Source: a virus | Taxonomy: Duplodnaviria; Caudoviricetes | Strand: one strand, 5' to 3' | Length of the DNA stretch: 43,971 bases | IMG/VR virus record: IMGVR_UViG_3300036520_000013 | Span: 1 to 43,971 of that record | Made by a program: the position numbers and the translations under genes | Shown here: positions 1 to 43,971 of the stretch, in pieces | How positions within the stretch are numbered: position 1 is the first letter of the stretch | Layout of the letters: each line of letters opens with the position of its first letter | The notes under the pieces: model-generated | Database searches by the model: none | Seen by the model: only the letters and a program-made list of their open reading frames with translations | What the model was told of the DNA's origin: nothing

Positions 1-309
1 ATGAGCGAATGGCAGACGATAGACAGCGCGCCGCGCGATGGCACGATGATCGAGCTATACAACGTCTCGCATGGAGAGCATGCGGTGATGGGCTGGAGCG
101 TCGGCTTTGATGACGAGACGTTCCCAGATGGATGCTGGACTAATGCGGGCGGGAAGAACAAAGCCATCCACGCTGTGACGCAGGACGGCTACTTCCAATA
201 CTGGCGCCCGCTTTCGCCGCCGAACGTTGAGTTCACCCCAGAGCGCATGATGGAGCTTTCGCAAATGAGCGAAGCGGAAGCTGCTCAAAGCCATTGGACC
301 AAGCCATGA
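1..309 (+). CDS. Phage hypothetical protein, DUF551-like
   Basis: WQTIDSAPRDGT N-terminus and YWRPL motif typical of this phage family. Confidence 0.7.
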   Translation: MSEWQTIDSAPRDGTMIELYNVSHGEHAVMGWSVGFDDETFPDGCWTNAGGKNKAIHAVTQDGYFQYWRPLSPPNVEFTPERMMELSQMSEAEAAQSHWTKP

Positions 310-488
310 CTTGGAAGATACCAGCCACGCCGAAAACCAAGCGAGCGTTTAAGTTATCATTGGGGTGCTGTCCGGAAGACCGCTTCACTGAGGCGGAGAC
401 ACGTCAGATAAGGCTTGAACTGCGGTCGGGAGTCTCCGCTGCGGAGGCAGAGCAGCGCAAGCGTAAATCTCCCACCTCCAACGCATAA
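306..488 (+). CDS. Hypothetical protein
   Basis: ATGA overlap with the upstream stop; MTWKIP start. Confidence 0.5.
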   Translation: MTWKIPATPKTKRAFKLSLGCCPEDRFTEAETRQIRLELRSGVSAAEAEQRKRKSPTSNA

Positions 489-514
489 CCCCTGTTCTAG
501 GTAAAGGATGGAAG

Positions 515-706
515 ATGGAAGACGTAATCTTAACTGCGAAGTTGGCAAGGTCGTGGGGAGCCACTGGCCGGCTGGTTTATTTACGCACTAGCGAAGGCAA
601 AGAGCCGGTGTTGGCTGAGGTCTGGCAATGTTTCCAAACAGGCGAGTTAGATTATCGACCGCTTCCACTCGTTGACCTGTCCCTCTCCCCACAGCAGAAG
701 GATTGA
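515..706 (+). CDS. Hypothetical protein
   Basis: AAGGA/GGAAG RBS-like sequence before ATG; 63-aa ORF. Confidence 0.6.
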   Translation: MEDVILTAKLARSWGATGRLVYLRTSEGKEPVLAEVWQCFQTGELDYRPLPLVDLSLSPQQKD

Positions 707-849
707 AGATGAGCACATTCTGGCGCGTCGTACTTGATCCAAGACCCGTACTGCTGACGCTACTTTCCCTATGCATAGCGCATGAGCTGGCTAAGCACCC
801 AGTGGTTTTCCCGCAGCGGCCCGTGGTGACTGAGAAGGATTGAAGATGA
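696..849 (+). repeat. 17-bp direct repeat AGAAGGATTGAAGATGA at 696-712 and 833-849 (variant at 504-517)
   Basis: Exact copies read from the sequence at consecutive gene junctions. Confidence 0.85.
709..843 (+). CDS. Small hypothetical protein (44 aa, MSTFWRVVLD...), not in ORF track
   Basis: Translated by hand; fills the gap exactly and is flanked by identical 17-bp junction repeats containing RBS, stop and start. Confidence 0.55.
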   Translation: MSTFWRVVLDPRPVLLTLLSLCIAHELAKHPVVFPQRPVVTEKD

Positions 850-1118
850 AAAGCCTAGTGGAACGACTGCAGTGGATGGACGAGGATTTCTGCCATGACA
901 CCCCGGCGACCGCGAGTGACATTGCGCAGGAAGCCGCCACCCAGCTAGAGGCCAAGGACAAGCTCATTGCTGAGCTGGTGGAGGCTTTGGACCAATCAGT
1001 TGAGTTGCTGCACATCATCAAGGAACATTGGGTGGACTACGACCACGTGTATTCTATCAATGATGCGGAGGGTCGCGCCCTTGTCTCCAAAGCAAGACAA
1101 CCTACCCCATCCCTATAG
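846..1118 (+). CDS. Phage hypothetical protein
   Basis: SLVERL...QEAATQLE coiled-coil pattern common in phage early genes; RBS AAGGA. Confidence 0.65.
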   Translation: MKSLVERLQWMDEDFCHDTPATASDIAQEAATQLEAKDKLIAELVEALDQSVELLHIIKEHWVDYDHVYSINDAEGRALVSKARQPTPSL

Positions 1119-1350
1119 ATGAATCAGGCGGGGCTAGCCGGAGACTGAGGCTCTTGCCGCGGCATCTTCCGCACCTGAGCTTGGCCACCAATGGGTTTGG
1201 ATCGGCAACGGCAACGAAGTCCGCACCAAGCCGATCGCAAAGCGCATCCAGATCCAGCTCTGCATAATGCTGGCAGGCTACATCCCCGCAATAGACGGTG
1301 ACGGTGAAACCTTCATCTCGGAGAGTGCCAAGGAGCCGATAGTCTCTCAT
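1102..1350 (-). CDS. Small Zn-binding hypothetical protein
   Basis: Start MRDYRLLGTL; C-x4-C-x-H and LRCGRC Cys pairs. Confidence 0.65.
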   Translation of the reverse strand: MRDYRLLGTLRDEGFTVTVYCGDVACQHYAELDLDALCDRLGADFVAVADPNPLVAKLRCGRCRGKSLSLRLAPPDSSIGMG

Positions 1351-1402
1351 GTGGGGAGATAGCAGGGCAGCCGGCCGGGGAGTCAATAAACGGCGGCGTG
1401 AG

Positions 1403-1594
1403 CTAGGTTGTGGGAGGCTGCGGAAGGTTGGCCGGGGGCTTGCCCGCAGGCTTGCGGATGATCTCGACGGGCTCATGCGTCCACGGGCCGTAGGGATCGC
1501 AGGCGAAGCATTTGACCATCAGCATAGCCAAAGGTCCGACGCGCTGCAGTTCCCAGTTCGCTTGCTTGCCGCACCGTTGGCACAGGCAGATCAC
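1403..1594 (-). CDS. Small Cys-rich hypothetical protein
   Basis: CQRC and CFAC pairs; start overlaps the upstream stop. Confidence 0.45.
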   Translation of the reverse strand: MICLCQRCGKQANWELQRVGPLAMLMVKCFACDPYGPWTHEPVEIIRKPAGKPPANLPQPPTT

Positions 1595-1971
1595 TTGCCA
1601 CCGCGCTCCCGCAGCCGACGCTCCACCTCGTCCGAGATTTCACGCTGGCGCTGCTCGTCCTCGACCCGATGCTCGTATAGCTCGGCAAAGCGTGTCAGGG
1701 CTTTTGACGTAGCCTCAAGATGCAGGTTGGTCCGCACCTGCTGTTGTACGAGCAAGCCGGTTTGCTCGATCAGCTCCTTGACCGGCCCCATGTCGGCAAG
1801 CTGGCCGGCAACGGCGAACTCTTTGGTTTCGGTCTTGGTGGGCTTCTTGCCTGTCACATAGTGGTAGGCGGAAAATACCGCGACAGCCGCCATGAACAGG
1901 AAGGTGCCGACAGTCTGCAGAGTGGGGTCAAGCCCTTCGATCACTGGCACGCTGGGATCGCCTTTCGTCAC
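1591..1971 (-). CDS. Single-TM coiled-coil membrane protein of the lysis region
   Basis: One hydrophobic helix followed by a charged coiled coil; downstream of endolysin. Confidence 0.65.
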   Translation of the reverse strand: MTKGDPSVPVIEGLDPTLQTVGTFLFMAAVAVFSAYHYVTGKKPTKTETKEFAVAGQLADMGPVKELIEQTGLLVQQQVRTNLHLEATSKALTRFAELYEHRVEDEQRQREISDEVERRLRERGGK

Positions 1972-2452
1972 CGATGTCTCTCCAAGCGTTTCGGACGCAC
2001 CAGACGCTTAGACCCAGAGGCAGCGGGTAAATCCCCGATCCCGAAGTTTGCACGGCAGAGACAGACATAACCACTTGCCACCAGACGAACACGGCGCCGA
2101 TGGCGGCAGCTCCGCGAACCAGCGGGGAATATCGAGAATAGGCTGTTTCGGAGAATGTGCCGTTGACGGTAAGCGCCAGCATCCAAATTCCGCCAGACAC
2201 CATGGAGATCATGCCCCAGGTGTCTTCATTCGTAATGCGGAGCATGCCTGCCCAAGCAGCAGCATTGCTCCAAGCCGCCCCAGGCTGAGCAAGTGTCCAC
2301 CCCCAATACATCCCCGTCGCGGCCATGGCCCATTCAACGAAGCGGGCGTCAAAATGCCTATGCACCCCTGTGATGACGCGAAGGAACATATTCTGTCTCG
2401 TTTGCGGTTTACCCGGCGGAAACGGTTCGCCCCGGATATTGGGTGTAGCCAT
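1928..2452 (-). CDS. Multi-TM membrane protein (holin-like), start uncertain
   Basis: About 4 hydrophobic segments; located in lysis cassette. Confidence 0.65.
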   Translation of the reverse strand: MATPNIRGEPFPPGKPQTRQNMFLRVITGVHRHFDARFVEWAMAATGMYWGWTLAQPGAAWSNAAAWAGMLRITNEDTWGMISMVSGGIWMLALTVNGTFSETAYSRYSPLVRGAAAIGAVFVWWQVVMSVSAVQTSGSGIYPLPLGLSVWCVRNAWRDIGDERRSQRASDRRA

Positions 2453-2524
2453 GCGGCGGAGTCCTATTCCGTCAGTGTGGTCAGGCCGGCTCAAGAGTTC
2501 CCGCTCCTGAGCTGGCCGCTTTGC

Positions 2525-2743
2525 TTACAACGCCGTGTTCTTGACGCTGACCTTGGCCCGATTGCTGATGAACGTGGAGAACACGTTCCAAGCCAGACCG
2601 CCGAGGAACATGGCCGAGCCTACAACGGCTGGCACATCGCCCTCAGTGATGAAGCCATGAGCAGCCAGGAGCATGCCACCCTCGGACAATATGCGGCGAG
2701 CGATCCAAGCAAGCGTGGTGGGGTTAAGAATGGTGTTGAGCAT
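2525..2743 (-). CDS. Putative holin (2 TM)
   Basis: 72 aa, two hydrophobic segments, basic C-terminus, directly after endolysin. Confidence 0.65.
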   Translation of the reverse strand: MLNTILNPTTLAWIARRILSEGGMLLAAHGFITEGDVPAVVGSAMFLGGLAWNVFSTFISNRAKVSVKNTAL

Positions 2744-2751
2744 GATAAGCC

Positions 2752-3468
2752 TCAGTTGAACGAGCGAATGATGAGGAAGGCCACGATGGAGAACACGATG
2801 GTGGCCACGATGAACCAGAGTGCTGGTCCCCTGGCAGGGGTCTCAGGCCGGGGAAGTGCAGGGATGGGCTGGGGATAGTGCGGGATGTCGGGCGGTGGCG
2901 GCAGGGTAACGCCCATGTCGGACGCTTGCAGTGCCGCTAGGAACTTGCTGGCATAGCCCGCAATCATGTCTGCCCGATCGGTGCCATTGATGACCCGGCG
3001 CATGTCCTTGAAGGTGGCGAAGTCACCAAGCTTCTTGCCGGTGAAGGTGCCGAGCATTGAGCCTTGAACCAGGATGCGAGCTGCGACGGATGGCTCCTGC
3101 ACGAGCTGCGGTTCTTTGATCAGATCAAGGCCGGTACGTTTGGACCAGTCCTGATAGTTGCGCCGGCCAGTGAGTTGGACAAAGCCGCGACCCATGAACT
3201 TCTTGCCATCGCCAGCTTGAACGTTGCCCAGATCCGCCCTGCCCTCATAGCGGTTCTGGGCAGTAGTCGGCCCCCATATCTCCCGCATGTACTTGAAAGC
3301 GCCAGTCTCGTGATGTGCAGTCGCTAGTATGTATGCGAGCTTGCGGGCGTCACCGTCGCCGTACTGCTCCCAGGCTTGGCCGATGGCGTTGAGGCTATCG
3401 ACCTGCGCCTGGTTCATTGCGCCGCCGTATAGAGCATTGCGCACCGACGCGAAGAACGCGGTGTCCAT
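2752..3468 (-). CDS. Endolysin, glycoside hydrolase family 19, with Pro-rich linker and C-terminal TM helix
   Basis: AYILATAHHET, GRGFVQLTGRRNY and RRVING GH19 motifs. Confidence 0.9.
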   Translation of the reverse strand: MDTAFFASVRNALYGGAMNQAQVDSLNAIGQAWEQYGDGDARKLAYILATAHHETGAFKYMREIWGPTTAQNRYEGRADLGNVQAGDGKKFMGRGFVQLTGRRNYQDWSKRTGLDLIKEPQLVQEPSVAARILVQGSMLGTFTGKKLGDFATFKDMRRVINGTDRADMIAGYASKFLAALQASDMGVTLPPPPDIPHYPQPIPALPRPETPARGPALWFIVATIVFSIVAFLIIRSFN

Positions 3469-3547
3469 GATCGTCTCCGATGTGTGAAAGGTTGATGCTT
3501 CAGGCCGCTAGGGCTAGTTAGGTGGCCGCACTATTGAGGATGACGCT

Positions 3548-5362
3548 TTGCCTACGCACCGTTCTGTCTGCGCCGCAGCCCTGCTTGCTGCCGTGATTTC
3601 TGGCCCTGCCGTAGGCGCTCCGCTTGTGATTGCACCCATGCTGCAAGGCGCTGAGCTTTGCGAGACCGCTGAGAAGCAAGGCATTGCGCCAGCCGAAGCT
3701 GAGCAATTGTGTCGCGAACTCGGGGAGAGTTCTGGCCCGCGCATTGACCGAATACTTTCACAGTTCGGACCAGCGCTATCGCCAAGTGGTGATTTCGCTT
3801 TGGGCTATACTCTGACCGTCCCGCTGCTCCGCTATTTCACACAGGCGAACGGTGAATGGAAGTTTGACCAAGAGCGGCTTGCCCATACTCTTAGTTCAAT
3901 CGAGGCAGTCAATAGGCCTGTTGTCGTCTATCTATTCTCGACGCACTTTGCGGCAGACGAAAATCCTGCCTCTCTTGAACAAACCTTAGCGGATGACCCT
4001 GCAAACTTGATGATGTTCTCGGACGGGCGCCCAGCACAAGACACCTATTTCCAAACGACTATCAATCCGTGGACGATTGCGGACATGAACGCCCCAATCA
4101 ACCAGTACCGGGAACAAGGGCTAAAGCAGGCGCTCGACGCCCTCTGCGCTCTCCCTGACGAAGCTCGCCAGCGCATTGTCGGCATTAATCTGCTTGGCGA
4201 AGTGCATCACTTCTTTCCCAATTTCTTTTCCGGCATGGGCTACGAAACCGGGATGAACTCGACTGACTATGGTCCGGCGTCGGTCGCCGCGTTTCAGCAG
4301 TTTCTTAGAGAGAAGTTCGGATCGATCTATTCCGCTAACCGAGCGTTGCAGACCACGTTTCCAAGTTTTGAAGCCATTCGCCCGCCGTCTAAAGATATCC
4401 GAACCGAGGGGCTATCCGACTTTACGGAACACCTTGACCCCTACGCGCACGGCACCTTTCCCGTTGGCGGATGGGCGTCCGGAGAGACGCCGCCATTCAT
4501 TCGTGTTTACCTCAATGGCGCCGAGGTGGCAGCTGGGCCAGCGACAGCCGGTCGGCAGGATGTACTTGAGGCGAAGCCGGAACTCGGGACCGCCAATGTC
4601 GGCTTTCGCTTCGATGTGCCTTTCCAAGACCAGCCGCCTGGCATCCACCGGCTTGTTGTTGAGGGGAGCGTAAATGGCTCCACTTATACAATCGCAGATC
4701 AGCGCATCATCATTATGAGCCGAGATCAGGCCGCGCCATCACAGATCCCATCGCATCCTTTGCCGGTTTCCCCGGTGATCGTCGGAGCGGCGCCGTTCTC
4801 AGCGTGGCTAGACATGCCACAAGCGGAGCAATCTTTTTTCTACAACCCACTTGCCGACTTGTGGCTACAGTTCCGCAACAAACAAGTTGCAGATTATGTG
4901 GAGCATTTCGCCAGTGTGGCTGGTGAAAGCTGCTTTGGTCGCGAAACTCTGTTCTCTCATCAAATAGCGCCTCGCTTCAATGCAAGCTGGAACGCTGATC
5001 TGATTGCCGTTGACCAAGCCTTAAAGCCGTCGCCTCTGCATGGGCTCGGCATCAACCTTTATGGTGGCGCTGCCTATGGCGATACATTCTTTGAGTGGCA
5101 GGCGCAGCACGGTCATACCCGATACGGAGTGCCTGAGTTCCACACCATGCGAGCCATGAGCCCAGAGGCAATAGCTGACATGTTCGAGCGCCACAAGGCA
5201 AGCGGCGCGGCTTACATTGCCCCCTATTTCGTGATGCTCACGCCTGAAACGTTCTTTTCCGAGACAGACACCAGTCACCGGCGCTTCATGATCTCGCCAG
5301 CCAATGACGAGTATGGGTCATCGTCGCTGTTCCGAGGCATTCAAGAGCTTATGAAGCGGTAG
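3548..5362 (+). CDS. Secreted clan GH-A / GH42-like glycoside hydrolase (moron)
   Basis: Signal-peptide-like N-terminus; FQQFLREKFGSI..AN..LQTTFPSFEAIRPP GH42-like segment; LLGE and GVPEF candidate catalytic Glu; opposite strand to late genes. Confidence 0.65.
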   Translation: MPTHRSVCAAALLAAVISGPAVGAPLVIAPMLQGAELCETAEKQGIAPAEAEQLCRELGESSGPRIDRILSQFGPALSPSGDFALGYTLTVPLLRYFTQANGEWKFDQERLAHTLSSIEAVNRPVVVYLFSTHFAADENPASLEQTLADDPANLMMFSDGRPAQDTYFQTTINPWTIADMNAPINQYREQGLKQALDALCALPDEARQRIVGINLLGEVHHFFPNFFSGMGYETGMNSTDYGPASVAAFQQFLREKFGSIYSANRALQTTFPSFEAIRPPSKDIRTEGLSDFTEHLDPYAHGTFPVGGWASGETPPFIRVYLNGAEVAAGPATAGRQDVLEAKPELGTANVGFRFDVPFQDQPPGIHRLVVEGSVNGSTYTIADQRIIIMSRDQAAPSQIPSHPLPVSPVIVGAAPFSAWLDMPQAEQSFFYNPLADLWLQFRNKQVADYVEHFASVAGESCFGRETLFSHQIAPRFNASWNADLIAVDQALKPSPLHGLGINLYGGAAYGDTFFEWQAQHGHTRYGVPEFHTMRAMSPEAIADMFERHKASGAAYIAPYFVMLTPETFFSETDTSHRRFMISPANDEYGSSSLFRGIQELMKR

Positions 5363-5600
5363 CCATATACCAAGCTGCAAAGGCAGGGTCGGCTTCCATA
5401 ATCCTTGGCACCTCCTCCTGCGGCACCTGGCCAGATCGGATGCACTCGGCAAGCGCTTGCCAAGCCTTTGGATCGCTTTCAACGTGCTGCGGAAGCTGGC
5501 GCAATGCATCAACAGCAGGCGCTACTTCCTTGTAGGGTCGCGCCTCGAGATAGGTGATGACGCCCGACAAAAGGGCCTCTGAAATCAGGTATTGGTTCAA
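5349..5600 (-). CDS. Small protein after tail fibre (possible fibre chaperone)
   Basis: YLEARPYKEVA motif; position. Confidence 0.6.
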   Translation of the reverse strand: MNQYLISEALLSGVITYLEARPYKEVAPAVDALRQLPQHVESDPKAWQALAECIRSGQVPQEEVPRIMEADPAFAAWYMATAS

Positions 5601-5608
5601 GTGACACC

Positions 5609-6931
5609 TTATGCGTTGAGTAGAGCGAGTTTCTTCACCGCGCCGTCTATGAGAATGGAAAGATACTGGCCCGTAGCAGATCCGGCCGAGCCGGTGACAA
5701 GCCCTGCAGAGGGGAACGCAAGCCCTAGATTGGCTTGCAGTGGGGCGCCAACCACCTGCACGACTGTTCCGGTGCTGCGCATGTAATGAGCGCCATCAGC
5801 CGTGAAAGCGATGCGATGGTTTGTTGCTAGGCGGATGGCTTCATTGGTGCTGTAAGTGGCATCGGCCAGATCAACACCTCGAACAAGCGAGCCTTGGTCG
5901 CGCAGCAGCGCCCCGCCCTCTCCCGTACCAGCGTCATCGCCATCGTTGAAGAATACCGCATAGGATATTGGTGCGGTGTTGGCGTATGCCATGCGGAACC
6001 GATTATCCAGTTCCGTGGGAATGGTGCTTGTCCAAAAGCCTCGCCCCCACTCATTGAGAGTGCCGGCGCCTGGAATACGATGGAGGGCTATGTTGACGCC
6101 GTTTCGGCTGGAGTCCGCGTCGGACCCTGTGGCCTTTGCTGTGACTTCAATGCCCAAGGCGCCGCCCGCCGTGCCGGATGGCATCCGGTCCTCGATGTCA
6201 AAGCAGCCTGCCCAGGTTGGCCCTGTGCCGCGCTTTTCCGCCTTGGAATAGCGAGCAACGTTCTCGCCTGCAGAGGCGTAGTTGACGAGCTGATCAAGCC
6301 CAGCCCAGTGATAATCAAGCGGGCCGTCCTCAACCGTGAGCGTCGTCCAAGATGCTGTCTTGACATTGCCGGCCGTGCCGCCTGCATAGTCCGCAGTTTT
6401 TTGCACACGAACGATGGACAGGTTAGCCTCTGCTGACGCCGAAGTAACATCGGCATAGAACATGAGGCTGTCGCCGTCAGTGCCGCTCAGCCCGGTGCTT
6501 TGGACATTGGTGCTGACGCCGGGGAAGTAGGTCTGCAGAACTGAGGCAGGAACACCAGAGGCAAGTTTGGAGAAGGTGATGCTGGCATCCGCGACAGTTA
6601 CGCCGGGGAGGAACAACGACCAGTCATCACCTTCAACAGGCGCCACACCAGTATTGTCCCGGTCAGCAATCCAGATGGTGCCGTTGTATTCAACCAGATT
6701 GCCTTTGAGGTACGCTGTCGGGGCTGCCCAGACGCCTTTGTAGAGCGAGCCCAGGGTCTGGCTGAGGACCGCCAGAAGTACGGTGCGCAGTTCAGACTTC
6801 TTGGGGCTGTGGGGCCCAGACTGAGGATCACCAACAGGCAAAGGCGCGTTGATTGGCTCACCTGGCAAGCCGTCTCCAGTGTAGCGGTTGAACTCCCTGA
6901 AAACTCTCAGAACGTCATCTTCTGCGGCCAT
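5609..6931 (-). CDS. Tail fibre / receptor-binding protein with carbohydrate-binding-like repeat
   Basis: N-terminal SGPHSPKKSELR anchor; KGVWAAPTAYLKGNLVEYNGTIWIA CBM5/12-like motif; last structural gene. Confidence 0.8.
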   Translation of the reverse strand: MAAEDDVLRVFREFNRYTGDGLPGEPINAPLPVGDPQSGPHSPKKSELRTVLLAVLSQTLGSLYKGVWAAPTAYLKGNLVEYNGTIWIADRDNTGVAPVEGDDWSLFLPGVTVADASITFSKLASGVPASVLQTYFPGVSTNVQSTGLSGTDGDSLMFYADVTSASAEANLSIVRVQKTADYAGGTAGNVKTASWTTLTVEDGPLDYHWAGLDQLVNYASAGENVARYSKAEKRGTGPTWAGCFDIEDRMPSGTAGGALGIEVTAKATGSDADSSRNGVNIALHRIPGAGTLNEWGRGFWTSTIPTELDNRFRMAYANTAPISYAVFFNDGDDAGTGEGGALLRDQGSLVRGVDLADATYSTNEAIRLATNHRIAFTADGAHYMRSTGTVVQVVGAPLQANLGLAFPSAGLVTGSAGSATGQYLSILIDGAVKKLALLNA

Positions 6932-6943
6932 GTTGCCCTCAAG

Positions 6944-6966
6944 AAAAAGGCCCGCCGAAGCGAGCC
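6944..6966 (-). terminator. Intrinsic terminator
   Basis: GGCTCGC-TTCG-GCGGGCC-TTTTT on the minus strand. Confidence 0.75.
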
Positions 6967-6997
6967 ATGTGGTTAGGATTAGTGGAAGGCGAGCCGC

Positions 6998-8755
6998 CTA
7001 TGGAACGACGATCTCTTCGTAGGGGAACGACCAGTCACCCGCGGAACTCAGAGCGCCGGTCCACCGAGCGCGGATCTCGTAAGTACCGGCCGTGACCGGG
7101 CCGAAGACCGCCGAGAGATTGTCGTCGGCAACTGCCATCTCTTGCCAGATTGAACCGGCGCCGGCTCGAATTTGCACCTGCAGAGTTAGGTCAGTTCGGC
7201 CGGGATCATCCACAGTGGCGGTGATGATGTCGTCCACGTCCGAAGTCAGCGCGATGATATCAGGAACAGGGAATGTCAGGTCTGGTGTTGTGTCCTGCGG
7301 AATGGCGGGGTTTTGCCCTTCCTCTGTCGCCGGGTTCCACTGGTAGGCTTCCTCGCTGATGGTCATAACCTCGATCTCTACGGAGGTCAGGTCAGATGCG
7401 AGCGAGAAGCCCGCGACATAGAACGCCTCGTCAATCTCAAGCTCGGCAATCTCTAGCGCGATGGTGCGCTCACCTAGAGCGTTGAGGCCGGTTAGGTTGG
7501 TCTTTACCCTGCCCTTCCAGCGCGGATTTGACTTGGCGATGTGGATCTTGGCGAGCCGCCTTGCCTGAGAGGGTGAAGGCACGAAGTCGAGGTCTAGGTC
7601 CGAGGGGATTGGCCCGCGTTCGTCCTGATCGGCAACATCGACCCAAGCTGTGGCTTCCATGGTCTGGAAGTCGTGCAGGGGCGAGGTGTACATGATCTTG
7701 AGTTCGTTGAAGGCCGAGAACCTGTCGTTGCCCTGCTCCATCGAGTGGCCAAGAATATCGCGCTCGGTGATCGTAACAGTTGGGATTTCCCACCGCCCGC
7801 CGCGGATAGCGATCTTGCCTTCCGAGTTCTGGTAAAGCTCTCCGTCACAGGTCGCCCGCATCTTACGCAGAATGTCTTCCGGCTCATCGTTGAGGCTGTA
7901 GACGCCCCAGAGCCGATAGCGCTTCTCCGTGCCACCAGCAGCCAGCGGGACAAGCTCATCGCACACGTTAGCAAACAGGGCGAAGCTGTTGAGGTCTACA
8001 TCGTCCAGCGTCTTCTTGAAGCCGTCTGGATGCACCAGATAGTCGAGGATGCAGAGCGCCGGATTATCGCTCCAAGCCGTTGTGCCGTTGCGCGGATCAT
8101 AGACCCGAGAGAGCCTGCACAAAGCCCGGACTGGAGTGTTGTGGCCTTCAGGGAATATCCGCTGAAAGTCTTCTTGCCGGGGAGAGCGGAACCGCACCAC
8201 GAAGTAGGCAATGCCGCGCAATTGATGCTGTGCTGTCCAGTAGTCGGGCAGGTATGTAGTCATGAGCCAGTCTGCAGCCTGGTCGGCAGTGCCCGTGTGG
8301 CCATAGATGTGGGCGTTATAGTATGTGGTGCCGCCGCTGCCGGTGATGCCGCCGCTTGCGCCTTCAACGGTCACGAAGGGTGCGGTTGTGACCTCGCCTG
8401 CTCCGTTGACTGAAACCTGTACGTCTCCGATGCGGTAGTGCTCGATGTAGTCGATCTCGCCGGAGTGCATCATCACGACTTGGTACAAGAAGCCTTCGCG
8501 GCTGTCGAAGAATGCACGAGTGCCGCCAAGCAGGGCATATCCATAGCCACGCAGACGAGGTGCTGTAGACTGGTTGATCACCGCCTGCGCTTGCGGTGTC
8601 TTCATCACTGGCGGCCGTGGCGCCATCAGCATGGACACGCCAAGCAAGGCCGCGCCGATGATCAGGTTTGCAGCAACGCCCGCAACGGCAGTTGAAAGGC
8701 CGATGCCAACAAGCGCAGTCGTCAGGTATCCGGCGATTGCCGTGAATATCGCCAT
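6998..8755 (-). CDS. Tail tip / central tail protein (gpJ-like)
   Basis: YGYALLGG, HQLRGIAY, VYDPR, WSDNPALCILDYL motifs; Ig/FN3-like C-terminus. Confidence 0.85.
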   Translation of the reverse strand: MAIFTAIAGYLTTALVGIGLSTAVAGVAANLIIGAALLGVSMLMAPRPPVMKTPQAQAVINQSTAPRLRGYGYALLGGTRAFFDSREGFLYQVVMMHSGEIDYIEHYRIGDVQVSVNGAGEVTTAPFVTVEGASGGITGSGGTTYYNAHIYGHTGTADQAADWLMTTYLPDYWTAQHQLRGIAYFVVRFRSPRQEDFQRIFPEGHNTPVRALCRLSRVYDPRNGTTAWSDNPALCILDYLVHPDGFKKTLDDVDLNSFALFANVCDELVPLAAGGTEKRYRLWGVYSLNDEPEDILRKMRATCDGELYQNSEGKIAIRGGRWEIPTVTITERDILGHSMEQGNDRFSAFNELKIMYTSPLHDFQTMEATAWVDVADQDERGPIPSDLDLDFVPSPSQARRLAKIHIAKSNPRWKGRVKTNLTGLNALGERTIALEIAELEIDEAFYVAGFSLASDLTSVEIEVMTISEEAYQWNPATEEGQNPAIPQDTTPDLTFPVPDIIALTSDVDDIITATVDDPGRTDLTLQVQIRAGAGSIWQEMAVADDNLSAVFGPVTAGTYEIRARWTGALSSAGDWSFPYEEIVVP

Positions 8756-9178
8756 CTATAGCACCTTGACCCATGCGACTTCTGCAGGCGCGAACCCGCA
8801 TCGTTCCAGAATTGCAGCCGCTCTAGGGTTGCGTGGCGGCGTGGACATGCGAACAGCGAAGCAGCCGCGATCCTGTGCCCAGGTCATATAGCCGCGCAGC
8901 AGGTCCATTCCTCCGCCTGCAGAGGCCCACCATCCATGCTCAACTGCCAACGGCAGCATAGATATGGATGCGGCGCTTACTGACGCTGCTAGAAAGCCTG
9001 TTGGACCATCTGCCCCAGCCACCACACGAACCCAGCCCAGCGGGCTCGCCAGCAGCCCTGCAACAAAGCGGGATGTGACCAGATGATCAACCGGCAGGGG
9101 CGAGGCAACCGAGGCGCGCAGCCGCTGGGTCATTGCGACGATTGCCGCAATGTCGTTTGTCGTTGCTGGTCGGATCAC
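8756..9178 (-). CDS. GNAT-fold acetyltransferase-like protein in the tail module
   Basis: MIRPATTNDIAAI start; WW...GMDLL...WAQDRGC...LERCGF pattern. Confidence 0.75.
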   Translation of the reverse strand: MIRPATTNDIAAIVAMTQRLRASVASPLPVDHLVTSRFVAGLLASPLGWVRVVAGADGPTGFLAASVSAASISMLPLAVEHGWWASAGGGMDLLRGYMTWAQDRGCFAVRMSTPPRNPRAAAILERCGFAPAEVAWVKVL

Positions 9179-9762
9179 AGTACGGGCCAGCGGATCTGCT
9201 TTTGCACGAGGCTGACCACCTGCTCCAAGCCCCTGTCTCCGGGAAAGCGGGCGTTCTGATCGCGGTCAGTGAAAAATCCGTACGCTGGCCTGCGCCGGCC
9301 GGTCCAGATGCTCTCAGCAGTAAGCGTGACACGCCTTTGGCTTGGGCCTTCTGCGCCGTAGCTCATCTGGTCCATGACGCCCGACCAGATGGCATAGGGC
9401 TCATCAAGTGGCGCCCACGGCATTTGATCGCCGCCTGGCGCAATCTCAAAGAACTGCACATAGACCTGGCAGGGTCGATCCTTGACGCGAGCGCTCGACT
9501 GACGAGCCAAGGTGACAATGGTACTGTCTACGCCTGACAATGTGAAAGTGGTGCGCGGGGCATTCGTGCCAAGCGCCTGTTCCAGACCGTCAATCTGGAT
9601 CATGGAGCCGGTGCCCTGCCATGTGTGACCACCGGCAACGAGATCACCGAAGCCCATCCACCAGCGCCGGGGAGTGTCGCGAAAATCCATAAAGGTCAGC
9701 AATGATGCCGCAACTTCACGCCCTGCCAGCTTGGCTTCGATGGTTTCAGGAAAGAAGCCCAT
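9175..9762 (-). CDS. Minor tail protein (hub-like)
   Basis: GHTWQGTG, LTLSGVD-like and FTDRDQNARFPGDRGL motifs; TGATG coupling. Confidence 0.8.
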   Translation of the reverse strand: MGFFPETIEAKLAGREVAASLLTFMDFRDTPRRWWMGFGDLVAGGHTWQGTGSMIQIDGLEQALGTNAPRTTFTLSGVDSTIVTLARQSSARVKDRPCQVYVQFFEIAPGGDQMPWAPLDEPYAIWSGVMDQMSYGAEGPSQRRVTLTAESIWTGRRRPAYGFFTDRDQNARFPGDRGLEQVVSLVQKQIRWPVL

Positions 9763-9899
9763 CACCCCAACCGTTGGTTAATGTCGCGGAGCTGGCCGGG
9801 GAGCCGCCGTTGGTGGTCAACGAACGCCTTAGCTATATACGCTTCAACTTCGTCACGCAGTGCCCACACGATCAGGTGTCGAATAAGGTTCTTGATCAT
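9762..9899 (-). CDS. 45-aa mini-protein resembling the tape-measure C-terminus (not in ORF track)
   Basis: MIKNLIRHLIVWALRDEVEAYIAKAFVDHQRRLPGQLRDINQRLG; GAGG RBS; TGATG overlap with next gene. Confidence 0.6.
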   Translation of the reverse strand: MIKNLIRHLIVWALRDEVEAYIAKAFVDHQRRLPGQLRDINQRLG

Positions 9900-9908
9900 G
9901 ATTGCACC

Positions 9909-10214
9909 TCAGGTCAGCGCCACAATGCCAGTGGCGGTTGTGCCTGTCGCCATCACCCGTGATGCTTTAATCGGCAGCAGTTCGCCATCCGAAACCGTGA
10001 AGTTGAAATCAGAATTGCCGATCCGCAGGCGGAGCGTTCCGCCAGTGCCGATCTTGAGAGATCGAACGCCAGTCAACACCGTGCTGTCGCTCGGCGTAAC
10101 CGCAATGGCGCCATCGGCTGGGGCGAGATCGAGAAGCGCTGCCAACAAGACATCGTTTGTCGCGACCTCGACATTGCTGCCGGAAGCGTTCTTTACCGTA
10201 ATGGTATCGGGCAT
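9909..10214 (-). CDS. Spike base protein, RcGTA Rcc01079 family (tail-module copy)
   Basis: AVTPSD...RSLKIGTGGTL...LPIKASRVMATGTTATGIVAL signature. Confidence 0.8.
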   Translation of the reverse strand: MPDTITVKNASGSNVEVATNDVLLAALLDLAPADGAIAVTPSDSTVLTGVRSLKIGTGGTLRLRIGNSDFNFTVSDGELLPIKASRVMATGTTATGIVALT

Positions 10215-11021
10215 CTAAACCACCGTTCCAATATACATGCTGTTGTCGGGATCACTGAAGTCTAGGCCCTGGAGTGCTTTGGGCGTGTTGCCGTTGGACA
10301 CTTCGCCGGTCCAGACTTCGACAGTTTCAGTGCTGGATGGCGATGCTTCGACAAATTCGAATGACCCTGTGCCCCAGCGGCCCATGTCCAGTTCGAGATC
10401 GCCGGTCTGGTCATTGGCAAACCGCATCAGGCAAACGGGACGGTCTAGGATCACCCGCGCGCCAGCTGGAACCGCAGACCGCAGCCAAGGCGTGAACTGC
10501 ACGACCAAGGGCGAGATTTCGGTTTCCTGCCATGCGCTCGTGACGAGATACAGCCGGTTGCCCAGCCCGATATATTGCCCAGGCCTAGGTCCGGCCCCAT
10601 CCAGAACGTCTATGCTTAATTGCGTGGCATTGATCGGCGCAGCTTCGGCCACAAGGGCGTGGGCAATCTCACTCTGGCCAAAGCCGGAAAGATCGAAGTT
10701 TAGCCCGCCACCTTCATATGCAGATGCTTCGACGTAGCTCAGCACACGCCCGTTTGCATCCCTCGGCCCGTAAGCCTCCCAGCGAGGCACAAGCACCGTC
10801 CCTGCCCTGCCGTTCATGGCACCGACGAAAGCACGCCATGACAGCACGCTTTCCTCAGTCACAACCGGCCCGGAGAACGAAGCGCGCCAAGTCGGATTGG
10901 CTACCGTGACCTGTTCGCTGCCACTGATGGACTGCCCGCCCGATCTGGACGACGCGCCAAAGCCGAACATGCCCGACTTCGGGAATATACCGTTAGGCCA
11001 TGTTATTGCCCGAGCGACCAT
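10215..11021 (-). CDS. Distal tail protein-like, with C-terminal extension
   Basis: Follows TMP; SRSGGQSISG, W.A.F and FVEA motifs; extra tail ending LDFSDPDNSMYI. Confidence 0.75.
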   Translation of the reverse strand: MVARAITWPNGIFPKSGMFGFGASSRSGGQSISGSEQVTVANPTWRASFSGPVVTEESVLSWRAFVGAMNGRAGTVLVPRWEAYGPRDANGRVLSYVEASAYEGGGLNFDLSGFGQSEIAHALVAEAAPINATQLSIDVLDGAGPRPGQYIGLGNRLYLVTSAWQETEISPLVVQFTPWLRSAVPAGARVILDRPVCLMRFANDQTGDLELDMGRWGTGSFEFVEASPSSTETVEVWTGEVSNGNTPKALQGLDFSDPDNSMYIGTVV

Positions 11022-12565
11022 CAGCCATACCTCTGGTTCACGTCCCTTAAAAGACCGGGCAATTGCTTGTTGTTTTGTTTGATCTGCTGGCCTGCTACTT
11101 GGCCCGATACATTGGTGATGAGCGGAACAAGGTTGCCGTTCTCGACGCCCATTCGCACGTCAACTGCGATTGCGCCGCCGCCGCTGCGTTGGCTCATGTT
11201 CGTATGATCGAACACCGTTTCGTTCGGGTGCATCATGGCAAGGAAACCACCTTTGCCGTCCAGACCTCCGGCCCGAGCCCCTACGCCGGTAAACCCGCCG
11301 CCTGCAAAAGAGGGCATGCCTCCGAACAAGTTGGACAAGAACCCTCCACCTCCGCCGAAGCTGCTGAAAAGCATGTTGAAGGCTTGGTCGATGAAGAGGT
11401 CAGCCAACTTGTTGAGAAGCTGTCCGATTGCGTCCATAACGTTGGTCGTGCCACGAAGCAGCCCCTTGAACATGTCGGAGAAGCCCGAAGACAGGGTGGA
11501 GCTAACCTGCTGGCCAACATCGGCAAGCTCTTTCAACCCACCGCCGGCCATGTCCTTGAGGTTGTCGTTTGCTGCCTTTGCCGAACCGCCAACACCATCG
11601 ATCTCTTCCTTCGCAGCGGCCATGTTAGCGCGGGCTTTATCGCCCACAGCTGACATGAAGTCGCCAAGGTAGTTGCCCTGCGCGCCAGCGAAGACAGACG
11701 ATGCATTGCCTGCAACATCCCCTAATTGACCCGCAAAGGGATTTGAAAAGCCGCCGAAGTTGACCGTCCCGACCGTTGGCAGTGTTGCCTGCCCCATAGA
11801 GGCCAGACCGGCATTGTATGGTGCCAAGAAGCCGTTGATCAATTCTCCAACTTTGTTGACCATGGCTTCGACGCCCTTGATCACCACGTTTGCAGTTGTG
11901 ATCATGATATCGCCCAAGGCAGAAGGCAGCGCGGACCACGTTGCTTTTATCGCCTCGAACGCCCCAACGAAGCCGCCAATGATGCCGTTTACAGCCGTGA
12001 CGATATAAGGGCTGATTGTGCCCCATAGATCAGCAAAGAACCCGCCGATTGCCGCAATGGCGGGCTGGACAATGCTATAGACGCCGCCCGAGATGACCTG
12101 CCAAGTCGCAAGCGCAACGTCACCGAAGCCGACAGTTGCACCCTTGCCCTTGTTGATCTCGGAAGTCATCAGCCCGAGTCCAGCAGTTATACCGCCCACA
12201 GCAAGCGCTACTGGCCAGAGCTTCGTCACCAGCCCTGTGGCCATCGACCCAAGGTCACGGAACGCCTGCATGAAGCCGCCCTGCCCTGAATAGACCGCTT
12301 GCACTTGGCTGCCTTGCTGCAGAAGTGCAGTGAACGGGTTCTGGCCGCCCTGGATCTGGACCGCCAGATCCTGCAGCTGGAAGCCGAGCTGCGCCTGCCG
12401 CTGCATGACACCGGCAGTTGACCGCCCCAGATCGTTGGCAGCTGCGCCAACACGAGCAGCGCTCTTGCCGAAATTGGCCATGGAGGCTTCGGCTTTGTTC
12501 ATTCCGGCTTGGAAGTCAGCAGAATTGAGCCCGAGGTCTACGCGGAGGCTACCGACAGAACTCAT
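11021..12565 (-). CDS. Tail tape measure protein
   Basis: LRVDLGLNSADF start; QLQDLAVQIQGGQNPFTALLQQGSQ lambda-type TMP motif; FAGGG C-terminal motif. Confidence 0.93.
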   Translation of the reverse strand: MSSVGSLRVDLGLNSADFQAGMNKAEASMANFGKSAARVGAAANDLGRSTAGVMQRQAQLGFQLQDLAVQIQGGQNPFTALLQQGSQVQAVYSGQGGFMQAFRDLGSMATGLVTKLWPVALAVGGITAGLGLMTSEINKGKGATVGFGDVALATWQVISGGVYSIVQPAIAAIGGFFADLWGTISPYIVTAVNGIIGGFVGAFEAIKATWSALPSALGDIMITTANVVIKGVEAMVNKVGELINGFLAPYNAGLASMGQATLPTVGTVNFGGFSNPFAGQLGDVAGNASSVFAGAQGNYLGDFMSAVGDKARANMAAAKEEIDGVGGSAKAANDNLKDMAGGGLKELADVGQQVSSTLSSGFSDMFKGLLRGTTNVMDAIGQLLNKLADLFIDQAFNMLFSSFGGGGGFLSNLFGGMPSFAGGGFTGVGARAGGLDGKGGFLAMMHPNETVFDHTNMSQRSGGGAIAVDVRMGVENGNLVPLITNVSGQVAGQQIKQNNKQLPGLLRDVNQRYG

Positions 12566-12634
12566 GTTTACCTCTTAGTGACTTTGAAAGGCGAGATGTG
12601 CTAGTGGAAGCAACCTAACCAAAGGAAGCGGGCT

Positions 12635-12829
12635 GTGGGCATCAAGACGACTGGCAAACACTGCAACTCATGCAACAAGCCAGTTATGGCGCAGAAGAAT
12701 ACGCCGAACCATGTCCTGCACTTGATCCTGTCGTTAGTGACGTTCGGGCTTTGGCTGCCGATCTGGTTGTTGATTAGTGCCGGCGGGCTGGGCGGTTGGC
12801 GCTGCACCCAGTGCGGACACAAGGTTTAA
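12635..12829 (+). CDS. Small membrane Zn-ribbon moron
   Basis: CNSC - NHVLHLILSLVTFGLWLPIW - CTQC; antisense insertion between chaperone and TMP genes. Confidence 0.75.
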   Translation: MGIKTTGKHCNSCNKPVMAQKNTPNHVLHLILSLVTFGLWLPIWLLISAGGLGGWRCTQCGHKV

Positions 12830-13153
12830 CTACCTATTCCGGTTTGCCATCCATGCGCGTGCTGCCGCTATTTGCTGGTCGGCAGTTTGCTTCGGCTTGG
12901 CTTGCGCTCCACTTCGGCTAGCCTGGAGATCCGCAAGTTTAGGGAACTTGTCTGACTTCTGCGGCGCATAGGCATTGAGCCGTGCGATGTGCCAAGCAAG
13001 CGACATGCGGTCGTTGTGCTCAACGCGCCTGCGCTCCGTGGCCCCCTTGAGGTAGACGCTCATCTGCCGGGGCGTGAGCCGCCAGAACGTATCGCCGTCG
13101 AAGCCGGCGGCAATGAAGTCAATCAGGAGGCCTTGCCAGTCCCATTTTTTGGG
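12830..13153 (-). CDS. Tail assembly chaperone T portion (expressed as G-T fusion by -1 frameshift)
   Basis: -1 frame after CCCAAAA reads KKWDWQGLLIDFIAAGFDGDTFWRLTPRQ, in frame with ORF 12830-13063. Confidence 0.85.
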   Translation of the reverse strand, partial: PKKWDWQGLLIDFIAAGFDGDTFWRLTPRQMSVYLKGATERRRVEHNDRMSLAWHIARLNAYAPQKSDKFPKLADLQASRSGAQAKPKQTADQQIAAARAWMANRNR

Positions 13154-13491
13154 CTGGCCGTCTGAGGGTTTTCCGCCTCACCCTCCTGCGCATCGGGGAA
13201 AGCCGTTTTAATGGCTGTTTTCAGTGCCTCATTGATGGCAGTAACGCCAACAGCATCGATTACCCTGCCTGCTTCCTTCTCGTCCGGTGCTGGCTCATTG
13301 TCCCGCAATCCAAACATAACAATGGTGCGCAATCCCTTCATGCTTGGCTTTTCGCCAAGATCCGCCATGATCTCATTGAACGACTTGCCGAAATGATCTT
13401 CCATCTCGCAAAGCGTGTTCATGGAAAGCCGGAAACGGTAGGTCTTGTCCCCGGCTTTGACGTCAACTTCGCCCTTCTCAGGATTAGCCAT
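13123..13491 (-). CDS. Tail assembly chaperone G (GTA gp10-like)
   Basis: MANPEKGEV...LSMNTLCEMED...ENP; follows tail tube. Confidence 0.85.
   Translation of the reverse strand: MANPEKGEVDVKAGDKTYRFRLSMNTLCEMEDHFGKSFNEIMADLGEKPSMKGLRTIVMFGLRDNEPAPDEKEAGRVIDAVGVTAINEALKTAIKTAFPDAQEGEAENPQTASPKNGTGKAS
13147..13153 (-). promoter_or_regulatory. Programmed -1 ribosomal frameshift slippery site C CCA AAA
   Basis: XXXYYYZ heptamer in the correct phase near the end of the G gene. Confidence 0.8.
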
Positions 13492-13928
13492 TACGCTGCG
13501 GTGCCCCAAGTTTCGGCGCCGGAAACAGCAACCGTGATGGTTGCCGTCATGCGGTCATCAATCGGCAACGCCTTGCTGAAGCCGGTAATTGAGCCATCAT
13601 AGGTCAGCGTAGTGCGGGGGGCATCGCCTGCAAACGTGATGCGGTGCTGCACGACATCGCCAGAGGTGAACAGATCGCGCAGCAGAACGTCTGTGTCAGA
13701 ACCGGGAACCCAGTTAATCTGCAGTGTTGCTTCCCCGCTGTCGATAAGGCCTGTGATGTATTCGCGACGGCGGCCGGGGCTTTGCATATGCGTGGCCTCG
13801 ATGCGATCCGACGTAGCCTCGCCGGGGGTGATCTCGATCACTTCGGCAATTTCCACGAATGCAGGCGTGGTCAGGCTTGCATCCCAGATTTCATAGATAG
13901 TCCCATACCCAATGCGAGCATCGGCCAT
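13491..13928 (-). CDS. Major tail tube protein
   Basis: IEATHMQSPGRRREYITGLIDSGE motif. Confidence 0.9.
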   Translation of the reverse strand: MADARIGYGTIYEIWDASLTTPAFVEIAEVIEITPGEATSDRIEATHMQSPGRRREYITGLIDSGEATLQINWVPGSDTDVLLRDLFTSGDVVQHRITFAGDAPRTTLTYDGSITGFSKALPIDDRMTATITVAVSGAETWGTAA

Positions 13929-13987
13929 TGCAGTTCTCCAACAATGTGAGTGAAAGAGCGCCTGCCCATTGGCGCGATAGGGCTAGA

Positions 13988-14380
13988 TCAGGCCGGAGCC
14001 CAATGGATTTGATAGTCTCGACTGTCAGTAAACCAGCCAGAAGCTGGGTCTTTGTCGAACCTTGTTCGCTGGCTCTGCTCGAAGCAGCCGAGGAACTTGA
14101 AGCCCTGAAAGGTGTCGCTGAAACCAGAGAGCCGGTCTTTGAGCGCTTCCGCCACGGCACGAGCGGAAGCAGCTGTGGTACTGCGGCAGTCGAACTGTAC
14201 GCGGGTCGTCACGTAGCCGCTTTCGCCCGACATGACGTAATCGGTCACGCCGGAAACCACGTACATGACAATGGCCGGCTGGGCCGATCCTTGGGGCAGA
14301 ACGTCCCAATGGATGCGATTACCGACCAACGCAGCCAAGGGCGCATGTGCGAGCAAGAGATTGGCGAGCTTGGATTGCAT
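13988..14380 (-). CDS. Tail terminator (DUF3168)
   Basis: LVGNRIHWDVLPQG...RVQFDC; position. Confidence 0.85.
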   Translation of the reverse strand: MQSKLANLLLAHAPLAALVGNRIHWDVLPQGSAQPAIVMYVVSGVTDYVMSGESGYVTTRVQFDCRSTTAASARAVAEALKDRLSGFSDTFQGFKFLGCFEQSQRTRFDKDPASGWFTDSRDYQIHWAPA

Positions 14381-14817
14381 TACTTGCCCCTTGCCGCTCT
14401 TTTAGCCTTAGCCTGAATGGCTTTTTCGATCTCCAGCCAAGCAACGTCAGTAATACGGTCGAGCACTTGGTTCTTGGTCGAGTCCCAGGCTGGGCGCATG
14501 TAAGGATGGGGCGGATTTCCGTCGCCGCCGAATTCGCGGAGGTGTGCTTGTGGATGAGCGCCAGGACCGATGAACCGCTCGACCTCGGCCCGCTTGGTGT
14601 GCAGCCCAGCTTGGCGACGGGTCAGGGTGCCTGACACATCGATGCTCTCCCGCAGGTTGCCTTCATCGACAGGAGCCATAGAGCGAGCCACGCGGGCTGT
14701 AATCTGGCCGGCGCTGTCGAGAGCCTTGCGGGCGATGTCGCGGCGCTTGCGGGTATTGAACTGCGACAGTGCAGCTTCGATGCCCTCAAGACCTTGAACC
14801 TTTACCGTGACTTTCAT
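14380..14817 (-). CDS. HK97 gp10-like neck protein
   Basis: APVDEGNLRESI, EFG, PHPYMRPAWD motifs. Confidence 0.9.
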   Translation of the reverse strand: MKVTVKVQGLEGIEAALSQFNTRKRRDIARKALDSAGQITARVARSMAPVDEGNLRESIDVSGTLTRRQAGLHTKRAEVERFIGPGAHPQAHLREFGGDGNPPHPYMRPAWDSTKNQVLDRITDVAWLEIEKAIQAKAKRAARGK

Positions 14818-15143
14818 TCGTCTGCCGCCGCGGCTGCGCTGATCTCCAGACCCTCGCGTCGGCCGATTTCCTTGATGTTCGTGATGTCGAAGGTGCGCCC
14901 GTCATAGACAATGCGATCCTTGGGGCTGAGATCGGCAACAGCGGCCGAATAGCGGATCTGGAAGCGCATGGAGATGGTTGCGCCTACCTCGGCCGCACGA
15001 ACCCGCTCTCCGTCGCTTACGGGCGTTGCTGAAGCCCATACGGTGGCAAGCGCGGCCCATGCCTCTGTCGGCTCGTTGTCGCTGTTGTAGGCCACGCCAT
15101 AGCGCTCCAGCGTGATGCGCCGGTCTAGCTGCTGAGGGCGCAT
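14814..15143 (-). CDS. Head closure / head-tail adaptor (SPP1 gp16-like)
   Basis: LDRRITLER, ATVWA, RFQIRY motifs. Confidence 0.9.
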   Translation of the reverse strand: MRPQQLDRRITLERYGVAYNSDNEPTEAWAALATVWASATPVSDGERVRAAEVGATISMRFQIRYSAAVADLSPKDRIVYDGRTFDITNIKEIGRREGLEISAAAAADE

Positions 15144-15715
15144 CAGATAGAAAACCGGCGGTATTTGGACATCAGGCCGTCTTCGATGCGCCGGACCAGC
15201 TCCTGCCCATCGCCGCCAGCTTCGTCCATGTCTACTTGCGCGCGAACAATGATCGCGAACTTGATGTCGTCTGGGACTTCCTCATAACCAGCCCTATAGG
15301 TGATGCTGACGGCGCTGGACTCGTATAGGTCAGACGGGAATGCGTAGCCGCTCCTGAAGCGGACAAATGGCGTTCCCGCAACAGTGCGCGAGGTATAGTC
15401 AGCGTCGTTCACAGTTGAGATTTGGCCTTCAGCATTCCGCCAGGTGACGCTCACAACGGACAGCAACGGCGCGAGACGCAACCCCATCTCCGGAGAGAAG
15501 TAATGGAAGTCTTCGCGCCAGGTCTGATCTCCCAAGCACCGGCCCAGAATGCCACTCCACCCGTTGTAATGAGCAACGGAAGCCCGGATGGATTGCTCGA
15601 TCAGCGGATCGTCTTCAGGGTCACGCTTCAACCGATCTCGCACAGTTTCGACGGACACAGGCAGTTCCGCAGCTGGCGTGATAAGTACGGGATCATCGCG
15701 TCTGGGGCTGTGCAT
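15143..15715 (-). CDS. Head-tail connector (phiE125 gp8-like)
   Basis: PVSVE, GILGRCLGDQTW, YRAGY.EVPDDIKFAI motifs. Confidence 0.85.
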   Translation of the reverse strand: MHSPRRDDPVLITPAAELPVSVETVRDRLKRDPEDDPLIEQSIRASVAHYNGWSGILGRCLGDQTWREDFHYFSPEMGLRLAPLLSVVSVTWRNAEGQISTVNDADYTSRTVAGTPFVRFRSGYAFPSDLYESSAVSITYRAGYEEVPDDIKFAIIVRAQVDMDEAGGDGQELVRRIEDGLMSKYRRFSI

Positions 15716-15717
15716 GG

Positions 15718-17010
15718 CTATGCGATCTCGACCTTGCCCATGGTTTCAGCCGTGGCGCCTTCCTTGAGGGTCAGGCCGTTGATCTTGAGAAAGGCTGCGC
15801 CATCGTTCTCGGCCAGCAGGCCGGGGCCGATAGCCGTGAAGTTCTCAAGGGTGAGCTTGGCGCCGTTGCCTGCCCAAACGTGCATCTCGCCACCCGAACC
15901 GCCACGATGCTTCGGGCGGATAGAAGTGCAGTTGCGAACAGTGGCTTCACCCCAGATGCGGATGTTGCGTTTGCAGTCCTCAAATACGCAATCTTCCACG
16001 ATGGTCTTGGTAGATTTCAGGTCAAGGCCGCCATCCGTGCTGTTGAAGCCTCGGAAGCCGCGGATCTTTACGTCATACACACCGCGTTCGCTGCTGATGC
16101 AGTCAGCGTTCCAGTATTTAGACTGGCTGCCGCCTTGCGTGTCACGAACGTTGCCAGCCCAGCCGCCCTCAATGAGGATGTCGTGAACCGTGTCGTACAT
16201 TTCGATGCCAGCGGCGAAGTTGTCGCCTTCTATCCAGCCGCTATCAAGTTGAGCGTTCCGAACGACGATCTTGGACGAGTTGCCGTGGAGGCGAATGGCC
16301 TTCTTGGAATAGCCGGTTGCCTTGATATTCTCGTACAGAAGCCCGACAATCTCTGTTCCTTCATTGGAAGAGAACCCATCACGAACGTTGTGCAAGGTGA
16401 TGTTGACGAACTCCAAGTTAGAACCCTTGGTGTTGTTCTTGTCGAAGGCAATGCCAACGTTCCTGAACGTCTGGCCCTCAAAGCGCAGGTTCCTGGCGCC
16501 GTTCTGAATGATGAATACCGTTCCGCCACCGGGAGAACTGACCCGGGTGCCCTTCTCGGAAGATGGCTTGGTGTACGGGAACCGATCACCCGTGAACGTG
16601 CCGCCCCTGATCGTCACCTGAGACGCGGGCGCGGCATTAATGCGGATTGCGGATTGGGCGAAGTCACCAACCAGCTCAACGACGCCATCCTTGCCCGCAG
16701 CCAGGATCATCTCATTGATCTTGGAAACCGGGGCCGGGTTGCCCTTCGAACCGTCGCCTGTGCCATTGGCCGAAACATAGCGGTCGGCTTCACCTACGGG
16801 CGCGGGCTCAGTCGGTTCCGTCGGTTCTGGCTCATCCGGCAGATCGGGCTCGACTGGCGGCACATCCTTCGGGGGCTCAACCGGGGGCGCGGCGACCAGA
16901 TCCGCAACCGTCACGCCAAACGGGGCGACAATGGCAACACTGGTCAGCAGGGTGCGCAGCTTGTCAGCGTTTGCGCTGTCTGCGGAAACCTTGAAGTCGA
17001 ACGAAGCCAT
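15718..17010 (-). CDS. Right-handed parallel beta-helix (pectin-lyase-like) protein
   Basis: YVSANGTGDGSKGNP followed by beta-helix repeats, DGGLDLKS; Pro/Glu linker; GGAG RBS before MASFDF. Confidence 0.8.
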   Translation of the reverse strand: MASFDFKVSADSANADKLRTLLTSVAIVAPFGVTVADLVAAPPVEPPKDVPPVEPDLPDEPEPTEPTEPAPVGEADRYVSANGTGDGSKGNPAPVSKINEMILAAGKDGVVELVGDFAQSAIRINAAPASQVTIRGGTFTGDRFPYTKPSSEKGTRVSSPGGGTVFIIQNGARNLRFEGQTFRNVGIAFDKNNTKGSNLEFVNITLHNVRDGFSSNEGTEIVGLLYENIKATGYSKKAIRLHGNSSKIVVRNAQLDSGWIEGDNFAAGIEMYDTVHDILIEGGWAGNVRDTQGGSQSKYWNADCISSERGVYDVKIRGFRGFNSTDGGLDLKSTKTIVEDCVFEDCKRNIRIWGEATVRNCTSIRPKHRGGSGGEMHVWAGNGAKLTLENFTAIGPGLLAENDGAAFLKINGLTLKEGATAETMGKVEIA

Positions 17011-17036
17011 GTTGGGCTCCCATGTTTGGGTGCATG

Positions 17037-17059
17037 AAAAAGCCCGCACATGGCGGGCT
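17037..17059 (-). terminator. Intrinsic terminator
   Basis: AGCCCGC-CATGT-GCGGGCT-TTTT on the minus strand. Confidence 0.7.
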
Positions 17060-17128
17060 AGGGTAAGCACATTCGTTCCGAGGGCGATGGGGGTTGACGC
17101 ACGGCCATGTGAGCGACAGTTTTACGCA

Positions 17129-17398
17129 ATGAACAGTACCGCGAACATCAATACACTTCTGGCCGATCTAGCCGCTCAAGATGGATACATGAAGTGGATC
17201 GATGGCGATGCGCCGTACTCTGAAGAATTGATACTCAATGCCACCGATCTCGGGCTGGTAGATTGCTACGACAGCGGCGGAATGGCGAGCACAGATGTTG
17301 TGATGAAGCTAACCGCATTGGGGCGGGAGCGTATGGGGCTTCCACCATCAATCCCGCTATACCGGCGCTTTATTTCCTTCTTGAGCTTTAGGCGCTAA
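17129..17398 (+). CDS. Hypothetical moron protein (winged-helix-like end)
   Basis: MNSTANINT start; GLV...KLTALGRE motif; occupies a gap on the opposite strand. Confidence 0.55.
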   Translation: MNSTANINTLLADLAAQDGYMKWIDGDAPYSEELILNATDLGLVDCYDSGGMASTDVVMKLTALGRERMGLPPSIPLYRRFISFLSFRR

Positions 17399-17407
17399 CG
17401 AGGCGAA

Positions 17408-17779
17408 TTACTTAGCTACCCAGCCAGTGTTGCCGGTGCCGGTTTCCTTGACGTATAGCGTTGTCGATGCACCTCCATCAGACCGAGTGTAAAGCGACCC
17501 AACGGCAGCAGTCACACTGCCTTCCGGCGTTCCCGCACCAGACGTCCAGATTACGCCGCCTGCACCGGGCCGAAGCTGGGTAAAATATCCCTTCGCCCAA
17601 CGCAGAGCCGCTGTGGCAAAATCTGTAGTGTTGTCTGCAGCCGGTGCAGTGGGATGAACGTGATCCCAAGGCGCGAACTTGTCTTGAGGTGTCGCGGTAT
17701 CACCCTGAGTAGCCGATGCACCCAAGGGTTTTGCCACAAACTGAGACGATTGAACGGGAGTTCGGGTCGGGCGCAGCAT
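17408..17779 (-). CDS. Fibre/spike-associated protein
   Basis: GAGTPEGSVTAAVGSLYTRSDGGASTTLYVKETGTGNTGWVAK C-terminal motif seen on phage spikes; GGAGG RBS. Confidence 0.7.
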   Translation of the reverse strand: MLRPTRTPVQSSQFVAKPLGASATQGDTATPQDKFAPWDHVHPTAPAADNTTDFATAALRWAKGYFTQLRPGAGGVIWTSGAGTPEGSVTAAVGSLYTRSDGGASTTLYVKETGTGNTGWVAK

Positions 17780-19110
17780 CAGATATACCCTCCAACGGCA
17801 GCCAGGATGTTTGCTTGGATCGGGGGCAGCGTAAGGGTCTTGCCCACATCGTTGAGGTGGACAAGATCAGTGGAGCTGCCAATCGAGAACGTTCCCTGCC
17901 CGTTGCCATCAATAGCCCCAGCAACCAGCACTTCGTCGTCGGCTACCAAAATTCCTTGCGCTGCAAGCGTGCGAACTTCGTTGGTGTTGAAGTTTCGCCG
18001 CAGACTATCGCTCGTCCCAATCTGACGGACCGAATGATCAACGGGCAAGATCGGCATGACGATGGGGCAAATGCCGTTTGCGGCGCAAAGGGCTAGGATT
18101 TCATGCATCGCAGCCCGCCATCCATTCACAATGGTTTCAGTCACAGGGTTGCCGACTGCGCCCATGTCGTTCAAGGAACCGGCGCGGAATACCAAGATGT
18201 CAGGCACCAGGCCGTAGGCCAAAATGTCTTTGAGGCGCTGCACAACGAGAGGGGTCGTCTGCCCAGACCATCCCTGGTTAGAATGCACCATCCAGGCTCG
18301 CGGTGACGCTGCATTGATCAACTCGCAGGCCAGCAGCACTTGGCTTTCGTATTGGTATGTAATGCCCGATCCCTCACCAGCGAGAGTGCTATCGGACAGG
18401 GACATGACGTTGCACACCGGACCATCATGGGTGAACACGAAGCCCGTCACCATTGAGCGGGAAACTTTGATCGAAGATGCGCCCCATGTCGCAGCGGTTC
18501 GCTGATCGCCTGACGTGTTGTGTTCACGGAACCGTGCCTTTCCAGCGGTTCGACTGTCCCAATTTGTCAGGTCAACTCCAGCTTTCCCAAGGATCGCCAT
18601 ATTCGTAGACAGCGAGCCAGTGAAACACCTTCCCGCGAGTAATGGACGAGTGCCACCGTCAGATCTGGAGACGGGATAAGCGGCCGCAACATCAGAGTAG
18701 ACGTGTTGAGCACGAGAAGCAGATGCAGTTGCGCCCACACGTGCGCCAGAGGCCAAACCATCTGAGAACGTCGCTGATGCGCCTGTCCACGCTCCGTCAA
18801 GATCAGAGAGCGCAGAAACAAATGACAAAGCCGCCGTGCAGCTAATGGGGTTTGGTGAGGTCGTTGCTCGACTTGCCGACAAGATGACACGCGGGTTATG
18901 CGCTGCCTTGTCATGACGAGCCATCAACTCATAAGCAAATTCCTGAGTTGTCCCAGCTGCTCCGGTTGTCTGCTGAGACTCTGTGCGACCGCCAAATAGC
19001 TGGATCGCTTCGCAGCCGAGCGGGCGGACGAGAGGAGCCGTTGCCTTACGCAATGCTGTCAATGCGTCTGCCGGGACGGTCGCGAGGTTAGCTAGATTAT
19101 TGCCCGCCAT
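17779..19110 (-). CDS. SGNH/GDSL hydrolase-domain virion-associated protein
   Basis: Blocks SDS(TLAG), GWSG, GSLND and DLVH. Confidence 0.85.
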   Translation of the reverse strand: MAGNNLANLATVPADALTALRKATAPLVRPLGCEAIQLFGGRTESQQTTGAAGTTQEFAYELMARHDKAAHNPRVILSASRATTSPNPISCTAALSFVSALSDLDGAWTGASATFSDGLASGARVGATASASRAQHVYSDVAAAYPVSRSDGGTRPLLAGRCFTGSLSTNMAILGKAGVDLTNWDSRTAGKARFREHNTSGDQRTAATWGASSIKVSRSMVTGFVFTHDGPVCNVMSLSDSTLAGEGSGITYQYESQVLLACELINAASPRAWMVHSNQGWSGQTTPLVVQRLKDILAYGLVPDILVFRAGSLNDMGAVGNPVTETIVNGWRAAMHEILALCAANGICPIVMPILPVDHSVRQIGTSDSLRRNFNTNEVRTLAAQGILVADDEVLVAGAIDGNGQGTFSIGSSTDLVHLNDVGKTLTLPPIQANILAAVGGYI

Positions 19111-19113
19111 GGT

Positions 19114-19245
19114 CTAGCTCCGGTATTCGTAATTGGTGGCATTGAAGCGGTAAGGAACGCCATTGAAGGTGAAGGCGAACTGCACCCCCCCGCCCGTTCT
19201 TAGGGCAGAACTGGTCAGGCCTACGCCGAGTGATAGGGACATCAT
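19114..19245 (-). CDS. 43-aa peptide with head-fibre-like N-terminus (MMSLSLGVGL)
   Basis: Directly follows the spike base gene; in frame with SGNH gene across TAG-ACC-ATG. Confidence 0.6.
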   Translation of the reverse strand: MMSLSLGVGLTSSALRTGGGVQFAFTFNGVPYRFNATNYEYRS

Positions 19246-19246
19246 G

Positions 19247-19510
19247 TTAGTATAAGGCCCAGATATCGGTTGCAGTGCCGCCAGTGCGGACCTGCTTGCA
19301 GCGCAACGGGTTAAATCCCTGCTGCAGTGGTACATTGGTCCGCGTGGTGCCGCTTGCCGTTTGCAAATTCGCGGTTCCGGCCGTGCCGACCAGTAGCCCG
19401 CGGCATACCCCTCCGGGGAGATCGGCATCTGCCTTGGTGACGAGAACAAAGTCGGAGGCCGGGGCGCCCGCGCCGCCCTCATCACCGCCGTTTCGGAGGG
19501 AATTGACCAT
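19247..19510 (-). CDS. Head spike base protein, Rcc01079 family
   Basis: VTKADADL...CRGLLVGTAG...PLRCKQVRTGGTATDIWALY. Confidence 0.8.
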   Translation of the reverse strand: MVNSLRNGGDEGGAGAPASDFVLVTKADADLPGGVCRGLLVGTAGTANLQTASGTTRTNVPLQQGFNPLRCKQVRTGGTATDIWALY

Positions 19511-19699
19511 TTACTTGCTCTTTCCCTTGGCAGCCGGAGCTTTCTTGTTCTCAGGTGCAGCCTCAACCATCTTGGCTTCGGATGCGTCGTCCGTTGGCTT
19601 CGTCGTGTCGCCAGCCTTGGCTTTTTTGGCCTTGTCTGCCTCTGCACGCTCAGCTTCAGCAATGCGCTCGATCAGAGTGGATTTACCCTTGGGGATCAT
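19511..19699 (-). CDS. Small post-capsid hypothetical protein
   Basis: AGGAG RBS; Ala/Lys-rich with APENK motif typical after HK97 capsid genes. Confidence 0.65.
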   Translation of the reverse strand: MIPKGKSTLIERIAEAERAEADKAKKAKAGDTTKPTDDASEAKMVEAAPENKKAPAAKGKSK

Positions 19700-19714
19700 C
19701 GCTCAACTCCTATG

Positions 19715-19743
19715 AAAAACGGGACAGCCGAAGCCGCCCCGTT
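19715..19743 (-). terminator. Intrinsic terminator after the capsid gene
   Basis: AACGGGGCGGC-TTCG-GCTGTCCCGTT-TTT on the minus strand. Confidence 0.75.
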
Positions 19744-19760
19744 CATTGATGCACTTGAAA

Positions 19761-20987
19761 TTAGCTGGCCAGCGTGAACGAGCCGGTCACGAAGGCAGCG
19801 GGGCGGTAAACCGTCAGAGCAAGACGTTCTTCCCCGCGGATCGTGATCAAGTTTTTAACAATATTATCCTGATCTTCGGTCGAGATCACGACATTGGCTT
19901 GCTCGCGGTCCCAAATCTGGGCGCCCATTGCGAACGATCCCACAAGGAACGTGCCGGCAGCGATGGCATCGCTTTCGACAACTCGCATACCCCACAGACG
20001 CGGCTCCGTACCCGACGCAAAGGCCGAATACAGGTAGGCGTCGTTGGCGTCCTTGAGCAGTTCGATGGAAGCCCAATCTTCTGGGTTCAGCACCACGCCT
20101 GTGGCAGGATAGAGTGACTGGCGAACCTGAAGCTTTGCCCAGCGGATAACGTCAACAGCAGTGGCACCAGTGCCGCCCGGAATGCCGCTAGTGGCGACAG
20201 ATGCCGGGAAGTCAGAAGCCTGCGCGAGAATGCCATTCAGGTGCTGGCCTGTGCCGTCACCGTTCAGGGTCTCGCCTTCTTCTTCGATGGCCAGGCCATA
20301 ACGCAGCCGACCATCGATATAGCCCTGCAGCATGGCCATATCGTCCATGATCTGCTTCGAGACACGGAAGTAGTGGGCAATGGTGCGAACTGGCGCCGTT
20401 TCCAGCGTCATGTCGAAGGTGGACTCAGGCTTGGTAGCGCCTTCCGCCACAACTGCGGCATTGTTGGTGAAGGCCGTCTCACGCGGGTATTCAATAGCGT
20501 TCGACGTAGTGCGGCCAACTGGCAGCAGGTCGCGGATCGTGAGGCCCTGATCTGGCATGCGAACCAGGCCGGCCTGTGCGCGCGGGACGCCAGGGGTGAG
20601 TGTCTGAGAGCCGACAGCAAGGTCAGTGGTCAGGACGGTTTTGGTTTCAAACTTGAAACGACCGCCGCCGTTGGAAACGAACGACTTGAAGCCGTCGCTT
20701 TCGGCAACCTGCTGGCCAAGGCTCTTGCCCTCGGAAGCGCCGCCATTCGGGCGGGAAAGCTTCTTGTCGAGATCATCAGCCTGTGCAGCAAGCTTCTTGA
20801 CCTCGCTATCGAGGCCTTTGCGCCAGTTCTCAAGATCGGTGGTGTCAGCCTTCGCACCAACGGCCTTCTTGATCTCAGCGATAACTTCGCCCAGGTCGGC
20901 CGTTTTCTTGTCGATGGCTTCGTAAGTGGTCTTTACCTCGGCAGAAATCTGCTTGGCGAGGTCTTCGGGGGAGACGTGCTCCGTCAT
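19761..20987 (-). CDS. Major capsid protein, HK97 family
   Basis: Coiled-coil delta domain; AAVVAEGATKPES, LNGDGTG, EERLALTVYRPAAFV. Confidence 0.97.
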   Translation of the reverse strand: MTEHVSPEDLAKQISAEVKTTYEAIDKKTADLGEVIAEIKKAVGAKADTTDLENWRKGLDSEVKKLAAQADDLDKKLSRPNGGASEGKSLGQQVAESDGFKSFVSNGGGRFKFETKTVLTTDLAVGSQTLTPGVPRAQAGLVRMPDQGLTIRDLLPVGRTTSNAIEYPRETAFTNNAAVVAEGATKPESTFDMTLETAPVRTIAHYFRVSKQIMDDMAMLQGYIDGRLRYGLAIEEEGETLNGDGTGQHLNGILAQASDFPASVATSGIPGGTGATAVDVIRWAKLQVRQSLYPATGVVLNPEDWASIELLKDANDAYLYSAFASGTEPRLWGMRVVESDAIAAGTFLVGSFAMGAQIWDREQANVVISTEDQDNIVKNLITIRGEERLALTVYRPAAFVTGSFTLAS

Positions 20988-21634
20988 TTGTCCGTCCTCA
21001 TGGTTCGGAGTTCAGTGAGGATGCTCGAAAGCATCGCGTGAACCGCCTTTCCCTCGCCAGCGTCCTGCATGGAGTGGATTGCGGAGAACCCGCCCTTCAT
21101 AAGAAGGCGGGCAACGGATCGAGAGAACCCAGCGTCCTGCGTGAGCTTCAATTCGATCTCGCGTTCCGTCATGGAAGCTGCTTTTGCAGCGTCAATCCGG
21201 GATTCTGTATTCATCGGGAACGTGACGACCGAAACCTCCCAGAGGTCGGCCTTTTTGATCGTCCTGATGCCTGATTTTTCGTCCTCGTCTGCGTCAAGCG
21301 TCTTAAAGCCGACTGACAGGCCGCTAACGGACTTGGCTTTGATGCCCTCGAAGACATCGCGGGCCTTCGTCATGCCCAATGTGATCTGGCCTTCGACGTA
21401 CAGCCCCTTGCTGTCCTCTTTGGCAATCTCCCAGACGCCAATCGGGGGCTCGAACTGGTCATGGCCCCAGAGCATCGGAAAGGTTTTGCCCTTGATGCTG
21501 TCTGCGAAAGCGCCATGAGCTACGATGTCGTTGCCTAGATCCTTGATGCCGTAGACGTTGGCATAGCCGGAAATCTTGCCCTCATCCGTCACTTGCTCAA
21601 CAGCAAGCTTGGCGCGTTTGAAATCAAGCGTCAT
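20984..21634 (-). CDS. HK97-family prohead protease
   Basis: MLWGHD, GLSVGF, LWEVSVVTFPMN motifs. Confidence 0.95.
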   Translation of the reverse strand: MTLDFKRAKLAVEQVTDEGKISGYANVYGIKDLGNDIVAHGAFADSIKGKTFPMLWGHDQFEPPIGVWEIAKEDSKGLYVEGQITLGMTKARDVFEGIKAKSVSGLSVGFKTLDADEDEKSGIRTIKKADLWEVSVVTFPMNTESRIDAAKAASMTEREIELKLTQDAGFSRSVARLLMKGGFSAIHSMQDAGEGKAVHAMLSSILTELRTMRTDK

Positions 21635-22871
21635 TGGTCGGCTCCTCTGCCGGCTGCATCAGAGAATTCAGCGGTATCGGCAGTGCGTCGTAGGCTGGAT
21701 CATCCAGCGGGTTGAGATTTTCGCGTTCGCGGACTTCGTTTTGCGTCATCCAGGCCGGTGTGCCGCCAGATCCCAAAGCCTTCGCGTAGAACTCGCTTCG
21801 GTCCTTTGCAGCGCCGCGCAGCAGCCCTTCGCGAATGAAGCGAGGATAGATATCTGCGTTTCCGTCACCGTACCCGATGACCGAGCGCTTAATTTCCTGC
21901 TCAACCCGGTCCATCCAAGGGTCGAGCGTGTGAACCACATGCGCGAGGAAGAATTGCTCTGCACTTGCATAGGTCGGCGTGTCCGTGGTCATCAGCATTT
22001 GCGGAAAAACCATCGTGAAACGGGCTATTTCCTCGATCTGGAACTTGCGGGTTTCGATGTATTGAGCGTCTACAGCACTCATCTGCATGGTGCCGAAGCT
22101 CCAGCCGCCGTCCAAAACCGCTATGCCACCCTCGCCGCCAGGTCCGAAACGGCTCTGCCAGCGGTCCCTGATCTGGTTTGCTGCTTCCGGGCTGATCTTT
22201 TCGGACGAAGAAAGGACGCCAGAGGGGCGAAAACCCCGCGATGCTGTGTCAGACTGGCCCCTTTCCAACGAGACAGACAGCCCTATCGCCTCTCGCGCCA
22301 TTTGCAGCGCCGGCATGCCGCTGTAACCGTCCCATGATGGGCCGTGGATATGCAGAACCTGATCTGGCCTTAGACGCTGCTCGTTTGCGCCAGTGCCGAA
22401 GCGGTAGAACAGCTCTCTGCGGTTTTTGTCCCAAGTGGGCTCGATATCGTCGGGCGCAATGGGCAGAAATTCGCGAACTGTCCCGTCCGAACGCCGGTTG
22501 ATGTAGGCAAAACCGCCCTTATCAAGCACCGCATGCAGGATCAGCGTCTCGCGAAACGAAAACGAGGTCATGAAGTCGTTAGGCTGGTCGGCCAGAAGAC
22601 GATATGCGGAGTGATCGCGGGCTGGCTTACGAACCGTTCTGCCGTCCGAATTGGCCTCGTCAAACAGCTTCAGCGGCACCTGGGCCACGCCCTGCGAGAT
22701 CACACGGGCCGCACAGAGCAATGCGCTCGTTTGCCACATGACTTCGCGCGTGACTTCAACGCCTGAGCGCGAGCCACCGACATAGTAGGGCTCACGAACG
22801 AAGTTGTCCGAATGGGACGAACCGGTGCCAGTCCTTGGCCAGGACCAACTGCCAATTTTCAGAATTGCCAT
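21624..22871 (-). CDS. Portal protein, HK97 family
   Basis: QVPLKLF, VLHIHG, EEIARF, MTQNEVRERENL motifs. Confidence 0.95.
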   Translation of the reverse strand: MAILKIGSWSWPRTGTGSSHSDNFVREPYYVGGSRSGVEVTREVMWQTSALLCAARVISQGVAQVPLKLFDEANSDGRTVRKPARDHSAYRLLADQPNDFMTSFSFRETLILHAVLDKGGFAYINRRSDGTVREFLPIAPDDIEPTWDKNRRELFYRFGTGANEQRLRPDQVLHIHGPSWDGYSGMPALQMAREAIGLSVSLERGQSDTASRGFRPSGVLSSSEKISPEAANQIRDRWQSRFGPGGEGGIAVLDGGWSFGTMQMSAVDAQYIETRKFQIEEIARFTMVFPQMLMTTDTPTYASAEQFFLAHVVHTLDPWMDRVEQEIKRSVIGYGDGNADIYPRFIREGLLRGAAKDRSEFYAKALGSGGTPAWMTQNEVRERENLNPLDDPAYDALPIPLNSLMQPAEEPTNDA

Positions 22872-22880
22872 GCAGCGGTC

Positions 22881-24413
22881 CTAAAGGATGAGAAGCTCGC
22901 CAGCTTCGAGATAGGATTTCGTGGGTTCCGGCTCGTCCATCGGCGCTACGCCCACAGCCATTGCCAGCGAAACCATGCCGTCAATTCGGCCAGAGCTTTT
23001 GTGCTTGGACAATTTGCGGTTGCCGGCGGGATCTGACTGCACCACGGCGTTTGCGGCGCACATGGACAGCACCGGATGGTTGCCGTGCGCCAGTCTGCCG
23101 TTGATGATTTCGCCTTCAAGCTCGCGGAGGGCTGGGCTCATGGACTGGAAGCCCTGCCCAAATTCCTCGAATAGCTCTTCGATGCGCTCTTCGGTGAACC
23201 CCGCCTCGATCAGCCAGGGCTTGAGATGTCGGAAATTCCACCTGTCAAACGCGATCTTGCGCAGGTTGTAGGTTTGATCGAGCCGGAATATTTCGGCTGC
23301 GACCCATTGGTAATCAATCGTCTTGCCAGGAGCGGCAATCAGCCTGCCCTGCTTCTCCCAGACATCATACGGCACGCGGTCTTTCTGGCTCTTGAGGGCC
23401 AAGCCCTCTTTCGGCAGCCAGAACCGGGGCCACACGCCCCAGCGTTCCTTCTGCCGGCCGATCAGCACCAGAGCGGTCAAGTCCTGCACTTCGGAGAGGT
23501 CAAGCCCGCCATAGAGCGGCGTATCTTCGTCCAGTTCACCAGGATCGTCGCCGCAGGACTCCCAGACCGCCCGGCTGATGAAAGGAGCGCTGGCCTCGAT
23601 CCTCTGGTTTAGGTAGAGCCACCGGAAGCTATTCTCTTCTGTCGGCATCCGCTCCGCCTTGCGGGCCATATCTTCCACATCGGTAGTCGAGCGGAAGACG
23701 CCCAAGGCTGGATTGGCTGCTTTCCAGGCTTCACGATCAGTCAGACCAGCATTATCGGGCGCAGAATAGACATGGCTGACAATGCGAGGGTCTTCACTCG
23801 AGTTGGCATCATCCAGCCACCTAGAAAACAGGTCATTGTCTGTCGGCGCCTGAGTGGAAATCGCGATCAGCAGCGACCGACCCTCATATGCGCCCTGTGA
23901 AGTCTCAATAGCCTCGACAAAAGCATCAACAGGCCCGCGAACCTGCCCAACTTCGTCCAGAATGGCGAGAATTGGCGACCCACCGTGAGCGCCTGCTGCA
24001 TCCGCTGACACCGCCTGGTATTCGACATTCATCGGCAGGCCGGTCAGAATCTTCTGGCTGGGCACCGCCTTAACGATCTTGCGCAGCTCGGGCGAAATCA
24101 TCACCATCTTGGCTGCATAATTATAGACTTCCGCCGCCTGTTTCCGCGTCCTGGCGCCCGAAACTATGCGGCTATTCTGGTATGCCTCTGGCCCGACGAT
24201 ATGAGCCAACAAGATCATGGCGATAGTTGCTGTTTTCCCGTTCTTGCGGGCCATCGACAAGTAGGCTCGGGACGTGCCCGCTGGGTTGTCGTAGATGTCC
24301 AGTATGAAGCGGCGTTGAAAAGGCAGCAGCTTGACCGGTTGACCGAGCAAGTTCCCTTCCGGCACGCGACAGTACCGCTGAATGAAGGCAATAACCTTCT
24401 CGCCTCTGGTCAT
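22881..24413 (-). CDS. terL: Terminase large subunit
   Basis: ARKNGKT Walker A, ILDE Walker B, GGLDLS and RIDGMV nuclease motifs. Confidence 0.97.
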   Translation of the reverse strand: MTRGEKVIAFIQRYCRVPEGNLLGQPVKLLPFQRRFILDIYDNPAGTSRAYLSMARKNGKTATIAMILLAHIVGPEAYQNSRIVSGARTRKQAAEVYNYAAKMVMISPELRKIVKAVPSQKILTGLPMNVEYQAVSADAAGAHGGSPILAILDEVGQVRGPVDAFVEAIETSQGAYEGRSLLIAISTQAPTDNDLFSRWLDDANSSEDPRIVSHVYSAPDNAGLTDREAWKAANPALGVFRSTTDVEDMARKAERMPTEENSFRWLYLNQRIEASAPFISRAVWESCGDDPGELDEDTPLYGGLDLSEVQDLTALVLIGRQKERWGVWPRFWLPKEGLALKSQKDRVPYDVWEKQGRLIAAPGKTIDYQWVAAEIFRLDQTYNLRKIAFDRWNFRHLKPWLIEAGFTEERIEELFEEFGQGFQSMSPALRELEGEIINGRLAHGNHPVLSMCAANAVVQSDPAGNRKLSKHKSSGRIDGMVSLAMAVGVAPMDEPEPTKSYLEAGELLIL

Positions 24414-24415
24414 GC

Positions 24416-24877
24416 TCAGTTAGGACGGGCGAGCAGATCGTCATCAAGCGGGTTTTCGGCCTCGATTGCACGAGCACCGTCACGACGCTTGGCGACATCC
24501 CTAGCCTCGCCCCCTTGCGCGCGCGCGTGGAGCGATAACGACCGCCGGAAGCTCAAAATGGAGCCAGCATGCATCTGCACAACCGTCTTACGAGGGTTGA
24601 CGACTGGCGTTCCCTTCTCTGTCAGCAACACTGACCCTTCTATGCGCAGTGCCATCTGCTCGCGCTCCAGATCGGCCATCGTTCGCGCCAGCATCGCCGC
24701 CAGTTCGAGCTGGTGTGCCGTCCATTCCGAACGGGCGAACTCAGCGAGAACGCTTGCGAAGAATGGCAGGTCGCCTTTGTCCAATGGGACGTTTGACGGG
24801 GCTTCAATTTGCTTGGCTGCGGAAGCCATAACGCGGACAGCTTCGGACGAGCTATCAATGCGGCTCTTGCGTGCCAT
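24416..24877 (-). CDS. terS: Terminase small subunit (P27-like)
   Basis: EG...GTPVVNP motif; directly upstream of terL. Confidence 0.85.
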   Translation of the reverse strand: MARKSRIDSSSEAVRVMASAAKQIEAPSNVPLDKGDLPFFASVLAEFARSEWTAHQLELAAMLARTMADLEREQMALRIEGSVLLTEKGTPVVNPRKTVVQMHAGSILSFRRSLSLHARAQGGEARDVAKRRDGARAIEAENPLDDDLLARPN

Positions 24878-24986
24878 AGAAATTACCTGAAAGGAAAAAC
24901 TGAGTTAGCGTTAAAGCGAGAGGGCGCATCGGTGTCCAAGGAGAGGGGGGCTAGAGTTTTAATGGCCCCCGCCTATGCGATTAGCC
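24878..24986. other. Probable cos packaging region
   Basis: Non-coding gap between HNH and terS, the usual cos position in HK97-like phages; exact cut site not determinable. Confidence 0.45.
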
Positions 24987-25256
24987 CTAGTTTGCAGGCC
25001 ATCCGTCTAGCGCAATGCGCCGCTTGACCCGTTTACCTTCTCGCTTCAAGTGGTGCTCAATGCACAGGTTGGCTGTGTTCTCGTCGGTGTCTGGCCCACC
25101 GTCTGCCAATGCAATGATGTGGTGGACTTCATCGGCTAGTGTGAACCTGCCCTCTGCTTGGCAGTCCTCGCATAGGTAGTGGGTGCGTTGTAGGCGCCTG
25201 TCCCTTTGCTTCATTCCGGCTCTGCCGCGAAGCCTGGGGGTTGGTTGGCTACCCAT
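24987..25256 (-). CDS. HNH endonuclease (HK97 gp74-like packaging cofactor)
   Basis: LCEDC...VHHIIALADGG...N...LCIEHH; position before terS. Confidence 0.9.
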   Translation of the reverse strand: MGSQPTPRLRGRAGMKQRDRRLQRTHYLCEDCQAEGRFTLADEVHHIIALADGGPDTDENTANLCIEHHLKREGKRVKRRIALDGWPAN

Positions 25257-25340
25257 CTACCCATGCCACCAGAATGTGAGAGCTTGCACACATTGCAATG
25301 TTGTGCGATCCTGCAATCTATACCAAACAGGATAGCGCAT

Positions 25341-25496
25341 ATGCCCGAGCCAAAGGATCAGCGGATCGTCACGATGATGACCGCGCAGGATGTGGATGCC
25401 ATCGACACTTGGCGCTTTGCCAATCGCATCGCCAGTAGGTCGGAAGCTATCCGGCTATTGGTGCAGAAGGCTCTTGAACAGGAGAAGGCCAAATGA
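25341..25496 (+). CDS. Ribbon-helix-helix protein
   Basis: IDTWRFANRIASRSEAIRLLV motif. Confidence 0.8.
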   Translation: MPEPKDQRIVTMMTAQDVDAIDTWRFANRIASRSEAIRLLVQKALEQEKAK

Positions 25497-25693
25497 GCAT
25501 CCCACCGTTTGGTCTTCGTATGCCTCCTGAACTCCACGAACGGGTGAAGGCAGCAGCCTTAGCTAGTAACCGCAGCATGAACTCGGAGATCATATCGCGG
25601 CTTGAGGCCACCTTTACCGACACAGACATTGCAGCCATCGTAAAGGCCGCCGTGAAAGAGGCACTAGAGGAGGCTTCCCATGTCCATCAATAA
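25493..25693 (+). CDS. Arc family DNA-binding protein
   Basis: FGLRMPPELHERVKAAALASNRSMNSEIISRLE. Confidence 0.9.
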   Translation: MSIPPFGLRMPPELHERVKAAALASNRSMNSEIISRLEATFTDTDIAAIVKAAVKEALEEASHVHQ

Positions 25694-25853
25694 AGCTCGC
25701 GGCTTCATGTACTGGCTGGCTAAGCTGCTCGGTGATGTGCAAGCGGTGAACAAAGCCGCGCGGAAAGGATCTGTTGCTCCTATTGGAAAGCGTGTGGCTA
25801 GGCGTATCGCAGGCAAACTGACAGGGCGCGGGCTGGGAAAGCTGTTTCGCTAG
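25680..25853 (+). CDS. 57-aa highly basic small protein (not in ORF track)
   Basis: GAGGAGG RBS; MSINKARGFMYWLAKLLGDVQAV...GKRVARRIAGKLTGRGLGKLFR. Confidence 0.7.
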   Translation: MSINKARGFMYWLAKLLGDVQAVNKAARKGSVAPIGKRVARRIAGKLTGRGLGKLFR

Positions 25854-26149
25854 TCCACCCAAGCAACTAGAATATGCGAATGGCCCAGCATCAACGCTGC
25901 AACTGCTTGATGCCGCCCGTCATGAACAGCAAACCGTTTGTCTTCTCGCCACTGACCAACGGGGCACGGCCAAGGACTCGCGGGTGCACAGCTCATAATC
26001 CGCTGCATCGCCCGCTCCACATCGCTTGGCTGCATCCTATCTCGGCAGGCTAGAACCACATCCTCTATTGGCACGTAGTCAGTGATGACCTTAGAGCCTG
26101 GAGGGACAACCATGGATCGGTCTTCTGCGACACGGATAGGCTCAGGCAT
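25850..26149 (-). CDS. ParB/Srx-like N-terminal domain protein
   Basis: VHDGRHQAVAALMLG resembles the ParB DGRHR motif. Confidence 0.55.
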   Translation of the reverse strand: MPEPIRVAEDRSMVVPPGSKVITDYVPIEDVVLACRDRMQPSDVERAMQRIMSCAPASPWPCPVGQWREDKRFAVHDGRHQAVAALMLGHSHILVAWVD

Positions 26150-26312
26150 CCTTGACGAAGGTTTCTGTCTCGATCTCTACCTCGCGCGGAGCGACCTTGT
26201 TGGCTACCCAGAGAGCAGCCATGAGTAAACGCATGCGCAGCGAATACGCTGGGGAGCGTGTCAGCTTCAGGCGAACTGTCACCGTCGGCATGGAAGCACT
26301 AAGCTCGGCCAT
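26142..26312 (-). CDS. Small hypothetical protein, first late gene (56 aa)
   Basis: AGGAG RBS; MAELSASMPTVTVRL...; overlaps next start. Confidence 0.6.
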   Translation of the reverse strand: MAELSASMPTVTVRLKLTRSPAYSLRMRLLMAALWVANKVAPREVEIETETFVKDA

Positions 26313-26479
26313 GGCTTACTCCTATAGGGGGGTCGAGCGGGCGACTATTGGCTAACGGTGAATGGGAAGTTGAATTCGCCGCGCTCGATGGGGATTGAGG
26401 CCGCATGCCCTACATCAATGAACCGCGTGGAACGCAGCCGTTCGGGATAGAAGCCTCAAACTGAATTAGATACGCCAAA

Positions 26480-26513
26480 CAAAAACCCCGCACCGTGGGA
26501 CGGGATGCAGGGC
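26480..26513 (-). terminator. Terminator in the late leader (tR-prime analogue)
   Basis: GCCCTGCATCCCGTCCCACGGTGCGGGG followed by TTTTTGTTT on the minus strand. Confidence 0.6.
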
Positions 26514-26643
26514 TTCTGTGACGCTAAACTGGAATTTTGTGCGCAAAAAGCTAATGCGCGGGATGCGGCTGGTCCCACAAAGGCCCGCAGATGACCCGTT
26601 CTCGGAACGTCCTCTGACAGCCAGCCCAAATCACTTGTGGGTA

Positions 26644-26672
26644 ATACTATGCTATGTTGCTTGGTTCCGCAA
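26644..26672 (-). promoter_or_regulatory. Putative late promoter
   Basis: TTGCGG-N17-TAGTAT pointing into the packaging/structural operon. Confidence 0.6.
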
Positions 26673-26677
26673 GAGTC

Positions 26678-26872
26678 TCACTCGCCATAAGGCTGCAGGC
26701 GGTGGAGAAGCGCACGGCAGGCTAACGCGGTTCGACGGTCAGCCCCGCGCTCCTTCATGGTCACAACCGAGTTGGCGGAGATGTCGAGCTGGCGCGCGCA
26801 CTCAGCATCGGAGCGAGCTAAGCCCGCTGATTTCATTTCAGCGAGCCAAGCGGTAAATTGTTCTGGCGTCAT
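26678..26872 (-). CDS. Small HTH protein
   Basis: MTPEQFTAW...SDAECARQLDIS...ALACRAL. Confidence 0.75.
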   Translation of the reverse strand: MTPEQFTAWLAEMKSAGLARSDAECARQLDISANSVVTMKERGADRRTALACRALLHRLQPYGE

Positions 26873-27117
26873 TAGCGCCTCCAGTTCGGGCCGGATGTCT
26901 TGGCCATCATGTAATCGCTATAAGCTTGCTCCTCGCTTCTGTGGATGAAGATAGGGGCATAATGCTTTGGAAGCGGCTTGCCTTCGATGTCAAAGGCTTT
27001 GTTGCCGAGCCGCACTGTTCCGAAGCGTCCCGCCAAGTAGGTCATGCTGCCGCCTTCCCGCTCCGTGTTCCCCAAGAACACCTCTTGGGGGCCGCAAGGC
27101 TCGTGGTGGCCGCTCAC
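26872..27117 (-). CDS. Hypothetical protein
   Basis: Translationally coupled on both sides. Confidence 0.6.
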   Translation of the reverse strand: MSGHHEPCGPQEVFLGNTEREGGSMTYLAGRFGTVRLGNKAFDIEGKPLPKHYAPIFIHRSEEQAYSDYMMAKTSGPNWRR

Positions 27118-27314
27118 GCGGCCTTCTCCTCGCTGTAAGCGGCCTCGTCCAGGATAAGGGCGATCTGGTATTCTTCGCTCTGCCCTTTAGCCTGATTAAG
27201 GATGTCCTGAACCGCATAGGCAAGGGCCACATTCTTATCCAGGCAAGCTGCCTTTGGAGCAACGTGGGCGACGTAGGCGGCGGCGAACTTGGCGATTGCT
27301 TGGGTCTTGGTCAT
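27114..27314 (-). CDS. Hypothetical protein
   Basis: AAGGAG RBS; downstream of its own promoter. Confidence 0.65.
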   Translation of the reverse strand: MTKTQAIAKFAAAYVAHVAPKAACLDKNVALAYAVQDILNQAKGQSEEYQIALILDEAAYSEEKAA

Positions 27315-27340
27315 TTGTCGATCTCCTTGTTTGTGAGATC

Positions 27341-27394
27341 AATCTATCCAAGTTACTTGTATGGGTCAAGCGCTAAATACAAGATAGTTGGATA
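27341..27394 (-). promoter_or_regulatory. Sigma70-type promoter with overlapping inverted operator pair
   Basis: TTGACC-N17-TAGATT (27369-27341); TCCAAGTTACTTGTA and TACAAGATAGTTGGA imperfect inverted repeat. Confidence 0.65.
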
Positions 27395-27427
27395 TTTCTG
27401 CGGAGCTTCGTCAATGTGGCTTGTACG

Positions 27428-27997
27428 TTATGCCGCCTGCTCCACCTGCCCCGGCTCAACTTCCACAGGCGTCAGCCGACCGAACATCATGGTGATCACC
27501 TCGATATAGCCCCTGCCCGTTACGTTGGTGACCTCGCCTGAGAACGTGGCGAATGGGCCATCATTGATCCGCACCTTGCTCCCCACGGGGAATTTCATGC
27601 GGGTGGTTTCCTTCTTGGTCTTGCCGATCTCGCGGCGGTAGAGCTTTCCTGCCCGTGTTTCGTCAAAGGCATGCTCGCGCTCTGCCTGCTGGATATGCTG
27701 CAAGGCGCGTTCCTCCAGCGGCGAAAGGGGCATGGGTAGGCCATTGACGCCCAGAACGCTTTCAACGCCTTCACAGCCCCTTATAACGCCCCAGGGGGTC
27801 CTTTCGCGGCTGATTGCTCCCACATCTAGGAACAGATACCGCGGACACAGGCGCAGCTCGCGGGTGATGTGGACATTCTTGCGCCGGTTGTAGCGCTCGA
27901 ACTTCTGCCACGGGGCATAGGTCGAGAAGCCGGCATCACGCAGGTTGCGCTCGGCCTTGTCTTCGCTTTTTATGTTGGTCCTAATCACGTACCACAT
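27428..27997 (-). CDS. NusG/RfaH-family transcription antiterminator (NGN + KOW)
   Basis: MWYVIRT, PRYLF, VRINDGPFATFSGEV, FGRLTPVEV motifs; at the lambda Q position. Confidence 0.92.
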   Translation of the reverse strand: MWYVIRTNIKSEDKAERNLRDAGFSTYAPWQKFERYNRRKNVHITRELRLCPRYLFLDVGAISRERTPWGVIRGCEGVESVLGVNGLPMPLSPLEERALQHIQQAEREHAFDETRAGKLYRREIGKTKKETTRMKFPVGSKVRINDGPFATFSGEVTNVTGRGYIEVITMMFGRLTPVEVEPGQVEQAA

Positions 27998-28037
27998 GTC
28001 TTGCCCCTGTTTAGTGGGTGGGAGTGAGGGTTAGGCG

Positions 28038-28166
28038 TCAAAGGCCGAGCAGCCCCATCATCAAGCCTTTGAATATCTCGCCCAGAATGTTCAGGACGAT
28101 GCTGAAGATGGCGAACAGCAGAGCGAATTCGAAGGTTGTAAATCTGGCCCAGAACTCGTCGCTCAT
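28038..28166 (-). CDS. Small membrane peptide
   Basis: MSDEFWARF... hydrophobic 42 aa; ATGA overlap. Confidence 0.55.
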   Translation of the reverse strand: MSDEFWARFTTFEFALLFAIFSIVLNILGEIFKGLMMGLLGL

Positions 28167-28369
28167 TCTCTCGCTTCCTTGCTGGTAGATTGGGTGGGGG
28201 ATGGAGGGCTGTGTTCTGAACACCATGTCAGGAGGCGCCCGCTGGAGTTGTCGCCAAAGGGCGCTGGATTGCCGCAGATTTCGCAGGTGCTGACCAAGGC
28301 GCGCGGCGTGGTCGGGATGCCATTGCGCTCGATGTCGGGGCCTGACCTTCTGAGGACGCTTGGCATCAT
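28163..28369 (-). CDS. Small Zn-finger hypothetical protein
   Basis: CEICG..APFG...WCSEH. Confidence 0.65.
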   Translation of the reverse strand: MMPSVLRRSGPDIERNGIPTTPRALVSTCEICGNPAPFGDNSSGRLLTWCSEHSPPSPTQSTSKEARE

Positions 28370-29643
28370 GCCATGTCCTCCACCATCTGGATGCGGGTGC
28401 CGAGAACACGCATGGCGTTGACGGCCATGGAGTTGCCAAGGGCTTTGTAGATCGGGCCATCAGCTGGCTTTTTGCCGCGGTAGATGACGCTATCGAAGTA
28501 GTCGTCAGGGAAGCCTTGGAGGCGGCAGCATTCCACTGGCGTCAGACGGCGAACTGCCCAAGCCTCTTGAATGTAGTCGCCGCCTTGGTTCCCGCCGACA
28601 GGACCGCCGGCCATGATTGGCTGCGCTACATCAACAGCGCGCGCCTTGTAGTCCTTGCCGCTATTCTGAGGCATGATGGACCAAGCGACAGACCTTATCG
28701 GCTGGATGTAACCAGACAGCATCGTCTGCAAGCCGGAAAGCCCACGTCCTCCATGAGGGCTATCCTCTGCACACAAAGTCCCTACAACTTCATGGGTAGG
28801 ATGAGCCAAATATGTCTGTTGCTTCATCCCTGGCTCGGCAGCCAGAGCTCCTGCAACCTGAACAGTGCGAACCTCATCTCTCTGGTTCTGAGCAAATGCC
28901 ACTGAAACGATGGGCGTACCTCGCCCGGTCCCATCCTCGCTAGCATCGAACCCCTCGCCCCGCAGAGCATGCGCAACTAGGCGGCCTTGGTAAGCGTCCT
29001 GTCCGCTGTAGCTACCAGGGTGAGTGCCTGCATCAATTGTCCCGGTAACGACTTGCCCCGGTTCTCTGCTCGGCGCAGAATCCCCGCGCAGGCTCGCGCC
29101 GTCAAATAGTACCGCTGCGGCACGTCGCCAGTCTCCAAGATATCCGACAACGAACACACGCCGGCGTCTCTGCGGGACGGCTCGCTCGTAGCCATGTGCT
29201 CGACAGAACTGAGCGTCAAGCACTCGGTAGGCGAACCCATACCCGAGTTCCCCCAGCGCCCCGAGGAAGGTTCCAAAATCCCGTCCATCGTTGGAGGACA
29301 GAACGCCGGGGACATTCTCCCAGACCAGCCAGCGGGGGCGATATCGTGCAGCAATGGCAAGATAGGTGAGCATGAGGTTGCCGCGCGGGTCAGCCAGTCC
29401 GGCTCTGAGGCCTGCGACTGAGAAAGACTGGCAGGGCGTTCCTCCAACAAGAAGGTCAATTGCATGGTCAGGCCACTCCGCGAACTTGGTCATGTCGCCG
29501 TGATTGGGGACATGTGGGTGATGATGGGCGAGGACGGCGCAGGGGAACGGCTCGATCTCTGAGAAGAACTCGGCTTCCCAGCCCAGCACGTTCCACGCCT
29601 GGCTTGCAGCTTCGATGCCAGAACAGACAGAACCGAACCTCAT
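28366..29643 (-). CDS. DNA (cytosine-5) methyltransferase
   Basis: CSGIE (I), GGTPCQ (IV), ENVPG (VI), QRRRRVF (VIII), RRLTPVECCRLQGFP (IX), LGNS (X). Confidence 0.95.
   Translation of the reverse strand: MRFGSVCSGIEAASQAWNVLGWEAEFFSEIEPFPCAVLAHHHPHVPNHGDMTKFAEWPDHAIDLLVGGTPCQSFSVAGLRAGLADPRGNLMLTYLAIAARYRPRWLVWENVPGVLSSNDGRDFGTFLGALGELGYGFAYRVLDAQFCRAHGYERAVPQRRRRVFVVGYLGDWRRAAAVLFDGASLRGDSAPSREPGQVVTGTIDAGTHPGSYSGQDAYQGRLVAHALRGEGFDASEDGTGRGTPIVSVAFAQNQRDEVRTVQVAGALAAEPGMKQQTYLAHPTHEVVGTLCAEDSPHGGRGLSGLQTMLSGYIQPIRSVAWSIMPQNSGKDYKARAVDVAQPIMAGGPVGGNQGGDYIQEAWAVRRLTPVECCRLQGFPDDYFDSVIYRGKKPADGPIYKALGNSMAVNAMRVLGTRIQMVEDMA
28977..29465 (-). CDS. Nested alternative-frame ORF in the methyltransferase, M.EcoHK31I beta-polypeptide-like
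   Basis: 162 aa open frame with WGNSGM, CSLSDILET and ILRRAENRGKSLP, matching recalled beta-subunit motifs; start uncertain. Confidence 0.55.
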   Translation of the reverse strand: MQLTFLLEERPASLSQSQASEPDWLTRAATSCSPILPLLHDIAPAGWSGRMSPAFCPPTMDGILEPSSGRWGNSGMGSPTECLTLSSVEHMATSEPSRRDAGVCSLSDILETGDVPQRYYLTARACAGILRRAENRGKSLPGQLMQALTLVATADRTLTKAA

Positions 29644-30008
29644 CCCTGCGCCCTCTGATCGAGAGCGCTGCGGCCGAGTGGCGGATCACCAGCAAACACA
29701 GCCGTCATCCTCTCCGCCCTGCTCAATCCTGGCCTTGGCTGATAGACTGGGGCTACTGGATCGGGGGCTTTGGCTACCGCTGGGCGCAGGCTGGTCAACT
29801 CAGGTGGCAGGCCCAGGGCGATAAGCACCAGCTTCATGCGCTCCCTGGTGGGTGTCCGCGCTCCACTGCGCCAGAAGCTCAGGTCACTGGCGTGGATGCC
29901 TGCCTGGGCGGCAATCTTCTTGCTGTTCAGGCCGGTGGCGTCCAGCGTGTGAAGAAAATCGCGGACAACGGGGTCGAGGTGAAGGATTGGTCCTCTTGGT
30001 GCGCTCAT
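29640..30008 (-). CDS. XRE-type HTH protein
   Basis: KKIAAQAGIHASDLSFWRSGARTP; GDPPLGRSALD C-terminal motif. Confidence 0.7.
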   Translation of the reverse strand: MSAPRGPILHLDPVVRDFLHTLDATGLNSKKIAAQAGIHASDLSFWRSGARTPTRERMKLVLIALGLPPELTSLRPAVAKAPDPVAPVYQPRPGLSRAERMTAVFAGDPPLGRSALDQRAQG

Positions 30009-30541
30009 GCAGCACCTACCTGGCCCATGTCGCCGTTTTCTGCGTCTGGATCGCCAATGCCTAGCCGAGACAGGCGCGCCCGGTTCGCTGCCATTTGAGC
30101 TTCGCTAATCGGTGGCGGCAGCGCGATCATCGCCGCCTCGTCCACCACCTTGTTGTCAAACCACCAGCCCTCAACGCCATCTTTGACGAAGGTGGGGAGC
30201 ATGGGGTCGTTCTTGAGCATGGCGATCTGGTGCCACTGGTCAGAGCCCACGGCGATGAACTGGCGGTTGGCCTTCCAGCTTTCGACAACCAGCTGGTGCT
30301 CGAACTCTTTCACCACTTGCACCAAGCGGGGCGCTGTCGGCGCAAAGTCGGGATTGTGCCCAGCAACCTCGCCGCGGACGAAAGCACGGCAGGCGCGCTT
30401 CACCGCCTCAAGGGAACAATCCTCGATAGCGAACCGATAGACCTTAGCCGTGTCGCCGGTAATTCTCGATTGGGATGAGGGAAAGGCTTCGAGCATCATT
30501 CCAATCGCCTTGGTCGCTTCGGAAAGCTCGTTCTGGTTCAT
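30005..30541 (-). CDS. Replication-associated protein (helicase loader/inhibitor-like)
   Basis: Follows putative initiator; EAVKRAC..FVRGEV....FAPT motif. Confidence 0.6.
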   Translation of the reverse strand: MNQNELSEATKAIGMMLEAFPSSQSRITGDTAKVYRFAIEDCSLEAVKRACRAFVRGEVAGHNPDFAPTAPRLVQVVKEFEHQLVVESWKANRQFIAVGSDQWHQIAMLKNDPMLPTFVKDGVEGWWFDNKVVDEAAMIALPPPISEAQMAANRARLSRLGIGDPDAENGDMGQVGAA

Positions 30542-31115
30542 CTTTCGGCTCCTCGGCTAGGCTGTGAAAATGGTGGGTTCCGTTGGCAGGCTGTCGGGCT
30601 GGGGAGCCACGGGCAGATGGCTTCGCTAGCCAATCCGGTTTGACGGTTAGCCAGTTTCGCTCGATGCACAGGTCTGCGGCTTCAGAAAGGGGGATTTGGC
30701 AAGTATTCGCTGCTTTGATCAGCAGGTTTGCGGCGTATCCAGTCAGCGGGGCTTTCTTCGCCTTGCGGACCTTGACCAAGCCACTGATCTGATCAGCGCT
30801 GAGCGAAGCGAGGGCGCCTTTGAACTCTGCCAGATCTTTGGAACTAGTATTCTTAGAACTAGTGGTATCTGTATCTAAGGTTTTATCTTCTGCCTGCGCC
30901 ACGTGATCACGCGTGAGGGGTTTGTCACTGTGACGTAACGTGACATCACGTGACTGATCCTTGCTGCGCTTGCGGGCCTGGCGCTCGGCATCGGCAGCTC
31001 TGCGCTTTTCCAGTGCGTCAACCTGCTCTGCCTCATAGGCCAGGATCACCGCCATAATCTGATCATGGGGAGCCTTGGCGGCCATTAGAGGGGCGAGGAG
31101 TGAGCTTAGTTTCAC
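30444..31115 (-). CDS. Putative replication initiator
   Basis: RRAADAERQARKR plus internal iteron-coded SRDVT; RKAKKAPLT...NW C-terminal domain. Confidence 0.65.
   Translation of the reverse strand: MKLSSLLAPLMAAKAPHDQIMAVILAYEAEQVDALEKRRAADAERQARKRSKDQSRDVTLRHSDKPLTRDHVAQAEDKTLDTDTTSSKNTSSKDLAEFKGALASLSADQISGLVKVRKAKKAPLTGYAANLLIKAANTCQIPLSEAADLCIERNWLTVKPDWLAKPSARGSPARQPANGTHHFHSLAEEPKDEPERAFRSDQGDWNDARSLSLIPIENYRRHG
30841..30954. repeat. Putative replication origin iterons
   Basis: GTGAC at 30930, 30940 and 30950 (10-bp period), nearby CGTGA/GTCAC copies, and GAACTAGT x2 in an AT-richer patch. Confidence 0.55.
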
Positions 31116-31618
31116 TTTCCCTGCCTCACTTCGTCAGCAATCATCCCGAGGGCTTCGAACACCTCAGTGGCGCACTTGAAGGCGTCCCGGTAAATCTCAG
31201 AGCCGGTGAACCGGAAAACACGGTAGCCGGCGTTCTGCCAGTCCCTGTCCTTCGCCCTGTCACGCTGCGCCTGTTCCTTGGTGCGCTCGTGGAAGTTATG
31301 CCCGTCGCATTCGATGATGATCTTTTGCTGATATTCCGGATACGTCCAATGGGCGACGAAATCGACTCTGTGCCGGCCGATCTTCTGCTGGCATTTCAGG
31401 ACCGTCTCGAATTCGAGCGCGTTGACCTCGCCATCGTATCCAGGCTCATGGAGCGCCACTTGCCCGTAGTGGTAATCGCCCAAAAGCATGAAGGCCGTGC
31501 CGAACGCTACCTCGATAGGGCTTTCGCAGTAACTGCGAAGCTCATTCGCTACCATGTCGATGCGATAGTCATAAATTTCGTAGGCTTGCTGCCTAAACTG
31601 CCTAGGTAACTCGCTCAT
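31112..31618 (-). CDS. DUF559 / Vsr-like PD-(D/E)xK endonuclease
   Basis: ESPIE, HRVDF, IECDGHNFH, RDRAKDR, GYRVFRFTGSEI. Confidence 0.88.
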   Translation of the reverse strand: MSELPRQFRQQAYEIYDYRIDMVANELRSYCESPIEVAFGTAFMLLGDYHYGQVALHEPGYDGEVNALEFETVLKCQQKIGRHRVDFVAHWTYPEYQQKIIIECDGHNFHERTKEQAQRDRAKDRDWQNAGYRVFRFTGSEIYRDAFKCATEVFEALGMIADEVRQGK

Positions 31619-31935
31619 GCCGCCAGCCTTGCTTCACGAGCGGCCTTGGCAGCGCGCTTAGCTATAGCCTGGCGGCGCTCGTCCTCGTCCAAGTCCCATA
31701 GGGTGCTTTCCCGGCTCATGGCCTGGGCGTTTGGTGTCGGCTTGCGCTTAGGAGGAACGGGCAGGCCATGCTTGCGGCGGTAGTCGCTCAGAACGCGGTG
31801 CACGGCATTGATTGAGCCGTCAATCATCTCCGCAATCTGTTCCGGCTGGTGCCCCCGCTGGAACAGCGCAACGATGGCTAATGTCTGGTTCGGATAGCCA
31901 AGCGTGGTCTTGGTCCGCCGTGTCGAGTAGGTCAT
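31615..31935 (-). CDS. HTH-containing hypothetical protein
   Basis: LGYPNQTLAIVAL...EQIAEMI. Confidence 0.65.
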   Translation of the reverse strand: MTYSTRRTKTTLGYPNQTLAIVALFQRGHQPEQIAEMIDGSINAVHRVLSDYRRKHGLPVPPKRKPTPNAQAMSRESTLWDLDEDERRQAIAKRAAKAAREARLAA

Positions 31936-32105
31936 TTGCTCGGTTCCCGGCTTTTCGCGGTGAAGCGATTTTTGAAGTACTTTGGATAGACGTGGGCCTT
32001 AGCCTCATGGGCAAAGACCGTCGCCATGGTCTTGGTCAGGTTCAGGTGGGCTGTGGTTTTTTGCCCGATGCCATTGGTCTGAACGCCTGTGGCTTCCTTG
32101 GTCAT
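31932..32105 (-). CDS. Small hypothetical protein (57 aa)
   Basis: ATGA overlaps at both ends; MTKEATGVQ... Confidence 0.55.
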   Translation of the reverse strand: MTKEATGVQTNGIGQKTTAHLNLTKTMATVFAHEAKAHVYPKYFKNRFTAKSREPSK

Positions 32106-32452
32106 GCTGCCCTCGCAATGGTGACGACGCAGGGCTCGCCAGTGTCCACCCAGCGGGCGGAGATGGCGCGCAAGACGGTGTTGTCATCTGCGTCGATGAT
32201 GAGGTTTTCTTTCAGGGCGTCGATTAGCGCCTTGAGTGGGTTGTCTATGTCCCTGCGGCGCTTGTCTGGGGCCTTAAGGGTAATGTCCAAGGCAACTGGG
32301 CCATGAACAGGCTTCGCCCGCTGTGCCATGATCTCCAGGCCCGCTGTGCGCTTCCATTCCCGATACTGCTTGGACAGGATGGTGCGGCCGGCAACGGCGC
32401 GGTAGTTGGCATTGACGCTCGGGGGGTAGCTGAGCGTGATGCGGAGGGTCAT
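32102..32452 (-). CDS. rusA: RusA Holliday junction resolvase
   Basis: PPSVN, RRRDIDNPLKALIDAL, DD motifs. Confidence 0.92.
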   Translation of the reverse strand: MTLRITLSYPPSVNANYRAVAGRTILSKQYREWKRTAGLEIMAQRAKPVHGPVALDITLKAPDKRRRDIDNPLKALIDALKENLIIDADDNTVLRAISARWVDTGEPCVVTIARAA

Positions 32453-32616
32453 GGCCTTGGCCTCTCAACTGGCGGGAGTGAATTGGGGCGTACTGCTGCC
32501 CAATCACGAGCTTGCTTGCGCTTGGTGATGGACTTGCCAGCCTTGGCCTTGACGAAGGTTTCAAGCTCGCGTTTGCGCTCGTTGAAGTCTCTGGTCCAAG
32601 TGCGGGTGTTGCCCAT
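32449..32616 (-). CDS. Small basic hypothetical protein (55 aa)
   Basis: Fills gap, coupled to the rusA start. Confidence 0.5.
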   Translation of the reverse strand: MGNTRTWTRDFNERKRELETFVKAKAGKSITKRKQARDWAAVRPNSLPPVERPRP

Positions 32617-32618
32617 GG

Positions 32619-32912
32619 TTATTCAGCCGCGCTGCTGATGCTGACCACATTGGCGTGGGCAGCCGTGGGAGCGGGTTCGGACAACAGCGTGAGAGCGGTG
32701 CCAATGTCATCGATCTGAGCCGAAAGCTCATCACGCTCGCCCGTCAGTACATCACGCAGGGCTAAAAGCTCTGTGCGGCGCTGATCATGCTCCCGGCGAA
32801 CTCGGGCGGAATGATTTCCCACCACATAGGTCTGCGCCGGGGCTTTGGATGGGAGTGTGACTTCGTTCTCAGGCTTGGTGGTCATTGTCCGTTTCCTCAT
32901 CTTCGGGTTCAT
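32619..32912 (-). CDS. Hypothetical coiled-coil protein
   Basis: ORF in early operon, coupled to upstream stop. Confidence 0.55.
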   Translation of the reverse strand: MNPKMRKRTMTTKPENEVTLPSKAPAQTYVVGNHSARVRREHDQRRTELLALRDVLTGERDELSAQIDDIGTALTLLSEPAPTAAHANVVSISSAAE

Positions 32913-33310
32913 TCGGCAGCCGTTCGTGGCGTCTCGCCCTGCGTCGAAGCCAAAAGAGCCTCAGCCTCATCGACAAGAGCGAGGCCAGCCGGCGAAGTGG
33001 CGATGGCCTTGGTAATGGCGATTTCATGGGCAAGTCGTGCCTCCTGGCTTTGGATTTCGGCCGCAACAGCCAGTTGAAGTGCTTTGTAAAGATCAGCCCA
33101 GATGCGCTTGGGCTTGCGATAGCGAAGCGACCACAGGATCTGCTCTGGCACGTTGTGCTTGCGGGCTGCTCGAGCGCGGGCAGCGTCGATGGTGTCGCCG
33201 GGGCCGCGATGTTCGCGCCTCACCAGCAAATCGGCCCAGTTGGCGGCCTCATCAACAACGGACAGGTCAGTCATTGGCTTTTGCTCCGGGAGCAAAGGAT
33301 GGTTGCGCAT
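32909..33310 (-). CDS. Phage regulatory protein (CII-position)
   Basis: RGPGDTIDAA...LWSLRYRKPK motif common in alphaproteobacterial prophages; start uncertain. Confidence 0.7.
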   Translation of the reverse strand: MRNHPLLPEQKPMTDLSVVDEAANWADLLVRREHRGPGDTIDAARARAARKHNVPEQILWSLRYRKPKRIWADLYKALQLAVAAEIQSQEARLAHEIAITKAIATSPAGLALVDEAEALLASTQGETPRTAAE

Positions 33311-33712
33311 TCGGAAATCCGATCTCGTTAGGTTCAATCCCAACGAGGCCGGTAAGAGACGAAAGGGCAGACAGATGGAGCCGATCAGCGAGACGTTGAG
33401 AGAGATGCTGGTCCGGCAGGGGATTGACGCCGGAAGGCCTGCAAGCCGACTGGCGACGAGGCGCGGACAACGGGCTGCAACCCGTAAATCCGCAAGGATA
33501 AAAGCCCGGAGCGCTGCCGAGGGAAGCGCGCTGCCGGGAAGTGCGGGCCTGGAGGATCGGGGCCCGATTCACTTGGCGTGGGTGAACCCCATGGCCATAG
33601 GAGGACGCACCGCGAAGATGCGCCGTCCTATGCTCGTGGTTGTGAAATGACGCGATGGCCTTGGGCGACAACGCATATGCAAAGACCGAGATGGTTGGTT
33701 GACGCGCTTGCA

Positions 33713-33811
33713 TCACCAAGGCCCCGACATCAGCCAGAACATGCCGGCCAGCACGAACACGGCGCACCACATGAGCCCAGCAGCGGTGATGACAGCGAGC
33801 GGGCGGTTCAT
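33713..33811 (-). CDS. 32-aa membrane peptide
   Basis: MNRPLAVITAAGLMWCAVFVLAGMFWLMSGPW; ATGA coupling. Confidence 0.5.
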   Translation of the reverse strand: MNRPLAVITAAGLMWCAVFVLAGMFWLMSGPW

Positions 33812-33948
33812 AGAGCACCTACCCATACCCAAACGGCCACCGACACCATGTAAGCCAGGAAGCAAAAGGCCCATGCTGCAATTGCCAGACCGATCCAGGT
33901 CCAGCCACGAGGCAATGAGGTGGGGCGAGTTAGGGTGCGAACGTTCAT
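33808..33948 (-). CDS. 46-aa membrane peptide
   Basis: LPRGWTWIGLAIAAWAF...; ATGA coupling to DUF2312 gene. Confidence 0.55.
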   Translation of the reverse strand: MNVRTLTRPTSLPRGWTWIGLAIAAWAFCFLAYMVSVAVWVWVGAL

Positions 33949-34208
33949 TGTGCCATCCCCAAATTGCTCATGTAGAGCTGCAGAATGGCGTCTTGCTCGG
34001 CGCGTTCGTTCGGGTCCATCTTGCGGAGCTTGACGATGAGCTTCATGACCTTCACGTCATAGCCGCGGCCCTTGGCTTCGGACCAAATCTCGGCAATGTC
34101 GGCGCTAATCGCGGCCTTCTCTTCGTTCATCCGCTCTACGCGGTCTATGAACTGGCGCAGCTCGTCAGAGGCCACGGTGTTGCTGTCGCTATCGTCGCGA
34201 TAGTTCAT
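33945..34208 (-). CDS. DUF2312 / GapR-like DNA-binding protein
   Basis: ELRQFIDRVERMNEEK...EAKGRGYDVK...LYMSNLGM. Confidence 0.92.
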   Translation of the reverse strand: MNYRDDSDSNTVASDELRQFIDRVERMNEEKAAISADIAEIWSEAKGRGYDVKVMKLIVKLRKMDPNERAEQDAILQLYMSNLGMAQ

Positions 34209-34430
34209 TCAAGCCTCCGATTTATTTTTATTGTGAGCGGTGTTCACATCACGCTTGATGGATGCGGTGTACCAGTCGAACAGAGCCGCAAACGTCATGG
34301 CCAAGCTGATGAGAATGGCCCACCGGAGCCACCACCAGCTCTCATGGGAATCCTGCAAGGCGTTGAAAAACTGCCCAGCGAGACACCCTATGAACCAAAG
34401 GGCGCAGGAGACCACGAAGCGCTTGCTCAT
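34209..34430 (-). CDS. Small 2-TM membrane protein
   Basis: Two hydrophobic segments; coupled to cro stop. Confidence 0.55.
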   Translation of the reverse strand: MSKRFVVSCALWFIGCLAGQFFNALQDSHESWWWLRWAILISLAMTFAALFDWYTASIKRDVNTAHNKNKSEA

Positions 34431-34651
34431 GATGCTTGTGCCATGTCAGAGGCACTGGCCTTTGCAGCGGCACGAAGCTCTGCCCGACGCGCCAAGCGCT
34501 CGAGAAATGCCTTGGCTGTGCCCCGTTCGGGAATGCGCCCATTCTCCCAGCGAGAGACGGTGGACACATCCACCCCAGCCTGCTCAGCCAGTTTGGCGCG
34601 GGTCCAATTCAGGTGTTTACGGATGAACTTGATGTCGATGTTCTGTGCCAT
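34427..34651 (-). CDS. cro: Cro-like HTH repressor
   Basis: RAKLAEQAGVDVSTVSRWENG; divergent from CI. Confidence 0.85.
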   Translation of the reverse strand: MAQNIDIKFIRKHLNWTRAKLAEQAGVDVSTVSRWENGRIPERGTAKAFLERLARRAELRAAAKASASDMAQAS

Positions 34652-34662
34652 GGTCAGCAGTA

Positions 34663-34724
34663 TGTGCATAACGCACACCTTGCCGTCAAGTCGAAATGCA
34701 CATACCGTCCGTGCAAAATGCACT
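34663..34724. promoter_or_regulatory. Right operator/promoter region
   Basis: Palindromes TGTGC-N5-GCACA at 34663-34677 and CGTGC-N5-GCACT at 34710-34724. Confidence 0.8.
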
Positions 34725-34725
34725 C

Positions 34726-35319
34726 ATGTTTGATGACCGCCCAGATTTCGCAAAAAGATTGGAGAAAGCCCGCATTGATCGGGGCTTCAAGTCCGGCCGC
34801 GCCGCTGCCGAGTTCTTTGGCTGGAAGTACGACAGCTACGCCCAGCACGAAAACGGCACACGCGGTATCACGCGAGCTGCTGGCAAATATGCCAAGGCGT
34901 TCCGCGTCAGCGAGGCATGGCTGCTCACTGGTGAAGGCGAGAAAACGTCAGGACGCCAGGTGCGACTAGCCGGGTTCGTCGGAGCGGGCCAAGAGGTCTA
35001 TCAGTTCGATGACGGGAACGCCGGTTGGGTTGACGCGCCGCCAGCCGTTGAAGATGGCACAGAGGCAGTCGAGGTACGCGGCGAGAGTATGCTGCCCCTC
35101 TATGAGGATGGAACGATCCTCTACTACTCCAAGCAGATGCCGCCAGAGACAATGATCGGGAAACGCTGCATTCTCCGTCTTGAGGACGAGCGAACGCTGG
35201 TCAAAACGCTTCGGCGGGGCAGCGAAAAGGGGCTTTACACCTTGGGCAGCTTGAATGCGCCCGACATTGAAGACGTTGGGGTGATTTGGGCTGCGCCGAT
35301 TGACTGGATCAAGCCCTAG
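34726..35319 (+). CDS. cI: CI-like repressor (HTH + S24 peptidase)
   Basis: RLEKAR...YAQHENG...AWLLTGEG; VRGESM (Ser) and VKTL (Lys) autocleavage dyad; VGAG cleavage site. Confidence 0.93.
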   Translation: MFDDRPDFAKRLEKARIDRGFKSGRAAAEFFGWKYDSYAQHENGTRGITRAAGKYAKAFRVSEAWLLTGEGEKTSGRQVRLAGFVGAGQEVYQFDDGNAGWVDAPPAVEDGTEAVEVRGESMLPLYEDGTILYYSKQMPPETMIGKRCILRLEDERTLVKTLRRGSEKGLYTLGSLNAPDIEDVGVIWAAPIDWIKP

Positions 35320-35645
35320 CCTCCTCTTTCTTCCTTAATCCTGACTGTTGGAGAGTCCTGAGCAGAAGGCATAGGAGGACTAAGCCCCGTGCTTTGCAGC
35401 ATCCGAGGTTAGCCCCTACGCCCTCACGATCTTGACTGCCGGAGCCGCCCGTCGCTGTAGGCCGACTGGTGGAAGATCAGCCCCAGCCATTGACCGCACT
35501 TTACGTCGCCTGATCTGGCAACGGCAGACGCCCCTTCGGTCTTTCGGAGTGGGGCTTTCCTTTGTCTGCGCCCGGTGGTAGGACTATACCGCATCCAAAG
35601 CAGTATTCGGGTCGCCACCGTCTTCAACCGACCGGCCCTGACATC

Positions 35646-35675
35646 AAGCCCCATCCTCATCCGGTGGGGCTTTTT
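35646..35675 (+). terminator. Intrinsic terminator downstream of cI
   Basis: AAGCCCCA...TGGGGCTT-TTT. Confidence 0.7.
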
Positions 35676-35707
35676 GCTGCCCTGATTCGTAAGCCAATTC
35701 GCCAATG

Positions 35708-35760
35708 TGTGCAAGTCGCACATATTTCTGTTGCGCTCGGCTGTGCGTTATGCACATACT
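35708..35760 (+). promoter_or_regulatory. Left operator/promoter (PL-like)
   Basis: TGTGC-N5-GCACA at 35708-35722 and 35742-35756, the latter the exact reverse complement of 34663-34677; TTGCGC-N18-CATACT. Confidence 0.8.
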
Positions 35761-35828
35761 ATCTCCAGACGAACACCCCAGCCGACCGGCAAGCAGCCGA
35801 AGCGGCGACGATGGAGAGATGCAGACAG

Positions 35829-36398
35829 ATGGCAAAACTCACACAGTATTCCCGCGAAGCGATTGCCCGCCGTGCAGTGGCTCATGCCTTCGACCCCCGG
35901 CAGGCTGAACTTGCTGTCGCTGAGGATGCACTAGCACGGGAAGCCTACAACGCCACCTTCCCCGTCGATGAGCAGAAGCTTGTCGCGGCAGTGCCCGCAA
36001 ACTGGTTCCGCCTTGATGCTTGTTTGCAGTTCAATGTCGGCGGGCAGCGCATCACCCTGAACGTTACGGGCGACGGGCTTCCGGTTCCGTACCGTATGAA
36101 GGGCAGCGACTATGTCGGGTACAACTGCCACATCGTTGGCGTCATTGAACATGGCGAACTGTGCGACCGCATCCAAGCTCACGCGCAACTTGTCGAGACG
36201 GTGAAAACAGAACGCCGCCAAGCCCTCCGCGCCACTGAGGAAATGCTGAAAGCAGTCACCACCACGGCCAAGCTTCGGTTGGTCTGGCCCGAAGGCGAGC
36301 AGTTCTACGCCCAGTATGACGACAAGCCATCGGCTCAGCTTCCAGCAGTTCGTGTTGACGAGATCAACGCGCTCCTTGGCCTCGCTGTCGCAGCCTAA
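35829..36398 (+). CDS. Nmad5-family protein
   Basis: MAKLT...AVAHAF...; VTTTAKLRLVWPE motif. Confidence 0.7.
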   Translation: MAKLTQYSREAIARRAVAHAFDPRQAELAVAEDALAREAYNATFPVDEQKLVAAVPANWFRLDACLQFNVGGQRITLNVTGDGLPVPYRMKGSDYVGYNCHIVGVIEHGELCDRIQAHAQLVETVKTERRQALRATEEMLKAVTTTAKLRLVWPEGEQFYAQYDDKPSAQLPAVRVDEINALLGLAVAA

Positions 36399-36420
36399 CC
36401 TCATTCATCGGAGACGGCAG

Positions 36421-36720
36421 ATGTCCACCCTCACCCCCACAGCCGACCTACTCGCCGCCTTCGAGGCTTGCACCGACCATAACAGCTACTGGCGTTCATT
36501 CGTCGCTGTCGAGGCTCGTATCAACTACCTCGAACAGAACGGGCAGGCCCACGAAGGCTACGAGGTCCAGAAGCAGTTCACGCGGATCAATCGCGCTGTT
36601 CGCCATCGGATCGAAGCGCTTGCCGTTCGACCCTCATCCACGCTCGACGCCGTCACCGCCAAGGTCTGCGCTGATGTGTTCGCGAGCTTGGATCGCCCTA
36701 TCCTCATAGCTGCGGAGTAA
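36421..36720 (+). CDS. Hypothetical protein
   Basis: GGAG RBS before MSTLTP. Confidence 0.65.
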   Translation: MSTLTPTADLLAAFEACTDHNSYWRSFVAVEARINYLEQNGQAHEGYEVQKQFTRINRAVRHRIEALAVRPSSTLDAVTAKVCADVFASLDRPILIAAE

Positions 36721-36725
36721 GGGCG

Positions 36726-36995
36726 ATGCTGCACAGATGCACGGAAGCAGAATGCCCGTCGTTCGGCCAGCGCACCAGCTACAGCTGCGGGTGCCACGAA
36801 ACTGACGAGACGGTCTTGCGGGCAGCGCTAAAGGACTGCCTTGAGGCTCTAGACAGAGCGGCCGGCACATCGCTCGGCATCGCACTGAGTGGCAGCCATC
36901 ACCCTAATCCTGATGGTGCTCTGATGGAGGTTTATGAAGCCTGCCAAAAGGCAGCTTCGGAAACTCGCGCCGTTCTTTCTGAGGCCGCGTCATGA
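36726..36995 (+). CDS. Hypothetical protein
   Basis: Cys-rich N-terminus; operon spacing. Confidence 0.6.
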   Translation: MLHRCTEAECPSFGQRTSYSCGCHETDETVLRAALKDCLEALDRAAGTSLGIALSGSHHPNPDGALMEVYEACQKAASETRAVLSEAAS

Positions 36996-37246
36996 CCTCC
37001 CTCCCCACCCAAGACGACAAGGCAGAAACAGTCTCCGACCTCATTTGGATGGGCCTCGACGTAAGCCCGCATGAGCTTCTGACGCTGGCAGAAACCCGCC
37101 GCACCGATCCCGAACTGGCCATGAGGATAGCAGCCGCATCAGCAGCGCAGTACGTGCGCGGTCCCATGACGGAACTGGAAACGGCGCGCTTCATCAAAAC
37201 CTGGGTTCGCCCTCTCTCAGCAGAACGCAAGGAGGCTGCACAATGA
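36992..37246 (+). CDS. Hypothetical protein
   Basis: ATGA coupling. Confidence 0.6.
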   Translation: MTSLPTQDDKAETVSDLIWMGLDVSPHELLTLAETRRTDPELAMRIAAASAAQYVRGPMTELETARFIKTWVRPLSAERKEAAQ

Positions 37247-37344
37247 GCCTGCACGAACAAATGAAAGTAGCCGGCGAGCTGTTGCTGACCATCGTCATTG
37301 CCTCGCCCGTCCTGTTCCTCATCGGCAATTGGTGGGCGCTATGA
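37243..37344 (+). CDS. 33-aa membrane peptide
   Basis: AAGGAGG RBS; MSLHEQMKVAGELLLTIVIASPVLFLIGNWWAL; coupled at both ends. Confidence 0.55.
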   Translation: MSLHEQMKVAGELLLTIVIASPVLFLIGNWWAL

Positions 37345-37658
37345 CCGACGATTTCGAGAACTGGCGCGCTGCCTTAGCTGGCGAAAAGCGCATGGTCTAC
37401 GAGGATGAGCCCTGGTGCGGCTACTTCAAGCAGCGCGATAGGCGCGGTCTTTACCTGCACATGGCGCCGATCAAGCGCCCGTGGATCGCCTGCGCAATCT
37501 GGCGCAACGCCGATGGTGAGCTGGTGGCGGAACGCGCCAAGGAGCCGGTGCCGATCGACTGGATTTGGCCGCACTGCGTCAAAGACCCCATCCCATACGA
37601 GACCTACAAATTCTGGCACGAGAACGAACGCTGGCCAGATGAGGAGAAAGCCGCATGA
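37341..37658 (+). CDS. Hypothetical protein upstream of recombinase
   Basis: WRAALAG...PWCGYF...AIW...W..C...PI.YE.Y motif. Confidence 0.7.
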   Translation: MTDDFENWRAALAGEKRMVYEDEPWCGYFKQRDRRGLYLHMAPIKRPWIACAIWRNADGELVAERAKEPVPIDWIWPHCVKDPIPYETYKFWHENERWPDEEKAA

Positions 37659-38548
37659 GCAACGTAGCAACGATCAGCCAGCCTCGCCAGTCACTCATCG
37701 CAGCCATGGCCGGCCAGTACCAGATGGACCCGAAAGCCTTTGCCGACACGGTGCGCTCCACCTGCCTGCCAAAGGACGCCAGCAACGAGGAATTCGCTGC
37801 GTTCCTGATGGTGGCCAAGGAATACGGTCTGAACCCTATCACCCGAGAGATCTACGCATTCCCCAAGAAGGGCGGCGGCATTCAGCCCATCGTCGGCATT
37901 GATGGCTGGCTGAACCTCATCAACTCCAACCCGCAATGCGATGGTATGGAGTTCGTGGACGAGAAAGACGCCAAGGGCAACCTCGTCTCGATCACCTGCA
38001 AGATTTACCGCAAGGACCGCAACCGGCCAACCGAAGTCACCGAATACATGGCCGAGTGCAAGCGCCCGACTGAACCTTGGACCAAGTGGCCAGCTCGCAT
38101 GTTGCGCCACAAGGCAGCTATTCAGTGCGCCAGGTACGCCTTTGGCTATGCCGGGATTATCGACCCCGAGGAAGCCGAGCGCTCTCCCGAGGTGCTTACA
38201 GGCGAGGTCACGGCCCCGCCCCCACCTGCCGCGCAGATTGCGCCGCCGCCCCCAGCCAAGGCCGCTGAGCCCGAGCATACGGAAGCAGACGACATGGTTT
38301 CCGATGCAGCCGAGCCGTTCGACTACGAGGCGTTCCTAGCCGATCTGCTGGTCAGCCTCTCGACCGCGAGCGACGAAGCCCAGCTCATGGAGCTTTGGGA
38401 CGAGAACGATGTGGAGGCAACGCTGACCGACAATGAGCAGGCCCTGCAGGACGCCTTCGACATGCGCAAGGGCATCCTGGCAAAGCTCACCAGTGACGAT
38501 GATTTCGGGCGCGATCTCCAAAACCACATGGATCGCGACCGCGAATAG
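37655..38548 (+). CDS. bet: Phage single-strand annealing recombinase Bet (RecT/Red-beta family)
   Basis: YGLNPITREIYAF, PIVGIDGW, WPARMLRHKAAIQCARYAFG. Confidence 0.95.
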   Translation: MSNVATISQPRQSLIAAMAGQYQMDPKAFADTVRSTCLPKDASNEEFAAFLMVAKEYGLNPITREIYAFPKKGGGIQPIVGIDGWLNLINSNPQCDGMEFVDEKDAKGNLVSITCKIYRKDRNRPTEVTEYMAECKRPTEPWTKWPARMLRHKAAIQCARYAFGYAGIIDPEEAERSPEVLTGEVTAPPPPAAQIAPPPPAKAAEPEHTEADDMVSDAAEPFDYEAFLADLLVSLSTASDEAQLMELWDENDVEATLTDNEQALQDAFDMRKGILAKLTSDDDFGRDLQNHMDRDRE

Positions 38549-38613
38549 TTTCCCAACCTCCAAAGGGACCGGCGGGTCAATAGCTCAACCCTAGTAACCC
38601 GCCGGATTTATCG

Positions 38614-38826
38614 ATGACCTCCACACTAGACGAGCAGGCAGAGTATCTAACAGCCGTCCAGAACGCCTGCCGCAAGGCTCGCGATAGCCGGAACAAGACC
38701 GATCTTATCAAGGCCGCGGCGCTGCTGGATAGCGACCGCATGGATGGGCTCCCCCAAGATGCGCAAGTCGATCTGCACGTAGCTTATGGGGTTGCCGCCC
38801 TAGCTGTGACGGGGTTCGGGGCATGA
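38614..38826 (+). CDS. Hypothetical protein
   Basis: ORF after hairpin CCGGCGGGT...ACCCGCCGG; coupled to next gene. Confidence 0.55.
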   Translation: MTSTLDEQAEYLTAVQNACRKARDSRNKTDLIKAAALLDSDRMDGLPQDAQVDLHVAYGVAALAVTGFGA

Positions 38827-39245
38827 GCAAACGAGACAAGCGCCCTGCCCCCATCGTTCGCAAGACAAATCGCGGGCTCTCGCCAGTTGATGCCTTCTTT
38901 GCCGAGCAGATCATCAATGACCCGCTTGGGACTGAGTACGATCTGGTGAAGCGCACCAAGCGCAGCAACCCGCAGAACAGCCTCTATTGGGTGACGCTGG
39001 GCCATGTGGTGAGCGCCACGGGCAAGTGGCCGAACGCGGAGAAACTGCACGACGCTTTAAAGCGGGCCTGCGGGTTCGTGACCGTCAGCTACGACATGAG
39101 CGGCAAGGAATACATCACGACCGACAGCACTGCATTCGACGCCATGACGGCTGACGAGTTCCGCGAGTATTTCGATCAGGCGATGGAGAAGCTGGCAGAT
39201 AGCCTTGGCTTCGACCCGTTGGCTTACCTGCCGAGGGCAGCATGA
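38823..39245 (+). CDS. NinB/DUF1367-like protein
   Basis: KRSNPQNSLYW and STAFDAMTADEFREYF motifs. Confidence 0.7.
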   Translation: MSKRDKRPAPIVRKTNRGLSPVDAFFAEQIINDPLGTEYDLVKRTKRSNPQNSLYWVTLGHVVSATGKWPNAEKLHDALKRACGFVTVSYDMSGKEYITTDSTAFDAMTADEFREYFDQAMEKLADSLGFDPLAYLPRAA

Positions 39246-39487
39246 TGCCAAAGCCCCACAAGCTCATGAAATACGGCTGTGAGCCCAAATGCCCAAGGTG
39301 CGGCTATGTAGGCTTTGATGACTGGTGGCACGAACTGCGCGAGCGGGTGGGACATCTTCCGCAGGGAAAGCTGCAATGCGGTTCATGCGAGAAAACCTTC
39401 TTCATCGAAGGCGTTCCCGGCAATCTATTCTCTACCGCGTTCGGGCTCGATGAGACTGACCGGCTGTTGCGGAGTGTCGGGCTATGA
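39242..39487 (+). CDS. Zn-ribbon hypothetical protein
   Basis: CPRCG and CGSC pairs. Confidence 0.6.
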   Translation: MMPKPHKLMKYGCEPKCPRCGYVGFDDWWHELRERVGHLPQGKLQCGSCEKTFFIEGVPGNLFSTAFGLDETDRLLRSVGL

Positions 39488-39969
39488 TCCGCTCTCAGAA
39501 GATCATCAATGCCTCTCGCGGCGCACAAGAGCGCATCGAAGCACTTAGCATTCCCGAGCCCAATAGTGGGTGCTGGCTATGGATCGGGTCCACCAAACCG
39601 AATGGCTATGGGAATGCCAACGTAAACGGCAGGTTCACCCAAGCGCACCGCGCCTCGTACATCGCGTTCAAGGGGGATATTCCCGAAGGATTGGTAGTCT
39701 GCCATCAGTGCGACAACAGAGCCTGCGTGAACCCCGATCATCTAAAGGTGGGCACGTACAAGGACAACATGCGGGAGGCCAGGGAACGCGGAAGGCGAGC
39801 GTCCTACTACAAAGGCACGAAGCGCAATCAATCCGGCGCCGTGGGCGTCTTTTGGGATCGAGCCACACAGCGGTGGAAGGTGACCATAAGGCGCCAGCAC
39901 CTTGGCTACTTCGTGGATTTTGACGAGGCCGTGACGGTTCGCAAGGCTGCGGAGGTTCGCCATGCTTGA
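39484..39969 (+). CDS. HNH homing endonuclease with AP2-like C-terminus
   Basis: SGCWLW, AHRASY, CHQCDNRACVNPDHL, HLGYF..FDEAV..R. Confidence 0.9.
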   Translation: MIRSQKIINASRGAQERIEALSIPEPNSGCWLWIGSTKPNGYGNANVNGRFTQAHRASYIAFKGDIPEGLVVCHQCDNRACVNPDHLKVGTYKDNMREARERGRRASYYKGTKRNQSGAVGVFWDRATQRWKVTIRRQHLGYFVDFDEAVTVRKAAEVRHA

Positions 39970-40447
39970 GAATTTTCGCCGCGAGCCTATCCGCAGCCGC
40001 GCTTATCTCGACGGCAGCAAAGACCAGACTTGCGTGTTCGCCATTCCAGGCGTGTGCGTCGTGGGGCCGACAGTTGCTTGCCACCTTCATGATGAGACGT
40101 TTGGCATGGCGAACAAGGCCGACGATACGTCTACCGGTGATGGGTGCATGGCCTGCCATGACGCCATGGATGGCCGCAGCATGGTTCTCACCCGCGAGGA
40201 TTGGCTGTTCTACGCTTTCCGGGCGCTCCAACGGACCATCCGACGCCGAATAGAGCAGCAGATCTTGCGGCTCAAGCTAGACGCCCCAGCCAAGCCTAAA
40301 GCTCCAAAGCCGAAGCCCGATCGGGCGCCATCCCGGCCCATCCAGTCGCGCGGCTTCGATACCTCAGTGAGCCGCCCCATTCCCCAGCCCGTCGATCCTT
40401 GGGGCAAATCCCGCAAGGCCAAAGCCAAGATAGGAGCTACCCCATGA
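39962..40447 (+). CDS. DUF1364 / YbcO-like nuclease domain protein
   Basis: IRS...C...IPGVC...TVACH...K.DD....GC..CHDAMDGR. Confidence 0.8.
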   Translation: MLENFRREPIRSRAYLDGSKDQTCVFAIPGVCVVGPTVACHLHDETFGMANKADDTSTGDGCMACHDAMDGRSMVLTREDWLFYAFRALQRTIRRRIEQQILRLKLDAPAKPKAPKPKPDRAPSRPIQSRGFDTSVSRPIPQPVDPWGKSRKAKAKIGATP

Positions 40448-42066
40448 CCAGCACCAAAGAGGTACAGGGCGAGGCGGTGAGTGATGAACGGTTAGCGAGG
40501 TTCATCCAGACCTGCCGGGATATGGGCGATGCTGGTGACGGTAAGCGTTACGAGTGGTGGGACGGCCTTGCGAACGAACTCACCGAACTCCAAGCCCTCC
40601 GCTCCAGCATCAAAGAGGTACAGGGCGAGGCGGTGAGTGATGAGCTGCATGAAGCCGCCTTGGGTATGAAGCGCATCGTTGAGGAAATCGACGGAGCGAT
40701 GAAACACGGCACATGGCGCGACGAGAAGGGTATGCGCCTCAAGGACACGCCAGAGTGGGTGCGTCTCTACAACGCTATTTCATCATCTTCCCAAGCCCTC
40801 CGCTCCAGCACCAAAGAGGTACAGGGCGAGGCGGTGAGTGAGCTGGCGATGAAAATTGCCGTCCACATGGAAGTTCATTCAGCCCTGTCCAGCACGACGC
40901 GCGCAAAGGCTGTCGAAATCCAATCGTTACTTAATGCCGAGGCCATGAACCTCCGCTCCAGCAGCAATATAGCGGGGGAGCCGGTGGCTTGGCTGGAGAC
41001 GAGAGCGCTGCCTTGGAAATATGGCAGGCTAGACGAAGCAGAAATCGACTGGATTGAGGACGCTACCGGGAAGGTATTTGTTGAGCATGTCGGCCATGCT
41101 GATGGTCCGGCAATTTGTGCTGCGGTGAATGCCCTCTCCATCCCCCAGAACCCAGAGGCAGGGGAGCCGGTGGCGTTAGACGCATATGACGCCGGTTTGC
41201 TTGCATACTACGGCGGGGGCGATGTTGACTGGTGGCAAGACTACATCCGAGCCGAGCTAGGCCGCGCCCATGATCACTATGAGGCGCAGTTCGAAGCCCT
41301 CCGCTCCAGCAGCAATATAGCGGGGGAGCCGGTGGCAGCTGATGCCGACGAAGCCTACCAGATCGGCAAGCGCGAAGGATACGCAGATGCGGTCCAAGAC
41401 ATAGACCTGCTAACAGGTGGTGACGGAGAATATCGTTGGTGCAGCGACGGTGATCCAGAACGCCATTGCCCCGATGCTGCCGCGATGAAGCAGCGCATTC
41501 TTGATCGGTTCGACACCCTCTCCATCCAGCCCAGCAGCAATATAGCGGGGGAGCCGGTAAGTGATGAACGGATTTGCTTTGACCGAGCCATGGAGCAATG
41601 GCGGGCATCGCTCAAGCGCCCTGATCTTGACGAAGAAGCCCGCGTAAAAGGCGCACTGGCGGCATATCAGCGTCAGGCGTTCGCTTTGTCCGCCCTCCGC
41701 TCCAGCAGCAATATAGCGGGGGAGCCGGTGGCTTGGAGGATCGAAAGCAAAGCATCACCCAATGAGGCGTGGGAGTGGATCGAAGGCCGCGAGCCTACGG
41801 AATACCTGGGGTATGACGATTATATTGTCCGGCCTGTGTTCTACGCCATCCCCCAGAACCCAGAGGCAGGGATTAGCGTCACGGATGAGATGGTGGAGCG
41901 GGCCGAAACGCTGAGGATGCTATGCGGGGCAAAAGACGTCTGGACCGATCATGGTTCAGGCTTCCGGATTCACTTCGCTTTCGAAAGCAAGCAGTCTGAC
42001 CGCGTAATTGAGAGGGTATTTACGGCGCGCGCCGCTCTTTCCAGCACCGATGGAGGGAAGGAATGA
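40444..42066 (+). CDS. Mosaic modular protein (Ead/Ea22-like cassette array)
   Basis: AGGAG RBS before MTSTKE; repeated linkers KEVQGEAVS, LRSSSNIAGEPVA, IPQNPEAG separating unrelated modules. Confidence 0.85.
   Translation: MTSTKEVQGEAVSDERLARFIQTCRDMGDAGDGKRYEWWDGLANELTELQALRSSIKEVQGEAVSDELHEAALGMKRIVEEIDGAMKHGTWRDEKGMRLKDTPEWVRLYNAISSSSQALRSSTKEVQGEAVSELAMKIAVHMEVHSALSSTTRAKAVEIQSLLNAEAMNLRSSSNIAGEPVAWLETRALPWKYGRLDEAEIDWIEDATGKVFVEHVGHADGPAICAAVNALSIPQNPEAGEPVALDAYDAGLLAYYGGGDVDWWQDYIRAELGRAHDHYEAQFEALRSSSNIAGEPVAADADEAYQIGKREGYADAVQDIDLLTGGDGEYRWCSDGDPERHCPDAAAMKQRILDRFDTLSIQPSSNIAGEPVSDERICFDRAMEQWRASLKRPDLDEEARVKGALAAYQRQAFALSALRSSSNIAGEPVAWRIESKASPNEAWEWIEGREPTEYLGYDDYIVRPVFYAIPQNPEAGISVTDEMVERAETLRMLCGAKDVWTDHGSGFRIHFAFESKQSDRVIERVFTARAALSSTDGGKE
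40448..41871 (+). repeat. Interspersed in-frame direct repeat array (9 linkers, 3 related types)
   Basis: Copies at about 40448, 40590, 40791, 40950, 41138, 41294, 41516, 41692 and 41846. Confidence 0.95.
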
Positions 42067-42452
42067 GCCCGGTTCGCGTTCAACTGTCTCGCCGCAAGGG
42101 CTGGCGCATGCCAGAGAACACGGTGAAGGTGAGCCGCCCCGGCAGGTTCGGCAATCCCTTCCCGGTCAAGAAAGCCACATCAACCACAATGGGCGTGACC
42201 TCTGACGTGTGGATCGTCGGCACTTGGGAAGGGCCCGCTCTGTGGATCAAACCTTCGGAAGCGGAAGCCATCAAAGTGGCCGTTGAAGCCTATCGCGTGT
42301 GGATCAATCACCCTGCGCAGGCGACACTTAGGGCTGAGGCGCAGCTTGAGCTTAGGGGCAAGAACCTCGCCTGCTGGTGTAAGGAAGGCCCATGCCACGC
42401 CGATGTGCTGCTGGAACTGGCAAACGCGGAGCTAGACCATGGCACAGAATAA
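42063..42452 (+). CDS. DUF4326 domain protein
   Basis: RRKGWRMPENTVKVSRPGRFGNPF; LRGKNLACWC...CHADVLLELAN. Confidence 0.9.
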   Translation: MSPVRVQLSRRKGWRMPENTVKVSRPGRFGNPFPVKKATSTTMGVTSDVWIVGTWEGPALWIKPSEAEAIKVAVEAYRVWINHPAQATLRAEAQLELRGKNLACWCKEGPCHADVLLELANAELDHGTE

Positions 42453-42648
42453 GCACCATCGTCGCCTGATCAGGGACTCCCGCTTATACTGGTGCCCTGA
42501 GTGCAACGGAGAAACATTGATCCCCAACAGCAAGTCATCCCTTGGAATGACATGCGGGGATTGCTCGGATGGGTTTGATGGGCCTCTGCTGATTGTCGAG
42601 CCGATCAAGGCCAAGCGGGCAATGCAGGGCGAGAGGGTGGCGGCGTAA
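42439..42648 (+). CDS. Zn-ribbon hypothetical protein
   Basis: CPEC and CGDC pairs. Confidence 0.6.
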   Translation: MAQNKHHRRLIRDSRLYWCPECNGETLIPNSKSSLGMTCGDCSDGFDGPLLIVEPIKAKRAMQGERVAA

Positions 42649-42914
42649 TGGTCAAACTCGCAGCATCATCCCTGCCCGACTGGCCGGCCGCAATGAACCA
42701 GCAGATGGCAGCTGCCTACTGCGGGATATCGGTCGAAACCTTCACGGCGAACTGCCCCGTTAAACCGATCGTCATCACAGAGTCGAAGGCTGGCAAGCGC
42801 TACCTCAAACTGCGGCTTGACGAATGGTTGTTGTCGCTCGACTCTCCGCGCCCTGCACAGCGTCAGGGTATGGGAGCGCTCAGGATTGCCAGCCGTGAAG
42901 CTAAAAGGGCTTAA
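42648..42914 (+). CDS. xis: Excisionase-like HTH protein
   Basis: WPAAM...AAAYCGIS.ETF...LDEWL; immediately upstream of int. Confidence 0.75.
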   Translation: MVKLAASSLPDWPAAMNQQMAAAYCGISVETFTANCPVKPIVITESKAGKRYLKLRLDEWLLSLDSPRPAQRQGMGALRIASREAKRA

Positions 42915-43971
42915 CATCCGCAAGAACAGCGCCGGGGTATGGTATGCCTCATACCGATCCACGGGCGTTCTGCTGGGCAAAGCAGATGGCCGCGAAGCTC
43001 TAGCCGCGCTGATGGAAACGCCAGAGTTCCTGCAAGCCTATGTCTTGGCGCAGACAGGCAAGCGCAAGATCATCTACCCAGACGGCACGTTCGGGGCGCT
43101 CGTGGACTGGTATCAGACCAAGCCCGAATGGACCGGCCTCGCGGAACGGACGCAGGCCGACTATCAGAAGGCCCTTAACTTCCTCGAGCCCGCCTATGCC
43201 TACTCCGCATCGGAGATTGAGATGGCTGATGTTGTGGAGCTGCGGGACCAAGCATCGGACGAGCACCATGCCAAATTCTCTGACACGGTTGTTGCGGTCA
43301 TGTCGGCTGTGTTCCGCACGGCCTGCGATGCTGGAAAGATGAAGGCCAACCCCGCCCTTGGCGTGAAGCGGCTCTACAAGGCCGACAAGGACGCGAACAG
43401 GGCATGGAAGCCCCACGAGTGGGAAACGGCCCTTCGGCTCGCGCCGGCACACCTGCGGGCACCGCTGGCGATTGCCAGATGGGCCGGTTTGCGCGGGCAG
43501 GACATAGCCGTGATCAAGTGGGAAAGCTACCGCGACGATCCCGACATGGGGAAAGCCTTGGTGTTCGTCCCGCTAAAGAACGGCGAGGAAGTCGGGGAAG
43601 TGACTGTCGGCGTCTTGCCGCAACTCAGGGCGGTGCTGGACGCGATGAGCGACGGCGTTTTGCCATCAGCTCCGATCTGCCGGAACAGTCGCGGCATGAT
43701 CTACCCTTCGGCTAATGCGCTGCGAAAGGTTTGGCAGGACTTCAAGGCGTCGAAAGCCTTCAAGGCCGCCCTGCCCGATTCATCAGATTTGACGCTGCAC
43801 GGCTTGCGCGTAACGATGGCAAGCGAGCTGCGCGACAACGGTTTTTCAAACCGCGCCATTGCTGACGCCCTTGGTGATCTGAGCGAGAGCATGGGGCAGC
43901 GATATTCACGTGGCGCAGAGCAGCGCAAAACGAGCCTTCGGGTATTCAGGAAGATGGCAAAAGGTGCCTGA
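42886..43971 (+). CDS. int: Tyrosine integrase (start TTG 42886 or GTG 42895)
   Basis: GLRGQD, KNG, HGLR and QRY catalytic residues; NP motif. Confidence 0.93.
   Translation: MPAVKLKGLNIRKNSAGVWYASYRSTGVLLGKADGREALAALMETPEFLQAYVLAQTGKRKIIYPDGTFGALVDWYQTKPEWTGLAERTQADYQKALNFLEPAYAYSASEIEMADVVELRDQASDEHHAKFSDTVVAVMSAVFRTACDAGKMKANPALGVKRLYKADKDANRAWKPHEWETALRLAPAHLRAPLAIARWAGLRGQDIAVIKWESYRDDPDMGKALVFVPLKNGEEVGEVTVGVLPQLRAVLDAMSDGVLPSAPICRNSRGMIYPSANALRKVWQDFKASKAFKAALPDSSDLTLHGLRVTMASELRDNGFSNRAIADALGDLSESMGQRYSRGAEQRKTSLRVFRKMAKGA

Follow-up and report, generated by a model that had tools for sequence, protein, structure and literature searches.

Early genes of the Ea22/DUF551 type are mosaic at the domain level, as the accessible parts of three reports describe (PMC10834534; preprint 10.1101/2023.09.01.555870; PMC7093339). 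In lambdoid and Stx phages, the Ea22, DUF551 (PF04448), and Lar-fusion early proteins occupy the slot from the recombination genes to xis/int and, in the accessible text, consist of three or four portable blocks (PMC10834534, PMC7093339). What is accessible of PMC10834534 describes neither repeated DNA linkers nor an exchange mechanism; the word "recombination" is absent from it, as is "linker" from the accessible text of the preprint. An exchange mechanism with short repeats has been described for T4-type phages, where repeated DNA cassettes termed PeSLs are crossover points that insert, delete, or replace small ORFs of unknown function and where nearby copies give rise to mini-circles (PMC2839356, accessible text). 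Relaxed recombination by Rad52-like proteins (Red-beta, RecT, and Erf) is a source of temperate phage mosaics and exchanges small gene fragments more often than whole modules, with a minimal pairing length of 23 to 27 bp for Red-beta and 31 to 34 bp for RecA (PMC3945230). The accessible text of that paper concerns scattered, diverged homology and has no repeated in-frame linkers that define slots; the words "linker" and "intragenic" are absent from it. Polyvalent proteins of phages and conjugative elements combine 2 to 15 unrelated domains per chain, domains that also occur solo or in smaller sets, and early action in host conflict has been proposed for them (PMC5512222); "linker," "DUF550," and "Ea22" are absent from the text accessible to us.

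In the literature that we surveyed, early phage genes are recognized as mosaics of domains, and in-frame domain swapping is not tied to a DNA feature. In it we came upon no account of in-frame linker arrays within genes of this early class, subscription papers and supplements being outside the scope of the survey. Older lambdoid genome papers reportedly treat boundary sequences. Here we analyze a 43,971-base provirus record, the whole of which we call the window, with an early gene whose protein, P0001, is a chain of small modules joined by DNA repeats.

Results

An early gene of nine modules and nine linkers

The terminase, portal, protease, capsid, and tape-measure genes of the prophage lie on the minus strand. 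The early operon follows the repressor on the plus strand in the order Nmad5, Bet/RecT, NinB-like, HNH, YbcO, the mosaic gene, DUF4326, an xis-like gene, and the tyrosine integrase. The Bet/RecT and NinB-like genes thus share an operon with P0001. The Bet/RecT gene ends 1.9 kb upstream of it, in agreement with an earlier note on this DNA that had placed Bet about 2 kb away, and the integrase lies 0.8 kb downstream. The prophage also encodes a prohead protease and an S24 repressor. It is a near-singleton, with 7 of 10 proteins looked up sitting alone in their 90% cluster. A GapR-like gene and the named module matches lead us to guess at an alphaproteobacterial host.

The frame of P0001 runs for 540 codons without a stop, and the other two plus-strand frames contain 24 and 32 stops. 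The start codon falls within the first linker. Between the linker cores lie nine modules of 39 to 66 amino acids. They are mutually unrelated (best cross-match, E 0.13), so the earlier description of about nine unrelated mini-domains holds, and the spacers are not the degenerate copies of one domain that, by that note's own account, would have spoken against it. Table 1 lists the features.

Table 1. Coordinates of P0001, its linkers and modules, and nearby genes in the window
Feature	Position	Strand	Basis or remark
Bet/RecT single-strand annealing protein, candidate recombinase	37655..38548	+	PHROG 252, E 9e-72; Pfam RecT
NinB/Orf-like recombination mediator	38823..39245	+	PHROG 319, E 9.5e-7
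Mosaic early gene P0001, 540 aa, nine modules and nine linkers	40444..42066	+	ORF, repeat, and module analysis
Linker A1	40448..40484	+	37 nt identical to A3
Module M1	40483..40599	+	One relative, 78%, at the N terminus of P0055 (among matches listed)
Linker A2	40590..40640	+	98% over 51 nt vs A3
Module M2	40639..40800	+	61 of 328 carriers, 14 in proteins of ≤90 aa
Linker A3	40791..40841	+	98% over 51 nt vs A2
Module M3	40840..40947	+	No relative found
Linker B1	40950..40992	+	43 nt identical to B4; 5' half in common with type A
Module M4	40987..41127	+	One relative, in P0149, where it follows an M7 module (order reversed)
Linker C1	41132..41174	+	26-nt C core (41138-41163, exact vs C2) and 14-nt B-type 3' block
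Module M5	41164..41295	+	108 of 328 carriers; aa identity about 70% on average
Linker B2	about 41294..41336	+	Type B repeat
Module M6	41335..41520	+	147 of 328 carriers; prediction largely helical (pLDDT 64)
Linker B3, C/B/A chimera	41516..41571	+	12-nt C-type 5' block, 28-nt B core, 12-nt A-type 3' block
Module M7	41560..41691	+	11 of 328 carriers, usually N-terminal in them
Linker B4	41692..41736	+	43 nt exact vs B1
Module M8	41731..41835	+	Weak member of a recurrent short module type following an EPVAW motif
Linker C2	41846..41871	+	26 nt exact vs C1
Module M9	41872..42063	+	End motifs alone recur elsewhere; core without relative
Small putative regulator ahead of integrase, xis-like by position	42648..42914	+	PHROG 25900, E 7.6e-6
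Tyrosine integrase, prophage end	42817..43971	+	ORF list and domain search

The linkers are near-identical DNA repeats

Exact matches between linker copies measure 43, 41, 39, 37, 33, 30, 28, and 26 nt, and every one of them is in frame. The longest far exceeds what the protein sequence alone would give: among 300 codon redraws of the same protein, the longest exact repeat averaged 14.7 nt and reached 29 nt at most. Across six linker pairs, 67 of 69 synonymous codons are identical, although the pairs overlap and are not independent. These results bear out the earlier claims that the linkers are near-identical down to synonymous positions and that a single reading frame is kept throughout. The linker types are interlinked by common blocks. 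Types A and B have a 5' block of 14 to 20 nt in common, as had been noted before, and this half occurs five times in the window, all within P0001, against 0.69 copies expected; none of 100 shuffles reached five. The 3' end of C1 is a B block of 14 nt, and B3 has the beginning of C1 and the end of A1. The eight copies previously listed are all in place, but this chimeric ninth had been overlooked. Finally, B1-M4-C1 and B4-M8-C2 present the same flanks around different modules.

Integron cassette arrays have attC hairpins flanking self-contained ORFs. We found no significant hairpin or attC-like structure in the linkers of P0001, whose folding on either strand was no better than that of shuffles (z -0.58 to +1.03 in 12 folds), and the array is one continuous ORF. 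PeSLs are intergenic promoter and stem-loop elements, in the accessible text of PMC2839356, whereas the repeats of P0001 are coding, in frame, and within one gene. Instead of a sigma-70 promoter with a terminator stem-loop, they showed no promoter-like site (none in 35300-43971), and terminator-like sites were no more frequent than in shuffles (11 versus 7.6 +/- 3.3). With neither a significant hairpin nor a promoter-like site, integron-like or PeSL-like sites are not supported.

The window's linkers appear to be its own. In IMG/VR, types A and B gave no match, and type C gave no true match, only an isolated one of 17 nt. A scan of JGI metagenomes, which covered type A, returned six loci: L009, which is the contig of the window itself, and five in which the sequence beside the match departs from the linker. 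We found no close relative of the array in IMG/VR (all types) or JGI metagenomes (type A).

The modules are portable domains

We searched 1.84 billion representative proteins exhaustively and obtained 1623 matches at E≤0.001 and no full-length homologue of P0001 (0 matches at E≤1e-30). We pooled the best 150 of the 1623 with word-index listings and the genes of fetched loci, for a total of 328 distinct sequences; the word-index searches contributed 120 of the 167 proteins shorter than P0001 and 11 of about its length. Among these listed matches and fetched loci, 327 of 328 carriers hold one window module only. The sole carrier of two, P0149, has M7 before M4, the reverse of the window order. 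Since proteins with several modules would rank first in such searches, their scarcity is informative. Counting P0149 twice, the pool comprises 147 carriers of M6, 108 of M5, 61 of M2, 11 of M7, and 1 each of M1 and M4. M2, M5, M6, and M7 also occur in proteins of ≤90 aa (14, 6, 3, and 2 cases), and in longer carriers they sit N-terminal, internal, or C-terminal. The same module-by-module search had been proposed in the earlier note, which would have yielded to related phages with the same modules in fixed order and diverged linkers; what we found is six of nine modules in other proteins, four of them also in very short ones, and no fixed order.

In 68 comparisons with the window (not dereplicated), M2, M5, M6, and M7 gave pS of 0.69 to 0.80 and pN of 0.13 to 0.24, and their synonymous sites are saturated. 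Sequence comparison thus shows portable domains under purifying selection, found alone or with other partners. Among 118 matches from the representative search, the partners were Lar (6), DUF551 (2), and PRA-PH (1); among 48 hand-picked proteins, they were Lar (6), DUF551 (2), dATP/dGTP pyrophosphohydrolase (1), and RF-1 (2). DUF551 was present in 4 of the 166 module carriers scanned and the Ead/Ea22 domain in none. Among smaller collections, 401 genomes of one alphaproteobacterial order gave 11 matches at E≤0.01, only two of them strong and each to a single module, and a phage and a plasmid collection gave three matches and one, all single-module.

The remaining modules are less widely matched. 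M8 scored 19.5 bits against its module type, and 1 of 200 anchor-preserving shuffles scored as high; for the M9 match, 36 of 200 shuffles did. The M3-M4 region, compared with shorter proteins, gave 52 candidates, none at E≤1.

P0001 occupies the early-operon position of the Ead/Ea22 family, from the recombination genes to xis/int, with bet, ninB-like, HNH, and YbcO genes upstream and DUF4326, xis-like, and integrase genes downstream. Ead/Ea22 proteins also influence the choice between lysis and lysogeny and form a tetramer with a central coiled coil. P0001 lacks the Ead/Ea22 N-terminal domain signature and has neither a DUF551 domain nor membership in PHROG 60. It uses the module pool of the mosaic Lar/DUF551/Ea22-like class, which is no formal family and in which order and combination vary; a strict clustering with a partial vocabulary gave 30 module families, with 7 family pairs in both orders. 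The likeness to that class lies in portable blocks, P0001 modules being fused elsewhere to Lar, DUF551, and dATP/dGTP pyrophosphohydrolase; the difference is that P0001 has nine very small modules. Judged by position and module pool, P0001 belongs with the mosaic Ea22/DUF551/Lar genes, outside the Ea22 and DUF551 families.

Other module-bearing genes carry in-frame repeats

The loci fetched with these modules (L002 to L100) contain 74 distinct module-bearing genes, 62 of them non-redundant, of which 42 are 450 to 1800 nt long (20 were dropped for length). An exact repeat of at least 14 nt is present in 15 of the 42, compared to 9 of 246 mechanically called neighboring ORFs (Fisher p 1e-8), and one of at least 18 nt in 7 of 42 versus 2 of 246. 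Of the background repeats, four are at least 16 nt long: two are, by eye, in the same gene class and two in simple-repeat proteins. All 15 repeats in module genes are in frame; repeats of this length are absent from the other 27 genes. The shared module is free of repeat copies in all 15 genes, and in 10 of them a copy lies within 16 aa of the module edge. At the protein level, we considered 164 proteins of 200 aa or more, P0001 among them, and found a repeated hexapeptide in 41, compared to 3 of 820 shuffles. Every lineage has its own linkers. P0001 has 9 repeat sites, followed by proteins with 6, 5, and 5.

The linker design, as read from these sequences, recurs across a broad class of early genes in phages, and P0001 is its most regular member. 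The earlier view that no such linker system had been described overstated its uniqueness, given these 15 genes and the published domain mosaicism of Ea22/DUF551 proteins (PMC10834534, accessible text).

In 32 related loci, for which we examined 100 neighbors (ORFs of 190 codons or more, up to about 4 kb away), an integrase family member is present in 12, a single-strand annealing protein (RecT, Rad52, or Erf) within 4 kb in 6 (the flanks are short), and an integrase or recombination gene in 14.

Related phages exchange modules at common linkers

Pairs of related loci differ in their modules and agree in their linkers. L005 and L047 have two linkers, of 43 and 33 nt, that are 100% identical. 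Their M5 alleles are placed after different linkers and are 77% identical in DNA and 89% in protein, with a pS of 0.89. The linkers were shared far more recently than M5, because they are identical while M5 is synonymously saturated. The early regions of these two phages (L043 is the contig of L005) contain further islands of 30 to 60 nt at 97 to 100% identity between unrelated stretches, so the pattern also extends between small genes. L044 and L046 have four short islands (87 to 100%) around unrelated modules, as well as a final module at 98%. L099 and L100 agree in their first module, M7 (98%), and in a 22-nt island (95%), and then continue into different modules. Twelve carriers of M6 have a common scaffold with up to five linkers. 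Its slots before and after M6 hold 5 types in 6 fillings and 5 types in 7, respectively; the M6 slot itself is constant by ascertainment.

The proposal that modules are acquired, deleted, and reordered at the linkers is supported in part. Related phages do exchange modules exactly at common linkers, but these swaps come from other lineages with other linkers, and we saw no variant of the window array.

Sequencing-run contigs of the array

Among the sequencing runs listed, one DNA run, possibly the source sample, contains the array, and no RNA run does. Deletions between identical linkers of at least 31 nt leave no new junction in assembled contigs. In the contigs of this run, M3 is without cover and the inner records have a depth of 23 to 38, compared to 41 in the flanks; we do not take contig depth or holes as evidence.

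Function and fold of the modules

P0001 as a whole has no match in Pfam (E≤0.1), PHROGs, or NCBIfam. Taken singly, its modules have none in Pfam below E 0.18 and none in PHROGs or NCBIfam. The best PADLOC match to P0001 was at E 0.015 only. Profiles of M5, M2, M6, and M7 gave nothing below E 0.15 among PDB sequences, and an M6 model gave nothing at E≤0.001 against viral structures. The best ESM Atlas feature scores, 0.80 for the whole protein and 0.82 for M5, are both below the reliable range, and the whole-protein structure model has a pTM of 0.18. P0001 resembles polyvalent proteins in its nine-module architecture, with four modules also found in short proteins. It has none of the enzymatic domains of that group (MPTase, SWI2/SNF2, methylase, GNAT, primase, and others): where the polyvalent proteins of PMC5512222, in the accessible text, contain recognizable peptidases, helicases, and methylases, P0001 has 39- to 66-aa domains without a family match.

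The early position of the gene, the small size and strong conservation of its modules, and their fusions to Lar or nucleotide pyrophosphohydrolase point to possible host-interaction or anti-defense roles. Anti-defense is our leading guess at how the modules might act on host targets; a partner of anti-defense type is present in a minority of carriers only (Lar, 6 of 118).

Discussion

We consider it likely that the in-frame linkers are short-homology crossover points of a temperate-phage early gene, at which a Bet-type recombinase or host RecA adds, drops, or swaps domains. The anatomy of the gene, the portability of its modules, the in-frame repeats across the class, and the swaps at common linkers in other lineages are all visible in the sequences compared. 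From these we infer short-homology recombination at the window's own linkers. Rad52-like recombination supplies the likely enzyme and the homology length (PMC3945230, accessible text). Matches between linkers of one type, at 26 to 43 nt, reach the Red-beta pairing length, and the longer ones also that of RecA. The blocks between types, at 12 to 20 nt, are below both lengths, so events between types should be rarer. Also weighing against this reading are the lack of any variant of the window array, the annealing protein seen in only 6 of the 32 loci (short flanks), and the 27 of 42 module genes that have no repeat of 14 nt or more.

In the mechanism that we propose, a Bet-type recombinase or host RecA would pair two linkers, and whole domains would be added, dropped, or swapped with the frame intact. 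A crossover inside a linker would yield a hybrid with its 5' half from one linker and its 3' half from a different one. Crossing over inside two unlike linkers gives half-and-half forms, which would account for the chimeric linkers (A/B, C/B, and C/B/A). A module could move together with one linker, either excised as a circle or through crossover when two phage genomes reside in the same cell. Within each lineage, the linkers would be kept alike by exchange among a pool of related phages, and, as a guess, weak homology at common junction motifs may let a module from a lineage with other linkers enter a slot. The resulting early protein would be like beads on a string, each domain acting on host targets independently of the others. 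Repeats of this kind should lead to module loss as well, and an array of nine therefore implies recent growth or selection that retains them. By analogy, the array may work like PeSL shuffling moved inside a reading frame.

The linkers might instead be relics of recent internal duplications, with module cores replaced by rare illegitimate recombination and with no part in ongoing exchange. B1-M4-C1 and B4-M8-C2 do resemble a duplicated slot with a replaced core, synonymous identity is a sign of recency and not of use, and we did not recover the linkers of the window from any other genome in IMG/VR or, for type A, in the JGI metagenomes. We regard this as unlikely, because different phages have 87 to 100% identical linker islands around unrelated modules, a lineage of 12 members keeps one scaffold with variable slot content, and frame and domain boundaries are intact at all nine joints. 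The regular alternation of repeat and module, with an integrase next to the array and an integrase family member near 12 of 32 related loci, could also suggest a dedicated cassette machine, in which the linkers would be target sites of a site-specific recombinase, for example the neighboring tyrosine integrase, much as in integrons or shufflons. This seems very improbable to us: the linkers fold no better than shuffles, the three types have no invariant core and differ wholly between lineages, and the integrase is at the usual place at the prophage end, after an xis-like gene. A dedicated site-specific machine is not needed.

Equally improbable, and compatible with linkers as crossover points, is a polyprotein in which the linkers persist as protease sites and cleavage sets nine small proteins free. 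Four modules do occur in proteins of ≤90 aa, the linkers are repeated at the protein level, and the phage has genes for a prohead protease and for an S24 repressor. A cleavage site, however, would need no identical synonymous codons; P0001 has three different linker peptides, with other peptides in other lineages, and it is encoded in the early operon, well away from the head genes. The least probable explanation, to our mind hardly tenable, is that the repeats misled an assembler into stringing together, in one frame, pieces from several phage strains. The record is metagenome-derived, and the Logan contigs of the sole matching run break at linkers of at least 31 nt and do not fix the module order. 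But all 10 Logan contig records match the array to 99% or better, and none brings in different letters, different joints, or loose ends; M4-C1-M5 is intact within one record, as is M6-B3-M7; P0001 lies within a 671-kb contig; and proteins with four to six repeated linker sites occur in unrelated data sets.

We see P0001 as an extreme case of a widespread design and not as a unique machine, with crossover at the linkers as the likeliest reading. Its value lies in clear joints, class-wide statistics, and a parsed set of conserved, uncharacterized micro-domains. The explicit joints make programmed short-homology domain shuffling by phage annealing proteins testable. The domains, of 40 to 65 residues, are strongly conserved in phages and absent from Pfam, PHROGs, and NCBIfam, with 1623 matching representative proteins, and the linkers parse P0001 into units that can be cloned and screened singly against defense systems. 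A bolder and more doubtful view is that temperate phages of Proteobacteria have a widespread intragenic combinatorial system. Protein-coding DNA linkers private to each lineage would set up in-frame slots, and Bet-type recombination would carry a common pool of uncharacterized micro-domains from slot to slot and from phage to phage, each module together with a linker and possibly in the form of mini-circles. The products would be customizable racks of peptides for anti-defense or host control. The nine-slot gene would then be the clearest specimen of this system and a ready-parsed candidate library.

Repeats at gene junctions and second racks

The repeats that join modules in the array gene have a counterpart between separate genes. 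At the junctions between successive small genes in one phage locus (L070:97-640) and in related loci (L065-L077), we found a recurring repeat of 18-25 nt, which takes in both the stop/start overlap and a sequence resembling a ribosome-binding site. This is the linker principle in intergenic form, around genes resembling module M2. In the window itself, two gene junctions form an inverted match of 26 nt (85%). One of them is the stop/start junction that follows the DUF4326 gene, and the sequence at 40434-40449, where the array gene starts, is similar to it.

Some phages carry two racks, since a second long mosaic gene lies beside the module-bearing gene at two loci, L021 and L038. A comparison of a pair of related phages, L043 and L047, revealed many matching islands of 30-60 nt with 97-100% identity throughout the early region (about 600-5000), separated by unrelated DNA.

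Features in the window and at loci from other phages and genomes
Feature	Location	Strand	Remarks
Second long mosaic gene	L021:5866-6645		Own internal 17-nt repeats; adjoins module-bearing gene
Second long mosaic gene	L038:5541-7190		Own internal 17-nt repeats; adjoins module-bearing gene
Gene junction, late region	window 19097-19122		One arm of 26-nt inverted match
Stop/start junction after DUF4326 gene	window 42427-42452		Other arm of 26-nt inverted match
GapR-like DNA-binding protein, phage-encoded	window 33945-34208	-	E 1.6e-31
604-aa ORF	window 3548-5362	+	Strand opposite to late genes
DncV-like/SMODS nucleotidyltransferase gene, CBASS-type	L014:6979-8127	-	Novosphingobium locus

Other features of the window and neighbors of M5

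The repressor gene is flanked by a perfect inverted pair of 19 nt, one copy on each side (34659-34677 and 35742-35760); these are likely the left and right operators. The 604-aa ORF has no match in Pfam and is possibly a moron.

In the Novosphingobium locus, the nucleotidyltransferase gene lies 2.6 kb downstream of a mosaic gene combining Lar with module M5. In two proteins, P0110 and P0119, M5 is joined to part of an RF-1 domain, as found in release factors (E 1e-9 and 2e-11, respectively). Such fusions may connect this pool of modules with translation or with the rescue of ribosomes.
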